Below are positions 1 to 64,000 of a stretch of DNA of 64,000 nt, one piece after another. The stretch covers positions 186,699 through 250,698 of the forward strand of contig CAJQIG010000002.1 of the NCBI GenBank assembly GCA_905478415.1, given 5' to 3'. This stretch comes from an uncultured Patescibacteria group bacterium (GTDB taxonomy: Bacteria > Patescibacteriota > Microgenomatia > UBA1400 > PJMF01). How positions within the stretch are numbered: the stretch's first letter is position 1; every line of letters begins with the position of its first letter. The notes below the pieces were generated by a model. It made no database searches, was not told where the DNA came from, and saw only the letters and a program-made list of their open reading frames with translations. Position numbers and translations under genes: made by a program.

Positions 1-21
1 ACCGAAACAACGTATCTAGCT

Positions 22-1356
22 ATGCAGGGACTTTCTGTCGAGAGAAGGTCTGCTATTTTGCTTGGAATTTTAAGAAGTTTTCAGCAGCATGCTGGTTCTC
101 AGCTGCTTTGGCAGCACATGGTTGTGGATGTATTGATGCAGTTTGTCTCTGGAACAAAGTTGCTACAGATGGATGTTTTTATTCCCGAAGAATTCAAGCT
201 ATTAGCTCTCTCAGCCAAAGAAAACATGCCTCCTACCAGTAAGTTTTTTGTGAGAGATGCTTTGAAAGCATCAGATAGGTTGGGAGAGTATACGGGGATT
301 GGTCCCTCTCGAGCTGCAGCATCAACAGCTACAGTGCATCCATTGCAAAAAGTAGAAGATGCACCAGGAGAGTACAGCGCTGTATCTAAAACAATCCACG
401 AACATGCGGAGGCACACTTGGATGAAGAGTTTGCAGCATTCCGAGGAGCACTGACCTACCTAGCTCAAGAACTGGGTCTGCAACTGAACGTAGAGGGAAT
501 ACTCCAAGAGTTGCAGCAGCTTGTAAGGGTTGAACTGGATCCATTTGTTGAGTCGGCAAATACCAAAGTACTTCGTAAGTTGCGCAGTCGTCATACAGCT
601 GATTGGGTGCAAGTGCCAGAGATTATTTTTCGTTCTGATAAGCATATCGAGATGAGTATGGCGCCAGGCTATTCACTTCAGTCATTATTGGAAGGTGATG
701 TGCCCGAACAATATAAGCAAGTTAATTGGAAACAAGTATGTTTCTTGATAGTCAGGGATTACTTTCAGCAAGTGTTTGAGTTTGGCATGTTTAATGCTGA
801 TGAACACGCGGGGAATGTATTTGTTCGTTTAAAAGCGTCTTTAAAAAAGCTCATAAAGAGTTCTTCTGCAGACGAATCACCACCTGTAACAGTAATTGAT
901 CATGGGGCAGTGGGGTTTGCTGGATCTCAAGAGAGAAAGAAAGTGTTCTTTTTGTTTGGACTCGGGTTCGAACTTCAGGATGAGTCGATGGTATCCGAGG
1001 CTCTTTTTAACATACTCACAAATAGTGAGTTCAAATCTGCAGAGGCAGTGAAACAACGATTACGAGAATTGCCTGGAACGTTATTTGAGAATGCAGTTGA
1101 ACTACTTGTGCTTTCAGGTAAGGGTGCGGACCTGATTTTATTTGCCAAAGGATTGGCAGCTTTATTTCCACTCATCGAAAAGTTAAGTTTATTTGACAAA
1201 ATGCGAATTGCTATGCCGTATATTCGCAAACTTGGTTTAGAGCCGACGCTCATTAGAAATACTGGTTCTTTAACTCGGTCAGTACTTTCACAAGTATTAA
1301 CAGGTATTCGAGAGAAAAAACAATCATCTCTTGATAAGAACAAAAGTAAAACATAA
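22..1356 (+). CDS. ABC1/UbiB-like atypical kinase family protein (N-terminus may lie upstream of the window)
   Basis: 444-aa ORF. FNADEHAGNVFV resembles the ABC1/UbiB catalytic-loop motif (hADxHPGN). The reading frame stays open back to position 1. Confidence 0.4.
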   Translation: MQGLSVERRSAILLGILRSFQQHAGSQLLWQHMVVDVLMQFVSGTKLLQMDVFIPEEFKLLALSAKENMPPTSKFFVRDALKASDRLGEYTGIGPSRAAASTATVHPLQKVEDAPGEYSAVSKTIHEHAEAHLDEEFAAFRGALTYLAQELGLQLNVEGILQELQQLVRVELDPFVESANTKVLRKLRSRHTADWVQVPEIIFRSDKHIEMSMAPGYSLQSLLEGDVPEQYKQVNWKQVCFLIVRDYFQQVFEFGMFNADEHAGNVFVRLKASLKKLIKSSSADESPPVTVIDHGAVGFAGSQERKKVFFLFGLGFELQDESMVSEALFNILTNSEFKSAEAVKQRLRELPGTLFENAVELLVLSGKGADLILFAKGLAALFPLIEKLSLFDKMRIAMPYIRKLGLEPTLIRNTGSLTRSVLSQVLTGIREKKQSSLDKNKSKT

Positions 1357-1526
1357 AAGTATGTAGTAAATATGCATTGTTTTTTTTAAAAACATGCGCT
1401 ATAGTTCCAAAAGTATGTATAACTTTGTTTGCTTTACCAAGCGCCACACTATTCAACTCTCAATTACAAGGGGTTGCGCTGTGGAAGTTGGAAAATAAAA
1501 CAACAAAGAAACACAACAAAGCGCGC

Positions 1527-1551
1527 AACCTCCTAAAACAGGAGGTTTTTT
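1527..1551 (+). terminator. Intrinsic terminator-like hairpin
   Basis: AACCTCC (1527-1533) pairs with GGAGGTT (1541-1547) and is followed by a T-run. An upstream segment at 1470-1479 can alternatively pair with 1523-1532. Confidence 0.45.
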
Positions 1552-1921
1552 AATAGTAAAAAGTAGCTGCGCGCGAGGAAAGGAAGTATGAAAGATGGCG
1601 AACACATGCCATATTCACCCGAAGGATTGAAAGCATTAGCTTCAACCTTGAAGATTCACAAGTCTCTTCTATGGTTCGATGCCACTAATAGCCGGATTGC
1701 CTTCGCTCAACTTCCATCGCGCGAGTATCAACAAAGCTACGAAGAGGAAGAAGAGTAGCTGAAGGGCAAACTCTTTAGCTGTGCCAAGAGGGCACAGTAG
1801 ATAAAATGAGATGCGCAGTAGCAAGAGTAGAATATGAAAGGGATTGTATCGGTCGGGCGCGTCGCGCCAAGCAAGAGGCTTGGCGCAGTACGCCTTCACT
1901 CTGAGCTTTGTGACAGAGAAG

Positions 1922-2170
1922 ATGATTAACTTGGAACACTTAGAACAAGGCACGAACTATTCATTACTGGGGGGCGACCCCACAGGTGAGTTGTATGTAT
2001 TGTTTACTGGCATTGTTGGTGAAGAAAACGACTCACTCATAGATGACTTTATTGCAGTTGGGATCATTCGATCTTTGCTTCAAAGTGGAGAGTATGTAGC
2101 TATTTCACTGGATACAGAAAATACTGAAACCTCAACTAATTCTTTTGAAGAAATGCGCTCTATGCAGTAG
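1922..2170 (+). CDS. Hypothetical small acidic protein
   Basis: ATG-initiated part of ORF 1844..2170. A strong terminator hairpin follows at 2233-2293. No recognisable motifs. Confidence 0.3.
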   Translation: MINLEHLEQGTNYSLLGGDPTGELYVLFTGIVGEENDSLIDDFIAVGIIRSLLQSGEYVAISLDTENTETSTNSFEEMRSMQ

Positions 2171-2232
2171 TGTGATATACTAGAACCTAGAATGTATAGA
2201 CGAAATAGAACCACGACCACCTCAACTATCAG

Positions 2233-2293
2233 CCCCATGTAGGGAAGAGAGGTTTCGTGTCAAAAAGCAGCTCTCCCACATGGGGGAGTTTTT
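2233..2293 (+). terminator. Rho-independent terminator
   Basis: CCCCATGTAGGGAAGAG pairs with CTCTCCCACATGGGG (about 15 bp with two A bulges), followed by GAGTTTTTATT. Confidence 0.6.
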
Positions 2294-2358
2294 ATTAGAC
2301 ACAAGTCTATTTTATTAATTGTTCAGAATGAACTATACTATCCAAGAAGGAATCACAC

Positions 2359-4143
2359 ATGTCAGACGCACATAACCACAATCACAACCACCTAGCAGAA
2401 CTCGAAGCTTTGGCTCAACTCCGTCACTCTGCCGCTCATTTACTTGCAGCCGCAGTACTCGAACTGTATCCTGATGCCAAACCAACTATTGGTCCAGCAA
2501 CTGATGATGGTTTTTATTACGATTTCGATTTTAGTGAGCCAATCTCAGAGAATGACTTACCTAAAATTGAGAAAAAAATGAAAGAGCTCGTCAAACATTG
2601 GCGAGAGTTTTCTCACCAAGTTGTAACTGCCGATGAAGCCCTAGAACTCTATAAAAAGAACGAATATAAGTCTGAACTTATTCGAGAATTTGCTGGAGAG
2701 AATAGAACACTCACACTCTACATGGCTGGCAATTTCACAGATCTTTGTCGAGGTGGGCACGTTGAGAGTCCTAAGAAAGAACTCAAATTTTTTAAGTTAC
2801 TCTCACTAGCTGGTGCCTATTGGCGTGGGAGCGAAGAGAACAAAATGTTGACTCGTATTTATGGAACTGCTTTCTTCAGCAAAGATGAACTCAAAGAAAA
2901 CCTGCAAATGCGAGAGGATGCAAAAGCTCGTGATCATCGAAAACTGGGTAAAGAACTAGGATTATTTGTCTTTTCGGATACTATTGGCAAAGGTCTGCCG
3001 CTTTGGACAGAAAAGGGGACAACAATCCGCCGAGAACTGGAACGCTTTATTACTGACGAAGAAATTCGTCGTGGTTATAAGCATGTGATGACTCCTGATA
3101 TTGCTAATCTTGATCTGTATCGAAAATCTGGTCACTATCCGTACTACAAGGATTCGATGTATGCGCCAATCAAAATTGAGGATGAAGAGTACATGCTTCG
3201 GCCAATGACCTGTCCACATCATTTTGAGTTATATTCTTCGGCTCCACATTCGTATCGAGAATTGCCAATGCGTATTGCCGAACTAGCTAAGTTGTACCGC
3301 TACGAGCGTTCTGGCGAACTATCTGGATTGATTCGTGTCAGAAGCTTCTGTTTAGCCGATTCTCACATCATCTGTAGCAAAGACCAAGCTAAGGCCGAAA
3401 TTAATGGTGTTCTGGACCTGATAGAGTATATTTCAAGTGTCTTTGGTCTCGAAAAAGGTAAAAACTATTCATATCGCTTGTCACTCGGTGATCGCTCAGA
3501 TGAAAAGAAGTACTTTAAGGATGACGCTTCGTGGGATTTTGCCGAAAAAGTGCTTCGTCAGGTTCTGATTGAGCGAGATGCTGTGTATGTTGAAGCCGAA
3601 GGAGAAGCTGCTTTCTACGGGCCAAAAATTGATGTGCAGATGCGTAATGTTAATGGAAAAGAAGACACAGCTTTTACGGTTCAGTACGACTTTGTTATGC
3701 CAAAGCGATTTGACCTTAAGTTTACAAATGAAGCTGGAGAGGAGGAGCAGCCAGTAGTGGTTCACAGATCTTCGATTGGTGCGATCGAGCGCAGTATTGC
3801 GTTTTTGATCGAACACTATGCCGGTAAGTTCCCGGTTTGGCTTTCGCCAACTCAGGTAAGCATCTTGCCAATTTCTGATAATTATTTGGAGTATGCCGAA
3901 GAAGTCAAAATTGCACTGGCTCGACACAATGTGCGCGTTCACCTTGATGACAGGTCGGAGCGACTCCAAGCCAAAATTCGCCATGCCCAGATGGAACAGA
4001 TTCCGTACATGCTGGTTGTCGGTGAAAAAGAAGTTGCCGATGGCACGGTGGCCGTGCGTCACCGAGACAAAAAAGAGCAGCAAGTGATGAAAATTGCCGA
4101 CTTTGTTTCCTTGGTAGTTTCTGAAATTGCTGAAAAGAAGTAA
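2359..4143 (+). CDS. thrS: Threonyl-tRNA synthetase, short form lacking the N-terminal TGS/N1 region
   Basis: 594-aa ORF. Contains the HSAAHLLA editing-domain motif, the RPMTCPHH zinc site, a class-II aaRS core and a C-terminal anticodon-binding domain (VSILPISD...). Confidence 0.97.
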   Translation: MSDAHNHNHNHLAELEALAQLRHSAAHLLAAAVLELYPDAKPTIGPATDDGFYYDFDFSEPISENDLPKIEKKMKELVKHWREFSHQVVTADEALELYKKNEYKSELIREFAGENRTLTLYMAGNFTDLCRGGHVESPKKELKFFKLLSLAGAYWRGSEENKMLTRIYGTAFFSKDELKENLQMREDAKARDHRKLGKELGLFVFSDTIGKGLPLWTEKGTTIRRELERFITDEEIRRGYKHVMTPDIANLDLYRKSGHYPYYKDSMYAPIKIEDEEYMLRPMTCPHHFELYSSAPHSYRELPMRIAELAKLYRYERSGELSGLIRVRSFCLADSHIICSKDQAKAEINGVLDLIEYISSVFGLEKGKNYSYRLSLGDRSDEKKYFKDDASWDFAEKVLRQVLIERDAVYVEAEGEAAFYGPKIDVQMRNVNGKEDTAFTVQYDFVMPKRFDLKFTNEAGEEEQPVVVHRSSIGAIERSIAFLIEHYAGKFPVWLSPTQVSILPISDNYLEYAEEVKIALARHNVRVHLDDRSERLQAKIRHAQMEQIPYMLVVGEKEVADGTVAVRHRDKKEQQVMKIADFVSLVVSEIAEKK

Positions 4144-4166
4144 CTTTTGTATAGAATTGAATAAAA

Positions 4167-4197
4167 AAGCCTCGACGCGCTGCGTCGGGGCTTTTTA
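4167..4197 (+). terminator. Rho-independent terminator of thrS
   Basis: AGCCTCGACGC pairs with GCGTCGGGGCT, followed by TTTTT, about 25 nt after the thrS stop codon. Confidence 0.8.
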
Positions 4198-4218
4198 CTG
4201 TGTACTACATAATTAAGA

Positions 4219-4249
4219 CAAAAAAACGCCAAGGTAGATCCTTGGCGTT
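4219..4249 (-). terminator. Rho-independent terminator of the minus-strand gene 4261..4584
   Basis: ACGCCAAGG pairs with CCTTGGCGT. The plus-strand A-run before it is a T-run on the minus strand. Confidence 0.75.
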
Positions 4250-4260
4250 TGACATACGTA

Positions 4261-4584
4261 TTATTGATAAAGTTGGCAGACGGCGACTTCGTCACCGATC
4301 TGCCAGGTGCAGACGCCAGTGACATCCTGGTCACTGGTCGAGACAACAAATTGTCTCAGGATAACTTCACCGTCACCGCTCGGTAGAACGGTTTTGTACA
4401 AAGTTACCGCGTTTTCAGAAACTGAAACTCCTGTTTCCTGCTCGAAGAATGTAGCAACTTGAGCCTTGTCAGGTTCGAGCTGACTGACTTGAGATAGAAT
4501 AACAACAGACCATATTCTGATTCCAATAAGAGCCAGTAGCAATACTACAATCAATCCAATCAAGAGGTCTCGTCGATTATACAT
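4261..4584 (-). CDS. Small N-terminally membrane-anchored protein, paralog 1 of a Cys-pair family
   Basis: N-terminal TM segment LLIGLIVVLLLALIGI. C-terminal TGVCTWQIGDEVAVC motif shared with the next two ORFs. Confidence 0.6.
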   Translation of the reverse strand: MYNRRDLLIGLIVVLLLALIGIRIWSVVILSQVSQLEPDKAQVATFFEQETGVSVSENAVTLYKTVLPSGDGEVILRQFVVSTSDQDVTGVCTWQIGDEVAVCQLYQ

Positions 4585-4748
4585 ATTTCTTCATCCCTTT
4601 ATCCAATTTTAAAAAAACTGGGTAAATAAATACGTTTATTAAAGAGTGGCTATTCCAACTTAAATTAAAATAATACAAGTTGAAACAACATCCTATATTA
4701 TATACAAAAATGACAAAAAGTCAAGTGAAATAAATAAAAATGACAGAG

Positions 4749-4780
4749 AAAAGCCCCAGCATGATTGCCGGGGCTTTTTA
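4749..4780. terminator. Hairpin terminator, possibly bidirectional
   Basis: AGCCCCAGC pairs with GCCGGGGCT, with T-runs on both strands. It lies directly after the stop of 4789..5211 (minus strand). Confidence 0.6.
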
Positions 4781-4788
4781 ACAAGTAA

Positions 4789-5211
4789 CTAATCATCGGT
4801 GGTACACACCATTTTTTCGCGGCGCGTACCCCAAATGCATGTACCAATAATTTTATTTCGACCTTCTACATGCACTTCGAAGTCCTGGGAACAGCTGTTG
4901 CCGCCGGTGATTTGGTGGCATGCTTGTTCTAGAAGCACAACGTTCTCAGGCTCGATACCATAATTGGTATACCTTGTCTCGTTACCTAGATAGGTAGCAA
5001 TCCTGGCTTCATTTGGCATTTGGCCAAAGTAGTTACTGACTGCGTTTGTGACAAAGAGTGTTCCTAGTAGGGCGGCCAAAATAATCGAAAGAATAAAGAG
5101 TCCAACGGCTAGATCTTGAACAAACCACTGCCAAATTTTTTGAATTTTGACTTGGCCTTTTTCAAGAGTCTTTAAAACTTTCAGTTTTAACTCATATTTT
5201 TTTTGTTTCAT
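4789..5211 (-). CDS. Small membrane-anchored protein, paralog 2 of the Cys-pair family
   Basis: TM segment LAVGLFILSIILAALLGTLFV. C-terminal IGTCIWGTRREKMVC motif. Its start overlaps the stop of the upstream paralog by 4 bp. Confidence 0.6.
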   Translation of the reverse strand: MKQKKYELKLKVLKTLEKGQVKIQKIWQWFVQDLAVGLFILSIILAALLGTLFVTNAVSNYFGQMPNEARIATYLGNETRYTNYGIEPENVVLLEQACHQITGGNSCSQDFEVHVEGRNKIIGTCIWGTRREKMVCTTDD

Positions 5212-5606
5212 GATTCCTCCAAAAAAGCTAGAACGCCAGGTTTCTGGCGTTGATTAAAATCGTCAATAAAGCACCTTGGAATCGCATAGCTTCCAGTAGT
5301 GCATACACCAGTTGAGTAAGTGTCATCGGTGAAGATGACGTCGAACTTGACTTGGCAGATTTTTTGAATAGTATTTTTTCCATCTAGTTTGCAGTGCCAG
5401 TCAGATTGAAAGGCAATATGTTTTACTAGAAGGGAAGGATTCTCTTCAATCTTTTCTAAATTCTCATTCAAAAGCAGTTCTGCTTGCTGTTCAGTCAGCG
5501 GATGGACTTCGACCAGGGTATACGATAGTAATCCTTGAAAAAGCATCCCAGTACAAAAGAGAATCAGAGCCCACATATGGGGCTCATATTTTTTGAAACG
5601 AGCCAC
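5208..5606 (-). CDS. Small membrane-anchored protein, paralog 3 of the Cys-pair family
   Basis: TM segment WALILFCTGMLFQGLL. C-terminal TGVCTTGSYAIPRC motif. ATGA overlap with the downstream paralog. Confidence 0.6.
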   Translation of the reverse strand: MARFKKYEPHMWALILFCTGMLFQGLLSYTLVEVHPLTEQQAELLLNENLEKIEENPSLLVKHIAFQSDWHCKLDGKNTIQKICQVKFDVIFTDDTYSTGVCTTGSYAIPRCFIDDFNQRQKPGVLAFLEES

Positions 5607-5776
5607 GAGGGCCTCCTTTTGTTTTTTTATAGTTACTTGTTAAAGAAAAACATTACAATTGGGTTGTGAAACACAACTGTAATGTCCTATATTATATATT
5701 AGGAATCATTTTTATTCAAGCAATGGCTTGGAAAAAGACCTATGGTACAATTTGTTTCGTAATTATTTGGAGTTTC

Positions 5777-6640
5777 ATGCAAGAAAATAAAAAAATACTT
5801 TCTATTGGTTCACTGGTTATCGATAGAATTAACGGTAAGAAAAGACCTGGTGGAGAGGCTACTAATGTAGCGGTCAATACACAACGGTTAGGAGTAGATG
5901 CTTCGTTGTTAACAGTTGCTGCGCGCAGCCCAGAGTCGGTTGTGTTGCAGGAGGAAATTGAGGCTTTGGGTGTTTCATTTTTTGCATTATCACAGGTTTT
6001 AGAAAAACTTCCAGAATGTCACATCTATATGGGTGCAGATGGGAAAGAAGAAGGATATGATTGGATTGATAATGGTTTAGAAAGTGCTTATGCAACTTCT
6101 GAAGTTCCTGTTTCACTTGTTCAAGCATACCAAACAGTTTATTTAGCAGCTTGTGAACCAGGATTCGCGTACCGTGTTTCTCAACAGGTGCAATCTCATC
6201 AAACTGTCGTTTTTAATCCTGGCACAAGAATATATGAAGATCCAGGCATGTTTATGCAGACACATAGGCAAAGCTCTATCACATTTATGAATCAATCGGA
6301 GTTCGATCATTTGCAGGTTAAAAAATATGTTAGGACAGAAGAGGATCTTTTATATTCTTCAGAACAGATGGTTATTATTACGGCTGGAAAAAATGGAGCT
6401 CGGTTAGTAACTAAAGAGGGCATAAAAAACTATCCAGCTCAGTTGGTGCCAGCTATTGATGAAACGGGAGCGGGTGACTCCTTTGCTTCTGCAGTGATTT
6501 GGGCTTTAGGTAGAGGTTTAGAAATGGATGCGGCAATGGTCTCAGCAAGCATACTAGCATCACTCGTTGTTCAAAGGGTTGGAGCGCAAATAGATGCAGA
6601 AACGGCTGCTCACTTTATACAGCAAATTGTGAATCAGTAG
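5777..6640 (+). CDS. PfkB-family (ribokinase-like) carbohydrate/nucleoside kinase
   Basis: DETGAGDSFASAV matches the PfkB signature DTxGAGDxF. N-terminus is ILSIGSLVID...GGEATNVAV. ATG 5777 is preferred over GTG 5666 because the longer N-terminus is hydrophobic and implausible. Confidence 0.8.
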   Translation: MQENKKILSIGSLVIDRINGKKRPGGEATNVAVNTQRLGVDASLLTVAARSPESVVLQEEIEALGVSFFALSQVLEKLPECHIYMGADGKEEGYDWIDNGLESAYATSEVPVSLVQAYQTVYLAACEPGFAYRVSQQVQSHQTVVFNPGTRIYEDPGMFMQTHRQSSITFMNQSEFDHLQVKKYVRTEEDLLYSSEQMVIITAGKNGARLVTKEGIKNYPAQLVPAIDETGAGDSFASAVIWALGRGLEMDAAMVSASILASLVVQRVGAQIDAETAAHFIQQIVNQ

Positions 6641-6655
6641 TTACTGGATCAAATT

Positions 6656-7423
6656 TTATGTTACGTGTAAGGGGTGTTCAATTGGTGTGTTAGCCAATAT
6701 TTCAATTACTTGTTGGTAAGTGTGATCAATGTTTCCGAACTTTGGTGTAATTATTTGAATGATTCCATTTTTTTCAAGCAAAGCACAATGAGCTTGATCA
6801 GCTTTTCCTTCAGCAACGCGGATGACTTGTTTTTCTGGAGAGTCTGTGGCTCGTTTTTGTAATGTTTTCTGAGTAAAATTTTCATCGGTGGGTACAACTC
6901 CAACCTTAATGGCTTGGGGAAGAAGGTATTCAACTTCACCTTCTATGCGGTTGGGAGGGGACTCCATAATGAGTTTTTTATTCGCTGCTAATAGTGAATA
7001 AATAATATCGATATCATATGCATAGGCATTACCATAGGCAGTCACAATTAAAAACAATTTTCCTGTTCCTTCCAGAATGTAGAGTTCATCATGAGATATT
7101 CCATATGAGCCTTTCTCGATTTCACCAGGTCTTATGGGTTGTCGAGTGGTGACGTATGGTGCTTCTTGGAAGCCAACTGTGTGTTCTAAAAAGGAGATCA
7201 AGGTGCCTTTTCCAGCTCCAGATGGGCCGGTAATGAGAATAACTTGATTACTTCTTTTTTGTATAAATGATATTTTTTCTTTGAGTTCAGTGGTTATTTT
7301 CTCAAGAGTTAGCATTTCAACTTGGTTGAGTAGCTGAGTGATAAAGTCAGGTCCAAGTGCTAAGAGTCTTTGATCAGTGAGGATATCTGCAGATTGTAGA
7401 GTAATAGGTTTTATTTCTTTCAT
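6656..7423 (-). CDS. Guanylate kinase-like P-loop protein with an N-terminal extension of about 60 aa
   Basis: GPSGAGKGT P-loop and TTRQPIRPGE...GNAYAYD resemble Gmk motifs (TTRxPRxGE...GNxYGT). Confidence 0.65.
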   Translation of the reverse strand: MKEIKPITLQSADILTDQRLLALGPDFITQLLNQVEMLTLEKITTELKEKISFIQKRSNQVILITGPSGAGKGTLISFLEHTVGFQEAPYVTTRQPIRPGEIEKGSYGISHDELYILEGTGKLFLIVTAYGNAYAYDIDIIYSLLAANKKLIMESPPNRIEGEVEYLLPQAIKVGVVPTDENFTQKTLQKRATDSPEKQVIRVAEGKADQAHCALLEKNGIIQIITPKFGNIDHTYQQVIEILANTPIEHPLHVT

Positions 7424-7584
7424 AGTTGAGGATTATACCAGATAATTTTAAAATCCTATAGTTTTGACAAAAGGATCGACAAACTGTATAATTTACGCAT
7501 CAGGTATGTACAATATCTGATTTTTCTTTAACATTCAAAAAAATTGTACGTAAATAGTTTTTTTACCTTCATAAGGAGATAACC

Positions 7585-8988
7585 ATGAGTCAAATGTACG
7601 ATGTAATTATTGTAGGAGCAGGCCCCGGCGGAATGTTCGCAGCAATGGAGTTAATTGGAAAAGGACTCAAGGTCCTTATGTTGGAGCATGGCCGACCGTA
7701 TGCAAAACGGTTGGAATGTCCAATTATGGATTTGGGGCATGAACGATGCCCTGGGTCTGGTTGTGGCGGCAGTTGTAATGTGATAAGCGGGTTTGGTGGT
7801 GCGTTCACTCAACGAAGTGGGGGTACTCTAAGTATGTATCCTGCAGGATCACATCTGTTGAACTATTTTCCTTCAGAGAAAATTTTGATTGCTCGGTACA
7901 ATGAAGTACTGGGTGTTTGGAAAAATTTTGCTGATGGAAGAATGAAATTAGAAGGGGATATCCCCAAAGAGAAGATTTATCGTTTTGGACATGATGTTTC
8001 TCTACAAGGTGGGGTATATAAGCACTGGCAAGGATATAAAATGTCCCGAGAAGTGTTGAATCAAACCACCCAGAAGATGGAAGAACACATTAAGAATGGT
8101 ATCGAAGTAGCCCACAGGAAATCAGTTACTAAAGTTGAAAAACAAGGCAAAATCTGGCATCTCTACTGTGCAGATGGCACAGAGTATATGTCAAAATCTG
8201 TCTTGTTTTCTACTGGTCGAAAAGGCAACTCAGTTGTCTCTCAGATATTAACTGAAGCTGGTATTCAATATGCTCGCTCATCAATCGATATCGGCATTCG
8301 CCTTGAAATCGATGAAGGAATTATTGATCACTTGGCTGAAATTCATCCAGATGTCAAAATTAAATTTGATGTTCATGGCCATGAAGTCAGAACGTTTTGT
8401 TTCTGTCCTGGTGGTCGGATGGCGGTCTTTTCTCAAGACCCAGTTGACGAGATCAGTTGGCAACGCATGCTGTTTTTAGAAGGCTATATTGGCCTTGCCG
8501 AGAGTAGTGGTCGAACTAACATGAGTTTCTTGCATCGGCTGAGTTTTGAAAATTCCGAACAAGTTTGGGATTTTCAGCGCAAGTTTGAGGGTAACTACCA
8601 GAAAATGGGAGGTGTCCCAATTGCGCAGCGGTACACCGATTTGGGTAAACCAGTGTTTCGGGCTCTGCCAGATGGACACACTCTCTCTGTATATCGGATT
8701 GGTGGAGTCATGAACGTGATTCCCAATGATTCTGGTGAAAAAATTCTTGAAGCAATGCGTCGGTTTAACCGACTCATGGGTGGTAAAGTCCTCACGGATC
8801 GCGCTGTCCTCATTGCTCCCGAATTGGGAAACTTTTGGCCAGAGGTAGTCGTGAACAATGATTTTCAGACTTCGCGCGCCGGCATGTTTATGGCTGGCGA
8901 TGGCTTAGGATTTACTCGTGGCGCTTTGCAAGCATCCCTGACGGGAACTGCAGCAGCTCGTGGTATTCAAAACTATCTGTCAGCATAG
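7585..8988 (+). CDS. FAD-dependent dehydrogenase (COG2509-like)
   Basis: YDVIIVGAGPGGMFAA dinucleotide-binding motif. FCFCPGGRM resembles the COG2509 FCMCPGG motif. C-terminal MAGDGLGFTRG. Confidence 0.7.
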   Translation: MSQMYDVIIVGAGPGGMFAAMELIGKGLKVLMLEHGRPYAKRLECPIMDLGHERCPGSGCGGSCNVISGFGGAFTQRSGGTLSMYPAGSHLLNYFPSEKILIARYNEVLGVWKNFADGRMKLEGDIPKEKIYRFGHDVSLQGGVYKHWQGYKMSREVLNQTTQKMEEHIKNGIEVAHRKSVTKVEKQGKIWHLYCADGTEYMSKSVLFSTGRKGNSVVSQILTEAGIQYARSSIDIGIRLEIDEGIIDHLAEIHPDVKIKFDVHGHEVRTFCFCPGGRMAVFSQDPVDEISWQRMLFLEGYIGLAESSGRTNMSFLHRLSFENSEQVWDFQRKFEGNYQKMGGVPIAQRYTDLGKPVFRALPDGHTLSVYRIGGVMNVIPNDSGEKILEAMRRFNRLMGGKVLTDRAVLIAPELGNFWPEVVVNNDFQTSRAGMFMAGDGLGFTRGALQASLTGTAAARGIQNYLSA

Positions 8989-9006
8989 CTGGCAAAGGAG
9001 AACCTT

Positions 9007-10302
9007 GTGACAAATCAAGTAGTTTGGCATGAAATCTCAGCAACTAAGTTGGCAGAAAAAATGGAAACTGGTGACTCTAACAGCGACTTACAACAGGCGC
9101 GTGGAATCAAGTATGGTCACCATACATATGGTGAAATGTATATGATTGAGCGTGAGAAATCACTTGGCCATTGGCCTCATTTCTTTGCTCAATTCTGTGC
9201 ACAACAGCAGTTGAAAGTTACTGGCAACATTACTGTTGTTGGTATCAATGATGGTCAAGAAGTGGCAGTCTTACCAGCTCGTAGTATTGTCGGTTTTGAC
9301 ATTGCTGCAGCGGCACTCGAACGTGGCCGTCAGGCATTTCCATACATTGATTTTAAATTGATGGATATCACGATTGGTGAGTTAGCGGCTAAAAATGCCG
9401 ACGTCTATCTCAGTTTCCGTACTGCCCATATTTTTTTTAATGAGCAGTTGGCTCACATTGTGAGTCAGGCTTATCGGAATTTGAAAGGCGGCGGCAAAGC
9501 TGTATTTTCAGTTCCAGGTGGCTATATGGAAGCAGATGGCACCATAGTGATTGGACAGAAAGTTGAAGGTGGTGTAAATCGCCAAAAACCTTTTGAAGAT
9601 GCCGGACGGATTGCGGAAGCAATGCGTGTTGCAGGCTTCTTAGATGTTGCAATTGTAGATCACGGTATTGAGATTTTTGTTGTTGGTTTGCGACCATGGA
9701 GTATTTTGTTTGTAAACGGCAGTCCTCGTTCAAAAGGGAACTCGGATCAACTGGTTACCTATTTGATGGGAGAAGCACAAGCGATGGGGTTTAGTCCTCA
9801 GTCTGTGAATCTTCGTTCAAAAAAACCAGCTCCGATTGCTTTTTGTACTGGGTGCGATCACTGTCACGCAGTGAAGCACAATGTCTGCGTTTTTAAAAAG
9901 GACTACTTCACGCTTGAGGTCGAACAGCGAATGCTTGATGCAGATGCTGTGTACTTGGTGAGTCCCAGCTACCAAGCTGGGGTCACTGGTTTCATGAAAA
10001 TCTTCATGGACCGGTGTGAAGTCTTCCGTAAAGGACGTTTGCTTAAGAACAAAGTATGTGGAGGAGCTGCTATCGGCGGCTATGCCGGCGGTGGGCAAGA
10101 GTCCATTTTGCATCAAATGCATTTCTTTGCACAAATCCTGGCAATGCGCTGGGTAGGTGCACATGGTAAACGTCGTTCTCACCTTGGTGGGCACCTAATC
10201 GGTTACGATAAGGGTGCTGTCATGGAAGATGAAGACGGCCTAACCAGTGCACGTAATGTGCTGGTTGAAATGCGAAGTTTATTGGAAGATATTGCAAGCT
10301 GA
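9007..10302 (+). CDS. Fusion protein: class-I methyltransferase-like N-domain plus iron-sulfur flavoprotein (Isf / NADPH-dependent FMN reductase-like) C-domain
   Basis: N-half has VVGINDGQE / GFDIAAAAL / LKGGGKAVFSVP. C-half has ILFVNGSPRSKGNSD plus the compact CTGCDHCHAVKHNVC (CX2CX2CX7C) motif. GTG start. Confidence 0.6.
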   Translation: MTNQVVWHEISATKLAEKMETGDSNSDLQQARGIKYGHHTYGEMYMIEREKSLGHWPHFFAQFCAQQQLKVTGNITVVGINDGQEVAVLPARSIVGFDIAAAALERGRQAFPYIDFKLMDITIGELAAKNADVYLSFRTAHIFFNEQLAHIVSQAYRNLKGGGKAVFSVPGGYMEADGTIVIGQKVEGGVNRQKPFEDAGRIAEAMRVAGFLDVAIVDHGIEIFVVGLRPWSILFVNGSPRSKGNSDQLVTYLMGEAQAMGFSPQSVNLRSKKPAPIAFCTGCDHCHAVKHNVCVFKKDYFTLEVEQRMLDADAVYLVSPSYQAGVTGFMKIFMDRCEVFRKGRLLKNKVCGGAAIGGYAGGGQESILHQMHFFAQILAMRWVGAHGKRRSHLGGHLIGYDKGAVMEDEDGLTSARNVLVEMRSLLEDIAS

Positions 10303-10360
10303 ACACATTTTTTTGAAGTTATAGAATGGGCTGGGTGTTTAATAACATCCAGCCCTTTTT

Positions 10361-10783
10361 TTATTTATTTTGTAGTTTTTCAATATCTACCTTGGTTGCA
10401 ACAGAGAGGGGGAGGTGTTGAGCTTCTTCGAGATTGAACCATTGTAGTTGTGAAATTTTTGTTGGTTCAAGGATCGTTGGGGTGCCGGAACGTATAGAGC
10501 AGATAAAAGTGAGTGCTACCCAATGTTGTTTTTCGTTGGTAAGGATATGATCAATGGTGCTCAGCTGGCTCTCTACCTGTATTATTACTCCAATTTCTTC
10601 TTGTACTTCTCTGATAAGAGCTTCTTGAAGTGTTTCACCAAACTCAACGGTACCGCCAGGAATTTCCCAAGTACCACGCTCATTTTTTGCAGCTGGTCCA
10701 CGTAAGCTAAGTAGAATTTTGTTATCAGGGTCTAAGATAACTGCTCCAACCCCAACCCCAATACAGTCTGTTCCTATTTTCAT
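10361..10783 (-). CDS. NUDIX hydrolase
   Basis: Nudix box GGTVEFGETLQEALIREVQEEIGV (GX5EX7REUXEEXGU). Confidence 0.9.
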   Translation of the reverse strand: MKIGTDCIGVGVGAVILDPDNKILLSLRGPAAKNERGTWEIPGGTVEFGETLQEALIREVQEEIGVIIQVESQLSTIDHILTNEKQHWVALTFICSIRSGTPTILEPTKISQLQWFNLEEAQHLPLSVATKVDIEKLQNK

Positions 10784-10844
10784 AGTTTTTTCTATAAAAA
10801 TGCCAGATTCATAGAATCTGGCATTTTAAATAACTTTTTTTTCT

Positions 10845-11561
10845 TTACACCTCAAAATCAACTTTAATCCCAGGACTCATGGTCGCAGAAAGAGTAGATT
10901 TAAGGACTTTTCCTTTAAGAGCAGTCATCAAAGCGTTGTAGTTTTCAACGAGTTCTTTTGTATCCATTGAAACTTTTCCAATGGTTACATGAATAACTGG
11001 TCGTTTCTTTTCTGTCTTAATGATCAGCTCACCTTTTTCAAGATCAGCCTTCTTCTGTTCTGGATTTGCAGTCACAGTACCGTTCTTTGGGTTTGGCATT
11101 AAGCCTCTTGGGCCCAAAACACGAGCGTGTTTGGCTATTTTAGGCATAAACTGTGGAGTCGTGATCAATGCATCAAAATCGATGTTGCCGGCTTCAATTT
11201 CAGCTAGGACAGCGTCATCAACGATAACTACTTTGAGTGATTTTCCAGTAGAGTGGGGAAGCGTAAGCTTGTTTTGGACTCCAGTTTCTCTGACAACTCC
11301 ATCAACAGTAATACTACCGTCGAATTTTGAGTATGAAAGTTTCTTGGTAAGTTCAATCGCAGAGAAAGCGTCGTAGATCTTGGTTTTATCGACCTGTGAA
11401 CGAGTTGCTACATACTTCTTGCTGCGAATTCGAGCAGCTTTTTTTTCTGCTTTTGGAGCAGCTGTTTCAGCATCGCTTTCTACAGCAGGTGCTTGTGTGT
11501 TTTCGACAATTTTGACCTCATCAGTGGTCGCGGACATGTCAACGTTTTTTTTCGATCCCAT
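10845..11561 (-). CDS. rplA: 50S ribosomal protein L1, with an N-terminal extension of about 45 aa
   Basis: GPRGLMPNPKNGTVT and overall L1 similarity. Located downstream of rplK. Confidence 0.95.
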   Translation of the reverse strand: MGSKKNVDMSATTDEVKIVENTQAPAVESDAETAAPKAEKKAARIRSKKYVATRSQVDKTKIYDAFSAIELTKKLSYSKFDGSITVDGVVRETGVQNKLTLPHSTGKSLKVVIVDDAVLAEIEAGNIDFDALITTPQFMPKIAKHARVLGPRGLMPNPKNGTVTANPEQKKADLEKGELIIKTEKKRPVIHVTIGKVSMDTKELVENYNALMTALKGKVLKSTLSATMSPGIKVDFEV

Positions 11562-11616
11562 GGTATCTCCTTAATTCCGTCAAAGCGGGGTATAAGTAAT
11601 TAATACTTTTCGTGCA

Positions 11617-11668
11617 TTGCACCTCTTTTATTCATCTGCTATCGCCAGGCTGAACAAAAGAGGTGCAA
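11617..11668 (-). promoter_or_regulatory. Perfect 13-bp stem-loop in the rplK-rplA intergenic region (candidate L1 autoregulatory/processing element)
   Basis: TTGCACCTCTTTT (11617-11629) pairs with AAAAGAGGTGCAA (11656-11668) around a 26-nt loop. No U-run follows on the coding (minus) strand. Confidence 0.35.
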
Positions 11669-11690
11669 GGTACTCTTTTTCTTCTTACAA

Positions 11691-12116
11691 TTACTCAGCA
11701 ATGGCAACACCCATACTTCGGGCTGCACCCTTGACTGAGTTCATAGCTGCTTCAACATCATTGGTGTTGAGGTCAGGTAGTTTTTCAGTAGCGATAGCTC
11801 GAACTTGATCCATTGTTAGGGTTCCCACTGAGTTGCGACCTGGAGTTTGACTTCCAGATTTGAGTTTGAGCACTTGCTTGATCATAGCTGATACTGGAGG
11901 TAGTTTGAGTTCGTATGTGAATGAACGGTCTGCATAGACAGTGATTTCAGCAGGAATAGTTTGACCTTTTTTGTCTTGAGTAGCAGCATTATACTGCTTC
12001 AAGAAGTCCATCATGTTGATTCCAGCTTGACCAAGAATAGGTCCCACTGGAGGAGCTGGAGTTGCGGTACCAGCTGGAAGATTAAGTTTGAGTTTGTTAA
12101 TTATTTTTTTTGCCAT
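11691..12116 (-). CDS. rplK: 50S ribosomal protein L11
   Basis: PAGTATPAPPVGPILGQAGINMMDF is a typical L11 N-domain. Located downstream of nusG. Confidence 0.97.
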   Translation of the reverse strand: MAKKIINKLKLNLPAGTATPAPPVGPILGQAGINMMDFLKQYNAATQDKKGQTIPAEITVYADRSFTYELKLPPVSAMIKQVLKLKSGSQTPGRNSVGTLTMDQVRAIATEKLPDLNTNDVEAAMNSVKGAARSMGVAIAE

Positions 12117-12136
12117 ACGTTGCTTTTATATTATTC

Positions 12137-12748
12137 TTATACTTTCTTTACTTGGAGGAAATCGAGGGTAACTGGAGTCTCACGACCGAAAATGTTAACC
12201 AGGACTTCGACTTGACCTTTTTCTTCATTAATTGCATTGACTGTTCCGAGGAAGTCGTTGAACGGACCATCGACAATGCGGACCGCTTCGCCTTCGACAT
12301 AATCTGCCTTGTATGAAGGAGCAGCTTGAGTCATGTACTTCATGATGGCTTTGACTTCATGCTTAGGAAGAGCAGTTGGTTTGTTACCAACTCCAACGAA
12401 ACCAGTGACTCCTTGAGTGGTGCGAACAGCTAACCAAGAATCATCTGTGAGTTCCATGTTAACTAACATGTACCCAGGGAAGATTTTTTCGCTGACAGTT
12501 TTTCGAGTTCCGCGTTTGATCTGAATTTTTTCTTGGGTTGGAATCAAAATTCCGAGAATTTTACCAGTTAAGTTCAAAGTTTCGACACGTTGCTTGAGGG
12601 CTTCAGCTACTTTGTTCTCGTGACCAGAGTAGGCGTGAACGACATACCAACGAGCCTTGCGGTTTTCGGCTTCCGAAACAACAATTAAGTTTGGGGTTTG
12701 CACCTTAACTTCTTGAACTTCTGGTGGTGTCATTGTTTGATCTGTCAT
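12137..12748 (-). CDS. nusG: Transcription termination/antitermination factor NusG
   Basis: ARWYVVHAYSGHENKV NGN domain and a C-terminal KOW domain (GEAVRIVDGPFNDFLGTV). secE-nusG-rplK-rplA synteny. Confidence 0.95.
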   Translation of the reverse strand: MTDQTMTPPEVQEVKVQTPNLIVVSEAENRKARWYVVHAYSGHENKVAEALKQRVETLNLTGKILGILIPTQEKIQIKRGTRKTVSEKIFPGYMLVNMELTDDSWLAVRTTQGVTGFVGVGNKPTALPKHEVKAIMKYMTQAAPSYKADYVEGEAVRIVDGPFNDFLGTVNAINEEKGQVEVLVNIFGRETPVTLDFLQVKKV

Positions 12749-12782
12749 ATATTTTCTTTTTAGCTACAACTCCGGGCAGCAG

Positions 12783-12980
12783 TTATACCAATACAGCGAG
12801 TAATTTTGAGAAGATAAAATCTAATACTCCAATGTACAAACCAATTAAAATACTGACGCTGAGAACCAAGATTGTCTTTTCTTGTGTCTGTTCTCTTGAA
12901 GGCCAAGAAACCTTTTTGATTTCGCGGGTTACTTCCTTAAAGTACGTTGCAGGTTTGAACATAGGCAAGTATTGTAACAA
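12783..12980 (-). CDS. secE: Preprotein translocase subunit SecE
   Basis: 65 aa. FKEVTREIKKVSWPSREQT followed by a single TM segment. Immediately upstream of nusG. Confidence 0.9.
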   Translation of the reverse strand: MLQYLPMFKPATYFKEVTREIKKVSWPSREQTQEKTILVLSVSILIGLYIGVLDFIFSKLLAVLV

Positions 12981-13022
12981 AAAAGATCAATTTTTGAAAT
13001 ACCCTAACTTAACGGGGCTTTT

Positions 13023-14753
13023 TTATGATTTATTTGTTGGGACTGTGGGACCACTTGGTGGAGTAATACCCTTACTTTTTACTCGTTCCATCATGCTGGA
13101 GGCAGGTTTTGACTCAGTCGCACTTGCTTGAGCAGGAGCTTGTGTAGCAGCAACCTGTTTTTCCAATGTTGCTTGGGTTGGCATACTTGCGGTTGGTGTT
13201 GTCATGCTGCGAGCAGTGGTTAATGGAGTCTCGATGTTTTGTCGTTTCTCAATATCTTGGGGTGCTGCTGGCTTTGTTGCAGGCGTAACTGGTGTTCCAG
13301 AGCTTTTTTTATTGCCGAGGGCTTTCTTTATAAGTAGCACAATCAGCGCTAGTATAAAGAGTCCGATGCCAGCTCCAATAACAATCAGTGGCAAGGCCGA
13401 ATCTGGTGTGCTCATCATCTGACGAAGGAGGTCGAGAGCACTTTCATTCTCAGCCAATGGAATATTTTCAAGAGTATCTGCTTTTTCCATACCAGGAATG
13501 ACGTTCTCTTGCTCAGGCGTGGTCTCTGTAGTTTCTGTTGTGGCTTCTTCTGTTGCATCGGTGGTTGTTTCTGCAATTTCAGCAGGTTTTCCAGTGTTCT
13601 CTGATTGTGAGTCTGCGCCCTTAGGAGCACTGTAGGTAGTAGAAATAATTGCAACTGTTGAAGGAGTGCAGCTGGTACTACTGACGTTTGTTGCCAGGCG
13701 GCAAGCTCCTTGATAACAGCGAAGATTGATGTCACAGTCGTCATTTGTCGAACAAGCAGTGTTACAGCTTAACGCTAAGTTTTCTTCTTCTTCTGTAGTG
13801 AGCGCAGTACAAGCTGTGTCCTCTGTATTTTGTGGATCTCGGCATTTATTATTCCAGCAGAAGAGGCCATCTTGGCATTCATTAGTGGTGGCACAGCCTT
13901 GGTTACAAGAGTACTCTGGGCCAGATACTGTGGTACTACATTGGTTGTTTGTTGGATTAATGGCTAAGCGACAGACACTTTTTTCACCTAAATCGTAGCA
14001 GCGTTGGTTAATACCGCACTCATCATTACTTGAACAATTGTCATTACAACTGACAACTTCGATGCCCCCAACTGCAGGTGATGGAGAAGGTGACGGAGAG
14101 ACATCTGGTGATGCTGATGGAGAAGGAGAGGGGCTCACTTCTGGATCATCGCTTGGTTCTTCGTTAACAGTTAGGGTGAGTGAAGGCACGTGCTTGAGTT
14201 TGTCCTCGAGAGGATTGCTTCCGTGGAGAATAGAGATTGATTCTTCACGATCAAAGTTAAAAGTAATGGTCCCTGCTTGCGTAGGAATGAAGCTGACTCT
14301 TAGAAAGGCCGCTGGTTCAGCGGTGGTAAATGGTTGTCCAATTTGGGCAGGAAGAGCGAGCGCTTGCACTAGGAAGCCATCTTGCGTACGTTCAACTTGT
14401 GTACCTGCTGCTTGTAGACCAGTGCCAGTAATGACATCGGCAGTGAGCGTATCAAAACTGTCTGAGATAACGTTAAAGAGAACTTGGATTCCATCCGTGG
14501 GGACTGAGTGGGTAGTGACTTTGAAGACAACCTCAGTTTCTTGACCAACAGTAATCTTGGTTCCAGGGGTAACCGTGTTTGAAATTTCGACAACGCCGTT
14601 ATCGATTGATGCTTGTCTTCGAATATCTTGAGGGTTTTGCAGAGGGGCTTGCACAAGGAGCAGGCCGACAACACTAAAAGCTACCGTCAAAACAGCCAGC
14701 AGGACGCCAGTTGTTGATGGTTTTTGAAGAAATGATTTTGTTGTCTTTTTCAT
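13023..14753 (-). CDS. Surface protein: signal/TM segment, cohesin-like beta domain, PS-rich linker, three Cys-rich repeats, acidic T/E-rich region, C-terminal TM anchor
   Basis: N-terminal VLLAVLTVAFSVVGLLLV; SPSPSPSASPDVSPSPSPSP linker. Repeats SCNDNCSSNDECGINQRCY..., SCNQGCATTNECQDGLFCW..., SCNTACSTNDDCDINLRCY.... C-terminal LPLIVIGAGIGLFILALIVLLI. Confidence 0.7.
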   Translation of the reverse strand: MKKTTKSFLQKPSTTGVLLAVLTVAFSVVGLLLVQAPLQNPQDIRRQASIDNGVVEISNTVTPGTKITVGQETEVVFKVTTHSVPTDGIQVLFNVISDSFDTLTADVITGTGLQAAGTQVERTQDGFLVQALALPAQIGQPFTTAEPAAFLRVSFIPTQAGTITFNFDREESISILHGSNPLEDKLKHVPSLTLTVNEEPSDDPEVSPSPSPSASPDVSPSPSPSPAVGGIEVVSCNDNCSSNDECGINQRCYDLGEKSVCRLAINPTNNQCSTTVSGPEYSCNQGCATTNECQDGLFCWNNKCRDPQNTEDTACTALTTEEEENLALSCNTACSTNDDCDINLRCYQGACRLATNVSSTSCTPSTVAIISTTYSAPKGADSQSENTGKPAEIAETTTDATEEATTETTETTPEQENVIPGMEKADTLENIPLAENESALDLLRQMMSTPDSALPLIVIGAGIGLFILALIVLLIKKALGNKKSSGTPVTPATKPAAPQDIEKRQNIETPLTTARSMTTPTASMPTQATLEKQVAATQAPAQASATESKPASSMMERVKSKGITPPSGPTVPTNKS

Positions 14754-14768
14754 AGGTGCCGATACTCC

Positions 14769-15743
14769 TTATTGAGTTACTGTGAATTTTCCTGCCATGA
14801 TTGAGTAATCTTTAATGTCTACACTCGAGTCGCAGTTTATATCTGCGGTAAGCATACTATTCCGAGTTAAGAATTCTCGACTTAAAATAGCAAAGTCTCT
14901 CAGGTCCACTTTTCCATCCGTATTGAGGTCTGGATTGTTAGCACATTTTTTAGCATCAAAGGTGTGTTGGTGTTTATTGTTGTCGTAGTTTGTTTCTTGG
15001 ATGATGGTTTCTCCATGGGTATCAACAGTATCAATACTGAAGAGAAAACGGTTTCTTTCCTGAGCTACGAAAGATCCGGAAAGTTTAGTCATGTAGCCAT
15101 CTTGGTGAGCAGTGAGCATGTTGTAGAAGACAAGATCTCCCGTTTTGTTTCGATTTGATGTGAGTGATACAAAAAAACTTGGAAGTTGTTCAGTGGGACC
15201 TTTCACCAGGTTTTGTAGAGCTACATCGACGCTGAAATAGTAGGTTTTACCAGTCATGAGTTCAGATTCTGGGACTTCGTCAGTGAGAGCTTCATCAAAA
15301 AAGAAGGTTGGGGTATCGAGTTGAGTAGTATCAGTGAAGAAAATATCTTCAATTGGCTGGGTGCAAACAATAATGGGATCACAAGGAGCGGCAAAACACT
15401 CAACCTGTTGGTATCGACATCCAGGAGGAAGTTCGCAGATTCTACGGCTTGCACAACTGCCTTCAGTCAAAGCACCTTCTGTCTCAAGACACACATCTAG
15501 GTTTTGGCACGGTTCTATAACTTCATCTCTAGAAACGGCAACAGTTGCAGTACTAGCATCGGAGCGTACATCGACGGACTTATTTGATTGAAGATCCTGA
15601 AGTACAAAAAATGATCCGATAATACCAGCTACAACTAAGAAGATACTAAATCCAAACAACGCGCCACTGAGTCCATTAGAAAGTCGAGTCAGAGGAGAGT
15701 TCGATAAAGATGTAGTTTTGTGCATAAAAGGCAAACTAGGCAT
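14769..15743 (-). CDS. Membrane-anchored/secreted protein with a C-terminal type-I dockerin-like module
   Basis: TM segment ALFGFSIFLVVAGIIGSFFVL. Two dockerin-like Ca-binding repeats: DLNTDGKVDLRDFAILSREF and DINCDSSVDIKDYSIMAGKF. Confidence 0.7.
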   Translation of the reverse strand: MPSLPFMHKTTSLSNSPLTRLSNGLSGALFGFSIFLVVAGIIGSFFVLQDLQSNKSVDVRSDASTATVAVSRDEVIEPCQNLDVCLETEGALTEGSCASRRICELPPGCRYQQVECFAAPCDPIIVCTQPIEDIFFTDTTQLDTPTFFFDEALTDEVPESELMTGKTYYFSVDVALQNLVKGPTEQLPSFFVSLTSNRNKTGDLVFYNMLTAHQDGYMTKLSGSFVAQERNRFLFSIDTVDTHGETIIQETNYDNNKHQHTFDAKKCANNPDLNTDGKVDLRDFAILSREFLTRNSMLTADINCDSSVDIKDYSIMAGKFTVTQ

Positions 15744-15929
15744 ACTATGTAATAGACTGCATATACATAGTATCGAATTTTTGGCATCTTGTTTAGTCTG
15801 AATTTTTGTCGAGAGAGTATTGGGTGGGAAAAATGTTACAATGTATGAAGAAGTGTGATACTTTTAAGTATAGTGTAAAATGAAATAGTTAAAGACTATT
15901 ATTTTGCGTAACAATAAAAAGGAGAGCAT

Positions 15930-16814
15930 ATGACCGAACATCCAGTTAGAAAAGCCATTATCACTGATGCTGGTTTTGCCAGCCGATATCTTCCCATTAC
16001 TAAATCAGTGCCAAAAGGTATGTTACCACTTGGGAACAAACCAATTATGCAGTTTATGGTTGAGGAATGCGCTGAAGCGGGGATCGAAGAGATTATCATT
16101 GTGGCTACCCCAGAAGGAAAGCCAGTCTACGAAGATTACTTCAACAACAGTGTCAACAGAATTCGTAAGCAGCTAGCTGCTCAAGGCAAAGAAGATCGAT
16201 ACGAACCGGTGCAACATGTGCTTAATTTTCCAAAAATTGTAGTGATTACTCAAGACGAGAGTTTGCCATATGGGAATGGTTCTCCAGTAGCTTCTGCTCA
16301 AAAATTTGTCGAAGGAGAAGAAGCCTTTTTAGTTATGTACAGTGATGATGTCCTGTTTGGCGATCAAGGTGATGCTAAGACAATGGTTGATTTGTACGAA
16401 GCCAATCCAGACGTAGCCGGCATTATTATGTCTCAGGCAGTCAGCCCTAAAGTGGTTGATAAATATGGAATTATCACCTTTAAAGATGGATCTGATACAG
16501 ATCTCGACTTTATTGTTGAGAAACCTGATAAAGGAACAGAACCATCTCTCTTAGCTTCGTATGGACGATATTTGTTAACTCCAGCAGTGTTGCAATATCT
16601 TGTTCCAACAAATACTGGTAAGGATAATGAACTCTGGACTGTAGATGCAATTACCCAGGTTTCAAAAACAAAACGAATTTTAGTTGGTAAGACAAAAGGT
16701 GAGTGGATGACCACCGGTGATCCTGAAAATTACTTCAAGGCCCACCTTAAGTTTGTGCTTAATAACGAGAAGTATGGTTCAAAGGTGTCAGAGTGGGTCA
16801 AAGAGTTGGCCTAG
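15930..16814 (+). CDS. Sugar-1-phosphate nucleotidylyltransferase, GalU-like with a degenerate GxGTR motif
   Basis: KAIITDAGFASRYLPITKSVPKGMLP compared with canonical AGxGTRFLPxTKxxPKEMLP. Paralog of 57809..58666. Confidence 0.7.
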   Translation: MTEHPVRKAIITDAGFASRYLPITKSVPKGMLPLGNKPIMQFMVEECAEAGIEEIIIVATPEGKPVYEDYFNNSVNRIRKQLAAQGKEDRYEPVQHVLNFPKIVVITQDESLPYGNGSPVASAQKFVEGEEAFLVMYSDDVLFGDQGDAKTMVDLYEANPDVAGIIMSQAVSPKVVDKYGIITFKDGSDTDLDFIVEKPDKGTEPSLLASYGRYLLTPAVLQYLVPTNTGKDNELWTVDAITQVSKTKRILVGKTKGEWMTTGDPENYFKAHLKFVLNNEKYGSKVSEWVKELA

Positions 16815-16896
16815 TTTGAGATTTTTGATCATCTTTTGAGATGCTTTGGATAGTTGTATACTGAACCTATTCAAGCAATTGAAGAACATTAATAAA

Positions 16897-17040
16897 CAGT
16901 CCTGTGTGAGAGGTGCGAGTTTTCCCGAATAATTCACGTACGGGTTTATGGATGTTGAAATGCTCTGTGGAGTACTTCACTTCCTACCCACTTTAGTTCC
17001 TGTGGGAATTAGATGCCTCTCACGCAGGGCTGTTTTGTAG
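16897..17040 (+). ncRNA. Candidate structured RNA closed by a 17-bp long-range helix (identity unknown)
   Basis: CAGTCCTGTGTGAGAGG (16897-16913) pairs with CCTCTCACGCAGGGCTG (17016-17032; two G-U pairs). It encloses about 100 nt with internal hairpins (CCCAC/GTGGG) and is followed by TTTTGTAGTTT. No ORF. Confidence 0.4.
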
Positions 17041-17255
17041 TTTAAAGAGACAAGTGTTTGATCTCTATTTAATTCTCAAGGACAACTTGATTTGCATCTT
17101 CAAAAACTTCGTGATGAATTCTTCGATACATAGATTTTAAGCGGGTAAATTACTTCAATTTACAATTGAGTCCTATATGTTATAATATAGGTGCTTAAAC
17201 ATAGTAATTATGTCCGGATTCTTATCTGGCATACCGTTCCTTAAAGGAGAAAACA

Positions 17256-17546
17256 GTGGTTACACCAAATCATTTAGATGTCACAGAAGTTGTTAAAACA
17301 GAAGGTGGTTTTCTAGCAACAAAATCAGTGAAAACCGTTTCGATTACCAACAATCATCAAACTGAGTCAGTTTCAGTAAGGTATTGTCATCACAATGTGA
17401 TGTCGCATTACAGCTACGGAAGCATCCCTCAACAAATAATCTGGCTTACTCCAGGTTTTAGCGTTGATATAATTATGGATCACGACGGCTCCATCGAGAT
17501 ATTCGGAAGTGGGATGCCAGTCAAGTTGATAACTCACTCGACCTAA
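17256..17546 (+). CDS. Hypothetical small protein
   Basis: AAAGGAG Shine-Dalgarno 6 nt upstream of a GTG start. A strong terminator follows at 17575-17602. Confidence 0.5.
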   Translation: MVTPNHLDVTEVVKTEGGFLATKSVKTVSITNNHQTESVSVRYCHHNVMSHYSYGSIPQQIIWLTPGFSVDIIMDHDGSIEIFGSGMPVKLITHST

Positions 17547-17574
17547 TACCTTAGTTTTTATGTTTAATGTACAA

Positions 17575-17602
17575 AGCGCCATTTTTTATGGCGCTTTTTT
17601 TT
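17575..17602 (+). terminator. Rho-independent terminator
   Basis: AGCGCCAT pairs with ATGGCGCT, followed by T8. Confidence 0.8.
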
Positions 17603-17742
17603 GAGGCAATAGACATGCAGGGTGTAGGGGAAACGCTAGGGTACTTTTGGTTACTATTTTATTGAATTGAGATTTAGTAAGCTATGTAGTACACTACATG
17701 TCTTGTACTTGGTACAATGAGAGTTGTAGTGCGTCTAGATTT

Positions 17743-17814
17743 GCCGAAGTGGCTCAGTGGTAGAGCACCATCTTGGTAAGATGGGGGTCACGGGTTCGAT
17801 TCCCGTCTTCGGCT
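17743..17814 (+). tRNA. tRNA-Thr (anticodon GGT)
   Basis: Manual cloverleaf: acceptor GCCGAAG/CTTCGGC, anticodon loop TTGGTAA, T-arm ACGGG-TTCGATT-CCCGT. No encoded CCA. Confidence 0.9.
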
Positions 17815-17941
17815 CAGAGTGGGTAGTTAACTTGAAAAGTTGCCGATTTGCTCAAGATCAAACTATGTCGAGGTGATATAATTTGTGAAGGTTTCTGGAT
17901 GAATAGTGCAGAGATTTTGTTTTTTAATGTCTTTGAAAGAT

Positions 17942-18023
17942 GCCAGGTTACTCAAGCGGTCAACGAGGACAGACTGTAAATCTGTTGGCTCAGCCTTCGT
18001 AGGTTCGAATCCTACACCTGGCA
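17942..18023 (+). tRNA. tRNA-Tyr (anticodon GTA), class II with a long variable arm
   Basis: Acceptor GCCAGGT/ACCTGGC, anticodon loop CTGTAAA, variable arm TGGCTCAGCCTTC, T-arm GTAGG-TTCGAAT-CCTAC. Confidence 0.9.
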
Positions 18024-18041
18024 CAACTATAATAGTAAGGT

Positions 18042-18115
18042 GCCACCTTAGCTCAGTTGGTTAGAGCGACGGTTTTGTAAACCGTAGGTCCAGGGTTCGA
18101 ATCCCTGAGGTGGCT
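18042..18115 (+). tRNA. tRNA-Thr (anticodon TGT)
   Basis: Acceptor GCCACCT/AGGTGGC, anticodon loop TTTGTAA, T-arm CAGGG-TTCGAAT-CCCTG. Confidence 0.9.
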
Positions 18116-18192
18116 CAAGCATTTTGACTGGCGTATTTACGCATGGTCATTCGTTTGATATAATACCCGTCTGAAAAGAAAAGAAAGTTAGT

Positions 18193-18393
18193 ATGGCAAG
18201 CAAGAAAAAAGGTCCACGACAACACGTCGGCTTGAAGTGTAAAGAATGTAACGCTTTTGGGTACGTGACCGCATTTAATAAAAATAATGAACAACTTAAG
18301 AAACAAGCAGGAGGTTCTACTTTCCCGCTGAACAAGTACTGCAAAAAGTGTCGCAAGCACACGGAGCATGTACAGTCTAAGAAACTTAAGTAA
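18193..18393 (+). CDS. rpmG: 50S ribosomal protein L33
   Basis: 66 aa. KCKECNAFGY...NKYCKKCRKHTEHVQSKK has the CxxC...CxxC zinc-ribbon pattern of L33. It follows a tRNA cluster, as in many bacteria. Confidence 0.9.
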   Translation: MASKKKGPRQHVGLKCKECNAFGYVTAFNKNNEQLKKQAGGSTFPLNKYCKKCRKHTEHVQSKKLK

Positions 18394-18417
18394 TCGTTTC
18401 ACCTACATAAAAATTGA

Positions 18418-18446
18418 GAACCGCACTGAAAAGTGCGGTTTTTTGT
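18418..18446 (+). terminator. Rho-independent terminator of rpmG
   Basis: AACCGCACT pairs with AGTGCGGTT, followed by TTTT. Confidence 0.8.
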
Positions 18447-18502
18447 ACTGAAAAATAGTAGTAACATCCCATATGATATAATAGGAGTCTTAAATGAGTA
18501 CC

Positions 18503-18532
18503 AGCACCGGCCTTCGCGCCGGTGCTTTTTTT
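18503..18532 (+). terminator. Terminator hairpin, copy 1 of a duplicated 30-nt sequence
   Basis: AGCACCGGC-CTTC-GCGCCGGTGCT followed by T7. Identical to 19092-19121. Confidence 0.7.
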
Positions 18533-18743
18533 GCTTATATATTGATCTTTTACACCTCATATGATATATTATGAGCTAGTTACATTGCTTTTTAAAATAA
18601 TAACTTTTGGCTACAACAGCGAATACATCATGCTTTTTACGAAGTCTGGGTGTGTTGACTGTTGTGGTCAAGAGTATTGTTACGATTGACTGCACAAAAA
18701 TTTTTTCAACTTTTTCCACCTAATAATCAAAAGGAGCAAGAAA

Positions 18744-19067
18744 ATGGAAAATGAAATGTTGCAGTTAGCTGGTGCTGAGGTTTCAGAACGTGTTGAGTTG
18801 GTAATTGCCGACCCCGAACATGATCGTCACCTGGATCTGTGTGGATTCCTACAAGTCGGACCAACATTGGTGGTCCGGATTCAGGAAGAAACCAGTATCT
18901 ACCAACTCCCCGATGAGTTGGAGTGGGATTGGGACGAGGTCGATTGCGGCCGCGAAACGGCTGGCCAGCTCATGGAGGCTGAGCAACTGCCCTATGAACT
19001 GACCAAGCACTTGGTCATTACAGCAGTCGCCACGAGCATTCTTGAAGCGTTTCTCAGCATGCGGTAG
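18744..19067 (+). CDS. Hypothetical acidic protein
   Basis: 107-aa ORF with an AAAAGGAG Shine-Dalgarno sequence. Locally GC-richer than its flanks. Bracketed by the two identical terminator hairpins. Confidence 0.5.
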   Translation: MENEMLQLAGAEVSERVELVIADPEHDRHLDLCGFLQVGPTLVVRIQEETSIYQLPDELEWDWDEVDCGRETAGQLMEAEQLPYELTKHLVITAVATSILEAFLSMR

Positions 19068-19091
19068 AACCTTCAAGCAGCAATGTAGCAC

Positions 19092-19121
19092 AGCACCGGC
19101 CTTCGCGCCGGTGCTTTTTTT
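19092..19121 (+). terminator. Terminator hairpin, copy 2 (it may double as the transcription-blocking hairpin at the IS200 left end)
   Basis: Identical 30 nt, AGCACCGGCCTTCGCGCCGGTGCTTTTTTT. Confidence 0.7.
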
Positions 19122-19740
19122 CGTAGCGAGGAAACTCCGGACAGTTCATCCATTGGAGCGAAGCGATAGTGTCCGGGGATGAACGCCTCATAGCACCGAA
19201 GGTGCTATGATGTCATCATGAAAACCCGGAAGTTAAATCATAGTGTGTATAAACACCAATATCACTTGGTATGGGGGACGAAATATCGTCGGAAATTTTT
19301 CAAGAAGTATGTTGGAGATGAATTTGAACATCTTCTATACGAATTAGTTAAAAAGAAGTATCCAGATTTATATATCGAAGCGGTTAATACAGACCAGGAT
19401 CATGTACATATACAGATAGAAATACCACCAACATATGCAGTGTCAGACGTAGTAAAGCGAATAAAATGGCATAGTAGTGTGTACCTCAAGAAGAAGTTCA
19501 AATTTATCGATAGAATGTATATAAATGGAAACATTTGGGGTGTGGGATATTACTCATCAACCATAGGATTGGACGAAGAAACAATTAGAAAATACATAGA
19601 ATATCAGGGGAAAGAAGAAGTCCTCCAGACACCGAGTCTATTTGAATAAAATTTTCATGAGAACTTGACCTTTAGGTCATTGCGAAGCAAATAGGAAACC
19701 CCGGACATTGGCGTAGCTGTCCGGGGAGGACGTCATTTTA
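19122..19740 (+). mobile_element. IS200/IS605-family insertion sequence (tnpA only); exact ends uncertain
   Basis: Y1-transposase gene flanked by related subterminal hairpins. Left: CTCCGGACA...TGTCCGGGGA (19135-19179). Right: CCCCGGACA...TGTCCGGGGA (19699-19727). Confidence 0.75.
19218..19649 (+). CDS. tnpA: IS200/IS605-family Y1 (HUH) transposase TnpA
   Basis: 143 aa. YHLVWGTKYRRKFF and DHVHIQIEIPP (HUH motif), then a C-terminal YIEYQ containing the catalytic-Tyr region. Confidence 0.9.
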   Translation: MKTRKLNHSVYKHQYHLVWGTKYRRKFFKKYVGDEFEHLLYELVKKKYPDLYIEAVNTDQDHVHIQIEIPPTYAVSDVVKRIKWHSSVYLKKKFKFIDRMYINGNIWGVGYYSSTIGLDEETIRKYIEYQGKEEVLQTPSLFE

Positions 19741-19791
19741 CAAAAACCAAAAAACACAACTAGTTTTCTCAAGAAAAACCGCTTAGTGGTA

Positions 19792-21108
19792 TTATTTTAC
19801 CGATTTTACAACTTTTATGATATGTTGGGCGCCGTGTGTGAGTGACGTGGGGAGGGCGTGAGCGTTGAGCATAGCTTGTTCAATCCATGAATGTTGTTTA
19901 CCACGGGTTGAAAGTAAGCTTTCGAGCTGAGGCACAATTGAGTCCAAGACAATTCGACGACCAATTTGTTTTTGTTCGAATACTTCACGAATTCGTTCTT
20001 CCCACGGTCCCCATTCGTCCAGTGTCAGCAAAAAGCTGCCGGCAGCAGCTGCATCGTAGGCCATATCGCCGGAAGGTTTGGTGATAAAACCATCGGCCCA
20101 TGGGAAGCCGTAGGTTTGGAGTTTTTCATTCGCGTCTACAATCTGTGGATGGTAGAGAACCCGGAGTGGGGCATTTTTATCTGTTTCATCAAATACTTTG
20201 ACACGGTGTTTTTTTGCGAGTTCGAGTACACTTTTATAAATATCTTCGTGCGTGCCACAGTAGATGAGCAAACTGAGTTTTCGGGTTTTTCTTCTAAGCT
20301 CTGGCAGTAGTTGTTCGAGCGCAATCAGTAGTTCTGGCTTGTTGGTTCCAAGTCCGCCAGTAGTGAGGCAAAGTTTGAGAATTCCACTGCGGTGAGGATG
20401 TTTTGTTTCTTTGGCTTTGAGGGTGCGAGGGTCGATGGGGGCGCCAGTGACAAAAATTCTACTTGGTTCGGCCGCTATCCCAAGCAACGCTGCTTTTTCG
20501 AGAAACTCTGTTTTGGTATTTTCATCAAACACACAGAAGTACATATTTTTTCTATATGAGTTGGTGACGTACTCATCCCGAACATGAGGATCAGTAATGA
20601 CCTGGACGATAGTTTTACCTTGAGAAGCCAAAATATTTCCTGCCGCAATATGAAGTGACAGAATAGGATGTTTAATTCCGGCTGTGACGTATAAAAGTGG
20701 GGGAGTAATACTATCAAGAATCGGTAGCTTACTACGTCCAAACCTGTCAATAAAGGCTTTAATGGTCTGGAGAATACTGTACCGAGCAATAGTCTTGCCA
20801 ATTTCTTCGGTGAGCACAATTGATTTCCAATCTTTTTTGGAAACATAATTCGTTGGGTCAAGGACCCAAGCTTTGGTGTGATCAACTTTTTTGCCCCAAG
20901 CCGCCGTAGCGATTGCTAGAGCCATGGAGTAGTGAGCTCTAGAGAACACAATATCGGGGGTATCGTCCCGAGCGGGGAGGCCATGCATTTCTTTTAGATC
21001 CTCTTTGTAGCTGCTCGAAACGGTGATGATTGGGACTTCAGTTTTTTCGAGAAAGAGCTTATCTTCTTTGAGTGTTTTAATGAGGAAGGGGTCGAATAGT
21101 TCGGGCAT
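19792..21108 (-). CDS. GT-B glycosyltransferase, MGDG-synthase/UgtP-like (GT28-like)
   Basis: QVITDPHVRDEY...VTGAPIDPR, and C-terminal GFITKPSGDMAYDAAAAG resembling the (K/S)PGGxTxxEA motif of diacylglycerol glycosyltransferases. Confidence 0.5.
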   Translation of the reverse strand: MPELFDPFLIKTLKEDKLFLEKTEVPIITVSSSYKEDLKEMHGLPARDDTPDIVFSRAHYSMALAIATAAWGKKVDHTKAWVLDPTNYVSKKDWKSIVLTEEIGKTIARYSILQTIKAFIDRFGRSKLPILDSITPPLLYVTAGIKHPILSLHIAAGNILASQGKTIVQVITDPHVRDEYVTNSYRKNMYFCVFDENTKTEFLEKAALLGIAAEPSRIFVTGAPIDPRTLKAKETKHPHRSGILKLCLTTGGLGTNKPELLIALEQLLPELRRKTRKLSLLIYCGTHEDIYKSVLELAKKHRVKVFDETDKNAPLRVLYHPQIVDANEKLQTYGFPWADGFITKPSGDMAYDAAAAGSFLLTLDEWGPWEERIREVFEQKQIGRRIVLDSIVPQLESLLSTRGKQHSWIEQAMLNAHALPTSLTHGAQHIIKVVKSVK

Positions 21109-21218
21109 ATAGTTTTAGTATAGCGTATTGTGGTTTTTGTTTACATTAGGAAGAAAAGATTCCTTTTTAACCTGTTTTTTGGTAGGCTCAAGATAGTTTT
21201 ATATGAGAAGAGGATAGA

Positions 21219-21650
21219 ATGCTTGAACCAAACTCGTTTTTAAATGAAGGTCACCATGATCATGTGAAGGGGGTACTTGCAAAGTACGAGGACAAACTTT
21301 CAGTGGATGCACTTCGTGATGCTGAAGTACAGAAAAAACTAACCTACGCACTTGAACAGCAACTTCATCAATGGGAAACAATTACTAGCGGAGTCCAGAC
21401 TGCGTTAGATGCCGGGTTGTTTGCGCAAGGAGTTCCGAGAGAGTTTGTTGAATCGTTTTCTCAACAGTTAGAAACAAATAGTGCAAACTTAGACATACTT
21501 TTCAAAGCTGCTGAAGAGGTTAGCACGTTAGTACCCGATGAGAGCGAACTGGTAGATACTCTATCAGAGTACCAAGCCCGAATTAGGATTAGAATAGAAG
21601 AATGTCACTTAGCATTAAAAGAATTAAAAAAAGTCAAAGTAACAGACTAA
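21219..21650 (+). CDS. Hypothetical helical protein
   Basis: 143-aa ORF with no recognisable motifs. Its stop overlaps the convergent lipoprotein gene by 4 bp. Confidence 0.4.
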   Translation: MLEPNSFLNEGHHDHVKGVLAKYEDKLSVDALRDAEVQKKLTYALEQQLHQWETITSGVQTALDAGLFAQGVPREFVESFSQQLETNSANLDILFKAAEEVSTLVPDESELVDTLSEYQARIRIRIEECHLALKELKKVKVTD

Positions 21651-22150
21651 AGTGCTTGGAATATTCCCTCAAGGATGTGTTTAGCAGGCGCAGGATCACC
21701 ATCATCTGGTTCCAGAGTTAGGACGTATTTGCTGTGATCTGTGAGATCTTTGCTATCTATAAATGTATTAGTATAGGTGCCATCTTCACTTTTTTCAGCA
21801 ACCCCTGTGCTAATTATACTTAAAGGAGCAGGGCGTACAATCCAGCCTTCGTAGAAATCTGTACCTTCTGGGTCTGGCAAGTTTTCGAGTGGGGCAATCA
21901 TGCGGTACTCATTTTCAATAAATCCTGCCATAACCGTGCCAGAACCACCACTATTAGCTACGTCCTCAAGGAGTGCTTCGAACTGGTACTGTGTGAGTTG
22001 AGTATCGACTATTTGGTCTGGATTTTCAGTTGCATTTAGAGCTTCAGGAACTTCCGGAGGAAGTGATGGGGTTGCAGGAGTATTTTTTGTGCATCCAGCT
22101 ATCAGTATGCTTGTGGCTCCTAAAAGGAGTAAAAAGAGAGTTTTTTTCAT
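21647..22150 (-). CDS. Lipoprotein with an RskA-C-terminal-like (anti-sigma-K-like) domain
   Basis: Start at M40 of the ORF gives MKKTLFLLLLGATSILIAGC, a signal peptide plus lipobox. YEGWIV...VLTLEPDDGDPAPAKH resembles the RskA C-domain pattern. Confidence 0.6.
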   Translation of the reverse strand: MKKTLFLLLLGATSILIAGCTKNTPATPSLPPEVPEALNATENPDQIVDTQLTQYQFEALLEDVANSGGSGTVMAGFIENEYRMIAPLENLPDPEGTDFYEGWIVRPAPLSIISTGVAEKSEDGTYTNTFIDSKDLTDHSKYVLTLEPDDGDPAPAKHILEGIFQAL

Positions 22151-22182
22151 GTAGTAAAAGTATAGCAGGTTACTGTAGATAA

Positions 22183-22214
22183 TAAAAAAAGGCGGCGAGT
22201 TCGGTGACTCGCCG
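22183..22214 (-). terminator. Minus-strand intrinsic terminator with no annotated upstream minus-strand gene
   Basis: GCGGCGAGT pairs with ACTCGCCGC, followed by T7 on the minus strand. It lies about 35 nt upstream of the lipoprotein start. Confidence 0.55.
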
Positions 22215-22298
22215 CTAGTAGTAACAGAGAATCTAGTCGTTTGGAGAAACAAGAAAGAACGGTCCAAGGATACTTACAGCACTCAGCACTCTCAATAA

Positions 22299-22646
22299 AT
22301 GATAGTATATTCTGAAATGTCAAAAAAACCACATATTTTAGTCATCTGTTCGCGAAACAAGAAAAGAAGTCTGACTGCTGAGAGAATGTATAAAAATGAC
22401 CAGCGTCTTGTAGTACGTTCGGCAGGAACGAGTCCAAGAGCGATACACAGAGTTACGAAGCAGGATATTACTTGGGCAGATAGTATTTTGTGTATGGAAA
22501 ATAAGCATCGAGATATGCTACAAAAAACATTTGGCAAGAGTAGTCTGCCTACGCTTTGGGTAGCAGATATAGAAGACGAATATGAATATATGGATCTAGA
22601 ACTTGTCGAGATGTTACAGGTTGAGATTGAAAGAGTTATTTCATAA
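22299..22646 (+). CDS. Low-molecular-weight phosphatase-like protein (COG4551-type predicted protein tyrosine phosphatase)
   Basis: ILVICSRNKKRSLTAE contains a CX5R(S) P-loop. 115 aa. Confidence 0.6.
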   Translation: MIVYSEMSKKPHILVICSRNKKRSLTAERMYKNDQRLVVRSAGTSPRAIHRVTKQDITWADSILCMENKHRDMLQKTFGKSSLPTLWVADIEDEYEYMDLELVEMLQVEIERVIS

Positions 22647-22726
22647 TAAACGAAGAGCCCCGACAAATCTTCCTCTCACACAGAGCACATTTGCAAATAT
22701 ACTCACGGAGTCTCTATACTAGTAGT

Positions 22727-23362
22727 ATGTCTAACTTTGAAAGAGTAGTGGTGTTTCTGTTGTTTATTGTATTTTGCTTGATCAGCACGCTCTTTGTGCT
22801 TTTTTTTAAGACGGATGCCATCCCAAAAACTATTTCTCAAACTAGTGAGGGCAAAACTGAGAATACAGTTGCTCCATCTCTGCAACAAACTCAAGCGTTA
22901 CTCGAGCAAGTAGATGCATTAGCAGCAAGTTCATCAGCTCTATTAGAGAGAATTCAGATACTTGAAGAAGATTTGCAAAAAAAAACTAGTGTGCAAAAAA
23001 GTGCAGCTCCTGCCTTTCAAAAACAAATTATCTATATTGGATCTGCCAGTACGAAGGAGCGCGAGTGGACGGATTCTGGGGTAGAAGTGACATTGGATAG
23101 TGCTGATTATCCCTCAAATGTCACAGCTGCATTTGAAGTTGGCCTCTCGATTGTGGGAGGAGAGGCTTGGGCCAGGTTGCTCAACAAGACTACTGGAGCT
23201 ATACTGGCTATTACGGAAGTGTCACACGCCTCGAGTACGACGACTTGGAAAACATCCCCAGTATTTACACTACACCCCGGAAAAAATACGTACATACTCG
23301 AGATAAAGTCTAGCAGTGGTGAAACGGCCAGCTTTTCTGGGGCCCGGGTGGTGATAGAGTAA
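22727..23362 (+). CDS. Hypothetical N-terminally membrane-anchored protein
   Basis: Start at M13 gives MSNFERVVVFLLFIVFCLISTLFVLFF. A coiled-coil segment is followed by a beta-rich C-domain. Confidence 0.5.
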   Translation: MSNFERVVVFLLFIVFCLISTLFVLFFKTDAIPKTISQTSEGKTENTVAPSLQQTQALLEQVDALAASSSALLERIQILEEDLQKKTSVQKSAAPAFQKQIIYIGSASTKEREWTDSGVEVTLDSADYPSNVTAAFEVGLSIVGGEAWARLLNKTTGAILAITEVSHASSTTTWKTSPVFTLHPGKNTYILEIKSSSGETASFSGARVVIE

Positions 23363-23430
23363 GTGGAACCTATTTATAGATTAATATCTGTTTTACCCTC
23401 AACATAATCACGAATTAAAACCCCAAGCAG
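23363..23430. repeat. Possible split/inverted remnants of the cassette-boundary repeat
   Basis: GTGGAACCTATTTA (23363-23376) matches the right half of the repeat. GAATTAAAACCCCAAGCAG (23412-23430) matches the reverse complement of the left half. Confidence 0.3.
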
Positions 23431-23497
23431 AGTTTGATATGGAATATTTTTTGCCTTTAAACATACTAGAGTATTTTTACTACACAGACAGGAAATC

Positions 23498-24115
23498 ATG
23501 AGTGAGAACCCCCTGGATAGGATAAAATATAGGCAGTTCCAAAACACCTTAGAGAACAGAGGTGGAAGCGAGACGATTATTCGTAGTATGTCTAACATAC
23601 TAAAAAAGATGGCGGAAAATAACGTTTCGACAGTATTTTTTCTTGATCGATCAGCAAGACCTTTGGCCTATTTAGCCAAGGAAATGTGGCAGGTTATGTA
23701 CCAGGGACGTGAATTTCCCGCGGTACGATTCATAAATATTGGAAAAGAGACGAGTCAAAAAGATATTAATCAATCTGGTGGAGTAGGTGATATCTATTCG
23801 ATTCCAGACGATGGCACTATAATGATTATTGACGAATTTGTGATGCATGGGCACTCTCTCAGGAGAGCCAAAGAGCTCTTAGATAAGTCTTTTCCTAATA
23901 GAGAATTTATTACCATTTCACCGTACTTACATGAATTTAGAGAGTTGCCGGCGATCTTCAAGGGTATTGAAGACAGGTCAGTTGAAGGTCCGATGAAGTT
24001 TGTTGCGCAGCCTCACTCAGATCAAAGTTCAGTTGAAGCACGAATAAAATTGAGGAAATACCTCAAGGAGTTTGTCAAAAATAATGCTGAAAAAATTAAG
24101 GAGACTACGGAGTGA
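23498..24115 (+). CDS. Phosphoribosyltransferase-like protein
   Basis: TIMIIDEFVMHGHSL resembles a PRPP-binding loop (hhhhDDhhxTGxT). Confidence 0.45.
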   Translation: MSENPLDRIKYRQFQNTLENRGGSETIIRSMSNILKKMAENNVSTVFFLDRSARPLAYLAKEMWQVMYQGREFPAVRFINIGKETSQKDINQSGGVGDIYSIPDDGTIMIIDEFVMHGHSLRRAKELLDKSFPNREFITISPYLHEFRELPAIFKGIEDRSVEGPMKFVAQPHSDQSSVEARIKLRKYLKEFVKNNAEKIKETTE

Positions 24116-24125
24116 CTAATTTTGC

Positions 24126-24155
24126 GGGGACTAGTGACGGATGTTCGAACCTATA
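24126..24155. repeat. Cassette-boundary repeat, copy A
   Basis: GGGGACTAGTGACGGATGTTCGAACCTATA. It abuts the stop codon of 24156..24419. Confidence 0.85.
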
Positions 24156-24419
24156 TCAGTATTGATCATGGTTTACTAAATCAAAAAAGATGTAAACATC
24201 ATCTTCTTTAATTGCCAATGCTCTCAAATCTCCTTTTATTCGAATAGCATACTGACTAGATCTTTCACCTTTTAATCTATGCAAACGCAACCCCATATGA
24301 TAGGGATTTTCTTTAAATTTTTTAAACTGTTTTCTAAAAATTTTATCCAAAAGAGGATTTTTATTCTTAAACTTTACTACTTTTCTCTTAAATGACTCTG
24401 TATAAACAACTTTTATCAT
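24156..24419 (-). CDS. RelE/ParE-superfamily type II toxin
   Basis: 87 aa. NPYHMGLRLHRLKGERSSQYAIRIKGDLRAL fits the RelE/ParE pattern. 4-bp overlap with the upstream antitoxin. Confidence 0.8.
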   Translation of the reverse strand: MIKVVYTESFKRKVVKFKNKNPLLDKIFRKQFKKFKENPYHMGLRLHRLKGERSSQYAIRIKGDLRALAIKEDDVYIFFDLVNHDQY

Positions 24420-24673
24420 AAAGAGTCAAAAAATTCATCAACATTAATCATTTCGTGGGTTTTTCCCAAACGATGCTCTTCCAAAGCCTTTAAGCCACTT
24501 TCTTCTGTTTTCTTACTCATTTTAAAAGTTGGAACTTCATTTTTCAAAATTTCTTCTGAGGCTTTACTTATAAAAAAACGAATAGTTTTGGGTAAATTAT
24601 ACCCAAATTGAGAACCATAATTTTTTAAAAGGGTAGCTTCTTGAGTTGTAAGAGTTAATTGAACTTTAGTCAT
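24416..24673 (-). CDS. Type II antitoxin (RHH-like)
   Basis: 85 aa. VQLTLTTQEATLLKNYGSQFGYNLPKTIRFFI is a beta-strand plus helices, RHH-like. Translationally coupled to the toxin. Confidence 0.7.
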   Translation of the reverse strand: MTKVQLTLTTQEATLLKNYGSQFGYNLPKTIRFFISKASEEILKNEVPTFKMSKKTEESGLKALEEHRLGKTHEMINVDEFFDSL

Positions 24674-24740
24674 ATGTATTAGTATTATATTATAAAATCA
24701 TTGTTTTGTAAATACTTTAATACTACTTTTGATATTTCTT

Positions 24741-24770
24741 GGGGATTAGTGAAGGATGTTCGAACCTATT
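24741..24770. repeat. Cassette-boundary repeat, copy B
   Basis: GGGGATTAGTGAAGGATGTTCGAACCTATT. It overlaps the stop codon of 24766..25044. Confidence 0.85.
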
Positions 24771-25044
24771 TGTACACCTGATCATGAGTTCCAAAACTAA
24801 AAAAAACAATTTTAGACATGTTTCCATCCTGATTATAGTAATAAAGTAATCGATGGGACATATCTACAGAAATACTCCAACTCTCTCTTTGACCTCCGCT
24901 CAATTTGTGGAGTCGTAATGACGGATGATTTTTGTTCTGTTCGAACAATACTAACTGCTTTTTAATTTTTGTGAATAACTGTGTATCGTTTTTTTTAACT
25001 CTTTGCAATTGCTTCAAACATTTTGGTGAAAACGCAATTTCCAT
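24766..25044 (-). CDS. RelE/ParE-superfamily type II toxin
   Basis: 92 aa. NKNHPSLRLHKLSGGQRESWSISVDMSHRLLY. Paralogous to 24156..24419. Confidence 0.8.
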   Translation of the reverse strand: MEIAFSPKCLKQLQRVKKNDTQLFTKIKKQLVLFEQNKNHPSLRLHKLSGGQRESWSISVDMSHRLLYYYNQDGNMSKIVFFSFGTHDQVYK

Positions 25045-25046
25045 TG

Positions 25047-25307
25047 CTATAGATCCTGGAGCAACTTGCCAACGTCATTAGTTTGGATTAAATCTCCAGT
25101 TTTTTCTGCCTCTACAGCCTCTTTAAGATCGTTAGTTGATTGACTGGACATTTCAAAAACAGGATAGTCAACGTCTTGAACATCATTTATCACTAAATTT
25201 CTGATGTAAGCTGATAAGCTAAGACCGTATTTATTAGCTTTAGTCTGCAAGTAACCTTGCAACTGGACTGGTAATGTAACTCTAATTTGAGTAGTTTGTG
25301 TTTGCAT
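25047..25307 (-). CDS. Type II antitoxin (ribbon-helix-helix)
   Basis: 86 aa. QIRVTLPVQLQGYLQTKANKYGLSLSAYIRNLV is a typical RHH. Ends 2 nt before the toxin start. Confidence 0.75.
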   Translation of the reverse strand: MQTQTTQIRVTLPVQLQGYLQTKANKYGLSLSAYIRNLVINDVQDVDYPVFEMSSQSTNDLKEAVEAEKTGDLIQTNDVGKLLQDL

Positions 25308-25371
25308 AAAGCCATTATAGTCTAATTAAAGCATTTATCAAGTACTAATCAAGGCTATTTTGTGTACTTTT

Positions 25372-25402
25372 CAGGGCCTAGTGAAAAATGTTGGAACCCA
25401 TA
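25372..25402. repeat. Cassette-boundary repeat, copy C (more divergent)
   Basis: AGGGCCTAGTGAAAAATGTTGGAACCCATAT. It lies 27 nt beyond the stop of 25430..26032. Confidence 0.75.
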
Positions 25403-25429
25403 TCAACTGTAAGTACATGACTTCATTTG

Positions 25430-26032
25430 CTATTTATCAAAAACAACAACAATGCCATCAATGCTTTTCTTAAATTCAGAACATCTTTGATCATTATATC
25501 TTTGGGTGATTTTATCCATTACTTTGGAATCAACCCCGTTAAATTCCCAAGAATCACTTAGCCTGCTGCTAAAAAATAATGTATCGAATTTAATGACAAT
25601 TTTAAGTGTTTTTAAACTATCAGGTGAAAGATTAAAAAACCAATGAATTAAATCATTAAAAGCAGCATGATGACAACCTTCTACAGGAGTTGTTTCCCCA
25701 CCCATTAACATTACTTCCAATAAACTTGCCCCATCTTTTGACAATAATGCCGTTAAGTCTTCGGGGTTGATAATATCATAGTCATGACCATATTTTTTTC
25801 GTCTTTCTAAAGCAATATTGGGATGATTGTTGAGATAGCTAGAGACAACATGTGGAGCATTTACATATAGACCCCAATGTGCATCTTTTGACTTAAAACC
25901 TGTTACACATATATTTAAATTATACCTTTGATCATCAAAAATTGCTTGCATAGCCTCTCGAGCAGGTTCTTTATAATAAACTTCTCTAATAGGGTGTATT
26001 GCTAAAGCAACGCTTAGATTTTCATTTAACAT
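25430..26032 (-). CDS. Hypothetical protein (single-gene cassette)
   Basis: 200-aa ORF with no recognisable motif. Confidence 0.5.
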   Translation of the reverse strand: MLNENLSVALAIHPIREVYYKEPAREAMQAIFDDQRYNLNICVTGFKSKDAHWGLYVNAPHVVSSYLNNHPNIALERRKKYGHDYDIINPEDLTALLSKDGASLLEVMLMGGETTPVEGCHHAAFNDLIHWFFNLSPDSLKTLKIVIKFDTLFFSSRLSDSWEFNGVDSKVMDKITQRYNDQRCSEFKKSIDGIVVVFDK

Positions 26033-26109
26033 ATTTACCTCTATTCTCTTCTAAAATATCTGTTTATATTTTTAATTCAGCATTCAGCAAACTTATATAA
26101 TAAATACAA

Positions 26110-26144
26110 GGGGCTTGTTACTTGAGGGATGTTCGAACCTATTT
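26110..26144. repeat. Cassette-boundary repeat, copy D (about 5-nt insertion in the left half)
   Basis: GGGGCTTGTTACTTGAGGGATGTTCGAACCTATTT. It lies 8 nt beyond the stop of 26153..26806. Confidence 0.8.
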
Positions 26145-26152
26145 TAAGCTCG

Positions 26153-26806
26153 TCACTTCTTCCTAGCAACCACCACAAAATATTTTAATACTCCAAAATA
26201 GCGAAGTGTTTTTTCTTCAACTACTATATTGCCCGCAGCCTTTATGTAATTTGATAGCTCTTTTTGTTTATACATCACATCATAAGGATGATCTAATATT
26301 ATTCTAAGAAGTTTACCTAGCGGAGATTCAAACGTTTCAATTGAAAAATCCTCCATAATTATCAGTCCCTTAGGTTTTAAAGTTCTCGTTATCTCTTTAA
26401 CTGCTTTCTTCCATTCTGGAATGTGATGAAGAACTCCAAAGTCAAACACTGCATCAAAGGTATTGTCTTTGAACGGCAATTTTGTCGTACTTGCTACTTG
26501 AAAATCAATGTTTTTATTAGAATACTTTCCTTGAGCGATACTAATCATTTTTGAATCAAGGTCAGTAGCAATGATTTTTCTGGGAGAAAAGTGCTTCATG
26601 ATAAGTTGACTACCATATCCACTACCACATCCAATTTCTAATGTCTTATTTATCTTCCCTGGATTAACTAACTTTCTGAGTCGTGGTATCTCCAAAGTAC
26701 TTTGAAACAACCGACGCATTGGGTTATTCATTAGTAGGAATTCAATAGTATTGAGAATCATGAATGTAGTATACCATGTGATTAAAAAGAAACCATTTAT
26801 AGGCAA
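26153..26806 (-). CDS. Class I SAM-dependent methyltransferase (true start probably internal, M16 or M26)
   Basis: LEIGCGSGYGS (motif I), ATDLD (post-I), FDAVFDFGVLHH, LKPKGLIIMED. Confidence 0.85.
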   Translation of the reverse strand: MPINGFFLITWYTTFMILNTIEFLLMNNPMRRLFQSTLEIPRLRKLVNPGKINKTLEIGCGSGYGSQLIMKHFSPRKIIATDLDSKMISIAQGKYSNKNIDFQVASTTKLPFKDNTFDAVFDFGVLHHIPEWKKAVKEITRTLKPKGLIIMEDFSIETFESPLGKLLRIILDHPYDVMYKQKELSNYIKAAGNIVVEEKTLRYFGVLKYFVVVARKK

Positions 26807-26821
26807 ATATTGCTGTTTTGC

Positions 26822-26851
26822 AGGGATTAGTGAACTATGTTGGAACCTATT
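26822..26851. repeat. Cassette-boundary repeat, copy E
   Basis: AGGGATTAGTGAACTATGTTGGAACCTATT. It abuts the stop codon of 26852..27178. Confidence 0.85.
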
Positions 26852-27178
26852 TTACCTTTCTCGTAAAACAAAACTCAATTTAATACTATCGTTTAACTCA
26901 ACTTTTTCTTTGTTTCTAACCTTTACTGGTAATGCAATGAAGTGTGTACCATCACCCATAGGGAGAAATGATGTTTTCCAACTACTGCTACCTACTTTTG
27001 CAGTTATAGCTACCAAACCCCTATCTAAAAGATGTTTAGTCTCATTCGTATATTTTTTAGGAACTCTCACATAATGCCAACCCTTTTTTTGGGGAAATAG
27101 TTCTACTTTTCCAGATATTGCAAATTTTTTCTTGGTTAATAATGGGGTCAAATTAGACATATAAAAAATATAGCCCAA
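26852..27178 (-). CDS. DUF1905-like small protein
   Basis: 108 aa. KKGWHYVRVPKKYTNE...WKTSFLPMGDGTHFIALPVKVR resembles the DUF1905 pattern. Confidence 0.5.
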   Translation of the reverse strand: MGYIFYMSNLTPLLTKKKFAISGKVELFPQKKGWHYVRVPKKYTNETKHLLDRGLVAITAKVGSSSWKTSFLPMGDGTHFIALPVKVRNKEKVELNDSIKLSFVLRER

Positions 27179-27180
27179 AT

Positions 27181-27510
27181 TTACATCTCATGAACAGGAT
27201 AAACACTCACCGTACTACCATCGTTATCCATTATCACTGGATGATCTTTTAATAAAGACTGGGCTGCTTCTAGGCTCTCAGCTTGAACTATTCCATATCC
27301 TGTTACATCATCTTCTTGAAGCTTTGAACCATCAACAGAAGTCACATGTTGAGGCCCAACTGGATTTCCAAAATCAACTACAGCATCAACATGAGTTTCT
27401 TTCCACTTCATCCAAACACCCATAACTCCTTGTACTTCTTCTTCTGACATTGACGCAAATTTTTCCATTGCTTCTTTAGGTGAGTGATAAATTAGAAGAA
27501 ACTTTTTCAT
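27181..27510 (-). CDS. YCII/DGPF-related domain protein
   Basis: 109 aa. The MKKFLLIYHSP... start and overall length/pattern resemble YCII-related proteins. Confidence 0.45.
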   Translation of the reverse strand: MKKFLLIYHSPKEAMEKFASMSEEEVQGVMGVWMKWKETHVDAVVDFGNPVGPQHVTSVDGSKLQEDDVTGYGIVQAESLEAAQSLLKDHPVIMDNDGSTVSVYPVHEM

Positions 27511-27573
27511 AGCGTGATCCTTTACTACATGTTTTTATTCTTTATCTTAACATAATTTAGAACCTAATTTATT

Positions 27574-27604
27574 GGGGATAAGTTAACAAAAAAAGAACTA
27601 TAAA
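27574..27604. repeat. Cassette-boundary repeat, copy F (degenerate), nearest the tRNA-Trp 3' end; an extra half-site lies at 27557-27570
   Basis: GGGGATAAGTTAACAAAAAAAGAACTATAAA compared with the consensus GGGGATTAGTGAAGGATGTTCGAACCTAT. TTAGAACCTAATTT lies just upstream. Confidence 0.5.
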
Positions 27605-27623
27605 TAGCTCTAATTCAAAACTG

Positions 27624-27694
27624 CAGGGCCAGAGGGAATCGAACCCCCGTCAAAGGTTTTGGAGACCTCTATTCTACCGCTGAACTATGGCCCT
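27624..27694 (-). tRNA. tRNA-Trp (anticodon CCA)
   Basis: Minus-strand cloverleaf: acceptor AGGGCCA/TGGCCCT, anticodon stem GAGGT/ACCTT with loop CTCCAAA, T-loop TTCGATT. No encoded CCA. Confidence 0.9.
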
Positions 27695-27808
27695 ACGTTG
27701 AGTTGTTAACGTTCAAATTGTATCATTAAGTGCTAGGTTTGCGGAGTAGAGGATTCGATTTTTTAGGCCTGTATCTTGAGAAATTTGCGGATGTTTGGTT
27801 AGCAACAC

Positions 27809-27837
27809 TTGACATAACATTAGTTATAGGATATAAT
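27809..27837 (+). promoter_or_regulatory. Consensus sigma70-type promoter
   Basis: TTGACA (27809-27814), a 17-nt spacer, then TATAAT (27832-27837). Confidence 0.75.
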
Positions 27838-27843
27838 GAAAAG

Positions 27844-28079
27844 TGTTGTGAGAGCGTACAGCAGACACTTCGTCTGCAACTACCTCGAGCAATACTGAAC
27901 CTTAACAGAATACTTACTTTTGTCTCCTTTAGACAGAAAGGACCGCGTATTTGTTGGAATCACCATAGGGTGAAACAGAGGTGTTACTCGAGAGAGTGGC
28001 GCTTGTGTTTCACTCTATTGTTTTGAGACCAGCGATTTTGTTGGTTTCCTTTTTGTTAATATTTTAAGGAGATAGAAAA
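27844..28079 (+). promoter_or_regulatory. Structured 5' leader of about 236 nt (candidate riboswitch/attenuator) upstream of 28080..28646
   Basis: Hairpins GCAGAC/GTCTGC and TGTCT/AGACA. Long-range CTCGAGCAATAC pairs with GTGTTACTCGAG. GTGAAACA/TGTTTCAC stem followed by TCTATTGTTTT. A strong Shine-Dalgarno (AAGGAG) sits only at the end. Confidence 0.45.
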
Positions 28080-28646
28080 ATGCAGGCATTCACTATTCAA
28101 ACAAATGGCGAAACAAAAAAAGGTATCCGCGTAGAACGTTTTGAAAAAACGGGAGCATATCAGATCAGCGTGCTGAAAGGCCGTCGTCCGGTTTTTGTCC
28201 CAATTTTCAAACGTAATCAGATTGTTGGAGAAGGACCTCTTGGTTACCAAATTTTGGAAGCCGGTATTTGGTCTGATTCTCAGACAGGTCGAGTAAAACT
28301 GCAAAATCCAAAAAATGATGCGTGGGAAGCCAGCCGAAACTTGGTTAGTTTGCGCGTGTATTTTGCCGAAGGAGCAGAGTTAGAAATTGCTCCGCCGGTT
28401 GATTCCGCAAGTTTGCCTCTGGCTGTGGCCTATGACCAGATGCGTAATGGCCGGCAGTATTGCGACCTAGTCGCGGTATTGAAGGCCGGCGAGAAGGTTC
28501 GTTTCATCGAGCACGCCCGTATGGGTGTCAAGGTCGTCAAGACCTTGTTGACCGATGAGAACGGAATCCCGCAACTGGTCGACGGGGATGTCCCCGAACC
28601 AGCGATGATGCAAGCCCTGGCCGAAGTCGCGGCTGCAACCAAGTAA
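28080..28646 (+). CDS. Hypothetical protein
   Basis: 188-aa ORF with AAGGAGA 7 nt upstream of the ATG. A terminator hairpin (AGGCCC...GGGGCCTTTTT) follows. No recognised motifs. Confidence 0.6.
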   Translation: MQAFTIQTNGETKKGIRVERFEKTGAYQISVLKGRRPVFVPIFKRNQIVGEGPLGYQILEAGIWSDSQTGRVKLQNPKNDAWEASRNLVSLRVYFAEGAELEIAPPVDSASLPLAVAYDQMRNGRQYCDLVAVLKAGEKVRFIEHARMGVKVVKTLLTDENGIPQLVDGDVPEPAMMQALAEVAAATK

Positions 28647-28776
28647 GTATCTGAAAAAGGAAAGGCCCTAGTTTTACACTGGGGCCTTTTTGCGTCTCAA
28701 ACCCAATCGCCACCAATCTCAAGTATTTTGTTCAAAACTAGCGTATACTACAGTTGTATCAATCTATATCACTAGT

Positions 28777-29694
28777 ATGCCAAAACCATTAGAACAAGAC
28801 CAAGTAACCAAGTTCACAACTTTGTGGCAAGGTTTCCATATCAAGAAAAATGACTCAGCTCAGGCCGCCGACCAGGCAGCTGAAGCTCTTCATGCTCTCG
28901 ATACAGAAAACTTTACCAACACAGAAGTTGCTACTGCGCATGGAGAACTTTCCAGAATAACTGCGGTCTTAGCTCTGAGTGCAGTCAAAAAAGCTAAAAA
29001 TTGGGAGGAAGCTCGTCAATATTTGCTTCTTTCCCTCGAGACAGTGCAGACAAGCTATCCAGTAGCAAAAACCTATGATCAAGCTAAAATCAGGGGAGAG
29101 TACTGGAATCCGGTGTATGGTGAAAGCTGGGCCCAGTTGAGTGCGCTCATGGATGTTCTCGAGTTGGCAAAAGTACTCGTGGTGCTGTACCCCGAAGCCG
29201 AATCGTTTGCTTATTTTAGAGCGGTTCATGAGGCTTTGTTCACAATCATTGCTGATACAGAGAAAAACCGGGAAATACTGGTTTTGATGATCAAACACGG
29301 TGAGTTTGAGTTGGCTCAAGAGGCATACCAAGAGTACCAGAGCTTGTATGGGCCAGAGTCTAAAGCTTTTAGCCCAGACCAGTGGATTACGTTAACCACC
29401 TTGATGATTGGGCAGTTCTTTGGTCACTCTCAAGTTGCAGAGGCCAGAAAGCTTTCTGGAGAACTTGGGAAGGTCTTGATACACCAGAAGGGAATGTCTT
29501 TTTTTGGGATCAGGGAGTTTTTTAAGAATATGTCACCCTCCAGAGGACAAAGACAGCTGGATTCAAAGTTGATTGGTTGGTACTCGGAAGGTGTCAAAAC
29601 TGATCCCGACGTCAGAAAACAAGTAGAAGCGCTTTTCGACCATGTCTTTGTTGGTGTGGGCGAAGAGGTTCAGTATCTCAATACTAAAGAATAA
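28777..29694 (+). CDS. Hypothetical alpha-helical protein
   Basis: ATG at 28777 (M30 of ORF 28690..29694). Helical-repeat-like composition. No recognised motifs. Confidence 0.5.
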   Translation: MPKPLEQDQVTKFTTLWQGFHIKKNDSAQAADQAAEALHALDTENFTNTEVATAHGELSRITAVLALSAVKKAKNWEEARQYLLLSLETVQTSYPVAKTYDQAKIRGEYWNPVYGESWAQLSALMDVLELAKVLVVLYPEAESFAYFRAVHEALFTIIADTEKNREILVLMIKHGEFELAQEAYQEYQSLYGPESKAFSPDQWITLTTLMIGQFFGHSQVAEARKLSGELGKVLIHQKGMSFFGIREFFKNMSPSRGQRQLDSKLIGWYSEGVKTDPDVRKQVEALFDHVFVGVGEEVQYLNTKE

Positions 29695-29916
29695 GCGAGT
29701 CTTCGTTTTTGTTTCGGTTTTTCAATAAAAGTGATTATTATATCAATTTGAAACCATAAAATACTCAAAATAATTAAAAAACATTTATAAATCAATATAT
29801 TATATTTTTCATAAAAACTGAAAAAGAGTGCTTTATTAATAAAAAAGTTACGTTATCTAACTTCGGAACATCACAATAACAGTGAAAAAAATTGGTTTTT
29901 ATTTGGGTACAAACGA

Positions 29917-30579
29917 CTATTCGTCGAATCCAAGGTTCTTCTGTTCAGCTGCAACAGTAGTTGTTTCTCCGTGCCCAGACAGCAGTTGAGTGTTTCCAGG
30001 GTACTCGAGAAGTTTTTTGAGTGAACGCTCCAGATCAAGGGTGTTTGAGTATGAAAAATCAGTTCGACCGACCCCGTTTTTAAAGATGGTGTCACCACAA
30101 AAAATATGGACATCATCTGGTGCAACCGTGGAGACAAAACTGACACTACCAGGAGTGTGACCTGGTGTTTCGATGGTCGTCAGGGAACAGTTGCCAAAGG
30201 AAAAGGTACTACCTGCCCTGAGGAAGTTGGTTGGTTGGGGCACGGGGTCCGCCTGACGATGTAACCAGTGTTCAGCGCTGTCTTTTGCCCCCTTTATGAG
30301 AAAGAGGTCAGCTTGGTGTAAGAAAATAGGGATATCATCAAAGTTAAGTTTCACTTCTAAGAGGCCGAGGACATGGTCGAAGTGACCATGGGTGAGGAGT
30401 ATGGCGGTGGGTTGAAGTCCAAGACGCAGGATTTCTTCCGAGATGGTATCACCTGCATCAGCGGGGTCGATAATCACTGCCTCGAGTGTGTCTGGGCACC
30501 AGGCTAGGTAGCAATTGGTATCGAGTGCACCAAGGGTGAGAGTAGTTACGGTGGGGTGTTTGAACTTCATGCGGTACAA
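29917..30579 (-). CDS. MBL-fold metallo-hydrolase (GloB-like)
   Basis: LLTHGHFDHV (HxHxDH motif), TPGHTPGS, LLSGHG. Confidence 0.9.
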   Translation of the reverse strand: MYRMKFKHPTVTTLTLGALDTNCYLAWCPDTLEAVIIDPADAGDTISEEILRLGLQPTAILLTHGHFDHVLGLLEVKLNFDDIPIFLHQADLFLIKGAKDSAEHWLHRQADPVPQPTNFLRAGSTFSFGNCSLTTIETPGHTPGSVSFVSTVAPDDVHIFCGDTIFKNGVGRTDFSYSNTLDLERSLKKLLEYPGNTQLLSGHGETTTVAAEQKNLGFDE

Positions 30580-30586
30580 TGCAGAT

Positions 30587-31219
30587 ATGACTATTTACTT
30601 CGATATTGATTCTACCTTATTTACGACCAATCTGTTCAAGAAAACAAAAATCGATCCACAACTCGAAGAGTTACTGGGCGTGAGTTTAGAAACATTGCAG
30701 GAGTCTGAAAAAGCATACTTCACTGGACTGGAAAAGGGCACAGACTTCGATTTTCACAATTACTGTGCTTTTATAGCCGAAAAATTCAATGATGTCGGAG
30801 GCAGTGCCTCGAAAGAGCAACTTGAAAAACTTTTCGAGGACCAGGCTTTATATGAGGGGATGGTCTATCCAGACGTATTTCCAACACTCCAACTTCTACA
30901 AGATCGAGGAGATTCGATTGGTATTTTTTCTGAAGGACATACCGATTTTCAAACAAATAAAATTACTTTTACTGGGGTGATGACCTTTGCTGATCCCACA
31001 AAAGTCCATATTGCTCGAAGAAAATTGGAGCCGGAAGTGCTTTCAAAGTTAGAAGCAGGGGCGATTGTGATTGATGACAAAATTGAGTATCTTGAGAATC
31101 TACCAGAAACACTCACTCCAGTTTGGATTAATCGAACCTCAGAAGAAAAACATTCGACTATTGCTACAATTAAATCACTTGAGGAGATTACTCAGTTTTT
31201 ACTTAATAAAAAGGATTAA
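30587..31219 (+). CDS. HAD-superfamily hydrolase
   Basis: Start at M25 of the ORF gives MTIYFDIDSTLF (DxDxT motif I). GIFSEG (motif II-like). IDDK near the C-terminus. Confidence 0.7.
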   Translation: MTIYFDIDSTLFTTNLFKKTKIDPQLEELLGVSLETLQESEKAYFTGLEKGTDFDFHNYCAFIAEKFNDVGGSASKEQLEKLFEDQALYEGMVYPDVFPTLQLLQDRGDSIGIFSEGHTDFQTNKITFTGVMTFADPTKVHIARRKLEPEVLSKLEAGAIVIDDKIEYLENLPETLTPVWINRTSEEKHSTIATIKSLEEITQFLLNKKD

Positions 31220-31220
31220 G

Positions 31221-31718
31221 ATGTCAATATTTGAGAGAAGACAAGGAATTGATCAAGGAAAGAAGTTTGAGCTTCCTTCTTTGAGACCTGGATTGCAAGC
31301 TTTACTAGTACCTTCACTTGAAGCAGAAAAGTTTGGATTAAAAAACCCAAATCTTGAAATCCAACAGCTTATACAGACAGTAAGTGAGTTACTTATAGAA
31401 AAAAACTCTGAATTACAGACTACCGTTGCTTTGGGTGGGGTAGATGGTGGATTTGTGGGACTGCTCATTGTGGTTAGAAACCAGGATGATACACCACCAG
31501 TTGAAAATGTTGGCAATACACAACGAATAGAAACAGTTTTAATTGAGTCAAAGCTGGCGAAAGCCTGGGGTTCTCGAGATATTTTGGGTGAATTGACTGA
31601 AGCGCTAGACACAAAGCTTCAGACCTTACCAGAAAGCACCGAGCTTATCTCAATAAATGCAGTACCCTCTCCATCAGGAAGAACAATTGGTTTAGTGTTA
31701 GTGATAAAAAATTCTTAG
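31221..31718 (+). CDS. Hypothetical protein
   Basis: ATG 31221 lies 1 nt after the HAD gene's stop codon (31217-31219). 165 aa. No recognised motifs. Confidence 0.45.
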   Translation: MSIFERRQGIDQGKKFELPSLRPGLQALLVPSLEAEKFGLKNPNLEIQQLIQTVSELLIEKNSELQTTVALGGVDGGFVGLLIVVRNQDDTPPVENVGNTQRIETVLIESKLAKAWGSRDILGELTEALDTKLQTLPESTELISINAVPSPSGRTIGLVLVIKNS

Positions 31719-32371
31719 CCAACCAGAATTGAAACGATCATCGAAATAATCGGACTAATCAGCGTAGCTACTGCTGAGGTTCCATTCCAAGGCACTATCA
31801 ACATCAAAAGCACAACTGAACCATATCGATGCATAAACGACTCATATGCTAACGCATTTTCTGGAGGCAATATCGACTCGAGGATTTTTGATCCATCGAG
31901 CGGATAGACTGGTACTAAGTTGAAAATTGCGAGCATGACGTTGATATATAAAATAAAGTACAAAGCGGGAGCAAGGAGTGTGCTAAAAAAGACTCCAGCA
32001 GGTAAAAAATTGAGCACCAGCGCGAGTAGTACGGCAAGTATGAGGTTGCTAGCAGGGCCTGCGAGTGCAATTAAGGCAGTGTCACGTTTAGGATCTTTTA
32101 AGTTAAAGGGATCGAACTGGACGGGTTTTCCCCAGCCAAAGCCGATTAGTAGAATTGCGAGTGTTCCCATGGGATCAAGATGAGCGAGTGGATTAAGAGT
32201 GACTCTGCCCTGATAGGTAGGGGTAGGATCACCAAGCTTATCTGCTACGAATGCATGGGCAAACTCGTGAATTGTGAGGGCAACAACCAGGCCAATAGCA
32301 CTGATAAAGAAGAGTAGGGGGTTAGTGAAGAGGGTTGCAAGCATCATACGTTTGGCCATTATAGCAGTCAA
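31715..32371 (-). CDS. Site-2 protease family (peptidase M50) membrane metalloprotease
   Basis: HEFAHAFVADKLGD (HExxH) and a multi-TM protein with NLVPVYPLDGS (the NxxPxxxLDG motif). Confidence 0.85.
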   Translation of the reverse strand: MTAIMAKRMMLATLFTNPLLFFISAIGLVVALTIHEFAHAFVADKLGDPTPTYQGRVTLNPLAHLDPMGTLAILLIGFGWGKPVQFDPFNLKDPKRDTALIALAGPASNLILAVLLALVLNFLPAGVFFSTLLAPALYFILYINVMLAIFNLVPVYPLDGSKILESILPPENALAYESFMHRYGSVVLLMLIVPWNGTSAVATLISPIISMIVSILVG

Positions 32372-32476
32372 TGATTTTGACTGCTAGACACAATCCTCTC
32401 GAGAGGTTTCGTTTGATGTTTCTTTCTTATTTTCCCGTTTGGAAAAATTCTGCCTTGATGATATAATCACAGTCTT

Positions 32477-32695
32477 ATGTCAAGCTTTACATTCAAGTTC
32501 CCAGTAACTGCTCATATCGGTAATAAGGTTTCTCACGCTAAAAATAGAAGCAAGAGAAAATTTAAGTACAACCTTCACACAGTGACAATGATAGTTGATG
32601 GACAAAAGCAGCGTCTTCGAGTACCTACCAAGGTGCTGAGAATGCTCAAGAAGTCCGGAATGACTACGCACTGGAAGAAACCTGTAAAAGAATAA
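32477..32695 (+). CDS. rpmB: 50S ribosomal protein L28
   Basis: 72 aa. GNKVSHAKNRSKRKFKYNLH is a typical L28 core. Confidence 0.85.
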   Translation: MSSFTFKFPVTAHIGNKVSHAKNRSKRKFKYNLHTVTMIVDGQKQRLRVPTKVLRMLKKSGMTTHWKKPVKE

Positions 32696-32786
32696 ATTTT
32701 TACAGTTTCTGTAGTGCATTTGCAGTTATAAATAAAATCTAAAAATACCTGAGAAATTCTCAGGTTTTTTGGGACCTTTTTTTCTT

Positions 32787-33752
32787 TTAGTTAAGCAGGG
32801 TGTTTTTTATTTGGTTGAACAGAGCTGGAGTTTTACCTTCAAGCTGCACAGTTTCAAGTGTTAGAGATTCATTTGCAGTAGTTGTTTTTGGAGTTACCAC
32901 AGCGGAGATAATCTTCATCCGTTTTTCTCCCTGCTTAGTTTCAACTTTGGTCCAAAGATTAGGCCAAGGTGAGAAAGCTTTAGTGGCGGCAACAAGGAGG
33001 GCTGGAAGAGAAGTGTGTGCAGTTCGAGCCGCTTCGAGTAACGGAGGGAGCGTTATAAAACTTGGTTCTACTCCTTTTCGAGCCAGTGCGATCACATTCC
33101 AAGGTACAAAGGCATCATCTTTAGTAAGTTTTCTAGCAGTTGGTGTTGGTGATGAGACAGGTTGTGGTTGGCTTTTTTTGTTTGAAATATATGTTTTGAG
33201 TATATTAGGGAGTTCTGGAGCAAGCAGCTCAAAACTATGCTGGTAATACTGTTCGGCGGTCCATGCAGTATCAACGTTAAAAGGGAGTGCGGCTACGATA
33301 GGACCTTGGTCTAGCTGTGCATTCATCTCGATCAGCGTAATAGCTGATTTTTTTTCTCCATACAAGAGCGCAAACTGACCAGGAGAACTACCTCTCCATT
33401 TTGGCAGTTCGGACGGGTGAATATTGAGTGGAGCAATTTGGGGAAGTGCCAGAAGCCAGCTCGGGACAAGGTAGCCAAAGTCTACAACAAGGAGGATGTC
33501 TACCTGTGGTTGTTGTGTTATCTCTTGTCTTGTTACAGAGGTGATCTTATTTTTGATAAGTAGAGTTGGGATAGATTGTTCAGTTGCAAAACTATGCAGG
33601 GGGTTAGGGGTGATAACCTTTTTTCTTCCAAGAGGTTTTGGTTCTGGCGTTACAATCCAGGTTATTTCAAAATCTTCTGCTTGACTGAGAGCTTCGGCAC
33701 AGAGGCGGGTTCGTTGAGTTGTGCCAGCAATGGCAATTGAGATTTTTGGCAT
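32787..33752 (-). CDS. fmt: Methionyl-tRNA formyltransferase
   Basis: PLNIHPSELPKWRGSSP (compare NVHASLLPRWRGAAP). Located adjacent to def. Confidence 0.9.
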   Translation of the reverse strand: MPKISIAIAGTTQRTRLCAEALSQAEDFEITWIVTPEPKPLGRKKVITPNPLHSFATEQSIPTLLIKNKITSVTRQEITQQPQVDILLVVDFGYLVPSWLLALPQIAPLNIHPSELPKWRGSSPGQFALLYGEKKSAITLIEMNAQLDQGPIVAALPFNVDTAWTAEQYYQHSFELLAPELPNILKTYISNKKSQPQPVSSPTPTARKLTKDDAFVPWNVIALARKGVEPSFITLPPLLEAARTAHTSLPALLVAATKAFSPWPNLWTKVETKQGEKRMKIISAVVTPKTTTANESLTLETVQLEGKTPALFNQIKNTLLN

Positions 33753-33756
33753 TACT

Positions 33757-34323
33757 TTATATCATCTCGAAGAGAGCAGGATCAACTTCTTCGAGTTTTT
33801 TAGTTATTTTAGTTTCTTTGTAGATGGGAAGTCCGTGTTTGATGGCATGATCGGTAAAGAGAATACCGTGCAGATGATCAAGTTCATGTTGCATGACTCG
33901 GGAAGCGAAATCTCTGAAAGTAGTTTCCTGATCAATCAACTCATTCCCTTTTACTTGTTGAAAGCGAAATGTGGTCCATGAGTGCCGAGGAACAGGACCA
34001 TAGATTCCAGGCATAGAGAGACAGCCTTCTAAACTAGTTTCGTCCTCGGTTGGTCCTAAAATAAGTTCGTCTGAAGCATCTACGATTGTAGGATTAATAA
34101 AAATGCGTTGCGTATTCTTTCCTTGCTCGTCCTCAAGTAGGGTAGTGAAAAGAGACCAGTTTTTATCTACCTGTGGTGCAGCTAATCCAACTCCTTGAGG
34201 ATTTTTTTTGTTTGCTAGCGTTTTTTCGAGATCGCTAATAAATCGAAGTAGTTTTTTATCTACATGGGTGACGGGCTCAGCTTCTTGTCGAAGGGCGCTG
34301 TGGGGGATAGTTACTATTTTCAT
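33757..34323 (-). CDS. def: Peptide deformylase
   Basis: GVGLAAPQV, EGCLSMPG and HELDHLHG motifs. Start at M39 of the ORF avoids overlap with the upstream gene. Confidence 0.92.
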   Translation of the reverse strand: MKIVTIPHSALRQEAEPVTHVDKKLLRFISDLEKTLANKKNPQGVGLAAPQVDKNWSLFTTLLEDEQGKNTQRIFINPTIVDASDELILGPTEDETSLEGCLSMPGIYGPVPRHSWTTFRFQQVKGNELIDQETTFRDFASRVMQHELDHLHGILFTDHAIKHGLPIYKETKITKKLEEVDPALFEMI

Positions 34324-34399
34324 ATATTTTTTGAGGCTGTAAGCTTTGGAGGGTATTGTCTCCCATCTTGATGGTATTTTCAAGCTTGGCCTCTTGTAG

Positions 34400-36508
34400 T
34401 TACTGTTCGGCTGCCGCGAGTTGTTCGAGTTTTTCAAGAGCGGTCTGGTTTTGAGGGTCTATATTTTTGAGAATATACTTAAATTGCTCTCTGGCTTTTT
34501 CTAGTTCGGCACTGTTGATGTAGGCCTCTCCAAGCTGAATTCTGGCAGCGAGGTAGTTCGGCTTGAGTGTAATAGTTTCCTCGAGTAGTGTGCGTCCTTC
34601 ATCCGTGTTGCCCATAGTTGTTTCAACTACTGCCAAGTTGTAAAAAAGTTTGGGATCGTTCGGTGCACGCTCGATGCCAGCTAAGAGTGTGTTTTTTGCC
34701 TCTAGCAACAATTGGGGTTCGAGTTGAGCGAGTGTGATGAACATTCGAGCACGAGTTTTATAGAAATTGAGATGTACTGGGTTAAGGTTGAGGGCGGTGT
34801 CACTCATGGTGATAGCAGTCTGGGCAACCCGAGCTGCCGTAGTAGCTTCATTTTGTTCGGCCAAAGCCACGGCCAATCGAGAGAGCTCGCCAGAGAATGT
34901 ATCGTAAAAGAGCGCTTCATTGGGAGATTTTTGTAGAGCTTCTTCCATTTCAGCAACTCCTGTTTGATAGTTTCCCGATTTGAGTAAGGTTTTTGCTGTT
35001 GAGTAATGCACATCCGCACTCCAGTAGGTATACACTTTTGTGAGCAGGAAGAGGGTGGCTATAGCAGTGATTGTTAAGAAGGTGTATTGACTTCCAATTA
35101 GTTCACTGGTTGTTGCTTTAGTACCTTTTTCTTTTGGCATGAGGATGACTGCACAGGCTCCAAAAAAGACAAACATAGTGAGAGAAACAGCAACAGTTGA
35201 AAAGCCGAAGAAGTTAGAAATACTCAGAGCTCCAACTCCTGTTCCCAGCGCGAGCAGCACTAGTTTTTGTTTTTCAGAGACTTTCGTAGTACCCAGCACT
35301 GTTTTTGCAATGAAGTAAAAAACAGTTCCCAACAAGAAGAGGTAACTACCCAAGCCCGCTATCCCCGATGTAGACAAATAATTCAAAAATTCGTTGTGGG
35401 CTTTGTTGTAGAGAAAATCCCATTCGGAAACAAGGTTATGCTCCTGAGGTCGATCTTTGTAATAACTATACGCAAATGTTTCGACACCTGAACCTAAAAT
35501 AGGGTATCGTTTCCAGATAGCAAGCGCTCCTTGCCAGACAATTTTTCTAATCTCACCTGAATCTGTACCACCAACTTCTAATCTATCTGTTGCCGGTGCA
35601 GTTGTTTCCACGGGTGCTGTGACAGCTGGTTGGAGGAGCTGACTGAGTGAGGGAGTATAAATAGTACCGGTTATTAAGGTGGTTATCCCAATAAAAACAG
35701 TAGTAATTACTATGGGGGACCATTTTTTTAGATCTTCTTCAGACTTTTTGAGTATACTGACAATGGTGTATCCATACATAATCAGCAGTTCGGCAACAAA
35801 TGCTATAAAGCCAGATCGAGATCGGGTGAAGGAAAGCGCTGCTATTGCTAGAACAAGCGTGGTTCGATAGAGAATTTTTTCTAGCAATACTTTTTTATGC
35901 GAAAAACTTTGGATGAGTACCAAGGGAAGCACGAGCACAATAAATGCAGCCATCCAGTTTGGTTGCCCAAACGAGGCATAGACGCGGTTTTGGACATCTT
36001 GAACCCAACAGGCAGTGTTGAATTCCCCAGTCAGGATTGAGCAGCTCAGCGAGTGTCCAAAGTGCTCAAAAATGCCCCAAATTGAGACCAGACTCAAGCT
36101 AGTAAATAAGGCCCCAAAGAGTGGTAAAATTTGTTTTTTTGTAATGTTTGAGACAAAGGCGTAGTACAGTAGTGTATAGCTGAGTGTTGACATGAATCCG
36201 CCATGAAATCGGGAGTAGTAACCCAAAAACGAAGTTCTAGGATGCATCGAAAGGAGTGATGCTAAAAGCTGAATTGTGACAAATAAGAGTAGAGGAAAGT
36301 CAAGAAAAGTGCGTTTAAAAACCCACCTTTTTTCGACAATCATCCGGGCAATCCAGGTTCCAGTAATAAGGACTGTGCCAGCATATACCAGAATCATTTT
36401 ATTGAATTCGAAAAGTTCTGTGGTGATAAATCTAAAGTAGAGAGGAGTTGCCAGAAGTAAAAAGTAAAAGAGGACAAGAATGCTGTTTTGAAATGTTTGG
36501 GGTTTCAT
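34400..36508 (-). CDS. O-antigen ligase/polymerase-like polytopic membrane protein with C-terminal TPR repeats
   Basis: About 12 predicted TM segments with a Wzy_C-like central loop (FTRSRSGF). The C-terminal ~220 aa have TPR-like periodicity. Confidence 0.6.
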   Translation of the reverse strand: MKPQTFQNSILVLFYFLLLATPLYFRFITTELFEFNKMILVYAGTVLITGTWIARMIVEKRWVFKRTFLDFPLLLFVTIQLLASLLSMHPRTSFLGYYSRFHGGFMSTLSYTLLYYAFVSNITKKQILPLFGALFTSLSLVSIWGIFEHFGHSLSCSILTGEFNTACWVQDVQNRVYASFGQPNWMAAFIVLVLPLVLIQSFSHKKVLLEKILYRTTLVLAIAALSFTRSRSGFIAFVAELLIMYGYTIVSILKKSEEDLKKWSPIVITTVFIGITTLITGTIYTPSLSQLLQPAVTAPVETTAPATDRLEVGGTDSGEIRKIVWQGALAIWKRYPILGSGVETFAYSYYKDRPQEHNLVSEWDFLYNKAHNEFLNYLSTSGIAGLGSYLFLLGTVFYFIAKTVLGTTKVSEKQKLVLLALGTGVGALSISNFFGFSTVAVSLTMFVFFGACAVILMPKEKGTKATTSELIGSQYTFLTITAIATLFLLTKVYTYWSADVHYSTAKTLLKSGNYQTGVAEMEEALQKSPNEALFYDTFSGELSRLAVALAEQNEATTAARVAQTAITMSDTALNLNPVHLNFYKTRARMFITLAQLEPQLLLEAKNTLLAGIERAPNDPKLFYNLAVVETTMGNTDEGRTLLEETITLKPNYLAARIQLGEAYINSAELEKAREQFKYILKNIDPQNQTALEKLEQLAAAEQ

Positions 36509-36623
36509 AGCTAGCAGTATACAAGACTCTGTTCAAAATAACACTTAGTTTTCACCTTGTATTCCAAAATAAAACTCTGTACTATTAGTAGTACATAAGT
36601 AATATAGTTTATAGCCTGCCGCC

Positions 36624-37157
36624 ATGAATACAAACTCCTCCTATAGTGACGAATACACTCCACCAGTTAGTGCTGCTACAGCACCAGCGAGTTCTGTTGA
36701 TCCAACTGAGACCAGTGGTAAGCAAAAACTCGAAGATCAAAACATTTTCACTCTTCTGGGAGTGAGTGATGGAAATGAGAGTGAAAAGTCACAATTTTTA
36801 GATCAACTACAACAAGTCATTTGGGAAGATTTTCTTGAGAATGACGTCTCACTCTTAGTCCTTGATTCAGAGCATCAAAAACTTAAAGAGCTTATTGGAG
36901 AAAACACTGCCAGTTTGTCTATTGAGACACAAGAAAAAGTGATTGAGTATCTCGAAGAACTAATTCCTGATTTAGAAGAAATAATGGTCGACAAGGCTAT
37001 TCGACTCAAGGCTGATCTTTTTAGAGAACGCATCGAAAGTATGAAGACTTTATTTGCTGGTGATGCTGCAAAGCTTCAAAAAGTAACTGAAGCTGAGTCG
37101 TTTGTTCAATCTGGAAGTTGGGCTTCTGCAGCTGACGTTCTTAACACGCTCAAGTAA
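36624..37157 (+). CDS. Hypothetical acidic protein
   Basis: 177-aa ORF, helical and acidic. No recognised motifs. Confidence 0.45.
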   Translation: MNTNSSYSDEYTPPVSAATAPASSVDPTETSGKQKLEDQNIFTLLGVSDGNESEKSQFLDQLQQVIWEDFLENDVSLLVLDSEHQKLKELIGENTASLSIETQEKVIEYLEELIPDLEEIMVDKAIRLKADLFRERIESMKTLFAGDAAKLQKVTEAESFVQSGSWASAADVLNTLK

Positions 37158-37257
37158 TTCTCTTTTTTTAATTTTTTAACTTAGTTTTAGACAGGTCATA
37201 TGTTTCTTGGCGTGACTGCCCTTGTACTATCGGGTTTTTTTGATGTATTCTAGCGGC

Positions 37258-38298
37258 ATGAGTAGAGTTGCACAGTTACTATCAACTTTTTCGGGATTTT
37301 CTAAAAACCAACCGTTGTTATTCGATTGCGGATCGACAGTGACGCGAGTGTTTTTTGAGGGCAAGTTGTTAGCCGAAGAGCCAACCTGTATTGCAGTTCA
37401 TGCTGAGTCGGGCTCGACAGTTGCTGTGGGGGCGAAGGCTGTTTCGCTGCTGGGTAAAGTATCAGACAAGTTTCAGGTTGAGTTTCCAATAGCGCACGGT
37501 GAAATTAGCAGTCCGTCTTTACTGCAAAAATTTTTAGAAGTAGTAGTTTCAAAATTTGATACCACTGTGTTTTCAAAAGTAATGGGCTTTCCAGTTGTCC
37601 TAGTGGTGCCAAGCGAACTGTCTCCTGTCCAAAAAACTATTTTTGAAGAGACGTTTAAAAAGGCTGGATTTCGCTCAGTAGTGCTCATTCCCCAAGCTGA
37701 GACATTACTTGAGAAACTAGGTGCGGGTGGAGAACATGAAAGTTTCTGTTACCTTGATTTTGGTGGGCAGAAAAGTGAGTTCGGTATTTTTACTCTCAAC
37801 GAAAAAATTAAAAGTATGACCGTTAGAACCGGTGGTGTTCAGCTGACAGAAATTATTCAGGAGCACATACGCTTAGTGCATAATCTGGAAGTTAGTTGGC
37901 ATGTGGCGGAGCAAGTCAAACGGGAAGCCTGTAGCTTTGTGGGCTTGGTCCCTGGAGGAGGCAGAGTAGCTGCTACTAAAGTAGCAATTAGGGGAAAGGA
38001 TGTGGTGACGCAGGCGGGAAAAACAGTCACGGTTTCATCAGCTGATTTTCTAGAATCATTTGGATTTGTCGTCGAAGAGTTGATTGACGCGCTTCAGTTC
38101 TTTTTTGCAAGTGTTCCGGCTCACTTAGTGGCTTCTTCACTTGAAGATGGCATTTTTATGACGGGAGGAATGAGTCAGATGACCGGTCTGAAAGAGCTGC
38201 TTGAACATACTTTTTCAAGTCCAGTGTACGTACATAAGCATCCAGATTTAGATAGTATTGAGGGACTACATCTTCGAGTAAGTAAGCATGAAATATAA
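37258..38298 (+). CDS. mreB: Divergent MreB-like actin-fold protein
   Basis: Collinear with MreB by eye: FDCGSTVTRV, VVLVVPSELSPVQK, LDFGGQKSEF, MTGGMSQMTGL. Located upstream of mreC-mreD-PBP2. Confidence 0.7.
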   Translation: MSRVAQLLSTFSGFSKNQPLLFDCGSTVTRVFFEGKLLAEEPTCIAVHAESGSTVAVGAKAVSLLGKVSDKFQVEFPIAHGEISSPSLLQKFLEVVVSKFDTTVFSKVMGFPVVLVVPSELSPVQKTIFEETFKKAGFRSVVLIPQAETLLEKLGAGGEHESFCYLDFGGQKSEFGIFTLNEKIKSMTVRTGGVQLTEIIQEHIRLVHNLEVSWHVAEQVKREACSFVGLVPGGGRVAATKVAIRGKDVVTQAGKTVTVSSADFLESFGFVVEELIDALQFFFASVPAHLVASSLEDGIFMTGGMSQMTGLKELLEHTFSSPVYVHKHPDLDSIEGLHLRVSKHEI

Positions 38299-39079
38299 GA
38301 TACTCAGACCAAAAGAAGAACTGTGGGGACACAGAGTCCTGATGGCAGTGATGGTGGTTGGGGCGATGGTTCTCATTTCTATTAGTGGTTGGTATACACC
38401 AATTCAGAATACTTTACTGACAGCCAGTGCTCCCTTTTTGCGAGTGACTTCACGAGTGGTGTCAGTAGCTCTGTTACCGGTTAAGGGTGTATTTTCTGGA
38501 GCAAATTCCCAAGATAAAATCAGACAACTATCTGCAGAGGCTAGTATTTTGCAGGCTCGTATCGCAGAGTTAGAATACGTTGAAAAAGAAAATGAGGCAT
38601 TGAAGAATATTCTTGAAAATTCAGATAGAACTCTCGATGAGATGTATATTGCTTCTCCGATCTTATCACTCTCATATCCAGCAATTGGGGTAGGGGAACG
38701 AGAAGGAGTGTTACCTCAACAAGCGGTGGTGTTATCTGGAACATTAATAGGCACAATTTCCGAGGTGTACCCAACTCAGTCGAAAGTCAGTTTACTCTCA
38801 AGTCAAACGGCATCACCACTGTTAGTGAGGACGGAGACCGGTATTGAAGGAATAATTATTGGAGACGGAAAGAACGTGATTATGCGCCACATCCCCAGAG
38901 AAATTCAGGTTAAAGAGGGGGAGCGTGTTTTTACTATTGGTCAAGAAGGTATTAGAAAAAATATGTTTGTAGGTCGAGTTTCGCAGGTTGTGGCTGAGCC
39001 AAGTTCTCCAACTCAGGAGGCCACTATTTCTCAATACGTTTCATTTTATGATGCGGTACTTGTGGAGGTTTGGCAATGA
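38288..39079 (+). CDS. mreC: Rod shape-determining protein MreC
   Basis: N-terminal TM segment, a coiled coil (LQARIAELEYVEKENEALKN) and a beta-barrel C-domain. Overlaps mreB-like and mreD. Confidence 0.8.
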   Translation: MKYKILRPKEELWGHRVLMAVMVVGAMVLISISGWYTPIQNTLLTASAPFLRVTSRVVSVALLPVKGVFSGANSQDKIRQLSAEASILQARIAELEYVEKENEALKNILENSDRTLDEMYIASPILSLSYPAIGVGEREGVLPQQAVVLSGTLIGTISEVYPTQSKVSLLSSQTASPLLVRTETGIEGIIIGDGKNVIMRHIPREIQVKEGERVFTIGQEGIRKNMFVGRVSQVVAEPSSPTQEATISQYVSFYDAVLVEVWQ

Positions 39080-39561
39080 GGACTGCTTGGCCAAAATCAC
39101 TACTATTAATTATACTTTTGTTTCTGTCTCTCTCTTTTGAGAGAGTCATTGGTGTGCCTCTTATTTCGTTGATAGTATTTTATCATCTTTTTTTTACCGC
39201 CCGTACTTCAGTCCAGGGGATATCGCTGCTTCTTTTTTCATTGTTGGTTGCCGCTCTCTATACTACAGATCCTGTTTTGACAGCCATTTTGATGGTTGGT
39301 TTTTTCCTTGTACTTAAAAGCATTTCGGGCACAATGGGGTCATTACTGAGTTGGCAACTCCTAGCACTTTCTTGTGTTCAAGCAGTGGTTTTGGGGTATT
39401 TGGCCCACTTGGAGATCACGTTCATATCCCTCTTTGCCGGAGTATTACAATTTTTAGTTTCAGTCTTTTTTATTAGGAAAGTGATGTTTAAGGATATTCA
39501 ACAATCATTTACCTGGAAGCAGAAGATTTTTTCTTCTAAAGTGTATGAGAAAACCGTATAA
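39070..39561 (+). CDS. mreD: MreD-like polytopic membrane protein
   Basis: 163 aa with 4-5 TM segments. Positioned between mreC and PBP2. Confidence 0.6.
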   Translation: MAMRTAWPKSLLLIILLFLSLSFERVIGVPLISLIVFYHLFFTARTSVQGISLLLFSLLVAALYTTDPVLTAILMVGFFLVLKSISGTMGSLLSWQLLALSCVQAVVLGYLAHLEITFISLFAGVLQFLVSVFFIRKVMFKDIQQSFTWKQKIFSSKVYEKTV

Positions 39562-41482
39562 TCACACGTATACTCGGCAGATAGCTTTTGTAATTGTAGT
39601 GGTGGGGACTATTTTCGCACTTCTTTTCTTACGATTACTTGATCTACAAGTTGTGCGTGGAGCATTTTTTCGAGCTAAGGCTGATGGAAACAGATTTTAT
39701 ACACGGTACGTACCAGCCGAGCGTGGCGTTTTCTTTGACAGGTTTGGTGAACCACTTGTAGTTAATGTTCCGAAATACTATCTCCTCGAGGATAGAGATT
39801 CCCTGTACAGTCCAAGAAAAGCAATTTCTCACCAAGAAGCTCTAGAAGAAATGAGTAGAAACAGTGATACTGTTGATTTTGAAATTGAACGACACTATCT
39901 TTTCCCAGAATCAACCTCACACATCATGGGATATGTGGGTTCGGTGACAGCTGAAGATTTGGCAAAAAACTCGTCTCTTCCAAGAAATGCCCAGATTGGC
40001 AAGATGGGGCTTGAGAATGTTTTTGACGAAGTAATTCGAGGTACAAGTGGTTCAGTTACGTACGAAATTAATGCGCTTGGGAAAAAACAGCGTACTGTTG
40101 TCACTCAACCAGGATCTCCAGGAGAGAGTATAGAAACATCTTTAGATCCATATCTGTCCGAAGTGGCATTTCGAGCTCTGGGTGATCAAAGGGGAGCAGT
40201 AGTAATCTTGGATGCAGATACAGGTCGAGTACTTTCGTTAGTGAGCGCCCCAACATTTAATTCTTCTGTAATGAGCCGAACTGCTATCGATATTTCTTTG
40301 GAGCGAGCACGCCGTAAGCAAGTGCAGGAATACTTTAGTAATCCTCTACAGCTCTTTTTTAATCGTACGACGGCAGGCGCCTATCCGCCTGGTTCTGTGT
40401 TTAAACTGATCACTGCACTTTCGGGTCTGGAGAAAGGTGTTCTTACTAAAGATACAACTGTTATTGATGAGGGAACACTAGATCTGGGTGAATATAGTTA
40501 TGCCAACTGGTACTTCACTCAATATGGTCGAGTTGAGGGAGAGATTAATCTGGTTCGGTCTATTGCTCGGAGTAATGACATCTTCTTTTATAAAGCTGCT
40601 GAGGCGATTGGTCCGACTCAGTTGGCCGAGGATGCTCACTTATTTGGTTTAGGTGAAAAGACAGGTATTGAACTTCCTGGTGAGGTTACAGGTTTAGTGC
40701 CTACCCCAGAGTGGAAAGAACAAGTAGTTGGTGAAAAATGGTACACAGGTAATACCTTCCACATGGGTATTGGACAGGGGGATGTGTTAGTTTCTCCGAT
40801 TCAACTAGCTGCAGCTATCCAGACTATAGCGAAACGGGGGGCTCACTGCCTTCCTCGAATAACGAGCAGTACTGCTCAAAATACGCAACGCTGTGCCGAG
40901 TTGGGGATTCAAGAAGATCATTTACAGATAGTTGTTGAAGGGATGCTCGATGCTTGTTCTGAAGGAGGCACGGCCTATCCTTTCTTTGCACATAATAAGG
41001 AAGCCCGCAAACCAGAACTAGATCCCTATGCCCAGGTTAAAAGTGGAGGAGTGGCCTGCAAAACGGGAACCTCAGAGTTTGGGGGTGTCGATGAAGAAGG
41101 CTACAGAAATACTCACGCCTGGTTTTCATTGTTTTTTTCTTTGAATCCAGAGATGAAAGCTCGGGCTGAAGCAGTTGAAAGCAAAGATACAATAGTTGAG
41201 GCGGTCGCAACTGGTTCGGGTGAACTTGTGAGTGATGTCCAACAGCCATTCGATACAACTCTGACTCTAAAAAAGAGTGCCGAAGAGTATTCACTTGAGG
41301 AACTCTATCAGCTTTGGAGTCAAAAGATGCTGACAGGGTATCCTAAAAATATAGTGATGGTTGTGCTGATTGAAAGTGACGAAGCAAATCAGTTTAAAGA
41401 GGGGTCTCGAGATGCAGCCCCCGTGGCCAAGAGTGTTTTTGACTGGATGTTAGGAGAAATACCAACGACGGTTACTCCGTAA
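39545..41482 (+). CDS. mrdA: Penicillin-binding protein 2 (elongasome transpeptidase)
   Basis: SVFK (SxxK), RSND (SxN) and KTGT motifs, with an N-terminal TM anchor. Confidence 0.9.
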   Translation: MRKPYNHTYTRQIAFVIVVVGTIFALLFLRLLDLQVVRGAFFRAKADGNRFYTRYVPAERGVFFDRFGEPLVVNVPKYYLLEDRDSLYSPRKAISHQEALEEMSRNSDTVDFEIERHYLFPESTSHIMGYVGSVTAEDLAKNSSLPRNAQIGKMGLENVFDEVIRGTSGSVTYEINALGKKQRTVVTQPGSPGESIETSLDPYLSEVAFRALGDQRGAVVILDADTGRVLSLVSAPTFNSSVMSRTAIDISLERARRKQVQEYFSNPLQLFFNRTTAGAYPPGSVFKLITALSGLEKGVLTKDTTVIDEGTLDLGEYSYANWYFTQYGRVEGEINLVRSIARSNDIFFYKAAEAIGPTQLAEDAHLFGLGEKTGIELPGEVTGLVPTPEWKEQVVGEKWYTGNTFHMGIGQGDVLVSPIQLAAAIQTIAKRGAHCLPRITSSTAQNTQRCAELGIQEDHLQIVVEGMLDACSEGGTAYPFFAHNKEARKPELDPYAQVKSGGVACKTGTSEFGGVDEEGYRNTHAWFSLFFSLNPEMKARAEAVESKDTIVEAVATGSGELVSDVQQPFDTTLTLKKSAEEYSLEELYQLWSQKMLTGYPKNIVMVVLIESDEANQFKEGSRDAAPVAKSVFDWMLGEIPTTVTP

Positions 41483-41516
41483 TCTCTTTGTCAGAAAGAC
41501 AGAGTACTCTGTCAGT

Positions 41517-42641
41517 ATGGATTTTGTTTCTCTAGATTTCCTTTCTTTGCTTGATCAAAAAATCTTGGTTTTCTTTCTTTTAGCTCAAAAGGGGATTGGC
41601 CGACAGCGGGCACGGGCTATTTTATTAGAACTTTCAAAAACACAGATAAAACCCAAAGAGATTCGGAAGTATTTACAACCCCTTTTAATAAAATATAAGT
41701 GTAAAAATATATTTGATAAATCAATTTCATGGAATGAAATAGAGAACTTTTATTACTCAAACAGTGAGGCGTTTTTAGCAAGAGGTGTTTCGGTTGTCTA
41801 TTATAGAGAAAAAGCATTTCCTCATTCATTGCGGTCAATTGCTGACTCACCACTGCTCCTTTTCTATAAAGGTTCTGGTGGATTGTTCTCCCAAAGAGGG
41901 GTGGCTATGGTTGGGACACGAAAGATTACTCCCTATGGGAAACTCGTCACAAAAAAAATCACAGCCGAAGTCGTTGCAGATGGATTTGTGACCATTTCTG
42001 GTTGTATGTATGGTGTTGACGAGCTTGTTCATCGAGAGACGATGAAGTATAGGGGGAAAACGATCGCTGTGCTTGGCTACGGTTTTGATTATTTTTATCC
42101 ATCACAGGCTCAAGCTCTTCAAGAGGCTATTATTGCTGCGGGTGGCACGGTAGTCACAGAATATTTCCCTTGGATAGAGCCTCGGCCAGGTTTCTTTTTA
42201 GATAGGAATCGTTTGATTGCTGGCCTCAGTCAAGCAACTATTGTCCTTGAAGCAGCTGAAAAATCGGGAAGTCATAGAACTGCCGTATCAGCTGCCGAGA
42301 ATGGTCGTCAAGTTTTTGCAGTTCCTGGTCCCATTACTAATCCCTACTCTGAAGGTACTAAATGGCTCATAAATCAGGGGGCACTGTTGATTACCTCAGG
42401 GTTTGAGGTGGCGCAACACTTGGGCGTAGCCTCCTCACCAGTGAGGAGCAGCAACAAAAACCTTTTTGTCGAGGGAGATGCAACCAATTCAGTGATCCAG
42501 GTTTTACAGTCTGGGCCAAGTACGGTAGAGGATCTGGCTTGTAAAACCAGTTTGTCGTTACGCGAAGTATTGCGGACGCTCGGATATATGGAGTTAGATG
42601 GTACACTTGCCAAAGATGGTATACTCTGGTATCTGAAGTAA
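41517..42641 (+). CDS. dprA: DNA processing protein DprA (Smf)
   Basis: GVAMVGTRKITPYG, SGCMYGVDELVH and VVLEAAEKSGS motifs, with a C-terminal winged-helix domain. Confidence 0.9.
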   Translation: MDFVSLDFLSLLDQKILVFFLLAQKGIGRQRARAILLELSKTQIKPKEIRKYLQPLLIKYKCKNIFDKSISWNEIENFYYSNSEAFLARGVSVVYYREKAFPHSLRSIADSPLLLFYKGSGGLFSQRGVAMVGTRKITPYGKLVTKKITAEVVADGFVTISGCMYGVDELVHRETMKYRGKTIAVLGYGFDYFYPSQAQALQEAIIAAGGTVVTEYFPWIEPRPGFFLDRNRLIAGLSQATIVLEAAEKSGSHRTAVSAAENGRQVFAVPGPITNPYSEGTKWLINQGALLITSGFEVAQHLGVASSPVRSSNKNLFVEGDATNSVIQVLQSGPSTVEDLACKTSLSLREVLRTLGYMELDGTLAKDGILWYLK

Positions 42642-42738
42642 CGTGTCAGCTTTTGTCTCTTACAGAACTGTGCGCCTCTTTGATAGAGTAGAAGAACCTG
42701 ATTTTTGATTAAAGTAATACGGAAAGTACAACACTGCC

Positions 42739-44943
42739 ATGCATTTAGTTATTGTTGAGTCACCCACTAAGGCTCGAAAGTTGAGTGGGTATTTGGGAAA
42801 AGAGTTTAGAGTTGAAGCCTCGGTTGGACATGTTCGTGATTTACCAAAAAGTGGCCTCGGGGTTGATGAAGAAACACTGGAGCCAACCTACGAAGTGAAT
42901 GAAGACAAGAAAAAGGTAGTGAGTAACCTCAAGAAACAAGCAAAAGATGCTGAGCTTGTGTATTTGGCAACTGACCCTGACCGAGAAGGTGAAGCAATTG
43001 CTTGGCATATTCAGGCTCTATTGTCGGAGGCGAAGGGGAGTACTAAAAAACCAAGTGATTTTCGTCGAGCAACCTTTCATGAAATTACAAAATCTGCAGT
43101 ATTAAAAGCTATGGAAAAGCCAACTGAGTTGAATATGCATCTCGTAGATGCACAGCAAGCTCGGAGAGTTTTGGACCGTTTGGTGGGATATAAAGTTTCG
43201 CCGGTGCTTTGGAAGAAGATTCGTCGGGGACTCTCTGCAGGTCGAGTTCAGTCGGTGGCCCTCAGGCTTTTAGCAGAGCGTGAGCGAGAAATTGAAGCTT
43301 TTATTCCAGATGAGTATTGGGAAGTGGATGTAGCTCTTGCTAAGGAAACTCAGAAAGCTGAAATTTTTGTCGAAGGCAAAGCGGTGAAAGAAATTCCTGA
43401 AGGAATTTTGATGGGGTCTGTTCAGACAGTGAATGGCAAAAAATTTGCACCAAAAGTGGAGGCAGATGTAGTTGATCTTAAGAAGGTCATCCCGAGTGCT
43501 ACTATGGTTATTTCTGACATAGAAAAGAAAGGTCGCAAACGCAGTAGTTTGCCGCCATTTACAACTTCTTCTTTGCAGCAAAAAGCCGCTACCACCTATG
43601 GCTTTAGTGGTAAAAAAACTATGCAGTTGGCTCAACATTTATATGAAGAAGGTTTAATTACGTATCACAGAACTGATTCATTTAACCTCTCAACTCAGGC
43701 GTTGGATATGGCGCGTGCGCATATTTCAGAAAAGTATGGAGCCGATTATTTACCTGCAACACCCAAACAGTTTGCAACTAAAAGTAAGAATGCACAAGAA
43801 GCTCACGAAGCAATTCGTGTGACTGATATCTCGATTTTTGGTGATGACATTGTAGCCAAGAGTACCAAGTTTACCGCGCAGCATGTGAAGTTGTATTCTC
43901 TGATTTGGAATCGATATGTTGCGAGTCAAATGACGGCTGCTCAGTATGAACAGACAGCTGTCACCGTTGCTTTCACACCGAAAGAAGAGGGAACAGCAGT
44001 GAAAGAAGGTGAAATTAGGGTATCTGGTTCGATTTTGAAGTTTGATGGTTGGACACGCTTGTTTCCAAACAGAGAAGATACTCTCTTGCCAGAAGTTGAA
44101 AAAGGAGATGTCTTACATCATGTTGATAGCCTATTCGCTCAGAAATTTACTCAACCACCAGCTCGATTTAATGATGCCTCACTAATTAAGGAACTGGAAA
44201 AGAGAGGCATTGGTCGTCCAAGTACCTACGCTTCGATTATTTCAGTAGTAGTTGACCGTGGCTATGTTGAGCGTAAAGAAAAGCGTTTCTTTACTAGTCC
44301 GGTAGGATTAACGGTCAGTGATTTTTTAATCGAGAGCTTCCCCGAATTTATGGAGTATGAATTCACCGCTGAGATGGAAGAAGATTTAGATAGAATTGCT
44401 CGAGGAGAGCGCGAATGGAAAAAAGTTGTTGCTAGTTTATATAATCCGCTCAGTAAAAAAATTGCTAAAGTAACTGACACAGCCGAGCGCAAACAAATTC
44501 CTGTCGAAAAAACTGGTGAGGTGTGTCCAGATTGTGGCAAAACTGACCACGGTGAAATTGTGATTCGCACTGGCAGATATGGAAAATTCAAAAGTTGTAG
44601 TCGCTTCCCTGACTGTAAGTTCACAGAAAATATCAGTGAAAAGCTTGAAGATGTTAAATGTCCTTTGTGTCAAAAGGGAGATGTCGTCATCAAAAACTCT
44701 CGATGGGGAAAATCGTTCTTTGGATGTGAGCGATACCCAGAGTGTGATTGGGCTTCATGGAAAAAACCAGAAAAAGGTGAGCTTGTTACAGCGGCCGACT
44801 GGAAAGTAATGCAAGAAAAGCGAGCTGAACGCAAGAAAAAGTGGCTTGAAAGCAGAAAAAAAACTACTGGAGCTAAAAAGCCTGCGGCGAAGAAAAAGCC
44901 AACTAAGAAAAAAGCTGCTGCCAAGAAAAAAACTAAAAAATAG
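42739..44943 (+). CDS. topA: DNA topoisomerase I
   Basis: LVIVESPTKA Toprim domain, DPDREGEAIAWH, ITYHRTDS (catalytic Tyr), C-terminal Zn ribbons (CPDCG, CPLCQ) and a Lys-rich tail. Confidence 0.97.
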   Translation: MHLVIVESPTKARKLSGYLGKEFRVEASVGHVRDLPKSGLGVDEETLEPTYEVNEDKKKVVSNLKKQAKDAELVYLATDPDREGEAIAWHIQALLSEAKGSTKKPSDFRRATFHEITKSAVLKAMEKPTELNMHLVDAQQARRVLDRLVGYKVSPVLWKKIRRGLSAGRVQSVALRLLAEREREIEAFIPDEYWEVDVALAKETQKAEIFVEGKAVKEIPEGILMGSVQTVNGKKFAPKVEADVVDLKKVIPSATMVISDIEKKGRKRSSLPPFTTSSLQQKAATTYGFSGKKTMQLAQHLYEEGLITYHRTDSFNLSTQALDMARAHISEKYGADYLPATPKQFATKSKNAQEAHEAIRVTDISIFGDDIVAKSTKFTAQHVKLYSLIWNRYVASQMTAAQYEQTAVTVAFTPKEEGTAVKEGEIRVSGSILKFDGWTRLFPNREDTLLPEVEKGDVLHHVDSLFAQKFTQPPARFNDASLIKELEKRGIGRPSTYASIISVVVDRGYVERKEKRFFTSPVGLTVSDFLIESFPEFMEYEFTAEMEEDLDRIARGEREWKKVVASLYNPLSKKIAKVTDTAERKQIPVEKTGEVCPDCGKTDHGEIVIRTGRYGKFKSCSRFPDCKFTENISEKLEDVKCPLCQKGDVVIKNSRWGKSFFGCERYPECDWASWKKPEKGELVTAADWKVMQEKRAERKKKWLESRKKTTGAKKPAAKKKPTKKKAAAKKKTKK

Positions 44944-44945
44944 AG

Positions 44946-45512
44946 ATGCACAGAAAAAAAATTGCTTTGTTTGGAGGTGCCTTTGATCCTCCGCATCTTG
45001 GTCACCAAAAAGTTGCCAGCGTTGTCACTGCCGATTTTATTGATGAAGTTTGGTTTGTGCCAGTCTTTACGCACCCTTGGGCAAAAAAGTATCATAAAGA
45101 AAGTTTGGTCCGGTATGAAGACCGGCTTCAGATGTTGGAATTTCTGGTAGCAAAGAATCAAAAAATTGCTGAGTATCGTCAAGTGAGTTTTACGTATCCA
45201 ACACTCAAATTTTTTGAAGAACGGTATCCAGATTACGAGTTTTCATGGATCATGGGTTCAGAGTATATTGGTCGATTTGACGCGTTTCTTGAGGGTCACC
45301 CGAAGCTAAAAAACTTTACCTTTTATATCTATCCCCGAAAAGGATATCCCCTAGAAAACCTGCACCCAAACATGGTGGGTTTGTCTCAGATGAAGGAGAT
45401 TGATATCTCTTCGACTCAAGTCAAAGAACTGATTGAAAAAAAAGAGTCATTGGAAGATGTTGTTCTTCCTGAAGTCGCAGCCTACATCGAGTCCCATCAG
45501 CTCTACCAGTAG
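44946..45512 (+). CDS. nadD: Nicotinate-nucleotide adenylyltransferase
   Basis: IALFGGAFDPPHLGH (HxGH) and ISST motifs. Confidence 0.9.
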   Translation: MHRKKIALFGGAFDPPHLGHQKVASVVTADFIDEVWFVPVFTHPWAKKYHKESLVRYEDRLQMLEFLVAKNQKIAEYRQVSFTYPTLKFFEERYPDYEFSWIMGSEYIGRFDAFLEGHPKLKNFTFYIYPRKGYPLENLHPNMVGLSQMKEIDISSTQVKELIEKKESLEDVVLPEVAAYIESHQLYQ

Positions 45513-45546
45513 TCAGAATGCGTATCTTTCGTTATAAAAGAAGGTA

Positions 45547-46434
45547 ATGTCAAAACCACATACCCGCACTCCCGATACTCAATACCGAGAATTACTCGCT
45601 GAAATTTTAGAACATGGCGTCCGCACTCCTTCGCAGCAAGGGGTTGATGCTTTAACCTTGATTGGGCCAAAGCCACTCCATTTTAAGTTGAAAAATGGTT
45701 TTCCAATTATCACCGAACGAAAAATTAGTAAAAAAATTTGGAGCCAGGCTATTGGTGAGATTATTGGATTTATTAATGGGGCTCGTACCCAAGAAGAACT
45801 AGCAGAGTATGGTTGTAAGTGGTGGCATGCTTGGGTGACCGAAGCCAAATGTCATAAACGGGGTCTTGAAACTGGTGATATGGGTCCTGGAAGCTATGGC
45901 GCAGCTTTTCACGATTTTCCTACTGCCGAAGGGCCCACATTCAATCAATTTCAGAACATCATCGAGCAAATAAAAGAGAAACCCCAGCTTCGTACTCATT
46001 TCATTTCTCCCTGGATTCCTCAATACACTATTCGAGGGAAGGGAAAGCAACAAAAAGTCGTTGTTTGTCCGTGCCACGGTTGGATTCACATCAGAATTAT
46101 TGATGGAAAACTAACACTTCACATGTTCCAACGCAGTAGTGATACCCCGGTGGGGCTCCCTGCAAATTTGGCCCAGTATGCAGCGCTCACCATGATGATT
46201 GCTCAAGCTACCGGTTATGAAGCCTATGAGTATGTACACAGCTTTAGCGATGCTCATATTTATGTAGATCAACTTGATCATGTTAAAGAATTGTTAAAAC
46301 GAGAGCCAAAATCGCTTCCTGTTATGAAGATGAACCCCGACAAAAAAGACTTGTTTGAGTTTAGAGTCGAAGATTTTAAGTTAACCGAATATGACTACCA
46401 CCCAGGAATGTGGGACATTCCAGTAGCTATTTAG
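45547..46434 (+). CDS. thyA: Thymidylate synthase ThyA-family protein (divergent)
   Basis: CPCHG (catalytic Cys), FQRSSDTPVGLPANLAQYA, SDAHIY and a C-terminal PVAI. Several phosphate-binding Arg positions appear substituted (alignment by eye). Confidence 0.8.
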   Translation: MSKPHTRTPDTQYRELLAEILEHGVRTPSQQGVDALTLIGPKPLHFKLKNGFPIITERKISKKIWSQAIGEIIGFINGARTQEELAEYGCKWWHAWVTEAKCHKRGLETGDMGPGSYGAAFHDFPTAEGPTFNQFQNIIEQIKEKPQLRTHFISPWIPQYTIRGKGKQQKVVVCPCHGWIHIRIIDGKLTLHMFQRSSDTPVGLPANLAQYAALTMMIAQATGYEAYEYVHSFSDAHIYVDQLDHVKELLKREPKSLPVMKMNPDKKDLFEFRVEDFKLTEYDYHPGMWDIPVAI

Positions 46435-46446
46435 GAAAGTATCCAT

Positions 46447-46905
46447 ATGGTAGATAAACCTGTTGTAGATCTAGATAATTATAGAGAGCCAGAGCAACTT
46501 GAGGTTATGCAGCAAATCCAAAAGGATGGAGTTTGTCCGTTCTGCATGGATGAATTTACAAAACACCAAACTGAAGAGACATTATTCGATGGTAAGTACT
46601 GGCTTTTAACGTATAACCGCTGGCCCTATAAAAACACTAAAGTCCATTTATTGGCAATTTATAAAGAACACGCTGAGCATATTTTAGAAGTTGAGCCGGC
46701 CGCAGGGGCAGAGTTAATTGAGGTATTCCAGTGGGCTTCCACACACTTTACTGTGCCAGGTGGTGGTTTTGTAATGCGATTTGGAGATACTAATTATTCG
46801 GCGGGGAGTGTGCAACATTTGCATGCCCAGTTTATACAGCCTGATATTGATGCTGCTACTTACGAGCCGGTGCGGGTGAAGTTGGGGAAGAGTAGGAAAG
46901 AGTAA
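46447..46905 (+). CDS. HIT-superfamily protein with a variant histidine triad
   Basis: VQHLHAQFIQP (HxHxQ instead of HxHxH) and an N-terminal CPFC. Confidence 0.6.
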   Translation: MVDKPVVDLDNYREPEQLEVMQQIQKDGVCPFCMDEFTKHQTEETLFDGKYWLLTYNRWPYKNTKVHLLAIYKEHAEHILEVEPAAGAELIEVFQWASTHFTVPGGGFVMRFGDTNYSAGSVQHLHAQFIQPDIDAATYEPVRVKLGKSRKE

Positions 46906-47051
46906 CTACTTTGTTTTAATCCTATATTTTTTTAAAGTATGCTATATACTATAATTTAGCGAGTACTTGCGCATTTTTTGTGCGGGTATGTAGCTGTTTT
47001 TTAACAATACTTTAACCGCATGTTTTTCAAAAAAACGAGGAGGTTTTTTTT

Positions 47052-47513
47052 ATGAACGTGACCGTCAATTGGTGGAGATCATTAATTTTTGTAGCACTGA
47101 TGATGATGACAACTCTACTCTGTGTTCAAGGTGCGGAGTTTACAATTCACAGGACAATTCCTGCGAATTCATACAAGCAGTTAAATCGGGGTTATGTGTA
47201 TACCACAGAGTCTGGTGAACCTGTTTCGATGGAGTTATATTCGGACTCAGAGTTTGTGATTGAGTGTGATGGAGAAATACCGGCTGACAACCCTAATGGG
47301 CTTGAAGGTATTCCTCAGACTTCATACTTTAATTTCAAACAAACAGTGACTTGTGAGAGGTTCATTGTGTTGATTGGCTACCCATATCTCAACGCTCCAG
47401 GAATTGTTCAAGGGAATGATATTGTTCCCTTCAATAATATTTTTGGGATGATTATCTTGGGTTTGGTACTGATGGCTCTTTGGTTCTGTCTCTGTTTTGT
47501 TTGGAAGAGGTAA
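47052..47513 (+). CDS. Hypothetical secreted protein with a C-terminal TM anchor
   Basis: GAGG Shine-Dalgarno sequence, N-terminal signal-like LIFVALMMMTTLLCVQG, and C-terminal IILGLVLMALWFCLCFVW. Confidence 0.55.
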   Translation: MNVTVNWWRSLIFVALMMMTTLLCVQGAEFTIHRTIPANSYKQLNRGYVYTTESGEPVSMELYSDSEFVIECDGEIPADNPNGLEGIPQTSYFNFKQTVTCERFIVLIGYPYLNAPGIVQGNDIVPFNNIFGMIILGLVLMALWFCLCFVWKR

Positions 47514-47575
47514 CGCACTAAAGTTGGTGTAGAAGATATTGTTATATAGCAGCCCGGTTTATTCGGGCTGCTTTT

Positions 47576-48394
47576 TTATCCTAAATGCGCAAGTACCACT
47601 CCAGCTTGTTGTAATATAGTTTCCCCATCGAGCATGCTATAGCCCTCAGAAAAATACAGTTTTGAGATACCACTACATGCAATCAATTTTGCGCACACAG
47701 GGCAAGGAAAAGTGGTGACATACAGTTCGGCGCCATCGAGCGACAGTCCTTTTTTAGCCGCATCTGCAATCAGGGCAGCTTCGGCATGAATAGCGGTAGA
47801 AAGATCGATGTGTTCACCTTTGTGGAATGAATTGCGAGGGTCACTGTCAATGTATGGCGTGTAGGGAGAGGGCAAATGATGGTTGTGAGTTACCGAAATA
47901 ATCTCTCCCTTTTGAACCAGAGCGCAGCCAACTTGGCGCCACCAATCACTACTATGCTCAGCCACTTCAAATGTTGCTGCAGTTATGGAATCTGGTTCAT
48001 GTTGAGTTAGAGTGTTATCTCGATTCCACCGTAAAAATGTTTGGTTATATGTTATTTGCGCTTTTGAAAGTTTTTTTTCTGCCAGCCATAGGAAGATATC
48101 TTCATCTGGAAGTATGAGTTGTTGATTTTCAATAGCTAGTTGTTGGAGTTTTTTGGGATCTAAGAGAGAGATGTTTTTCTTGGGGAAGATTGCTCTGAGG
48201 CTTGTTAGGGCATTTTCTGGAGAGAGGGCTCTAATTTCTTTTCGCAAGTAATCAAAGTGGGTATCAATAAGTGCAATCATTTTTTCATCTAAGATATACA
48301 CAGTTGTTTCGTCAGTCAGTTGGGATACGAAGTCAAGATATCCTTTATGGAGAACGGGAAGGTAGAGAAGTGCTGCTGTTTTTGGAGTTGGCAT
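47576..48394 (-). CDS. dCMP/CMP deaminase-domain protein with an N-terminal extension of about 130 aa
   Basis: HAEAALIADA and TFPCPVCAKLI form the zinc motif HAE...PCxxC. The N-terminal region carries PVLHKGY (HxGH-like). Confidence 0.8.
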   Translation of the reverse strand: MPTPKTAALLYLPVLHKGYLDFVSQLTDETTVYILDEKMIALIDTHFDYLRKEIRALSPENALTSLRAIFPKKNISLLDPKKLQQLAIENQQLILPDEDIFLWLAEKKLSKAQITYNQTFLRWNRDNTLTQHEPDSITAATFEVAEHSSDWWRQVGCALVQKGEIISVTHNHHLPSPYTPYIDSDPRNSFHKGEHIDLSTAIHAEAALIADAAKKGLSLDGAELYVTTFPCPVCAKLIACSGISKLYFSEGYSMLDGETILQQAGVVLAHLG

Positions 48395-48954
48395 TAGTGA
48401 TGACTTTTAAGTTCTTCAAGTATTTCTTCCATGGCTGAAATAACTTTGTGAGATAATGTTTTACTAATTTTTTTAGCCATTCCAAGTTGGACAAGGCGTA
48501 GTTTGGCACTGGTTGAAGTGGTCGCCATAGGATCAAGCACAACTACTTCACCACAGATTTTTTTGAGTTTAGTCAGTTGCACTTTAGAATAAGTTTCTTT
48601 AGTGGTGATTAACACATTCGGTGAGATGAGACGAATCAGTTCCCATTTGGGTTCTGTTAGGTTTTTAATAACTGCATGATCAACGGCGGTAATGTAGGTA
48701 ACCATTTCGAGTCGTTCAGTTTCTGGGACAATGGGTCGATCTGGACCCTTTCGCTTCTTAATTTTTTCATCCGAATCAATCCCCACAAACAGGACATCAC
48801 CATAGGTTTTGGCAGTAGTCAGGTAGCGACCGTGTCCAATATGAAGCATATCAAAGGAGCCTTGTGTAAGGATAATTTTTTTACCTGCCTTGCGGTAGTG
48901 CTCGGCTAGTTGGGCAATATCGGAGTAATCGTTGACCATTTTTTCTTCGTTCAT
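48394..48954 (-). CDS. Cytidylyltransferase-fold nucleotidyltransferase (RfaE-II/TagD-like)
   Basis: ILTQGSFDMLHIGHGRYL (HxGH). Confidence 0.75.
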   Translation of the reverse strand: MNEEKMVNDYSDIAQLAEHYRKAGKKIILTQGSFDMLHIGHGRYLTTAKTYGDVLFVGIDSDEKIKKRKGPDRPIVPETERLEMVTYITAVDHAVIKNLTEPKWELIRLISPNVLITTKETYSKVQLTKLKKICGEVVVLDPMATTSTSAKLRLVQLGMAKKISKTLSHKVISAMEEILEELKSHH

Positions 48955-49013
48955 AGTACGTATCGTAGCATGCCGAAATCGTTTTGTCAGAGAATCTGTG
49001 GTAGAGTACTGGT

Positions 49014-49523
49014 ATGAAAGTTACCTTAATCGCAGCTGTCACCATTGATGGTTTTATTGCTCGGGATGATGTCCATTTATCTACTCGTTGGACTAGTAAA
49101 GAAGACACTCGTTTTTTTAGAAGGTTGTCTGCTAAAGTCGGCCATATGGTAGTTGGTTCAAAAACCTTTAAAACATTTGATAGAAAAATGGCTGGGCGAA
49201 AGATCTATGTGTACTCGCACAAACAAACAGTCGAAAATAGTTCTGAAAACGATATTGAGGTAGTGTCTGCCTCCCCCAAAAAATTTATTACAGACCTTGA
49301 ATCTAGGGGCGTTGCGGAAGTGCTGATCTGTGGTGGATCATCAATATATACTCTTTTTATGAAGGCAGGGGTTGTTGACCGGTTGTTGCTGACTCAAGAG
49401 TCTACTATTTTTGGAGCCGGTGTCCCGTTGTTTTCGGAGCCACTCAAGACAAAGGTCAGTTTAGATATTATTCACAACTTATCAGACCAAACAAAAGTTT
49501 TTGAGTATGAGGTGATGAAATGA
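49014..49523 (+). CDS. Dihydrofolate reductase-family protein (RibD C-terminal-type)
   Basis: MKVTLIAAVTIDGFIARDD...VVGSKTF...ICGGSSIY. Confidence 0.7.
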   Translation: MKVTLIAAVTIDGFIARDDVHLSTRWTSKEDTRFFRRLSAKVGHMVVGSKTFKTFDRKMAGRKIYVYSHKQTVENSSENDIEVVSASPKKFITDLESRGVAEVLICGGSSIYTLFMKAGVVDRLLLTQESTIFGAGVPLFSEPLKTKVSLDIIHNLSDQTKVFEYEVMK

Positions 49524-49960
49524 AAACATTAACCGTTACGTTTAAGCGTTTTGATACCTCTTTGCCAATTCCAGAATATAAAACTTCTGGAGCTGCAGCT
49601 TTTGATTTATATGCTCGTGAGGAAACAACGATCGCGGCTGGAAAAATTGGCTACATTCCACTCAATATTGCTTTACAGTTGCCCGAAGAGTACTGGGCAT
49701 TGGTATCGGCACGGAGTTCACTGCATAAACGCGGGCTACTTTTAGCCAATGGTATTGGTGTGGGAGACTATGACTTTAGAGGGCCGAACGATGAATATAA
49801 GGCTCCAGTTCTTAATTTTTCTGATGTTGAAGTGACTATCGAAAAGGGTGAGCGGGTAGTGCAGATGATTATTATGCATCGTCACCCAGTTTCTCTTGTC
49901 GAGCTGAAAGAATTTGAGGGTCAAAATCGTGGGGGATTTGGTACCACTGGTCGTAAATAA
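49520..49960 (+). CDS. dut: dUTP diphosphatase
   Basis: SGAAAFDL, GVGDYDFRG and NRGGFGTTG motifs. 4-bp overlap with the upstream gene. Confidence 0.88.
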   Translation: MKTLTVTFKRFDTSLPIPEYKTSGAAAFDLYAREETTIAAGKIGYIPLNIALQLPEEYWALVSARSSLHKRGLLLANGIGVGDYDFRGPNDEYKAPVLNFSDVEVTIEKGERVVQMIIMHRHPVSLVELKEFEGQNRGGFGTTGRK

Positions 49961-50103
49961 GTAGGTTACATATCCATTCTGTACATTTTTTGTTCAATAC
50001 TGCTCAATGTGCCCATACGGCTTCTTTTCATTTTGGGAGAGACACGAAATGTGGTAATTTAGAGCTTGCACACCCACTACATCTTGTGGTTTTATTGTAA
50101 GGT

Positions 50104-51114
50104 ATGTCTGCCGCAATTACGAAAGAAATCCGCCACACTTATTCACTTTCTGAGTCAGAATCTCTTTGGAAAAATGAGAAACCAGACCTGATTGTTTTCT
50201 CTTCTTCGAGTGTCCGCAAGGCACTCATTTTTTCTTGGGCACTGCATGATTTTTCTTTTGATCATGTTGATCAAATGGGTCTGACGATCAAAGGGCCAGG
50301 GTTAAAAGGTCTTACAACTCCAGCTGAGATTCAAGAGTATTTCAATACTTATATCTATAATGGTGATATGGCCCTTCGGCAACAAGTTTGCCTAGGTGAA
50401 TTCGAAGGGGTCCCCGTTTGGGCGTACCCTCAAACAACTGAATCAGATAAAAATGATGATCCCATAGCCGAGGCTCGTAACAAAGCAACTGCTTTTGCAG
50501 ATCAATTTGCTGGTCGAAATGTTTTTTTTATTGCCAGTGATGTGGTGGGCACATCTTCTAACTTTATTGATGAAGTAGGTACACAAATTAAAATGGGCAA
50601 GCCAATAAACTTTAGATCCAGTTTAGAGGTAGAAGCTGCAGAACAGGGATCTCAGACACCGTTATGGGAATCTCCCGAAGCCTTCATTGCTTGGTATAAG
50701 GAGGTTGTGTTTGAAGTTAACTCTACTTTAGGACACATTTCTGGAGTAGTCGTACTTGATGCAGCAGAACACCAACTGTATGCCACCGAAGTTGAACTGT
50801 ACCATCAGCTTTCAGCCGAACTACACCAACACTTAGAAGTGTTATCCGATGCGGGTTTAGGCGGTGCTTGGCAGCAGATACAAGCGTATTTACAAGATTC
50901 TTTAACCTTGCTGGGAGATGCTGTTGTAGACATTATCCCAACTCACGCTGATCCAGACGAAGAAACTACAGAACAGCTAGTCTTTGCTCATATGATTGGG
51001 GTTCAAGTTCTGGCATTTTTAGAACTTTTAGTGGGCGTACAGCGAGATGAAGTAGCGGTGCTCTCGGCAAAGAAACCAGTACAAAATCTTATTTTTGATG
51101 GGGAGAGTCGCTAA
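50104..51114 (+). CDS. Hypothetical protein with a divergent Maf-like (nucleotide pyrophosphatase) region
   Basis: LIVFSSSSVRKAL (compare Maf LILASxSPRRxxLL), FIASDVV (compare vigADTvv), GLGGAWQQIQ (compare DKAGAYGIQ). Similarity is weak. Confidence 0.4.
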   Translation: MSAAITKEIRHTYSLSESESLWKNEKPDLIVFSSSSVRKALIFSWALHDFSFDHVDQMGLTIKGPGLKGLTTPAEIQEYFNTYIYNGDMALRQQVCLGEFEGVPVWAYPQTTESDKNDDPIAEARNKATAFADQFAGRNVFFIASDVVGTSSNFIDEVGTQIKMGKPINFRSSLEVEAAEQGSQTPLWESPEAFIAWYKEVVFEVNSTLGHISGVVVLDAAEHQLYATEVELYHQLSAELHQHLEVLSDAGLGGAWQQIQAYLQDSLTLLGDAVVDIIPTHADPDEETTEQLVFAHMIGVQVLAFLELLVGVQRDEVAVLSAKKPVQNLIFDGESR

Positions 51115-51860
51115 TGTCACATCCATTTATTGAAGCTCGGGAAAAGGTCGATGAAATGCGTCGTCAAGCTAATTTACTCGAGGCTGTTGATCAGTTTGCA
51201 GCTCCCGAATTTTTACTTTCAATGGCAGTTACCGAGTTGCACGAGTATGCTCAGGAACAAGAAAAATATGGAACTCCAAACTACGATGTAGTAGCTACCA
51301 ATGGTGAGTTTGATGATATTGCTGTTTTCTTTTTTTCTTGGATCCAAACGTATGCCGCTAACGTCGATATGTTGCAAACAATTCATTCTGCTAATGGCTA
51401 TGGCAGTCATTCTGCAGCATTAGAGCAGTTGGGCCCCGTTATTCAAGATGCCGCAGATGATCTGCGAGCAGTTCCAGAAGTTATTACTCGGTTAGCTTCG
51501 ATTGGTATGCACATGCCAGTTCCGTATGTAGCTTTTGAAGGTATGGACAGGACAGTGAATAAAGTGCTTTCAAACCGTCCACCAGCGTTATATTCAGTCT
51601 TTTGCCCTAGTAAAGGTAGAGAATTGAAGGATGAGGAGTTAGTACGCAAGTACCAGCATTTGGAGAAGGGGACGCGCATGATTCGTAACAAGGTGGGGCG
51701 AACCTTGCAACCTGCAGATTGGCAGCCATACTATCAACAGTTGGTTGGTTGGACTCAGTCAGAAACGAACTTAACAGTACTCCAGCATCAACTGGCTCAA
51801 GGGATGCCGGTTACGCCAGTTCAATTAGAGAATGCTAAAACAAAGCTGTATACTAGCTAA
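51114..51860 (+). CDS. Hypothetical protein, possibly a MazG-like all-alpha NTP pyrophosphohydrolase
   Basis: Stop/start overlap with the upstream gene. ELHEYAQEQ...EFDDIAVFFFSWI loosely resembles the MazG EExxE/D helix pair. Confidence 0.3.
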   Translation: MSHPFIEAREKVDEMRRQANLLEAVDQFAAPEFLLSMAVTELHEYAQEQEKYGTPNYDVVATNGEFDDIAVFFFSWIQTYAANVDMLQTIHSANGYGSHSAALEQLGPVIQDAADDLRAVPEVITRLASIGMHMPVPYVAFEGMDRTVNKVLSNRPPALYSVFCPSKGRELKDEELVRKYQHLEKGTRMIRNKVGRTLQPADWQPYYQQLVGWTQSETNLTVLQHQLAQGMPVTPVQLENAKTKLYTS

Positions 51861-51902
51861 AAGTAAATAAAAATCAATAGAGTTGTGTAACGGAGGGAAC
51901 GT

Positions 51903-52544
51903 ATGAACGAGTCTACAAATAAAGGCTTTTTGCTTACGCTTGAAGGTGGTGAGGGTGGTGGAAAGACCACACAGATAGTGCGCCTCAAAGATCGCTTATT
52001 CAAAGAGGGTAAAGATGTGGTGGTGCTTCGTGAGCCGGGTGGAACGGTTATCAGTGAGCAAATTCGAGATGTAGTGTTATCTTCAAAAAATATTGGTATT
52101 GCCTTTACAGCAGAGGTACTTTTATTTCAGGCTGCTCGGGCACAAATTTATCGAGAAATTGTTTTGCCCTCACTTGAAGCTGGCAAGATAGTCATTATGG
52201 ATCGCTCGCGCGACAGCTCTGTAGTCTATCAAGGCATGGTCCGAGGTTTCGGGAAAGATATGATTGAAAAACTCAACGACCTCTCAACGAGAGATACTTA
52301 TCCAGATGCAACATTTTTACTTGATTTACCAGCTGAAATCGGATTACAAAGAAGACAGGAATCTGGCAAGCTTGATCGTTTAGATATGGAAGGAAATGAG
52401 TTTCATTTCAAAATTCGAAAAGCATATCTTGAGCTTGCCGAAAGCGATACTACTGGTCGATGGCAGGTGATTGATGCTTCAAAGTCTCTCGAAGAAGTTG
52501 AGGCTGCTTTGTGGAAAAAAACAAAACAAGTATTGGGTTTATAA
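51903..52544 (+). CDS. tmk: Thymidylate kinase
   Basis: LTLEGGEGGGKTTQ P-loop, DRSRDSSVVYQG (DR(Y/F) motif region) and a lid region. Confidence 0.9.
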   Translation: MNESTNKGFLLTLEGGEGGGKTTQIVRLKDRLFKEGKDVVVLREPGGTVISEQIRDVVLSSKNIGIAFTAEVLLFQAARAQIYREIVLPSLEAGKIVIMDRSRDSSVVYQGMVRGFGKDMIEKLNDLSTRDTYPDATFLLDLPAEIGLQRRQESGKLDRLDMEGNEFHFKIRKAYLELAESDTTGRWQVIDASKSLEEVEAALWKKTKQVLGL

Positions 52545-52584
52545 GCGTCTTCTCTTATAGATCGTTAGAGACTATCATGGTTCT

Positions 52585-53979
52585 ATGGTAGAAAAAAATT
52601 CACACGTTGCTAGCTTAGAAGAAGATGCACCTTCTGTAGAAGAAGAGTATGCGTCTTTTTCATTTTTGGCAACTACTTCACCAGATCAAACGTTTCGAGT
52701 AGCTCAAGAGCATCTAGAAGAAATTTTTGGAGATTTAACTGATAAAAAAGGTCGCAATCTATTGGAACACTATGGTGAAGCCGAGTGTTTATCTGTTTTG
52801 GCTCGGGTAGAGTATATTGCTCAAGAATTGCAAGCTGCGCTAGTTGACTCAGATATTTTAGAAAGTGAGTCAATTAGGAGCGCTGTTTCTGACAAAGTAG
52901 TCGAAAAAGTTCGTCGGTTTTTAATTGATCTTACGCCTTTGGGAAGTACTGCTCCAGATGCTGTTTGGTCTGAGTATGCTCCACAAGTTCGGGAACATGA
53001 TACGGAACGTGCGAAGAAATATGGATATGAGAGTGGGGGTGTCTACCTGAATCCCGAATGGGATCAGCTTGATCGTGCTTCTGAAAAAAGTAAGAACCAA
53101 CCAGAAACTCGGCAAGAAATTAATTTTTATCAGCGTTTGTTAACGCACGTGATGATGACTACTATTTTTGTTGAGAAGTTGGGAACTCAAATCAATGCGG
53201 TTCTAGAGCTAGCAAATCGTGATGGAACTGCCTTGGATGAAGGTGCGTTTGGTTACCTGAAAGAGAAGAATGGCCAGTATCGCACCATTGATCTTAATCG
53301 GATGAAGGTGCGAATGTTAGTGCACGATATTGGTCGTTGGGCGACGCATCACCCGGTTCTGCACGAAACGCTACCTGACTTACTAGCACATTATTTAGGA
53401 GTGACACCGCCCCTAATTCAATATGAATTCAATCATCAAGAGCGGTATTTCTCAGGAACAGTAGATACGGTGAATCCTCAAAACATACCGATTGAAGAAT
53501 CTCTGTTTCACTTTATTGATTTTATTGCGAAGCGTGATGATGAAAGCGATCTTGAGTCGGTAAAAGTTCGTCGCTTAGACCAATTGGCAGAACATGCTAT
53601 TGCTCGAGCCTCTGGATACAATGGTAAGCTTAAGGAATTTTGGGAGGCACAGCTGCGAATGCGGTTAGAGGGGGGCACGTTATCTCTTGAAGATTTAATT
53701 CGGAAAGCCTTGGAAATACTGAGTGATTCACATGACCCGGGTCAGGCAGAGTTCTATAAGATGGAGCTGCAGTTTCTGCAAAATATTTTGCCTTTTTTAG
53801 GAACACAAAAAGAACCAGGTTTATTTCAAACAGTCGGAACTTCTCTTGAGGAACAGATTGCGTTTGGAGAGCAGGAATTTGAACAACAGATCGATTCGGG
53901 TGAATTGCTTGGATATCAAGATATTCCGGTCAGTAGCGTAGTTGCTACTTCTATTACCACTGCTTTAACTGGAAAGTAA
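52585..53979 (+). CDS. Hypothetical protein with a possible HD-domain core
   Basis: 464 aa. LLTHVMMT...MLVHDIGRWATHHP is compatible with the H...HD motif. Confidence 0.35.
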   Translation: MVEKNSHVASLEEDAPSVEEEYASFSFLATTSPDQTFRVAQEHLEEIFGDLTDKKGRNLLEHYGEAECLSVLARVEYIAQELQAALVDSDILESESIRSAVSDKVVEKVRRFLIDLTPLGSTAPDAVWSEYAPQVREHDTERAKKYGYESGGVYLNPEWDQLDRASEKSKNQPETRQEINFYQRLLTHVMMTTIFVEKLGTQINAVLELANRDGTALDEGAFGYLKEKNGQYRTIDLNRMKVRMLVHDIGRWATHHPVLHETLPDLLAHYLGVTPPLIQYEFNHQERYFSGTVDTVNPQNIPIEESLFHFIDFIAKRDDESDLESVKVRRLDQLAEHAIARASGYNGKLKEFWEAQLRMRLEGGTLSLEDLIRKALEILSDSHDPGQAEFYKMELQFLQNILPFLGTQKEPGLFQTVGTSLEEQIAFGEQEFEQQIDSGELLGYQDIPVSSVVATSITTALTGK

Positions 53980-54022
53980 TTAACTCTTGGCTAAGCTGGC
54001 GATAACTTGTAGGATGTGGGCT

Positions 54023-54637
54023 ATGAGTTCAATCAAATTACCACGAGCAGTCACCGATTTAGTCGATAGTTTTGAAAAACTGCCAGGTGTTGGGCCAAAA
54101 TCTGCCCAGCGACTAGTTTTTTATTTACTGCATAATCCTGAGCGCGAGTTAGAATCTTTTGCTGAGAATTTGTTGAAGCTTAAAAAGAATACTGTTCTTT
54201 GTGAGCAGTGCCATAATGTCAGTGAAACAAATCCGTGTCCCATTTGTGCAGACGAGAGTCGCGATGACAGTATGCTCTGCATAGTAGAGCAACCACTTGA
54301 TGTGTTGGCTCTTGAGCGCTCAGATGCGTATAAGGGGCGGTACCATGTACTGCATGGTTCTATAGCCCCTCTCAACAACATTGGGCCCGAACAGTTGTAT
54401 TTGCACGACATTGTGAAGCGACTTGAGGGAGTAGCTGAGATTGTGTTAGCTACAAACCCCACCATGGAGGGGGAGGCCACGGCACTCTATATTACGGAGT
54501 ACTTAACGCAAGCCAGTGTTCCTACTACTGAGATTGTGATGACCAGAATCGGCCATGGGTTACCCATTGGGGCAGATATTGAGTACGCTGATGGCATGAC
54601 GCTCTCACGAGCTCTTGAGGGGCGCCGAAAAGTGTAA
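54023..54637 (+). CDS. recR: Recombination protein RecR
   Basis: LPGVGPKSAQRL HhH motif, CEQCHNVSETNPCPIC zinc finger, and a Toprim domain (CIVEQPLDV). Confidence 0.93.
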   Translation: MSSIKLPRAVTDLVDSFEKLPGVGPKSAQRLVFYLLHNPERELESFAENLLKLKKNTVLCEQCHNVSETNPCPICADESRDDSMLCIVEQPLDVLALERSDAYKGRYHVLHGSIAPLNNIGPEQLYLHDIVKRLEGVAEIVLATNPTMEGEATALYITEYLTQASVPTTEIVMTRIGHGLPIGADIEYADGMTLSRALEGRRKV

Positions 54638-54838
54638 AACTAGCACTTTTTTCTGATGGTTTAGTACCCAGTTTGATTTCTTGCTGTTTTGGTTTTATTT
54701 GGTACTATATAAGTACATGGCGCAAGTCAAAACACATACTTCAATCCGCTGTTCTTTTGAAAGAAAGAGGCGGTTTTTTCGTTTACAGCTTGAATGAGTA
54801 GCAATACGTTTCACTTCGGTGAAATGGAAAGGGATACT

Positions 54839-55204
54839 ATGACAGTCATTGTCGAGTCCAAACGCATGAAAGTAACGAAGGCACTTCGGGACTTCATTGA
54901 GAAGCAAACTCAAAAAATAGTGAAACTCAATAAGAAGGCTACTCAGGTGCGCGTTCACCTCGAGACCAACCAGCGAAAATCAAACGATCCACTTTCGAAC
55001 GTGGTCACTTTTTTAGTTGAGATTCCTGGAAAAAACATTGTGATCACTAAGCATGCCGTCAACATGTACGATGCCATCGTCGATGCTGCAGCTGGAGCTG
55101 CCAGGCAACTTCGAAAAAAGCATGAGAAGCGAATGACAAATCAGAGAAATCAGCGCGCAACGGTAGCTTTGGAGGTTGAGGAAGAACCTGTCGCTGTAGG
55201 TTAG
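54839..55204 (+). CDS. hpf: Ribosome hibernation promoting factor / RaiA family (short form)
   Basis: MTVIVESKRMKVTKALRDFIEKQ...NMYDAIVDAAAGAARQLRK matches the HPF pattern (DMYAAID...L.RQL.K). Confidence 0.8.
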   Translation: MTVIVESKRMKVTKALRDFIEKQTQKIVKLNKKATQVRVHLETNQRKSNDPLSNVVTFLVEIPGKNIVITKHAVNMYDAIVDAAAGAARQLRKKHEKRMTNQRNQRATVALEVEEEPVAVG

Positions 55205-55305
55205 GCTTGATTTAAACCTTCTCTCTAGAGTATCTTAAGGGTATGCCCATTTGGGTAGTACTTAATGTACGCGAAGGTAACTAACTAGACAAAAAAGGAC
55301 GTTTT

Positions 55306-55680
55306 ATGGCAGACGACGCACAAACACCACCAGCACAAGATGACAAAAATCCACTTGATGTTTTAGAAGAACTTTTAAAAGATTCTGGATCGGGAAGTGG
55401 TTCTGGCTCCAGTGGTGGAGCTGCACCAGCTAAAGAAGGTGAGCTCACAGAAGAAGAGCTTGCTCAAAAACGGCTCGAGTTTGAACAAAAGAAGGCTGAC
55501 CAGGCGGTGGTAGATACCGCAGACATTGAAAAGCAGAAGGCATTGCTTGAAACTATTACGCAAACACCAGCCTATCAGGCTCGGGTTCAACAGGAAGAAG
55601 CAGCTGTTGAACAAACAGTTAAAAATGAAGAAGCTGCTGTAGGTTTTGACATAAAACAGCTTGAGCACGATAAAATTTAA
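55306..55680 (+). CDS. Hypothetical acidic low-complexity protein
   Basis: 124 aa. GSGSGSGSSGG tract and E/Q/A-rich helices. AAAAAGGA Shine-Dalgarno-like sequence upstream. Confidence 0.45.
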   Translation: MADDAQTPPAQDDKNPLDVLEELLKDSGSGSGSGSSGGAAPAKEGELTEEELAQKRLEFEQKKADQAVVDTADIEKQKALLETITQTPAYQARVQQEEAAVEQTVKNEEAAVGFDIKQLEHDKI

Positions 55681-55713
55681 GTCGATTTTTAGATACAAGA
55701 ACGGAGAAACGGT

Positions 55714-56334
55714 ATGCCCGGTCCAAAACCAGGTGGTTCCAGCACAGCTATGCGTCCAGGCGGTGGATTTAATTCCATGCCAGGTGGCATGTCCGAACAT
55801 ATGGACGATGCAGCGCTGCAGAGCGCTATGACCCAGAAGGCTGGATCGCAACAAGCTGGTCAAATTTCACCTCAACAAATGGCGCAAGCTGCGGCTGGAT
55901 CGTCTCAACAACAAAAAAAACCTCCTCGCGAAGTGGGGACGATCGGTGAAGAACTCCAGAGAGTTGGAGCTGATTTATTTGAAGGTGTCAAAGATTTATT
56001 TAGTTTTTCTGCTTGGTTTGGTATTAACTCTGACACGCTTTCTCCAGATGAAAAGCAACGGATGAAAGTGGTTCATCAAAATTTTCAAAAACTTGACCAA
56101 GAACAGCAAGCATATGCTCGTCAAAAGTATCAGGAAGAGCAACAGCGCAAAAAGATGCAAGAAGAAGAGGCCCGCCAACGAAGACAACAAGAAGAAGCTG
56201 CCCAAAGTCAGATGGTGATGCCAAGTGGTCCAAGTAAGGGAGCCCAAGGACCTGGTGGCAGTAAGAAACAAAAAGCTACCCAGATGCTTCAGGATAAGCG
56301 CAAGAAGCTGGGTGGTCCGGGGGATGTGAATTAA
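55714..56334 (+). CDS. Hypothetical G/P/Q-rich low-complexity protein
   Basis: 206 aa. GGAGAAAC Shine-Dalgarno-like sequence upstream. The N-terminus is G/P-rich. The C-terminus has a charged QEEQQRKKMQEEEARQRRQQEE helix. Confidence 0.45.
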   Translation: MPGPKPGGSSTAMRPGGGFNSMPGGMSEHMDDAALQSAMTQKAGSQQAGQISPQQMAQAAAGSSQQQKKPPREVGTIGEELQRVGADLFEGVKDLFSFSAWFGINSDTLSPDEKQRMKVVHQNFQKLDQEQQAYARQKYQEEQQRKKMQEEEARQRRQQEEAAQSQMVMPSGPSKGAQGPGGSKKQKATQMLQDKRKKLGGPGDVN

Positions 56335-56379
56335 CGGTTTTTTGTTTCAATGTTATACTAAGCCCGCTGAAGGAAAAAT

Positions 56380-57807
56380 ATGAAGTTATACAATACTCTG
56401 AGCCGAAAAGTTGAAGAATTTCAACCTGCAAATGCACCGAAAGTGAGCCTCTATGCCTGCGGCTTCACCGTCTACGACTACACCCACTTGGGGCATCTTC
56501 GCAAATACTCTATGGATGATATCCTGATTCGTACACTTAAGTACTTTGGGTATGAAGTTACCTTTGTTCAAAATGTGACTGATGTAGGTCACTTGGCTTC
56601 AGATGCCGATACGGGCGAGGATAAACTCGAAAAAGGGGCCAAAAAATATGGCCAATCAGTCTATGACATTGCCCACAAATTTGAAGACTACTTCTTTGAA
56701 AGCATGGATGCTATGGGTAACCTTCGTCCCGATGTTAGCTGTCGAGCTACTGACCACATTGAGCAACAGTTAGCAATGGTTTTGGAGTTAGAAAAAAAAG
56801 GTTTTACCTATGTTATTGATGGCGATGGTGTCTATTTTGACACCTCAAAATTGAGTGATTATGGCAAGCTGGCGCGACTCAACTTGGAGCAGCAGAAAGA
56901 AGGCGCTCGAGTTGATGTGGTGGTAGGCAAGCGAAATCCTGCGGATTTCGCGCTCTGGAAGTTCGAAAAACCAGGAGAAAACAGAGCTATGGTGTGGCCA
57001 AGTCCTTGGTCGGAACGGAGTTTTCCCGGTTGGCACATCGAGTGTAGCGCCATGAGTATGGAGTACCTTGGAGATCAAATTGATATTCACACTGGTGGCA
57101 TTGACCACATTCCTGTGCATCATACCAATGAAATTGCTCAGGCCGAAGCCGTCACCGGCAAAAAACCTTTTGTAAAATACTGGGTGCATCATAATTTTCT
57201 TCGGGTTGAGAATGAGAAGATGAGCAAATCGCTGGGTAATTTTTTTACCATTGATGATGTGATCAAAAAAGGATTTCATCCCAAGGCTCTCAGACTTCTT
57301 TTCTTGAGTTCGCACTACCGAAGTGAGTTGAACTTTACGTGGGACTCATTAGCTGGTGCCCAAAAGGCACTTGAAAAGTTGGTTGCACAGCTAGGTGAAC
57401 ATCTCTCTGAAGAAAGCATAAACATCAAAGATGTATCGCCAGCTGCACTCGATTTTAAAGATCGATTCGTAGCCGCTATGGGGAATGATCTTGATACGCC
57501 TCAGGCGGTAGCAACACTTTGGGAGGTGCTCAAATCTTCACTTTCAGGTGCAGAAAAGGCAGTTTTACTCAGTGAATTTGACCAGCTGCTTGGATTTGAT
57601 TTTAAAGGTCTCGTGACAGAGTTTTCTCAAGAAGTTGTAGATCTAACCAAGTTGCCAGAGGAAGTTCGGACACTCCTAGATCAGCGAAAAGAAGCCCGAG
57701 CCAATAAAAATTGGCAGCGATCAGATGAGCTAAGATCTGCCTTGTTAGAGCAGGGTTTTTCGGTCGAAGACACTGCTGATGGGCAAGAGTTACATCGACA
57801 GAAGTAA
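56380..57807 (+). CDS. cysS: Cysteinyl-tRNA synthetase
   Basis: HLGHLR (HIGH) and KMSKSLGN (KMSKS) motifs, and the GWHIECS zinc site. Confidence 0.96.
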   Translation: MKLYNTLSRKVEEFQPANAPKVSLYACGFTVYDYTHLGHLRKYSMDDILIRTLKYFGYEVTFVQNVTDVGHLASDADTGEDKLEKGAKKYGQSVYDIAHKFEDYFFESMDAMGNLRPDVSCRATDHIEQQLAMVLELEKKGFTYVIDGDGVYFDTSKLSDYGKLARLNLEQQKEGARVDVVVGKRNPADFALWKFEKPGENRAMVWPSPWSERSFPGWHIECSAMSMEYLGDQIDIHTGGIDHIPVHHTNEIAQAEAVTGKKPFVKYWVHHNFLRVENEKMSKSLGNFFTIDDVIKKGFHPKALRLLFLSSHYRSELNFTWDSLAGAQKALEKLVAQLGEHLSEESINIKDVSPAALDFKDRFVAAMGNDLDTPQAVATLWEVLKSSLSGAEKAVLLSEFDQLLGFDFKGLVTEFSQEVVDLTKLPEEVRTLLDQRKEARANKNWQRSDELRSALLEQGFSVEDTADGQELHRQK

Positions 57808-57808
57808 T

Positions 57809-58666
57809 TTATTTTTCAAGTTTTTTGAGTGCAGCCACAGTGTTGTTTGATGCCAGCCAGGACTCTGGTGTGCCACAATCCAAGTATTGGCTCTGCGGTG
57901 TATAAATCACGACAGGAAACTGGCCGGCCAGAATTGTTGCTGTATCGGTAATGTAGAGTTCTCCAGAATGTGGATTAGGAAGCTGGGTTTCGACGATCTC
58001 GAATACCGTAGGTGTAAAAATGTATTTGCTAATATTAGCTAAGTTTGATGGGGCAGTGCCAGGAGCTGGTTTTTCAACCAGCGTATCTAAGTAGTTGAGT
58101 CCTTTTTCGGTGTGCATTTTGGCAATGCCATATTTAGAGAGGTCTGCTTCTGGACGTTCTAGGCAAGTCACCAAGCCTTGCGCTTGGTTTTTTTCGTGAG
58201 CCGCAAGAAAGTGTGAAATCATAATGCCAGTTTCGCTGAATTTTTCGCCATTGTAGAGGAAGTCATCACCCATTAAGACCAGAAAAGCTTCTTCGTCAAG
58301 AAAGTATTCTTTGGCAACTTTGAGAGGTACGGCGGTGCCATACCCATCTGCAACTTTTTGGGTGACAAAGGTAAAGGTAGCCTTTTCATGTAGGGTAGTG
58401 AGGTGGTCTGCAGCTGCGTGTTTTCCTAAACTTCGAAGCTCGGCTACCAGGTGTTTGTTAGGAGAGTAGTACTCTTCAATTTGGGTGCTCGATTCGTTGA
58501 CTACAATCACAAACTCGGTAATACCACCTTGAATACAGTCGTCGACTAAGTAGTCGATAACTGGCTTGTTGAAGACTGGCAACATTTCTTTTTCGATTGT
58601 TTTTGTAATTGGAAGAAAGCGAGTTCCCATGCCTGCTGCCGTGATGAGTGCTTTTTTGATGTGCAT
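57809..58666 (-). CDS. galU: UTP--glucose-1-phosphate uridylyltransferase
   Basis: KALITAAGMGTRFLPITKTIEKEMLPV is the canonical GalU N-terminus. Confidence 0.88.
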   Translation of the reverse strand: MHIKKALITAAGMGTRFLPITKTIEKEMLPVFNKPVIDYLVDDCIQGGITEFVIVVNESSTQIEEYYSPNKHLVAELRSLGKHAAADHLTTLHEKATFTFVTQKVADGYGTAVPLKVAKEYFLDEEAFLVLMGDDFLYNGEKFSETGIMISHFLAAHEKNQAQGLVTCLERPEADLSKYGIAKMHTEKGLNYLDTLVEKPAPGTAPSNLANISKYIFTPTVFEIVETQLPNPHSGELYITDTATILAGQFPVVIYTPQSQYLDCGTPESWLASNNTVAALKKLEK

Positions 58667-58750
58667 ATGGATAAGTATAACTCATCAATGAGTTCTCGGT
58701 AGGGAAGAACTGGGCTGTGTCTTGAAAAGAGACTGAGATCTTGAGATACT

Positions 58751-58951
58751 GTGGTCGATATGGCCAAACGAAAACTGATTATTCCTAAAAATAACAAAGT
58801 CTTTCTGGGTGTAGCTGCAGCTTTTGCAAACTATTTTAAGATTGATGTCACTCTGATACGAATTATCTGGGTACTTTTGCTGTTGCCAGGAGGTTTGCCC
58901 GGATTAATTCCTTACCTGATTAGTTGGCTGCTTATTCCAGAACGCGAATAG
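58751..58951 (+). CDS. PspC-domain membrane protein
   Basis: LGVAAAFANYFKIDVTLIRIIWVLLLL is a typical PspC domain. Confidence 0.8.
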   Translation: MVDMAKRKLIIPKNNKVFLGVAAAFANYFKIDVTLIRIIWVLLLLPGGLPGLIPYLISWLLIPERE

Positions 58952-59008
58952 CTACTTTAATAAAGCAACTTTGTTGCAATATTTAATAGTTCGTGGTACG
59001 ATTCAGCA

Positions 59009-59926
59009 ATGAAACGTCTTTTTTTGTTACTTCCAATTTTAGTAGCCACAGTGGTTCTGGCCGGATGTAGTTTTCAAACTCCAGCAGTTACCAATGAGAA
59101 CTCGGATGAAACAGTACGTATTGCTGTCAGTATTGTGCCGTATGTTGATTTAGTCGAACAAGTTGGTGGTGACAGAGTAACTGTATTTTCCATTATTCCA
59201 GAAGGGTTTAGCCCTGAAGTCTATGAACCAACACCGCAAGAAATGCGAAAGTTAGCACAGGCTGATATTGTAGTTCTCAATGGAGGTCTGTCATTTGAAA
59301 CAGCGCTTGAAGAAAAAATTAGAGAAAGTAATCCATCAGCTCGAATCATCAGATTGAATGATGCCTTGCGCCCTGAAGATCTAGTATCTCTTGAGTCACA
59401 TGCGCACGATGATGGGGAAGTTCCTGATGCCAATACAGGAGGAGTAGATCCGCACACTTGGCTTTCTCCGAGTGTACTAGCTCGTCAAATTCCCAGTATT
59501 GTTACTGCTCTGCAACAAGTTGATGAAGCCTCGGCCCAAGAGTACCAATTTAGAGGTGAAGAGACAGTTGCAACCCTGACCGACTTGGCGGCCGAGTTGC
59601 AAGCAGCGCTCGCACCCTTTCAGGGCAGAGCTTTTTTGGTATACCACCCGGCTTTTGGATACTTTGCTCATGAATTCGGGCTAGAACAGCATTTTATTGA
59701 AGTTGAGGGTAAAGAACCTTCGGCTGCACAGTTGAAAGAGAGTATAGAAGCTATTAGGTCTGAGAATATTCGCGTCGTATTTTTAGAAAAACAATTTAGC
59801 ACTCGCTCCGCCGAGGCTTTAGCTCAAGAAATTGACGCCGAAGTGGTCTATGTGAATCCATTGGCTCAAAATTATTCTGAAAATCTACATACTTTAGCAA
59901 ATCACATTATCAATAGTTTATACTAG
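59009..59926 (+). CDS. znuA: Metal (Zn/Mn) ABC transporter substrate-binding lipoprotein, ZnuA/TroA family
   Basis: Lipobox VLAGC, DPHTWLSP, and an acidic/His loop HAHDDGEVPD. Confidence 0.85.
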   Translation: MKRLFLLLPILVATVVLAGCSFQTPAVTNENSDETVRIAVSIVPYVDLVEQVGGDRVTVFSIIPEGFSPEVYEPTPQEMRKLAQADIVVLNGGLSFETALEEKIRESNPSARIIRLNDALRPEDLVSLESHAHDDGEVPDANTGGVDPHTWLSPSVLARQIPSIVTALQQVDEASAQEYQFRGEETVATLTDLAAELQAALAPFQGRAFLVYHPAFGYFAHEFGLEQHFIEVEGKEPSAAQLKESIEAIRSENIRVVFLEKQFSTRSAEALAQEIDAEVVYVNPLAQNYSENLHTLANHIINSLY

Positions 59927-59932
59927 GTACAT

Positions 59933-60703
59933 ATGCAGGCACTTTCGGTTACTAATCTTTCAGTTCAGTATCCTCATGACTCTAAACGGGCTGTTGATGC
60001 AGTTTCTTTTGCACTCGAAAAAGGTTCGATTGCTGTTTTGATTGGCCCCAATGGTTCGGGGAAGTCGAGTGTTTTGAAAGCTTTGCTGGGTTTGTTAGAT
60101 TCGACGGGAGAAGTTTTATTCTTTGGTAAGCCTCTCGAAAAGGTGCGCGGCAAAGTTGGCTATGTGCCCCAGCGCTACAGCGTTGATACTACCATTCCAG
60201 TTACCGTGTATGAATTTTTGATGCTTGGGCTTCTGACCTGTCAACATTCTGATCGAGAGAAGCGAGAAATGATTACCACCGTTCTGGAAAAGGTTAATGT
60301 ACTGGGTAAAGAAAAGGAAAAAATTGCTGATCTCTCAGGTGGGCAACTACAACGTTTATTACTAGCTCGGGCGATTATTCATTCACCCAAGTTCCTTATC
60401 CTTGATGAACCAGAAGCCGGTGTTGATGCTGGTGGAGAACAGCTTTTTTACACCCTATTGAAAAAACTTTCTAAAGAAGATGGTGTCACCATTTTGCTAG
60501 CCTCTCACGAAGTAGCTCTGATTCATGAATTCGCCGATGCTGTTATCTGTATCAATAAAGAATTGGTGTGTTACGGCAAGCCAAAAAAAGTTTTGACAGC
60601 TGATACATTTAAAAAACTGTATGGGAGTGGCGTTATGTATTATAGTCATCAGGGACATGAACATCACCACCATGCTGATACCCACCAGAAAGGGGAGCAG
60701 TAA
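59933..60703 (+). CDS. znuC: Metal ABC transporter ATP-binding protein with a His-rich C-terminal tail
   Basis: GPNGSGKSS Walker A, LSGGQLQR signature, ILDEPEAG Walker B, and the tail HQGHEHHHHADTH. Confidence 0.9.
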   Translation: MQALSVTNLSVQYPHDSKRAVDAVSFALEKGSIAVLIGPNGSGKSSVLKALLGLLDSTGEVLFFGKPLEKVRGKVGYVPQRYSVDTTIPVTVYEFLMLGLLTCQHSDREKREMITTVLEKVNVLGKEKEKIADLSGGQLQRLLLARAIIHSPKFLILDEPEAGVDAGGEQLFYTLLKKLSKEDGVTILLASHEVALIHEFADAVICINKELVCYGKPKKVLTADTFKKLYGSGVMYYSHQGHEHHHHADTHQKGEQ

Positions 60704-61527
60704 TGCTAGCAGAATTTACCTCCCTCTTTGAGTTCGCCTTTTTCCAGAGAGCCCTGGTTGCGGGATTTTTGCTAGCAATCTTGGCTGGCATTGTAGGCGT
60801 ATTTAGCTCGATCAGAAAATCGACTTTTTTTGGTGATGCCATTGCTCACTCAGCTTTAGCTGGGGTTGCCCTAGGACTTTTTTTCAATGTGAATCCGCTG
60901 CTTTCTGCCGCAATCTATGCCGTGATAATTTCTGTGGCCTTGCCATGGTTTAAGAAACAGACGGGTTTTTCATTTGATTCGCTCCTAGGTATTTTGTTAC
61001 CAGTTTCAATGGGATTGGGAGTGATTATTTTTGCTTTACTGCCGGGATATCAACCAAATTTGTTAAGTTTTCTTTTTGGAAATTTACTGGCCGTCACCAG
61101 TACAGATTTGTATTTTTTGCTTGGATTATTTGTGGTGGTAGTAGGTGCACTACCTTTTTTTGGTCGAAAACTTTTATTTGTTTCACTTGATCCAGAGCAG
61201 GCTCAGTTGTTGGGTATCCCCGTTGCTTTTTACGAGTTGGTCTATCACTTTTTGATTGCACTTACCGTTGTTTCTGGAGTTCGGCTTGTTGGAGTCGTAT
61301 TGATTAATGCCTTTTTAGTTATTCCTTCGATGGTTGTGAGTTTACACGCTCGTTCACTGCAACAGTTATTTGTACTAACTCCGGTTGTGGCCTTTCTCTC
61401 AGTTGTGGGTGGGTTATTTCTTTCAGTTATTTTCAATTTACCCTCTGGAGCAACGATTGCAGTTTTTTCTGGTTTCGTATTTCTATGCAGTGTGAGTGTA
61501 AAAAAATTGAGGGGTGGTACCACATGA
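60703..61527 (+). CDS. znuB: Metal ABC transporter permease
   Basis: Polytopic ABC-3 family pattern (FGDAIAHSALAGVALG). Overlaps neighbouring genes at both ends. Confidence 0.88.
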   Translation: MLAEFTSLFEFAFFQRALVAGFLLAILAGIVGVFSSIRKSTFFGDAIAHSALAGVALGLFFNVNPLLSAAIYAVIISVALPWFKKQTGFSFDSLLGILLPVSMGLGVIIFALLPGYQPNLLSFLFGNLLAVTSTDLYFLLGLFVVVVGALPFFGRKLLFVSLDPEQAQLLGIPVAFYELVYHFLIALTVVSGVRLVGVVLINAFLVIPSMVVSLHARSLQQLFVLTPVVAFLSVVGGLFLSVIFNLPSGATIAVFSGFVFLCSVSVKKLRGGTT

Positions 61528-61916
61528 AAAAGAGAAATCTTAAACAATTAGTTGTACAGATTTTAGAAGCTAATCATTATCTTACGGTCAGTGAAGTCAT
61601 GGTTGAACTAGAAAAGGTGGGGCACTCGTTCAACAAAACTAGTGTGTACCGGAACATTGAAAAGCTGAGCGAAGAGAAGCAGGTTTGTCGCCACTCATTC
61701 GGCACAGATAAAGTCTACTATGAGTTGCGTAGACTCGACGAGCACCATCACCATGATCATTTTGTATGCGAAGGTTGCCACAAGATAGAACCACTCGATT
61801 GTAGTGTAGAAGTGGTGAATACACCTACTAATTATAAGGTTGACCACCATCACATGACCATTTTTGGCACCTGTGATCAGTGTCAAAAATATGACCGAAC
61901 ACATTCGCCTAGCTAA
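61524..61916 (+). CDS. zur: Fur-family metalloregulator (Zur-like)
   Basis: ATGA overlap with znuB. Winged helix (LTVSEVMVELEK...SVYRNIEKL), HHHHDHFVCEGC...CDQC. Confidence 0.85.
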   Translation: MKKRNLKQLVVQILEANHYLTVSEVMVELEKVGHSFNKTSVYRNIEKLSEEKQVCRHSFGTDKVYYELRRLDEHHHHDHFVCEGCHKIEPLDCSVEVVNTPTNYKVDHHHMTIFGTCDQCQKYDRTHSPS

Positions 61917-62943
61917 TCCACAACCAAAAATTTGGTTGATTCTGGTTCTATTCCTGACAGCCTTAGGGCTACTCCTTGTCTCATTGTTCATTACTACTGG
62001 CGGTTGGCAGCAAGATCAATCCTCATGGTTTGGTGAGCAACTTGAAAGTCCGGCCGAGGTGCCGAAAATAGAGCCAGAGCTTGAAATCCCTCAAGAAATA
62101 GAAAAAAGGTCAGTCACCCTTCTTTTTGGCGGAGACCTACAGTTTGATCGCTATATTCGACGCCAGGCAATGGGCCATGGAAGTTACGAATACATATTTA
62201 AAGAACTCGAATCACTCTTTGCAGAAGTTGACGGAGTTATCGCCAATCTAGAAGGGCCGGTGACCAGTTTTGATTCAGTCAGTCTCGGTTCAGTTGTTGG
62301 TAGTCGCGATAACTATATATTCACTTTCAGTCCAGAGGTTGTGCCGGTACTTAAAAATCTGGGTTTTGTGTTACTAAACCTGGGAAATAATCATATTTTA
62401 AATTTTGGTCAGGATGGCTTGGAAGAAACAAAGCAGTTGCTGGATGATGCCCAGATTGGGTATTGGGGAAATACTGGCGGCGAAACCTGGCTCGATGATT
62501 CGTTTTATTTGTACGAGCAGCATGGTGTTCAAATTTTATTTGTAAACTACAATGAATTCCTGTTTGGCGACAGAGAAGAACTGTTAGTCGAGATGCGAGT
62601 GCGTAAGGAACGACTCCAACCTGATTTTATGGTGGTCTACACTCACTGGGGGACTGAGTATCAGCAAGTTGCTAGTGAGTACTATCAGGATTTGGCTACC
62701 GAACTTGTCATAGCCGGAGCCGATATGATAATCGGTTCTCATCCACATGTGATCCAACAGCACCAGCAAATAGGCTCTGCGATGGTGTATTATTCTTTGG
62801 GGAATTTTGTATTTGATCAATATTTCGAAACAGCAGTGCGCAAGGGAACTTTGCTAAAAACAACCTTTACTGCCGGTGAAGAACTGAGTGTTTCAGAAGT
62901 GCCTATTTTCTTAGAAGGCACGGGAAAAACAGTTTTGGAGTAG
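61891..62943 (+). CDS. CapA/PGA_cap-family metallophosphatase-fold membrane-anchored protein
   Basis: N-terminal TM segment IWLILVLFLTALGLLLVSLF. LNLGNNHILNFGQDGL, VYTHWGTEY and IGSHPHV motifs. Confidence 0.8.
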   Translation: MTEHIRLANPQPKIWLILVLFLTALGLLLVSLFITTGGWQQDQSSWFGEQLESPAEVPKIEPELEIPQEIEKRSVTLLFGGDLQFDRYIRRQAMGHGSYEYIFKELESLFAEVDGVIANLEGPVTSFDSVSLGSVVGSRDNYIFTFSPEVVPVLKNLGFVLLNLGNNHILNFGQDGLEETKQLLDDAQIGYWGNTGGETWLDDSFYLYEQHGVQILFVNYNEFLFGDREELLVEMRVRKERLQPDFMVVYTHWGTEYQQVASEYYQDLATELVIAGADMIIGSHPHVIQQHQQIGSAMVYYSLGNFVFDQYFETAVRKGTLLKTTFTAGEELSVSEVPIFLEGTGKTVLE

Positions 62944-63017
62944 CAATTTGACTCTTTTTGAGCGAGTAACTTCAGACCAATTTCCTCGAGAAGCACTCTC
63001 CTTAGTGTGAAAAAGTA

Positions 63018-63046
63018 TTGACAAAGCCCATAACTAATGTTATTAT
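63018..63046 (+). promoter_or_regulatory. Near-consensus sigma70-type promoter (copy 1 of a duplicated promoter)
   Basis: TTGACA (63018-63023), a 17-nt spacer, then TATTAT (63041-63046). About 80% identical over ~45 nt to the promoter at 63648. Confidence 0.7.
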
Positions 63047-63052
63047 ACTTAT

Positions 63053-63586
63053 GTTGTTGTTTTCAACGCGCTTTTCTAAGTGTGGCTGAGAAAAACACGT
63101 ACATTAACAGACATTAGAAAAAATTCATTGTAAAACGTGAGTTTCCGGATGTCGTTAGAATTGATCAACATTGGTCTGTTCTCACGACTTCCGGAATATC
63201 TCACAAAAATGGGTGAGTGACCGGAATATATGCATCGCGCTGTAGTCGCAGCTGGATCGGTGCATCTTTACCCTCTTTTTAGAGGGCCGTTCGCCGACAA
63301 GGAAGTCGGCAGGGGTTTAGATGGGCAAATGTACCTCTTATACCAATTGCCTAGGTTGGAAGTCATCCTGTGATTAAAAACTTCCACTCTTATTCCATGT
63401 GCCTTTTTAGGCACGTCGCTCAAAGCCTGCCCGGCGAGCGACCACTCGAGGGTAGCAAGCGCAGCTACCCAACACTCAGTCCCCAAAATGGGGCCGGAAG
63501 CAATGGATTAATGACATCGCGCTGGTCATATCTAATGCTTCTGAGGGGTGTGGTTCGACTTTTGTTTCGAACCCACCCCTTTTTTT
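63053..63586 (+). ncRNA. ORF-free, hairpin-rich RNA of about 530 nt and unknown class
   Basis: Bounded by the promoter at 63018 and a 13-bp terminator. Contains at least 10 short perfect hairpins, e.g. GCCGAC/GTCGGC, GTGCCT/AGGCAC, GGGTAGC/GCTACCC, GTCGCTC/GAGCGAC. No convincing ORF or Shine-Dalgarno sequence. Confidence 0.55.
63545..63586 (+). terminator. Strong Rho-independent terminator
   Basis: GGGGTGTGGTTCGA pairs with TCGAACCCACCCC (13 bp with one bulge), followed by T7. A second hairpin, CCTCT/AGAGG with a T-run, follows at 63595-63615. Confidence 0.85.
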
Positions 63587-63647
63587 ATTTTTTCCTCTTT
63601 TATAGAGGATTTTTTGTATCTGAAATGGAGGAGAGTAGTCCCAGATA

Positions 63648-63676
63648 TTGACAAATCCCATAATATTTGTTATAAT
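63648..63676 (+). promoter_or_regulatory. Consensus sigma70-type promoter (copy 2)
   Basis: TTGACA (63648-63653), a 17-nt spacer, then TATAAT (63671-63676). Confidence 0.7.
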
Positions 63677-63682
63677 AATTGA

Positions 63683-64000
63683 TATTGTTGGGACGTTTGT
63701 TCCAACTGCACATTTACTACTTTGGCCAATCTTCAGTGAGCGGCCAATTTGGATCATGTACAACTCTAAGTACGTGGTCCATATTGGCTGTTTGCTGGAC
63801 TATGGGGATTAGCATCCCACCATAGATTCAGAGCCCACAAGCACCACCACCCCAATCTCGAAAGTGGGTGGTAAACACTTCGTCTCTAGCTCCAGAGTGA
63901 GTTTTAGAGATAGGGCAACGATCCATTCTTAGTACTTTCACCTGAAAAGATCAGGGCAACAGGCACGTTGCATAAGTACTAATGGCCGGCAAGGTAGTGC
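63683..64000 (+). ncRNA. Structured untranslated transcript running to the window edge (stable-RNA gene or rRNA leader; identity unresolved)
   Basis: No plus-strand ORF of 60 aa or more. Hairpins CTATGGGGAT/ATCCCACCATAG, ACCACCC/GGGTGGT and TTGGGA/TTCCAA. Driven by a consensus promoter. Confidence 0.4.

Follow-up and report, generated by a model that had tools for sequence, protein, structure and literature searches.

A structured leader of ~236 nt precedes an orphan gene coding for a 188-aa protein, and as the unit of promoter, leader, and gene recurs in each of the only three lineages known to have the protein, it constitutes a real RNA element that is missing from current catalogues. Comparison of the sequences gives good support for a functional structured leader, since both of the other lineages with homologues of the protein carry the promoter and a matching leader. 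We tentatively propose, at a probability of roughly 0.35, that this is a new cis-acting leader forming a folding switch between two forms, the most likely effector of which would be the cassette's own protein or RNA processing. Coordinates are those of the window, the whole 64-kb stretch of DNA that was analyzed, and the features are collected in Table 1.

Table 1. Features of the leader cassette in the window, ordered 5' to 3'.
Feature	Coordinates	Strand	Description
Sigma-70 type promoter	27809..27837	+	TTGACA (27809-27814), 17-nt spacer, TATAAT (27832-27837); 12/12 match
5' domain, P1	27844..27894	+	UGUUGUG (27844-27850) with AGCAAUA (27888-27894); in the MFE fold of all three lineages
Conserved linker	27895..27917	+	CUGAACCUUAACAGAAUACUUAC; most conserved block of RNA sequence
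P3	27918..27938	+	8-bp hairpin UUUUGUCU-CCUUU-AGACAGAA; equivalent 8-bp hairpin at equal position in three lineages
J3/4 linker	27939..27963	+	UUGUUGG (27951-27957) nearly repeats the P5 3' strand
P4, long hairpin	27964..28020	+	12-14 bp, 1x1 mismatch, 11 bp, GAGA loop
P5	28025..28057	+	10-bp hairpin (28025-28048), -12.1 kcal/mol, then CUUUUUGUU; terminator scan, folded alone
Shine-Dalgarno (SD) and start codon	28066..28082	+	AAGGAG (28066-28071), ATG (28080-28082); read from sequence
188-aa orphan ORF	28080..28646	+	full-length homologues in two other lineages only
Strong intrinsic terminator	28659..28693	+	-22.4 kcal/mol hairpin with A-tract and U-tract, 13 nt past the stop codon

The cassette and its boundaries

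The promoter matches the consensus throughout, as had originally been predicted, and it is the only one above 9/12 on the + strand between 26500 and 30500; the promoter scan found no antisense promoter in the leader. Transcription is predicted to start at ~27843/27844, and the ORF-free leader and the AAGGAG at its end also agree with the original prediction. Among 1.84 billion representatives, homologues of the 188-aa protein are present in only two other lineages, with 48% and about 30% identity. Both of these loci (L001 and L041) have a perfect TTGACA-17-TATAAT promoter, at 145-173 in L001 (read from the sequence) and at 47-75 in L041 (scored 12/12), and TTATAGG in the spacer ahead of the -10 hexamer is common to the window, L001, and L041. 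The SD sequence AAGGAG is 6 to 8 nt ahead of the start codon in all three, and terminators equivalent to that of the window are located 3' of the ORF in L001 and L041.

The leader had been predicted to control a gene pair, but only the 188-aa gene is part of the unit. The second, 305-aa gene (28777-29694) is excluded from it because of the terminator at 28659-28691 and because of the arrangement at a further locus (L019), where a 305-aa homologue directly adjoins tRNA-Trp and both the leader and the 188-aa gene are absent. Homologues of the 305-aa gene are likewise found in three lineages only, and its product corresponds to no Pfam family. The cassette is therefore monocistronic, consisting of promoter, leader, SD, 188-aa ORF, and terminator, and the leader is inherited together with the ORF. 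There are two RelE/YafQ-like modules nearby, with sub-threshold Pfam scores, and an integrase lies at this tRNA in one relative, so this is taken to be a variable region.

The 188-aa protein has no match in Pfam, PADLOC, PHROGs, NCBIfam, or the sequences of PDB; at E<=0.1 in Pfam and E<=1 in PADLOC, ToxN, AbiQ, CptN, and TenpN are all absent. Its AF2 model (pLDDT 55) is all-beta with a C-terminal helix and yields generic Ig-like matches only. In the proteins of all three lineages the N-terminal half is basic (pI ~10) and the C-terminal half acidic (pI ~5), and from its composition the basic half is compatible with RNA binding.

Conserved architecture of the leader

The strong structure that had been predicted is evident from an MFE of -96 kcal/mol (z -8.6), equaled in none of 200 shuffles, whereas for the reverse complement the MFE is no lower than -53.9 (z -2.2). 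Because the reverse complement folds far worse, the structure is G-U-dependent and belongs to the RNA of the + strand, and the same poor folding of the reverse strand rules out a DNA-level palindrome or MITE. A search of the whole window with Rfam 15 at the gathering score identified four tRNAs and nothing else, and the region 27700-28150 at E<=10 has only chance matches to miRNA and snoRNA models and to freshwater-2, the last running through the SD with 18.9 bits against 49.9. None of the 4227 Rfam families matches the leader, and the covariance models thus agree with the earlier reading by eye that it fits no known riboswitch consensus. The literature on structured RNAs in candidate-phyla bacteria yielded nothing relevant.

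Conserved structure upstream of the homologues had been set beforehand as the check on the prediction, and in both other lineages the promoter is perfect and the leader, of matching length (234-235 nt; z -5.4 in L001 and -9.5 in L041), has the same helices in the same order, positioned within about 6 nt. MAFFT with RNAalifold misaligned the variable stems of the three leaders, and pairs were counted with our own script after the structures had been aligned by hand, each sequence according to its own fold. In this alignment 184/186 pair cells are canonical and 47/68 pairs are changed on both sides, among three independent sequences, which are too few for covariation statistics. For each of the three leader pairs, the pairing profiles in register beat all 222 cyclic shifts. 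Only the linker and the 5' strand of P1 (~30 nt in all) are conserved in sequence, and the stems differ.

That the leader is a functionless chance structure in an intergenic spacer is barely credible. Its restriction to three lineages would fit this explanation, and thermodynamic prediction alone can mislead, but three diverged leaders have z-scores of -8.6, -5.4, and -9.5, and the strand asymmetry, the in-register architecture, and the conserved sequence blocks with the promoter all argue against it.

At the 5' end, P1 begins 0-2 nt from the predicted end of the transcript and its 5' strand is kept in the three lineages (UGUUGUG, UGUUGUG, and UGUUAUU), with changes of G-C to A-U and of G-C to U-A. 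It encloses a hairpin (27852-27886) that varies in sequence but is paired in three of three lineages, and which includes GCAGAC/GTCTGC (27861-27866/27872-27877); this helix and TGTCT/AGACA (27921-27925/27931-27935), both of which had been noted originally, are present in the predicted folds. The linker that follows is identical at 22/24 nt to L001 and at 17/23 to L041, and is unique in the window with 3 mismatches tolerated. A 3-bp hairpin (YUG/CAR) is possible within it, the first pair of which changes from C-G to U-A, or alternatively its CCUUAA or UUAAC may pair with UUAAGG (28064-28069) or GUUAA (28055-28059) in the tail. Forcing the linker-tail pairing costs L001 1.9 kcal/mol relative to its MFE (-82.2 versus -84.1) and the window 8.6 to 11.1 (-91.4 and -88.9 versus -100); the fold with this pairing is the MFE of L041.

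P3 is changed on both sides in 7/8 pairs across the three lineages. Its 5' strand and loop are pyrimidine-rich and contain CUCCUU (27924-27929), an anti-Shine-Dalgarno sequence. In J3/4, the near copy of the P5 3' strand, which is underlain by a direct repeat (GCGTATTTGTTGG / GCGATTTTGTTGG), is able to pair with CCAGCGA (28029-28035), the 5' strand of P5, and so extend P4, a helix referred to here as anti-P5. The design of P4 (11-12 bp, a 1x1 mismatch, 11-12 bp) and its distance from the start are the same in all lineages, and 21/24 aligned pairs have changes on both sides, with one pair broken in one lineage.

The middle of the ~25-bp P4 hairpin corresponds to GTGAAACA/TGTTTCAC, which had been taken for a terminator-like stem. 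A terminator-like stem with a U-rich tract does exist, but it is P5 (28025-28048) with CTTTTTGTT. The long-range pairing proposed between CTCGAGCAATAC and GTGTTACTCGAG has some basis in complementarity (75% over 20 nt), but it is absent from the MFE, in which these bases belong to P1 and P4, and by inspection it has no counterpart in the two homologous leaders. The P5 hairpin is kept in L001, with a U-tract; L041 has a hairpin (GGCCCGAC/GUCGGGUC) whose tail GUUAAGAAUC is not a U-tract.

A candidate folding switch

From this anatomy we infer a switch, its direction, and its effector. The leader would act in cis, toggling between a compact and a rod form. P3 and P5 would both be formed in the compact form, with P5 and its U-tract resembling a terminator in the window and L001. 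In the rod form, J3/4 would pair with the P5 5' strand as anti-P5, lengthening P4, while the 3' strand of P3 would pair with the U-tract, and the anti-SD CUCCUU thus freed would mask the Shine-Dalgarno sequence. How much protein results from a maximally strong promoter would depend on the balance between these folds. The effector would be a macromolecule, either the cassette's own protein in an autogenous feedback or RNA processing, which we rank above a metabolite.

In the equilibrium ensembles of the window and L001, the anti-SD bases of P3 pair with the SD at a probability of at least 0.95. The SD is fully paired with them although the flanking sequences differ, and its probability of being unpaired is ~0 in both; it is partial in L041. 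A fully paired SD is also found at 4/24 other gene starts in the window, which serve as a crude control. For the nascent transcript, the MFE fold is the one with anti-P5 in each of the three lineages, and once P5 can form, anti-P5 is iso-energetic or better in the window and L001, and P5 is better by 5.5 kcal/mol in L041. Shuffling of J3/4 gave as many pairs in 79/500 cases for the window, 46/500 for L001, and 3/500 for L041, so that anti-P5 lacks individual significance in the window and in L001. Because of these controls the attenuator-like design, in which a segment upstream of P4 could pair with the 5' strand of P5 in three lineages, is suggestive only. According to the modeled folds of the window and L001, both forms look 'off', through either termination or a masked SD.

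The original prediction of a riboswitch or attenuator stands as regards the structured leader, with an attenuator-like design suggested, but nothing supports a small-molecule ligand, there being no aptamer match, ~30 conserved nucleotides, and a link to a single orphan protein, not to genes of metabolism or transport. A metabolite or ion riboswitch, with P1, the linker, and P3 as aptamer and anti-P5/P5 plus SD masking as expression platform, would have to be of a new class, since no known family matches the leader, and we consider it rather unlikely. Its position in a 5' UTR behind a promoter, its covarying stems, and its conserved junction sequence are all as in known riboswitches and attenuators, and a structured 5' UTR element upstream of homologous genes, a generic property of riboswitches, is present in all three lineages with the ORF. 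P5 and anti-P5 are both possible in three lineages and may be mutually exclusive, such that a hairpin followed in two of them by a U-tract could give way to a helix in which an upstream repeat of its 3' strand takes part, and possible anti-SD:SD pairing is a further likeness. On the other hand, there is no evident ligand or aptamer-like conserved core, no multi-stem junction is conserved in sequence, and the terminator is not kept in L041, which lacks the U-tract. The leader moreover occurs once in the window and in three lineages only, each time beside the same orphan protein, in which no signature of an enzyme or a transporter is seen.

A passive 5' UTR for very high expression, with P1 protecting against 5'-end-dependent decay, P4 as an RNase III site, and no conditional switch, is an unlikely explanation. 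It would account for the perfect promoter retained in three lineages, for P1 at the predicted 5' end, and for the near-perfect duplex of P4 in three lineages, and another strongly promoted transcript in the window opens with a 5' hairpin containing UGUUGU. The ompA leader, Bacillus subtilis aprE, the early mRNAs of phage T7, and Escherichia coli adhE provide examples of 5' UTR stabilizers or RNase III-processed leaders, with which the present one shares a hairpin at the extreme 5' end, a long near-perfect duplex suiting RNase III, and a very strong promoter. Simple stabilizers, however, have neither a conserved single-stranded block nor alternative pairings, and the 23-nt block, the five ordered helices, and the alternative pairings of this leader would be superfluous for a stabilizer. 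Nor should the UTR of a highly expressed gene fully bury its SD, as happens in the window and L001.

Comparison with known systems and distribution

Autogenous feedback as proposed for the switch has precedents in leaders bound by their own product, such as those of ribosomal proteins L10 and S15 and of phage T4 gene 32 and regA. As in these, leader and gene form one inherited unit, the ribosome-binding site is overlapped or occluded by the structure, and the protein has a strongly basic domain; most operators of this kind are much shorter and less stable than the present leader, and the protein encoded here is only a candidate for RNA binding. In the type I toxin mRNAs inhibited by fold-back (hok/sok, zorO, and tisB), a long and very stable 5' structure also hides the SD by long-range pairing, and the full-length mRNA may be translationally inert before processing, but the ORF here codes for a soluble beta-rich protein of 188 aa rather than a small membrane peptide.

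Another explanation that we regard as improbable is that a separate sRNA of ~215 nt ends at P5 and its U-tract and forms an RNA-protein module of the toxin-antitoxin or defense kind, the ORF being expressed by read-through. The layout of strong promoter, structured RNA, terminator-like hairpin, ~190-aa ORF, and terminator is in keeping with this, as are the joint gain or loss of RNA and ORF, the sporadic and very narrow distribution, the basic N-terminal domain, and the variable region with its RelE/YafQ-like modules and the relative's integrase at a tRNA. Type III toxin-antitoxin systems (ToxIN, CptIN, TenpIN) similarly combine a strong promoter, a non-coding RNA, a terminator, and an ORF of ~170-200 aa with a patchy distribution. 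Their antitoxins are defined by tandem repeats, however, and the leader has only short, scattered repeats in two copies; membership of this class was rejected, with no 34-45 nt repeat array between 27700 and 28700 (TRF, score >=30) and the toxin families absent. Also against a separate sRNA are the lack of a ToxN, AbiQ, CptN, TenpN, or PADLOC match, a terminator that is not conserved (P5 of L041 being without a U-tract), and an SD directly 3' of the structure and paired with it, which fits a role in cis.

Four further classes were rejected. A T-box leader (RF00230) is absent even at E<=10, and the T-box consensus was not seen on reading the leader. For a retron, neither the 188-aa nor the 305-aa ORF has any Pfam match, including RVT, and the terminator closes the cassette. 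RNA thermometers (ROSE, fourU) have no Rfam match, and the SD is masked by a ~160-nt rod that is part of a structure of -96 to -100 kcal/mol, which is much too stable for the melting expected of a thermometer. As to a leader-peptide attenuator, the sole ATG in the leader is within the -10 hexamer, which precedes the predicted transcription start, and the frames beginning with it have different lengths and sequences in the window and in L001.

Broader searches added no further members. Scanning of genome contigs for CCTTAACAGANTACTTAC gave 17 chance matches, all without the flanking motif, and viral contigs gave 3. The promoter pattern with an 18-nt spacer retrieved 83 unrelated strong promoters from metagenome contigs, many of them phage-like, and the TTATAGG promoter pattern with a 17-nt spacer retrieved 53 unrelated promoters from viral contigs, where a degenerate linker pattern and a protein-based scan both gave 0 matches. 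Blastn against phages and plasmids found nothing, and there is no second copy of the leader within the window. With such a sporadic unit beside a tRNA gene, one may also think of an undescribed two-component RNA-protein system, in which a structured, non-repetitive RNA neutralizes or guides its partner as an RNA antitoxin or defense module of a new kind, or of a new riboswitch class controlling a beta-sandwich protein; both are doubtful.

The very narrow distribution limits the general impact of these observations, unless a covariance-model search yields more members. Running from a cap hairpin at the 5' end through a conserved linker and an anti-SD hairpin to a long duplex and a terminator-like hairpin, the leader nevertheless has an unusually clear and modular anatomy. 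If the proposed switch is correct, the leader would add a new motif to the cis-regulatory RNAs, one from uncultivated bacteria that are poorly sampled, and would serve as a compact test case for the damping of a maximally strong promoter after initiation. The protein family to which it is tied has no known relatives, and the switch would then provide a handle on the function of this orphan protein.

Promoter and leader RNA

The sequence TTGACA-17-TATAAT upstream of the 188-aa ORF matches the promoter consensus at 12 of 12 positions, as originally predicted, and judged from its bases is a real promoter, with an ideal sigma-70 sequence; on the + strand between 26500 and 30500 no second site exceeds a 9/12 match. 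A divergently oriented tRNA-Trp(CCA) gene lies 115 nt away. Transcription is predicted to start at ~27843/27844, giving a leader of about 236 nt that is closed by the Shine–Dalgarno (SD) sequence AAGGAG ahead of ATG 28080, again in agreement with the prediction. This leader has a folding energy of −96 kcal/mol, while dinucleotide-shuffled versions give −55.6 ± 4.7 (z −8.6) and none of 200 folds as well. The opposite strand gets no lower than −53.9 (z −2.2), so that the structure relies on G-U pairs and belongs to the + strand RNA; the strand difference rules out a DNA palindrome. The proposed comparison with Rfam 15 yielded no family for the leader, either at the gathering score or at E ≤ 10.

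Features of the cassette and its surroundings (window coordinates; each lineage's leader was folded separately and the leaders then aligned helix by helix)
Feature	Coordinates	Strand	Remarks
tRNA-Trp(CCA) gene	27623–27694		
Promoter	27809–27837	+	TTGACA 27809–27814; TATAAT 27832–27837
P1	27844–27850 with 27888–27894	+	5′ strand UGUUGUG conserved, starts at the predicted 5′ end of the transcript
Variable hairpin inside P1		+	Holds GCAGAC/GTCTGC
Conserved linker	27895–27917	+	YUGAWCYUUAACARAGU...; identical to lineage A at 22/24, to lineage B at 17/23
P3	27918–27938	+	8 bp in three lineages; includes TGTCT/AGACA
J3/4 (linker P3–P4)	27939–27963	+	
P4	27964–28020	+	11–12 bp, 1×1 mismatch, 11–12 bp
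P5	28025–28048	+	8–10 bp
3′ tail after P5		+	Bears the SD
SD (AAGGAG)	28066–28071	+	
188-aa ORF	28080–28646	+	
305-aa gene	28777–29694		

Both short helices noted originally, GCAGAC/GTCTGC and TGTCT/AGACA, are present, the former in the hairpin enclosed by P1 and the latter in P3. The stem GTGAAACA/TGTTTCAC, first taken for a terminator, is instead the middle of P4, and the terminator-like element consists of P5 and CUUUUUGUU. The long-range complementarity CTCGAGCAATAC/GTGTTACTCGAG exists but is not used in the minimum-energy fold (MFE), where its bases are taken by P1 and P4, and inspection by eye revealed no counterpart in the leaders of lineages A and B.

Three lineages and a single-gene cassette

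A word-indexed search of 5.8 billion clusters with the 188-aa protein identified one full-length relative (P0002, 48% identity), and HMMER, run exhaustively against 1.84 billion representatives, identified one further relative (P0008, ~30% identity); by these searches the ORF is an orphan. The contigs of the relatives define three independent lineages: W (the window), A (loci L001–L008), and B (L041–L043). Loci L009–L018 belong to W and are identical to the window over the 388-nt query 27695–28082 (369 nt in L012), and a scan of genome contigs for further members returned chance matches only.

Each of the three lineages shows a TTGACA-17-TATAAT promoter without mismatch (read by eye in L001, scored 12/12 in L041) and with a spacer ending in TTATAGG, a leader of 234–236 nt (fold z −5.4 in A and −9.5 in B), AAGGAG 6–8 nt ahead of the ATG, and a strong intrinsic terminator directly 3′ of the ORF stop codon. 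The homologues in A and B, when checked, thus carry the conserved upstream structure expected of a leader of this kind. In the hand-made alignment of the three sequences, canonical pairs fill 184 of 186 pair cells, and both sides differ in 47 of 68 pairs, a count that overstates independent covariation because each sequence had been aligned according to its own fold; three sequences are too few for statistical covariation. As an alignment-independent check, base-pairing probability profiles were compared position by position, and the in-register similarities of 0.77 (W–A), 0.68 (W–B), and 0.74 (A–B) lie above all 222 cyclic shifts (z 3.9–4.8). Helix positions agree within about 6 nt across lineages, at a position-by-position sequence identity of only 33–36%, and a chance structure is very improbable. 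Conservation extends to the P5 hairpin but not to termination, since the U-tract after P5 is present in W and A and absent from B. The sole leader polymorphism seen among lineage-A contigs is a G-to-T change 136 nt before the ATG in L007, at the base pairing as C87–G104 in P3; it would break the pair and, being present in one contig, may be an assembly error.

Lineages A and W share the gene order tRNA-Trp, cassette, 305-aa gene, metallo-beta-lactamase-fold gene, rpmB, fmt, def. The leader had been thought to control both the 188-aa and 305-aa genes, but a terminator of −22 kcal/mol separates the two, and in a third relative (L019) a 305-aa homologue (60% identity) adjoins tRNA-Trp without either the leader or the 188-aa gene. 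The 305-aa gene is not co-regulated, and leader and ORF therefore form one unit, present or absent together. Taken together, the results show a conserved, strand-specific RNA with a predicted structure, linked to a single orphan ORF within a monocistronic cassette that has a maximal promoter.

Several observations concern the neighborhood. In one lineage-A contig, a 577-aa serine recombinase with Resolvase and Recombinase domains (L002, 211–1944) abuts the tRNA-Trp 3′ end, at the equivalent of just left of window 27623, and L003 has other genes there, suggesting that an element has integrated at tRNA-Trp and that the neighborhood varies. The 3′ half of the 188-aa ORF (28350–28649) reaches a G+C content of 56%, whereas the window averages 41.8% and the sequence immediately upstream ~33%; the L041 ORF, too, looks by eye richer in G+C than its flanks. 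The raised G+C may stem from amino-acid composition or from a foreign origin. On the − strand at 24156–25307, small ORFs form two tandem overlapping pairs (87+85 aa and 92+86 aa). They have sub-threshold YafQ/ParE/HigB-like toxin matches, one partner has a NikA-like ribbon-helix-helix match, and they are probably two type II toxin–antitoxin modules.

Other strong promoters and candidate RNAs

A near-perfect promoter at 63018 (+; TTGACA-17-TATTAT, 11/12) is followed by about 540 nt almost without an ORF and ending in a strong terminator hairpin (~63545–63590). With a folding energy of −211.8 kcal/mol (z −9.4) and nothing matching in Rfam, either at the gathering score or at E ≤ 1, this stretch (63018–63592) is a candidate for a large non-coding RNA that lacks annotation. 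A second promoter with a perfect match (12/12), at 63648 (+), precedes 320 nt or more that contain no long + strand ORF and run off the window end; 63648–64000, which gave only a chance miRNA-model match well under the Rfam gathering score, may be another non-coding RNA or long leader. Four of the five strongest window promoters have a UGUUGU-like transcript start at most ~15 nt from the −10 element, at 27844, 63052, 63685 (+), and about 4690 (−) (GTGTTGTG, ATGTTGTTGTTTTCAAC, ATTGTTGGGAC, GATGTTGTTTCAAC); the motif may mark a hairpin or a signal common to these 5′ ends, or may be coincidental, the DNA being AT-rich. Perfect TTGACA/TATAAT promoters with a spacer ending in TTATAGGN are far commoner than our chance expectation, with 83 having an 18-nt spacer (metagenome contigs, L044–L126) and 53 a 17-nt spacer (IMG/VR viral contigs, L127–L179); they include a recurrent freshwater family with TTGACAcaATAGGAGATTATAGGATATAAT followed by hairpin leaders ending in ...CACTAACGAAGGAGAAAGAAA.

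Alternative folds and possible function

The MFE in W and A is a ~160-nt rod in which the anti-SD CUCCUU of P3 (27924–27929) pairs with the SD, the U-tract 3′ of P5 with the P3 3′ strand, and UUGUUGG of J3/4 (27951–27957) with the P5 5′ strand CCAGCGA (28029–28035). The SD:anti-SD pairing probability is at least 0.95 in both, with differing flanking sequences; in B a local hairpin masks the SD only partly. In a crude control of 24 other gene starts in the window, the median probability of an unpaired SD is 0.34, and since four of the 24 lie below 0.02, SD masking alone is not exceptional. That the leader is a passive stabilizing or processing UTR is doubtful.

The P5 3′ strand is nearly duplicated in J3/4 (as the direct repeat GCGTATTTGTTGG / GCGATTTTGTTGG in W). 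While transcription is under way and the P5 3′ strand has yet to be made, J3/4 is predicted to pair with the P5 5′ strand (anti-P5) in all three lineages. Once P5 can form, anti-P5 wins in W (−87.6 versus −85.0), ties in A (−75.5 versus −76.5), and loses in B (−68.5 versus −74.0). With J3/4 shuffled, 79/500 trials (W), 46/500 (A), and 3/500 (B) attained the observed pair count, and the alternative pairing is suggestive rather than proven. The conserved linker can also pair with UUAAG(G) of the 3′ tail; this pairing belongs to the MFE in B, costs no more than 2 kcal/mol in A, and is 8.6–11.1 kcal/mol worse in W.

Both predicted folds look repressive in W and A, one terminating and the other masking the SD. 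The most economical reading is a cis-acting leader that would toggle between the compact fold (P3/P5) and the SD-masking rod, and we put the probability of a cis-regulatory leader in general at roughly 0.6. A macromolecular effector, through autogenous binding by the encoded protein or through processing, is a possible version that we favor tentatively because RNA and protein always travel together and the gene gives no metabolite hint; a new metabolite riboswitch is unlikely. A separate sRNA or RNA–protein module would resemble type III toxin–antitoxin systems in layout, but their defining tandem repeats are absent from the leader and their toxin families were not found; this reading, too, is improbable. 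As a cis-regulatory leader or otherwise, the element is well supported as real and is confined to the three sampled lineages; as a motif it is new and has no Rfam 15 entry, while its general kind, that of structured regulatory leaders of mRNAs, is known.

Follow-up and report, generated by a model that had tools for sequence, protein, structure and literature searches.

The window analysed here is a 64,000-nucleotide stretch of DNA that carries, between positions 45547 and 53979, a compact set of genes for nucleotide metabolism (Table 1). All 11 ORFs listed for this interval were located at their coordinates, and matches to curated models are given by ThyA, the dCMP-deaminase domain, the cytidylyltransferase (CT), DHFR, dUTPase and Tmk. 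The setting is a Patescibacteria chromosome, with topA, recR, hpf, cysS and tRNA genes around the cluster, and two window proteins have exact copies on contigs as long as 658 kb. The host group, Patescibacteria/CPR, comprises tiny-celled bacteria.

Table 1. Features of the interval, with positions in the window and the basis of assignment.
Feature	Position	Strand	Basis
thyA, thymidylate synthase, Patescibacteria-specific clade	45547..46434	+	PF00303, TIGR03284, PDB alignments, 81-sequence residue census
HIT-superfamily protein	46447..46905	+	Family profile vs PDB HIT, E=2e-5; PF01230
Lineage-specific 153-aa ORF, predicted secreted or membrane protein	47052..47513	+	No family match
GC-rich hairpin, 10-bp stem, then T-run; likely terminator	47548..47572	.	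Terminator scan and direct sequence reading; consensus match only
dCMP-deaminase domain of 272-aa protein	47576..47998	-	PF00383 E=9e-16; HAE and PCxxC zinc motifs
CT', N-terminal domain of 272-aa deaminase; degenerate cytidylyltransferase fold	47999..48394	-	
CT, cytidylyltransferase-family enzyme, 186 aa	48394..48954	-	PF01467 E=3e-17
DHFR-family reductase, 169 aa	49014..49523	+	PF01872 E=2e-17; PF00186 E=5.5e-13
dut, dUTPase	49520..49960	+	PF00692 E=6e-21
Maf-like NTP pyrophosphatase, YhdE type, 336 aa	50104..51114	+	ITPase/Maf fold and signature residues
MazG/DCTPP1-like all-alpha NTP pyrophosphatase, 248 aa	51114..51860	+	Invariant ExxE...ExxD; weak PDB matches
tmk, thymidylate kinase	51903..52544	+	PF02223 E=3.7e-43
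Putative HD-domain phosphohydrolase, 464 aa	52585..53979	+	H...HD...H...D metal-ligand pattern

The dense clustering of nucleotide-metabolism genes described in the sequence-only reading is correct, by the family matches and by a core order (thyA-HIT-deaminase-CT) that is found again in 75-80 of the 80 related loci. Since this order is kept so widely and DHFR, dut and tmk lie near the core in 47-59 of the 80, the clustering is not chance. Core order and strands withstand rearrangements that displace every other neighbour; DHFR, dut and tmk are ordered differently from locus to locus. Stop/start overlaps occur at junctions in most loci. In the window the CT and deaminase genes overlap by TAATG and the dut and DHFR genes by ATGA, the DHFR-family gene diverges from CT across a 59 bp spacer, and HIT starts 12 nt downstream of thyA. 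The thyA-HIT and CT-deaminase operons converge on the hairpin, which is likely a terminator, judged by its match to the consensus. The adjacent 153-aa ORF, already set apart as not obviously related, matches nothing in family searches (curated models and PHROG included), has a homolog in none of the 80 related loci and is probably outside the system.

Thymidylate synthase and the conserved core

ThyA matches PF00303 (E=3e-66), passes the ThyA equivalog cutoff of TIGR03284 (193.6 bits, cutoff 108) and finds E. coli ThyA by BLAST at E=1e-53, as against E=0.2 for T4 gp42. Its best PHROG is thymidylate synthase, and all its phage matches are so annotated. A comparison by eye had placed Q and T at the positions of E. 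coli R21 and R127 and had judged C146, R166, D169, N177, H207 and Y209 conserved; formal alignment (HMMER against PDB ThyAs, and MAFFT) confirms both points. Two of the four phosphate-clamp arginines are thus truly replaced, as Q30 and T150. As R127T is fixed in the clade (81/81) and R21 is mostly Q (69/81), dUMP binding by this ThyA must differ from that of the textbook enzyme. The best PDB matches include engineered L. casei TS chains with Thr at the R127 position (1bo7, ...YSRTLIVSAW). In mutagenesis of the L. casei enzyme, TS is reported to tolerate loss of R127 and, in part, of R21. The equivalents of C146, H147, R166, S167, D169, N177, D205, H207, E58, W80, W83 and Y94 are invariant in all 81 clade members, as are the folate-contacting residues, and the C-terminal PVAI is retained. 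N177 specifies uracil; homologs that act on dCMP, T4 gp42 among them, have Asp there. Two clade-specific insertions bear invariant basic residues. The clade census gives K101, K104, R105, H151 and R163 of this ThyA as invariant, K170 in 80/81 (one Arg) and Lys or Arg at position 167 in 80/81.

The HIT gene adjoins thyA in 80/80 loci. Its product has a CPFC motif at the N-terminus and the triad H124-L-H126-A-Q128, the third position of which is Q in some family members and H in others. The window copy (HLHAQ) has no match when searched against Pfam HIT; PF01230 is matched by 39 of 41 family members, and the family profile (A1) finds solved HIT proteins in the PDB at E=2e-5, which upholds the earlier assignment as a variant-triad HIT protein.

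One protein of the conserved four-gene core is an undescribed deaminase that also carries a degenerate cytidylyltransferase domain. Of its 272 residues, 143-249 form the dCMP_cyt_deam domain, whose profile (A2) matches PDB dCMP deaminases (4p9c, E=1e-21; 2hvv and T4 1vq2, E=3e-19); the extension that had been noticed is a CT-fold domain N-terminal to it. This CT' shares the fold of the neighbouring CT, and a motif at the position of its nucleotide site is conserved; HxGH is altered to H16-x-G18-Y19, and FLRW occupies the place of the RTxGISTT motif. In CT, predicted before as a cytidylyltransferase-fold enzyme and recovered as CTP_transf_like, the HxGH and TSTSxKxR motifs are intact and the catalytic-motif residues invariant. 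It scores 99.9 bits against TIGR02199, under the cutoff, and matches ECT (3elb, E=2.5e-16), HldC (5x9q, E=1e-11) and also TagD in the PDB. An independent gene fusion, P0165, joins CT and CT'-deaminase in a single protein.

Pathway neighbours and putative hydrolases

The family searches agree with the earlier naming of a DHFR-family protein, a dUTPase and a thymidylate kinase. The first scores better with RibD_C than with DHFR_1, and in 55-56 of the 80 loci its gene is no more than 10 kb from thyA. The dUTPase falls slightly under the NF001862 cutoff (93.9 bits, cutoff 103). Tmk, encoded in 47-48/80 related loci, is by its family match an ordinary thymidylate kinase.

The 336-aa protein, previously called weakly Maf-like, matches neither Pfam nor NCBIfam. 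Its predicted structure, a low-confidence model (pLDDT 56), has the ITPase/Maf fold, and the Maf signature given in PMC3899018 is conserved at Ser, Arg/Lys, Asp and Lys, as is the Arg of the subfamily; Arg13 is Lys, and the equivalents of Glu33, Lys52 and Gln153 are assigned only by eye. Predicted fold and signature residues together identify it as a divergent, insertion-rich Maf of the YhdE type with a helical extension at the C-terminus. The gene of the 248-aa protein follows through a real TAATG stop/start overlap (51114), in line with the coupling proposed earlier. Here a MazG/DCTPP1-like assignment is supported weakly but consistently: E41, E44, E65 and D68 (ExxE...ExxD) are invariant, the top six PDB matches are all of MazG type (DCTPP1/RS21-C6, YpjD, 5ie9; E=0.02-0.3) and PF03819 is matched by 1 of 13 members (E=0.03). 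The MazG-like domain comprises the N-terminal ~95 aa, and the C-terminal extension of ~150 aa is conserved. For the HD motif suspected in the 464-aa protein there is weak evidence, at the level of the motif: H188, H247, D248, H260, E261 and D312 are invariant in 14 sequences, three of ten core segments of the family match PF01966 (best E=0.006) and the PDB yields a single match, to a Cas10 HD domain (E=0.27). Both the MazG and the HD assignments have E-values above 0.005. The three house-cleaning genes occur in 5-14 of the 80 related loci (MazG-like 7-9, HD 5) and are poorly conserved, lineage-specific accessories outside the conserved core.

Function of the island

The cluster looks like ordinary dTMP synthesis, not an exotic DNA-base pathway. 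We consider it probable that this chromosomal CPR island supplies dTMP and dTDP from cytosine and uracil deoxynucleotides and trims pyrimidine NTPs, and does not serve base hypermodification. The two-domain CT'-dCMP deaminase would convert dCMP to dUMP (supported at domain level) and Dut would convert dUTP to dUMP (supported at family level). ThyA, with its family match and full set of catalytic and specificity residues, would then form dTMP and release dihydrofolate, the loss of R21 and R127 presumably being offset by the clade-invariant basic residues of the two insertions. Tetrahydrofolate would be regenerated by the DHFR-family protein and dTDP made by Tmk. Among the accessories of the window's lineage, the MazG/DCTPP1-like enzyme probably yields dCMP from dCTP, by analogy with DCTPP1, from which thymidylate synthesis in human cells draws dCMP (PMC7162842); dTTP/UTP or modified pyrimidine NTPs are the probable substrates of the YhdE-type Maf, and the HD-motif protein is a putative nucleotide hydrolase. 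CT may pair with the degenerate CT' as the two CT domains of ECT do, which would couple CTP/dCTP binding or turnover to deaminase activity. Several observations count against this reading: CT and HIT, the tightest-linked partners, are without an obvious role in the textbook pathway, two of the four canonical clamp arginines are absent from every member of the ThyA clade, the DHFR-family protein scores higher with RibD_C, and the Maf, MazG and HD assignments come with a low-confidence model or high E-values.

The sequence-only reading had proposed that an altered ThyA, NTP pyrophosphatases and a dedicated kinase make or sanitise a non-canonical pyrimidine, as phages do with 5-hmdU, 5-hmdC and derivatives. 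The R21Q and R127T changes on which it drew are genuine and have become fixed in the clade, HIT and CT enzymes are closely linked to thyA, and the cluster holds Maf-like and MazG/DCTPP1-like enzymes, whose characterised relatives favour 5-modified pyrimidine NTPs (PMC3899018; PMC7162842). ThyA itself argues otherwise, keeping N177, the methyl-transfer and folate residues (invariant in 81 members) and PVAI, with an equivalog score and, at BLAST level, no similarity to T4 dCMP hydroxymethylase (E=0.2). Hydroxymethylases do not produce DHF, and DHFR is needed only where dihydrofolate is produced; the co-located DHFR therefore implies DHF production, that is, true reductive methylation. The kinase is an ordinary Tmk, the pyrophosphatase genes are missing from most related loci with the same ThyA, and family and PHROG searches found no hypermodification-type kinase, no glycosyl-, aminoacyl- or pyrophosphoryl-transfer gene and no phage gene. 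Given these results and the chromosomal setting, hypermodification is not supported and is very unlikely.

The tight linkage of CT and HIT could also mean that the core acts on an activated nucleotidyl conjugate in place of free dCMP and dUMP. CT would make (d)CMP-phospho-X from (d)CTP, the CT'-deaminase would bind it via CT' and deaminate it, the clamp-remodelled ThyA would methylate the uracil conjugate and the HIT enzyme would free dTMP or dUMP. HIT enzymes do cleave or transfer nucleoside-monophosphate conjugates, all four genes are strictly co-conserved, CT and CT'-deaminase are fused in P0165, CT is under selection as an enzyme since all its catalytic motifs are kept, and ThyA is changed exactly at the 5'-phosphate site, where the new invariant basic residues lie. 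The scheme is entirely inferential, however, and we know of neither a precedent nor a candidate X; deamination of free dCMP is simpler, nearby dut and tmk favour free dUMP and dTMP, and TS is reported to tolerate loss of R127 and, in part, of R21. We regard it as improbable. It is also rather unlikely that CT and HIT are unrelated to dTMP synthesis (serving, for example, envelope-precursor or NDP-sugar/alcohol metabolism) and are kept beside thyA and the deaminase only by operon inertia in small compact genomes, with CT' a purely structural or allosteric relic. The closest characterised CT relatives are indeed envelope or lipid enzymes (HldC/RfaE-II, TagD, ECT, CCT), and the neighbourhood is partly fluid, because the DHFR, dut and tmk order varies. 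Yet the core outlasts rearrangements that move every other neighbour, stop/start overlaps are present in most loci, the CT and CT'-deaminase genes have fused independently, and CT' shares the CT fold with a conserved motif at its nucleotide site.

Relation to known systems

The island for dTMP supply resembles the bacterial ThyA-FolA cycle (dCMP deaminase of ComEB/Cd type, Dut, Tmk): the families are the same, the chemistry is presumably so, and a ThyA with full catalytic and uracil-specificity residues is adjoined by DHFR-family, dUTPase and thymidylate-kinase genes. Unlike in that cycle, all genes lie within one 8-kb island, ThyA has R21Q, R127T and two insertions with invariant Lys and Arg, the deaminase has a CT-fold domain in addition, and CT and HIT genes are obligatory neighbours. 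ECT (PDB 3elb/4xsv) has tandem CT-CT domains in one chain, whereas the two CT-fold units here are separate polypeptides in most genomes and the second has HxGY for HxGH, has lost RTxGISTT and is fused to a dCMP deaminase.

YhdE-subfamily Maf proteins are dTTP/UTP/m5UTP pyrophosphatases (PMC3899018) of ~190 aa; the 336-aa protein shares their predicted fold, signature residues and subfamily Arg and differs in its large insertions, C-terminal helical extension and Lys for Arg13. The 248-aa protein has ExxE...ExxD aligned to that of DCTPP1/RS21-C6 and YpjD, and its gene lies by a dCMP-to-dTMP pathway, matching the dCMP supply by DCTPP1 (PMC7162842), but similarity is marginal (E 0.02 or worse), the ~150-aa C-terminal region is extra and the protein is confined to a very narrow phyletic range.

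Phage hypermodification modules (T4 gp42 dCMP hydroxymethylase; dUMP hydroxymethylases with 5-hmdU kinases and transferases) likewise group NTP pyrophosphatases and a nucleotide kinase around a ThyA-superfamily enzyme; in contrast, the locus here has N177 (Asp in gp42), the C-terminal closure motif, DHFR and a cellular chromosome, and transferases were not found in the family and PHROG searches. The anti-phage dCTP deaminase (NF041025; PADLOC dCTPase, E=3e-21, residues 196-264) shares the zinc-deaminase core, at 74.5 bits against a cutoff of 400. Only that core matches; the N-terminal CT fold lies outside the defence model, and the housekeeping linkage to thyA is clade-wide.

Gene order and genomic setting

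The window comes from the chromosome of a 'Pacebacteria'-type member of the Patescibacteria (CPR) and has no phage-like character. Genes on either side of the cluster in the ORF listing are topA, a nadD-like gene, recR, hpf and cysS. There are tRNA genes in the window, and two of its proteins recur as identical copies on contigs up to 658 kb. The 80 best-matching loci from species-representative genomes, which form the synteny set (ThyA at least 64% identical), are almost all from Patescibacteria MAGs. For loci L002-L005, L029, L053, L056, L060 and others the title names Pseudomonadales, Methylococcaceae, Limisphaerales, Kapaibacterium or TM6; their gene content is clearly CPR-type, with ThyA 65-86% identical, and they are probably taxonomic or binning mislabels.

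All eleven ORFs that the sequence-only reading had described in the cluster are found in place, as are its compact junctions: a TAATG overlap at the Maf-like/MazG-like and CT/deaminase junctions (CT being the 186-aa cytidylyltransferase), an ATGA overlap at the DHFR/dut junction and a gap of 12 nt from thyA to the HIT gene. The thyA-HIT and CT-deaminase operons converge, and in the space separating them there is a strong hairpin with a T-run. Curated models name the ThyA, dCMP-deaminase domain, CTP_transf_like (186 aa), DHFR/RibD_C, dUTPase and thymidylate kinase families.

The 'ten-gene cluster' exists here as described, but what is conserved across loci is a four-gene core only: thyA and HIT, with the deaminase and CT on the opposite strand, in constant order and orientation over the 80 loci. 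HIT is present in 80/80 loci, the deaminase in 78/80 and CT in 75-77/80, and CT and the deaminase overlap or lie no more than 25 nt apart in 70 of 75 loci. The genes for DHFR (55-56/80), dut (57-59/80) and tmk (47-48/80) usually lie within 10 kb of thyA, on either side of the core and in arrangements that differ among loci, and the genes of the 336-aa, 248-aa and 464-aa proteins are detectable in 14, 7-9 and 5 of the 80 loci, respectively. From these counts the cluster is a four-gene core surrounded by standard dTMP genes in changing arrangements and by lineage-specific accessories. The eleventh ORF, encoding a predicted 153-aa membrane or secreted protein, had been judged not obviously related, and it is probably not part of the system: it has no homologue in the 80 related loci and no family match, and thus either was inserted in this lineage or is a spurious ORF.

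Features of the window, with positions and strand
Feature	Positions	Strand	Description
tRNA cluster	17743-18116		Thr(GGT), Tyr(GTA), Thr(TGT)
Low-GC stretch	24000-28000		GC 0.32-0.35 vs ~0.42, GC skew reversed
YafQ-like toxin	24766-25044	-	weak match; low-GC stretch
RHH/NikA-like protein	25047-25307	-	low-GC stretch
Class-I methyltransferase	26153-26806	-	low-GC stretch
DUF1905 and YCII proteins		-	small ORFs; low-GC stretch
tRNA-Trp	27623-27694	-	end of low-GC stretch
nadD-like gene	44946-45512		directly upstream of thyA; CTP_transf_like/HIGH nucleotidyltransferase, PF01467 E=5e-15
Cluster under study	45547-53979
153-aa ORF	47052-47513		lies where the thyA-HIT and CT-deaminase operons converge
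Deaminase	47576-48394	-	272 aa, CT' domain at N-terminus
CT	48394-48954	-	186 aa
336-aa protein	50104-51114	+	Maf-like
248-aa protein	51114-51860	+	MazG-like
464-aa protein	52585-53979	+	HD motif
Low-complexity ORFs	55306-56334		two adjoining ORFs after hpf; Gly/Ser/Gln/Glu-rich (GSGSGSGSS; long Q/E-rich stretches)

The low-GC stretch probably represents a small island, either accessory or gained by horizontal transfer.

The thymidylate synthase and the hypermodification reading

The ThyA homologue, encoded at 45547-46434, belongs to PF00303 (E=3e-66) and passes TIGR03284 (193.6 bits, cutoff 108.35); its score stays under the cutoffs set for the narrower NF0024xx equivalogs. Its four-arginine 5'-phosphate clamp (R21, R126', R127' and R166 in E. 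coli) is incomplete; HMMER alignment against solved ThyAs and MAFFT alignment with E. coli ThyA agree with the earlier by-eye alignment in placing R21 on Q30 and R127 on T150. Among 81 clade members the R127 column is T without exception (81/81), the R21 column holds Q in 69, P in 6, R in 4, A in 1 and K in 1, the R126 column is R or K, and R166 is retained. A complete clamp is typical for ThyA, not strictly defining. The equivalents of the catalytic Cys, R166, D169, N177, H207 and Y209, which had appeared conserved, are all present in the window protein. C146, H147, R166, S167, D169, N177, D205, H207, E58, W80, W83 and Y94 are invariant in 81/81 members, the Y209 column is Y in 50 and F in 31, and the protein ends in PVA(I/V), as it does in E. 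coli. The invariant residues together with this C-terminal end argue for purifying selection on a working uracil-specific, folate-using methylase.

The L. casei chains in the PDB that match best are engineered proteins with Thr at the R127 position (e.g. 1bo7, ...YSRTLIVSAW). In the L. casei work of Santi and Stroud, phosphate-site mutants reportedly keep activity and substitutions of R179 and R23 are tolerated, the indispensable arginine being, it is said, R218 (E. coli R166). The clade has two insertions, both adjoining the active-site region. One (residues 99-107) has invariant K101, K104 and R105 (KxxKRGL); the other (residues 157-170) has an invariant P-Q-Y-x-x-R163 followed by K/R167, Q169 and K170, the last being Lys in 80/81 members. 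H151, directly after T150, is invariant. From these alignments we infer that the phosphate site is remodelled, not missing, with the insertion residues and H151 as candidate compensating phosphate ligands. By family and residue set the protein is a ThyA, predicted to convert dUMP and CH2-THF to dTMP and DHF.

The sequence-only reading had taken the altered clamp, in the company of NTP pyrophosphatases and a kinase, as pointing to phage-type pyrimidine hypermodification. This interpretation is not supported, and there is no sign here of a hypermodified DNA base. Neither a hydroxymethylase, a 5-hm-pyrimidine kinase nor base-decorating transferases are found in the cluster by Pfam, NCBIfam or PHROGs; the cluster kinase is an ordinary Tmk, the ThyA residues are of the uracil type and the setting is chromosomal. 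N177 is the uracil-specificity residue, and Asp at this position serves cytosine recognition in dCMP hydroxymethylase. BLASTP of the window protein gives E=1e-53 vs E. coli ThyA and E=0.2 vs gp42, the T4 dCMP hydroxymethylase. A three-way alignment shows gp42 with Asp in the N177 column and without the C-terminal closure segment. A gp42-type dCMP hydroxymethylase was accordingly rejected for the window ThyA, which keeps N177 as do all 81 clade members. Its best PHROG is thymidylate synthase (4e-69), with no hydroxymethylase family among the matches. Of the phage tblastn matches, the 40 listed, sampled across the ranking and out of 4077 records, are all at most 36% identical, and 38 are annotated thymidylate synthase (one is hypothetical, one unannotated). 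Hydroxymethylases do not oxidize folate, and the DHFR-family gene alongside argues for real dihydrofolate production, i.e. reductive methylation. The analysis thereby removes a false lead, and the cluster is best read as a normal grouping of dTMP/dTTP biosynthesis genes, joined in the window lineage by three putative accessory nucleotide hydrolases.

The CT'-deaminase, the neighbouring cytidylyltransferase and the HIT protein

Residues ~137-272 of the deaminase are a bona fide dCMP-deaminase domain with invariant H203, E205, P230, C231 and C234 (HAE and PCxxC zinc motifs), and its profile finds 4p9c of cyanophage S-TIM5 (1e-21), 2hvv of S. mutans and T4 1vq2 (3e-19) in the PDB. The N-terminal domain CT' (residues 1-132) has no Pfam or PDB match at the sequence level and carries the conserved motifs Y-x-P-V-x-H-x-G-Y, K-D/E-I-R-A-L, PDED and FLRW. 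An exhaustive HMMER search gathers CT'-bearing proteins into 309 representative clusters at 50% identity, nearly all of 270-300 aa with CT' at the N-terminus. The anti-phage dCTP deaminase was considered and rejected; its match covers the deaminase core alone, at a score well short of the cutoff, and the N-terminal domain is a different one.

The predicted model of CT', built on hits of the representative search (pLDDT 92), shows a CT/PPAT Rossmann-like fold, its matches being TagD (9.4), 3glv (9.2), Fom1 CyTase (9.1), CCT (8.4), HldC (8.2), ECT (8.0), PPAT (7.6) and CCT-alpha (7.2). By sequence, the neighbouring CT matches this same group: ECT, the ethanolamine-phosphate cytidylyltransferase (2.5e-16), HldC (1e-11), 3glv, TagD and CCT. 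CT itself scores 63.5 bits against PF01467 (cutoff 21) and stays below the cutoff of the RfaE-II equivalog (99.9 bits, cutoff 181.5); H38, G40, H41, T146, S147, T148, K151 and R153 (HxGH; TSTSxKxR) are invariant. The catalytic motifs are lost from CT', which has H16-x-G18-Y19 for HxGH and FLRW for RTxGISTT. These replacements mark a degenerate copy, and we file CT' as a degenerate CT-fold domain, not an active cytidylyltransferase. hhalign of the CT' family vs the CT family gives a probability of 1%, the sole aligned segment being VLHKGY against MLHIGH, so the predicted fold, not sequence, is what points to a relationship between them. The nadD-like gene, which lies within 10 kb of thyA in 45/80 loci at varying distance, side and strand, brings the CT-fold units here to three within 4 kb.

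A metagenomic protein of 469 aa, P0165, joins CTP_transf_like, CT' and dCMP deaminase, in that order, in a single chain. On contigs ERZ1426824 and ERZ1426813, from two samples, its neighbours are ThyA and a 315-aa DHFR-domain gene; a metagenome scan finds no further relatives. ECT is a tandem of two CT domains, so on the simplest structural reading CT and CT' would pair likewise. By this analogy, pairing would tether a (d)CTP-binding enzyme to the deaminase.

The 152-aa HIT protein (HLHAQ) has no Pfam match on its own. A profile of 41 homologues finds PDB HIT proteins at E=2e-5, 39 of the 41 match PF01230, and CPFC, H124 and H126 are invariant in the family. The HLHAQ motif and HIT membership noted earlier therefore stand, but the 'variant triad' reflects polymorphism among family members, since the third position, Q in the window protein, is Q or H by genome. 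In the usual HIT slot beside P0165 lies the 315-aa protein with a DHFR_1 domain, a length that fits a HIT-DHFR fusion (152+169 aa); such a fusion, if true, would link the HIT protein with the folate/dTMP cycle.

Putative accessory hydrolases and a proposed pathway

Searches with the three hydrolase-like proteins return close relatives only, without names or Pfam domains, and PHROG and PADLOC give no match for any of them. The sequence-only reading had called the 336-aa protein weakly Maf-like, the 248-aa protein possibly MazG-like and the 464-aa protein a possible HD protein, and sequence profiles and, for the 336-aa protein, a model lean the same way, weakly so for the 248-aa and 464-aa proteins. 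Maf proteins have the signature S-R-E-K-D-K and the YhdE subfamily the motif R-T-Q (PMC3899018). Automatic alignment of the 336-aa protein with E. coli YhdE pairs S10/S36, R13/K39 (Arg to Lys), D70/D146 and K82/K166, with the positions in the 336-aa protein invariant. Subfamily R12 falls on R38 (Arg in 15/16), the T71 column is T, V or A, and E33/E113, K52/K127 (AREKA vs ARNKA) and Q153/Q257-258 are by-eye matches only. The model, built from a shallow alignment (pLDDT 56), suggests a Maf/ITPase fold, and the profile finds RdgB/YggV alone in the PDB (E=1.2). We regard the protein as a putative YhdE-type Maf, divergent and rich in insertions.

In the 248-aa protein E41, E44, E65 and D68 (ExxE...ExxD) are invariant, and the top six PDB matches of its profile (mouse and human DCTPP1, YpjD and 5ie9 among them; E=0.02-0.3) are all MazG-type all-alpha pyrophosphatases aligned on exactly these motifs; one of 13 homologues matches PF03819 (E=0.03). 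The N-terminal domain is accepted as putatively MazG/DCTPP1-like. The C-terminal ~150 aa (~95-248) are conserved and match no known family; N94, G95, S129, K150, N154, R169, H182 and R191 are invariant across this part of the protein. The 464-aa protein has invariant H188, H247-D248 (LHDIGRW), H260-E261 and D312, a set that fits H...HD...D metal ligands. PF01966 is matched by 3/10 core segments (best E=0.006), and the full-length and core profiles find the Cas10 HD domain alone in the PDB (E=0.27-1). It is likely, though weakly supported, to be an HD phosphohydrolase. hhalign of the three families vs single E. coli YhdE, MazG and Dgt is insignificant in all three cases; a single-sequence template is too weak for such a comparison.

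A pathway can be proposed in which family assignments support five steps: the deaminase would convert dCMP to dUMP, Dut would convert dUTP to dUMP, ThyA would form dTMP and DHF from dUMP, the DHFR-family protein would return DHF to THF, and Tmk would phosphorylate dTMP to dTDP. Around these, the MazG/DCTPP1-like enzyme may supply dCMP from dCTP by analogy with human DCTPP1, which feeds dCMP to thymidylate synthesis (PMC7162842). The YhdE-type Maf may trim dTTP/UTP or remove 5-modified pyrimidine NTPs, which would be sensible in organisms living on what they scavenge from nucleic-acid breakdown. The HD protein may act on a (d)NTP or (d)NMP, and the CT/CT' pair may couple (d)CTP to the deaminase.

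Beside ordinary clustering stands the bolder view that the Patescibacteria core is an undescribed dTMP route, or control of that route, in which CT is catalytically required through a conjugate or through gating; we hold this to be improbable. Under the gating option an ECT-like CT/CT' heterodimer would gate the deaminase by CTP or dCTP turnover. Under the conjugate option CT would build a (d)CMP conjugate, to be deaminated and then methylated by ThyA, with the product released by HIT. That ThyA acts on such a conjugate is the one reading to account for changes placed precisely at the 5'-phosphate site; we regard it as unlikely. Ordinary dTMP/dTTP biosynthesis clustering is the reading we retain.

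The genomes of Patescibacteria are tiny, a dependence on scavenged nucleotides is widely assumed, and the balance of their dNTP pools bears on the episymbiotic lifestyle and on cultivation attempts. The cluster shows them investing in a complete dC/dU-to-dT line and in putative pool-sanitizing hydrolases. Its oddities are a ThyA that naturally, and throughout a clade, does without two of the four textbook clamp arginines, a large dCMP-deaminase family (the 309 clusters) with a degenerate cytidylyltransferase domain, and constant CT and HIT partners beside thyA. The literature searched, with incomplete coverage, gives no description of this CPR thyA/deaminase/CT module, and the Patescibacteria-wide thyA-HIT-(CT'-deaminase)-CT core is an undescribed variant. 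Classical dCMP deaminases solve the dCTP/dTTP feedback problem by an allosteric site; if CT and CT' do regulate or feed the deaminase, this would be a new solution to the same problem.

Follow-up and report, generated by a model that had tools for sequence, protein, structure and literature searches.

A putative large structured non-coding RNA gene, the first of a tandem pair, in a narrow clade of Patescibacteria

Introduction

Large structured non-coding RNAs of orphan function are rare and, to our knowledge, every large class so far (RNase P, tmRNA, OLE, ROOL, GOLLD and raiA) has proved unusual in its biochemistry. The established bacterial RNAs carry distinct hallmarks. RNase P RNAs of types A and B combine a conserved core with the P4 strands GGAAAGUCC ... 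ACAGAA-CCGGCUUA, while tmRNA joins a tRNA-like domain (5′ GGGG, 3′ T-arm and ACCA end) to a tag reading frame. SRP RNA is recognised by the GGAA tetraloop motif of domain IV and 6S RNA by its rod shape, about 180 nt long and interrupted by a central bubble. Sponge RNAs are typically encoded by paralogous genes arranged in tandem. Homo-oligomeric assembly of the OLE, ROOL and GOLLD kind shows itself in intermolecular kissing loops or A-minor bridges and in multimers observed by cryo-EM or on native gels. An rrn-type antitermination leader has, close to the promoter and behind a hairpin, a boxA that agrees with the one in the organism's own rRNA leaders and binds NusB/NusE. The genomes of Patescibacteria (CPR) measure about 1 Mb and are heavily streamlined, and CPR RNAs are often atypical. 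We know of no description of transcription antitermination in this phylum.

Arrays of hairpins are found in TIGR-Tas systems, whose TIGR stem-loop arrays are frequent in CPR bacteria (PMC12045711). In the loops of OLE and GOLLD RNAs, a palindrome that is retained while its sequence changes marks symmetric kissing contacts (PMC12286853). Long non-coding transcripts need BoxA, the consensus of which drifts between phyla, and boxB-boxA Nus-factor antitermination also serves CRISPR arrays (PMC7665894).

Here, we analysed 64,000 nucleotides of DNA from an uncultured Patescibacteria bacterium (the window), in which positions 63018-63615 very probably constitute a separately transcribed structured non-coding RNA of a new family (unit 1). 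Rfam does not contain this family, which is confined to a single narrow clade of Patescibacteria (CPR), and no description of these RNAs was found in the published literature.

Results

Genomic setting and transcription signals

Unit 1 is followed in tandem by a second RNA gene, and both are located between capA and a ferric-reductase-like gene. The pair is flanked by the znuABC-zur-capA operon on one side and by the ferric-reductase-like gene on the other, and the neighbouring genes encode ZnuABC, a Fur-family protein, CapA, the ferric-reductase-like protein, YchF, S6, SSB and S18. In the related loci L093, L098 and L100, about 1.2 kb separates capA from the ferric-reductase-like gene. One or more RNAs also lay directly 3′ of capA in L103, L113 and L110, whose contigs end before the next gene. 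The features of the locus, with hairpins taken from the MFE fold, are the following:

62975..62991, plus strand: upstream element GACCAATTTCCTCGAGA, about 27-43 nt 5′ of the -35 box, nearly invariant
63018..63046, plus strand: sigma-70-type promoter with extended -10, score 11/12, at the same place in L093, L098, L103 and L113
63050..63101, plus strand: 5′ hairpin H1, at the position that boxB takes in an rrn leader
63102..63111, plus strand: single-stranded leader motif CATTAACAGA, boxA-like candidate
63137..63204, plus strand: long irregular hairpin H2 of about 29 bp, including CGTGAG/CTCACG and the CCGGA boxes
63230..63494, plus strand: array of nine short hairpins, sequence unalignable to orthologs
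63230-265, 63271-286, 63287-315, 63322-353 and 63354-388, plus strand: array hairpins 1-5
63399-414, 63415-442, 63450-470 (apical loop AAGCGCA) and 63479-494, plus strand: array hairpins 6-9
63495..63543, plus strand: long 3′ hairpin H12, apical loop AUCGCGCUG, palindromic CGCG/GCGC
63544..63587, plus strand: intrinsic terminator T1, GC-rich stem of 13-14 bp, 8-nt loop and T7 run
63593..63615, plus strand: second intrinsic terminator T2, TCCTCT/AGAGGA hairpin (63593-63609) followed by T6
63648..64000, plus strand: unit 2, second RNA gene: 12/12 promoter (63648-63676), 5′ hairpin, CTGCACATTTAC motif, structured body

A preliminary description of this DNA had proposed a TTGACA-17-TATTAT promoter at 63018. 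Our scan recovered it as a sigma-70-type promoter matching 11 of 12 positions (TTGACA 63018-63023, 17-nt spacer, TATTAT 63041-63046) and added an extended -10 TG at 63038-39; transcription is predicted to start near 63053. When at most one mismatch was allowed, TTGACA-N14-TGnTATnAT occurred at three sites in the entire 64-kb window (27809, 63018 and 63648), with 0.08 expected by chance. The promoter spacer contains an unusually conserved stretch, CCCATAA. Further upstream, GACCAATTTCCTCGAGA was near-invariant in the query, L093, L098, L103 and L113 amid otherwise diverged DNA 3′ of the capA stop codon, and it could be an UP-like or operator-like site.

Predicted fold and terminators

The unit is arranged as upstream element, promoter, 5′ hairpin, single-stranded TTAA(C/A)AG, long hairpin and about 10 short GC-rich hairpins, followed by the long 3′ hairpin and two intrinsic terminators. 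Its MFE reached -212 to -214 kcal/mol, compared with -151±6 for dinucleotide shuffles (z = -10), while pieces of the flanking genes of equal length gave z = +0.7 and +0.5 in the same folding test. Similar values were obtained for the five full copies, that is, four orthologs plus the query (z between -7.5 and -10.5). The MFE fold showed 13 hairpins in unit 1 and 11-13 in the orthologs. Because the minus strand folds almost equally well (z = -8.5), the strand was assigned from promoter, terminators and G-U pairs.

Several elements of the preliminary description were confirmed at this level. The perfect hairpins that it had listed were all present (TGCATCG/CGGTGCA with one G-U pair), and the fold prediction that it had called for yielded the 13 hairpins and the excess over shuffles given above. 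The tandem terminators that it had claimed were found by scan and fold: T1 as a hairpin at 63544-63580 with T7 at 63580-63586, and T2 as a stem with T6. Taken together, promoter and terminator positions predict that the non-coding transcript is discrete and measures about 535-560 nt, close to the 534 nt or so initially proposed. T-loop-like GGTTCGA and GGTTCAATCC in T1 were not conserved as a T-arm and are located in terminator stems.

Coding capacity and known RNA families

We searched unit 1 against the 4227 families of Rfam 15 with cmscan and obtained no match at the gathering threshold or at E≤10. For the window, L001 and the ortholog loci, Rfam returned only chance matches of the microRNA hairpin type, far below gathering scores, and the five orthologous loci were negative with both Rfam 15 and ARAGORN. 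Cut-offs were E≤10 in the query, over a search space of 1-2 kb, and E≤1 in orthologs for the RNase P models. A tmRNA was rejected since ARAGORN found none in the window or in L001, Rfam RF00023 gave no match at E≤10 and both the tRNA-like end and the tag ORF were lacking; as a positive control, the Rfam tmRNA model scored 66.5 bits on the Patescibacteria tmRNA in L041. RNase P RNA was rejected on the lack of matches to RF00010/RF00011 (query E≤10, orthologs E≤1) and of the GGAAAGUCC and ACAGAA P4 strands, and it was also disfavoured by the absence or truncation of unit 1 in close relatives. SRP RNA and 6S RNA gave no Rfam match and did not fit in size or predicted fold. Likewise, membership of OLE, ROOL, GOLLD, raiA or HEARO was rejected, as no covariance model matched among all 4227 Rfam 15 families.

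ORFs of 47, 72, 93 and 95 aa overlap the interval, none of them shared in frame across species, and no SD sequence with a start codon was present in it. The initial statements that there is no credible ORF or SD sequence, and no RNase P, tmRNA or SRP signature, therefore held: no ORF was conserved across species, and Rfam 15 and ARAGORN were negative for the query and five orthologous loci. A match in Rfam and conserved small proteins, either of which had been named beforehand as evidence against a novel non-coding RNA, were both looked for and neither was found.

Conservation and covariation across relatives

With nhmmer, unit 1 was found in five further species, all from a single narrow clade of Patescibacteria (L093, L098, L103, L110 and L113), across which the promoter, the 5′ hairpin, the TTAA(C/A)AG leader motif and both terminators are kept. 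The L110 copy is devoid of promoter and 5′ half. Unit 1 was absent in L096, L097 and L100; in L096 and L097, the downstream gene directly follows capA with no RNA between them. Because it is missing or truncated in three relatives, unit 1 is dispensable, and it may be in decay in some lineages. The body evolves very fast and the query copy was alignable over its first ~60 nt only (BLAST). A covariance model of the 3′ half gave no match to the query with default filters and a weak one (9.7 bits, at the correct place) with the filters off. Since the body is unalignable, we regard the query body as orthologous on the strength of its position, leader, length, terminators and general architecture.

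Covariation exceeded that of controls in both alignments analysed. In alignment A7, 89.9% of the cells were paired and 38 of 85 pairs had changed on both sides (shuffled 16.1±3.0; slid 6-12); in A9, which includes two sequences left out of model building, the values were 84% and 29 of 50 (shuffled 12.8±2.5; slid 6-9). These numbers come from only 4-6 species, and the tested structures derive from the same or overlapping alignments, so that the contrast with slid controls is inflated. Helix 1 of A7, which corresponds to H1, had 16 pairs with 96.9% of cells paired and 5 pairs changed on both sides; all orthologs had a long hairpin where H2 stands in the query (helix 3 of A7, 8 of 22 pairs changed in this way); and the H12-equivalent helix of the orthologs showed 8 such changes in 15 pairs, its loop again containing GCGC or CGCG. 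The position of T1 was kept in all orthologs, with 10/15 pairs changed on both sides, and T2 had covarying stems in L093, L098, L103, L110 and L113. Thus, the conservation and covariation on which the preliminary description had made its proposal depend were both detected in related genomes.

Wider searches did not extend this range. A CapA profile search of genome contigs retrieved 80 Patescibacteria loci with at most 46% identity, none of them with the RNAs. A unit 2 21-mer gave two real matches among metagenome contigs, both from species already in the set, and two chance matches. No match to the RNAs was found in viral contigs or, with blastn, in phage and plasmid collections.

Repeated boxes and loop palindromes

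The repeated boxes noticed initially exist: CCGGAATAT occurs at 63191 and 63221, TTCCGGA at 63143, and CATCGCGCTG at 63233-63242 and 63515-63524. The significance given to the CCGGAAT boxes did not stand, as they merely form the two sides of a single long hairpin and other species do not conserve them. CATCGCGCTG proved to be part of a conserved feature, namely GCGC/CGCG in loops. Hairpins of the 3′ half have such palindromes in their apical loops. Four species had 2-3 hairpins of this kind per RNA; L103 and L113 had one. About nine GCGC were observed in loops, with about two expected, a modest excess in which homologous loops are not independent.

The unit, rich in hairpins, contained no periodic direct repeats. 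REP/MITE-type repeats were rejected because, within the 64-kb window, only the promoters of the two units are alike and no hairpin recurs. A TIGR array (PMC12045711) was rejected on the lack of periodicity, the short loops and the lack of a Tas (Nop-domain) gene in the 10 kb to each side. Loop GGA motifs, of which CsrB/RsmZ-type sponges should have more than five, were found in 1 of the 13 query hairpins (AAGGAA) and in none consistently among orthologs.

A boxA-like leader motif

The TTAA(C/A)AG leader motif was invariant in four species. Its form TTAACAGA occurred only twice in the window, each time 50-58 nt 3′ of a consensus promoter (two of the three such promoters). The promoter at 27809, which belongs to a protein-coding operon, is followed by the same motif. 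TTAACAGA is similar to GAACTTTAAAAAC in the 23S leader of L061. The motif agreed at 8-9 of 12-14 positions with the E. coli boxA consensus and at 11/14 positions with one 23S leader from a distant Patescibacteria member.

The neighbouring unit 2

The preliminary description had missed that another RNA gene, unit 2, follows 63018-63615 in tandem. Unit 2 runs beyond the window; in L001, its terminator lies about 218 nt further on, so that the whole gene measures about 535 nt. Unit 2 gave no Rfam match and is better conserved than unit 1 (nhmmer E between 1e-40 and 1e-45 to other species). The two units could be aligned to each other only across their promoters; they have promoter and 5′ hairpin in common and, in L093 and L098, also a CTGCAC motif. 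In species with a single RNA after capA, this RNA is unit-2-like. Downstream of the RNA in L102 and L108 lie unrelated genes of the opposite strand. Whole-molecule prediction between units 1 and 2 produced full-length duplexes without meaning. Unit 1 is probably a diverged duplicate of unit 2.

Discussion

The best overall explanation of these results, which we consider likely, is an independent gene for an untranslated structured RNA of about 540 nt that is lineage-restricted, acts in trans and is a diverged duplicate of unit 2. According to this explanation, an older and better conserved unit 2 would have been duplicated in tandem to give unit 1, which then diverged fast, and the double terminator of unit 1 would insulate the next promoter, 30 nt downstream. 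The leader, made of hairpin and motif, would act like the boxB-boxA leader of rRNA operons, recruiting Nus factors and allowing a long untranslated transcript to escape Rho termination. The mature RNA would then work in trans as a stable hairpin scaffold whose functional surface is formed by the conserved apical loops, through kissing with itself or a partner RNA or through protein binding. We propose this loop-mediated scaffold or self-association mechanism only tentatively. For a homo-oligomeric assembly like that of OLE, ROOL and GOLLD, the one indirect lead is that the GCGC/CGCG palindromes of the apical loops are kept from species to species. It is unlikely, if conceivable, that units 1 and 2 form a CPR-specific pair of large RNAs which assembles via GCGC/CGCG loops into an RNA-only or RNA-protein quaternary complex and is transcribed, like rRNA, by a Nus-factor-modified polymerase.

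Other readings of unit 1 were weighed. It could be a decaying or neutral tandem copy of unit 2 with a drifting body, serving at most as an insulator or leaving a stable by-product, and the very fast divergence (about 60 nt of the query alignable), the losses in L096, L097 and L100, the 5′ truncation in L110 and the resemblance of promoter and leader to those of unit 2 would all agree with it. However, drift should erase the folding excess, which persists in five full copies (z -7.5 to -10.5), and the stems covary while both terminators and the loop palindromes are retained across species, so that we judge this reading improbable. A string of hairpins with fast sequence turnover, GCGC/CGCG loops kept, a strong promoter and tandem paralogous genes is also what a sponge RNA of CsrB/RsmZ or 6S type would present, its repeated loop motif titrating an RNA-binding protein or RNA polymerase. 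Its probability is rather low: a single GGA loop (AAGGAA, 63287-63315) was present, as opposed to the many of CsrB-type RNAs, only 1-3 palindromic loops occurred per RNA, the Rfam 6S and CsrB models were unmatched and no 6S-like rod with a central bubble was predicted.

The location between the znuABC-zur-capA operon and the ferric-reductase-like gene, together with the conserved spacer CCCATAA, which could be an operator, would suit a hairpin-array precursor cut (e.g. by RNase III) into small RNAs, or a long cis regulatory leader for that downstream gene or a response of the pair to zinc or iron, comparable to the tandem sRNAs PrrF1-PrrF2 that neighbour Fur-regulated genes. This is quite improbable, as strong intrinsic terminators close both units before the downstream gene, that gene follows capA without any RNA in L096 and L097, the RNA of L102 and L108 precedes unrelated opposite-strand genes, and inspection revealed no conserved dyad resembling a Fur/Zur box. 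We give very little credit to a strongly divergent universal stable RNA (RNase P, tmRNA, SRP or 6S) missed by the models in CPR. Its promoter and terminator would be as expected for a stable-RNA gene, its length differs from that of RNase P RNA or tmRNA by no more than a factor of 1.5 and the host belongs to the CPR, where atypical RNAs are frequent; but the models were unmatched in six species at E≤10 over 1-2 kb, ARAGORN was negative while the tmRNA model does detect a Patescibacteria tmRNA, the GGAAAGUCC and ACAGAA P4 strands, tRNA-like end and tag ORF are lacking, and close relatives could not do with a missing or truncated copy if the RNA were essential. Finally, one or more small proteins could be suspected from the 47-, 72-, 93- and 95-aa ORFs and from the ORFs that gene callers place there in some orthologs, yet we find such coding scarcely credible. 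No ORF is common in frame across species; the sole protein-level similarity covers promoter and leader, with the frame broken by stops in the query and L093; minus-strand matches jump frames; no SD sequence precedes a start codon; and the 93-aa ORF crosses both terminators.

As an independent structured RNA gene, unit 1 matters in several respects. In a streamlined genome, one would expect two RNA genes with strong promoters to earn the 1.2 kb that they occupy. The locus provides a concrete, testable pair of large RNAs and a candidate boxA-like leader for the Patescibacteria phylum, and it illustrates a rapid turnover of structured RNA in which stems, loop motifs and transcription signals are retained. 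Interest is limited by the narrow known phylogenetic range and by the dispensability in some relatives. If the loop-assembled pair were true, it would represent a new ornate and abundant RNA class in ultra-small symbiotic bacteria, level with OLE, ROOL and GOLLD.

How the locus compares with described systems depends on the feature considered. The leader resembles the rrn boxB-boxA leader in having a strong promoter, a hairpin and then, about 50 nt into a long untranslated transcript, a short single-stranded motif rich in U and A. This motif, C(A/C/G)UUAA(C/A)AG, is like both the E. coli boxA core CUUUAACAA and the Patescibacteria 23S leader. In contrast to an rrn leader, it would head a transcript other than rRNA, which intrinsic terminators close after about 540 nt, and the same motif also follows the protein-coding operon promoter at 27809. 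As in TIGR arrays, a series of hairpins with differing stems lies in a CPR genome, whereas here there is no periodic unit and the loops, mostly of 4-9 nt, are too short for two spacers plus box C/D. Adjacent paralogous RNA genes with separate promoters and terminators recall CsrB/CsrC, RsmX/Y/Z and PrrF1/PrrF2; hairpin arrays in which stems drift and loop motifs stay recall sponge and regulatory RNAs in general; and the proximity to Fur-family regulated genes recalls PrrF. Unit 1 differs from them in having no repeated GGA loop motif, no model match and no sign of metal regulation, and it is four to five times longer than PrrF.

The likeness to OLE, ROOL and GOLLD drawn in the preliminary description is valid as an analogy, since unit 1, like these RNAs and raiA, reaches at least 500 nt with predicted transcription of its own, an unusually stable fold and no coding capacity. 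It does not extend to a shared architecture or family: there is no model, sequence or structure match, the body is far less conserved, and serial short hairpins mostly take the place of an ornate fold of multi-junction domains. Unit 1 also departs from these classes in being known so far from about six species of one clade, in forming a tandem pair and in having no link to prophages or tRNA clusters. With OLE and GOLLD, it has in common apical loops with self-complementary tetranucleotides.

Results

The transcript boundaries claimed in the preliminary description, a promoter and tandem terminators, were borne out by sequence reading, a consensus scan and the MFE fold. The signals of this RNA gene (unit 1, 63018-63615) and of the neighbouring RNA gene (unit 2) were as follows.

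62975-62991: 17-nt element GACCAATTTCCTCGAGA, 3′ of the capA stop codon and ahead of the unit 1 promoter
63018-63023 and 63041-63046 (+): unit 1 promoter, TTGACA and TATTAT with a 17-nt spacer (sequence reading of 62400-64000 and consensus scan)
63544-63580: unit 1 terminator T1, a 13-14-bp GC-rich hairpin, then T7 (MFE fold)
63593-63609: unit 1 terminator T2, a hairpin, then T6
63648-64000: unit 2, continuing on the same-species contig L001 (11758-12330; window coordinate = L001 coordinate + 51890), about 535 nt with its own terminator

A TG dinucleotide lay immediately 5′ of the unit 1 -10 box, and TTGACA-N14-TGnTATnAT (at most 1 mismatch) occurred at three sites in the 64-kb window (27809, 63018 and 63648), the chance expectation being 0.08. 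The unit 2 promoter (63648-63676, a 12/12 match) lay 30 nt past T2 and matched that of unit 1 at 83% identity across 46 nt, a stretch that takes in the spacer motif CCCATAA. GACCAATTTCCTCGAGA, possibly a UP-like element or an operator, was near-invariant in five species while the surrounding DNA had diverged. The remaining consensus extended -10 promoter (27809-27837) was followed by a hairpin, TTAACAGA (27902) and a structured leader of ~240 nt (region 27809-28079), and then by two ORFs (28080-28646 and 28690-29694), neither with a Pfam domain.

The MFE fold of 63050-63620 comprised 13 hairpins. Every hairpin listed in the preliminary description was found in unit 1, and so were its repeated boxes (CCGGAATAT at 63191 and 63221, CATCGCGCTG at 63233 and 63515). 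The MFE was -212 kcal/mol versus -151±6 for dinucleotide shuffles (z = -10), and equal-length pieces of both flanking genes gave z = +0.7 and +0.5. Since the reverse strand also folded stably (z = -8.5), the strand of unit 1 was taken from the promoter and terminators.

Relatives were represented by loci encoding CapA homologs of 46-58% identity, which we searched with nhmmer profiles. The closest CapA homologs belonged to Patescibacteria, with Pacebacteria at 57% identity. Upstream of unit 1 were znuA, znuC, znuB, a Fur-family gene and capA, and the unit 2 terminator (on L001) directly preceded the gene of a 193-aa ferric-reductase-like membrane protein.

RNA genes at the capA loci of relatives
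L093, L098, L103, L113: unit 1 and unit 2 after capA, order and place unchanged
L110: unit 2 intact; unit 1 (1897-2300) without promoter and 5′ half
L100: unit 1 absent; unit 2 and a partial tandem duplicate (4056-5216)
L102, L108: one unit-2-like RNA, ~640 and ~290 nt, respectively
L101: same promoter after capA, contig end directly beyond
L096 (3751-3788), L097 (4059-4096): ferric-reductase-like gene directly after capA; no RNA

The L102 and L108 RNAs had the same promoter, 5′ hairpin and CTGCAC(A/C)TTTA motif. In L100, the partial duplicate also copied the start of the downstream ferric-reductase-like gene (its first codons, ~60 nt), and no sigma-70 promoter was visible upstream of the first unit 2 copy. 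One RNA-less relative showed 58% CapA identity. Both units were absent from 80 more distant Patescibacteria capA loci, phage, plasmid and viral-contig collections gave no matches to the RNAs, and a unit 2 21-mer found only two real loci in JGI metagenomes, both from species already in the locus set. Given this pattern of presence and absence, the RNA family is real, its distribution is narrow, and unit 1 is dispensable. The ancestral state appears to be a single RNA gene following capA, with unit 1 added later by tandem duplication, judging from the shared promoter, 5′ hairpin and CTGCAC motif (the latter in L093 and L098).

Among the more distant loci, capA adjoined a 23S rRNA whose 550-nt leader was rich in hairpins (L061, 6977-8327) and a tmRNA on the opposite strand (L041, 6848-7274). 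L012, L014, L027, L042 and L100 were among a number of public MAG contigs titled, for example, Bdellovibrionales, Pseudomonadales or Gammaproteobacteria; their capA neighbourhoods were clearly of Patescibacteria type, which suggests that such records are mislabelled or mis-binned.

Across species, the upstream element (62975-62991) and the promoter of unit 1 were conserved, as were the 5′ hairpin and, at 63104-63110, the single-stranded motif TTAA(C/A)AG. Long hairpins were likewise conserved at the position of the irregular hairpin 63137-63204 and ahead of the terminator, and T1 and T2 were both kept, with covarying stems. The middle region was a series of short hairpins rich in G+C, numbering 11-13 per RNA, whose sequences changed fast (70-76% identity between L093 and L098), and the query copy matched other species over its first ~60 nt only. 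Every full copy kept the folding excess (z from -7.5 to -10.5). Homology searches and a count of pair changes, in line with the proposed analysis, found homologs in relatives and covariation above both controls, in tests that used few sequences and structures derived from overlapping data. Specifically, 89.9% of cells paired in the four-species alignment, where 38 of 85 pairs had changed on both sides, versus 16.1±3.0 after shuffling and 6-12 with partners slid; in a five-species alignment of the 3′ half it was 29 of 50, versus 12.8±2.5 and 6-9. The latter alignment came from a 3′-half covariance model, which was built from three species, found two species outside its building set (85 and 42 bits) and scored the query at only 9.7 bits, at the correct place with filters off.

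Unit 2 was better conserved than unit 1, with 98 RNAalifold pairs, 38 of them showing compensatory changes. Its first 318 nt folded with z = -7.4, and it had no Rfam match. It contained a 5′ hairpin, the conserved motif CTGCACATTTAC and a highly conserved 60-nt hairpin with the loop AACUCUAAG. The conserved unit 2 motif UGCACAUUUAC differed from the unit 1 leader motif; it could pair with the RNA 3′ end in L102 and L108 and was predicted to be single-stranded in the query unit 2.

Known families were sought, as had been proposed, in Rfam 15 (4227 families), and none matched unit 1. At the gathering threshold, the sole matches in the window were tRNAs outside unit 1; at E≤10, the unit 1 interval and extended locus gave only sub-threshold microRNA-like hairpin matches, and at E≤1 four orthologous loci gave no match either. 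ARAGORN found no tmRNA. These models are usable in Patescibacteria, because the Rfam tmRNA model detected the L041 tmRNA (66.5 bits). A cluster of tRNA-Thr-GGU, Tyr-GUA and Thr-UGU (17743-18116, +) and tRNA-Trp (27623-27694, -) were the only Rfam or ARAGORN matches in the window.

ORFs of 47-95 aa overlapped the interval. Tblastx and all-against-all blastp of every ORF of at least 45 aa found no conserved ORF: protein-level similarity between species was confined to the promoter and leader, where stop codons broke the frame in the query and L093, and minus-strand matches changed frame. These results support the earlier reading that unit 1 holds no credible ORF.

TTAACAGA occurred exactly twice in the window (27902 and 63104), both times on the sense strand, preceded by a hairpin and 50-58 nt 3′ of a consensus promoter (two of the window's three). 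The E. coli rrn boxA core consensus is UGCUCUUUAACAA. TTAACAGA resembles both this consensus and GAACTTTAAAAAC, which lies in the leader of the 23S rRNA after capA on the Moraniibacteriota contig L061. The hairpin and motif of unit 1 are a candidate rrn-type antitermination leader. With BoxA and Nus factors, rRNA, CRISPR arrays and other long non-coding transcripts escape Rho, and the boxA consensus varies between phyla (PMC7665894).

Discussion

The best-supported explanation is that unit 1 is a stable structured RNA, transcribed on its own and acting in trans, from a new family restricted to this lineage; it is probably a duplicate of unit 2 that has diverged. Among the rivals, a drifting or decaying duplicate carries most weight, but unit 1 has retained its folding excess, covariation and terminators. 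A protein sponge RNA comes next, against which unit 1 lacks a GGA array and matches no model. Less weight falls on a precursor, cis-regulator or metal-responsive RNA, since unit 1 is isolated by terminators and its neighbouring genes vary, and less again on a divergent housekeeping RNA, given the negative models and the dispensability of unit 1. Small proteins encoded by the interval are the weakest rival, for want of a conserved ORF. Stem arrays of the TIGR type are frequent in CPR bacteria (PMC12045711); such an array was rejected because unit 1 lacks periodicity and has short loops, and because no Tas gene lies nearby.

For a stable, trans-acting RNA, the conserved loops would be the working surface, through self-association, contact with a partner RNA or protein binding. 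A CG palindrome recurred across species in the apical loops of the 3′ half.

Palindrome-bearing apical loops, by species
Query: AAGCGCA; AUCGCGCUG
L098: AAAGCGCAC; AAUCGCGAA; AUGCGCA
L093: GCGC; AUCGCGGA; ACGCG
L110: AAUGCGCAC; CCUCGCGAA; UCUCGCGCAG
L103, L113: UAGCGCUG

Unit 1 is new at the family level, because it has no Rfam match and we found no description in the literature. It is real, comes from a phylum for which RNA biology is sparse, and as a kind can be counted among the few large orphan structured RNAs of bacteria. That the two units form a new class of assembling RNA seems unlikely. OLE and GOLLD have loops that stay palindromic despite sequence change, and these mark symmetric intermolecular kissing contacts (PMC12286853). 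Similarly, the stems under the palindromic loops of unit 1 covary while the palindrome is retained or swapped between GCGC and CGCG, and this likeness offers a lead that these loops may also act as kissing contacts.
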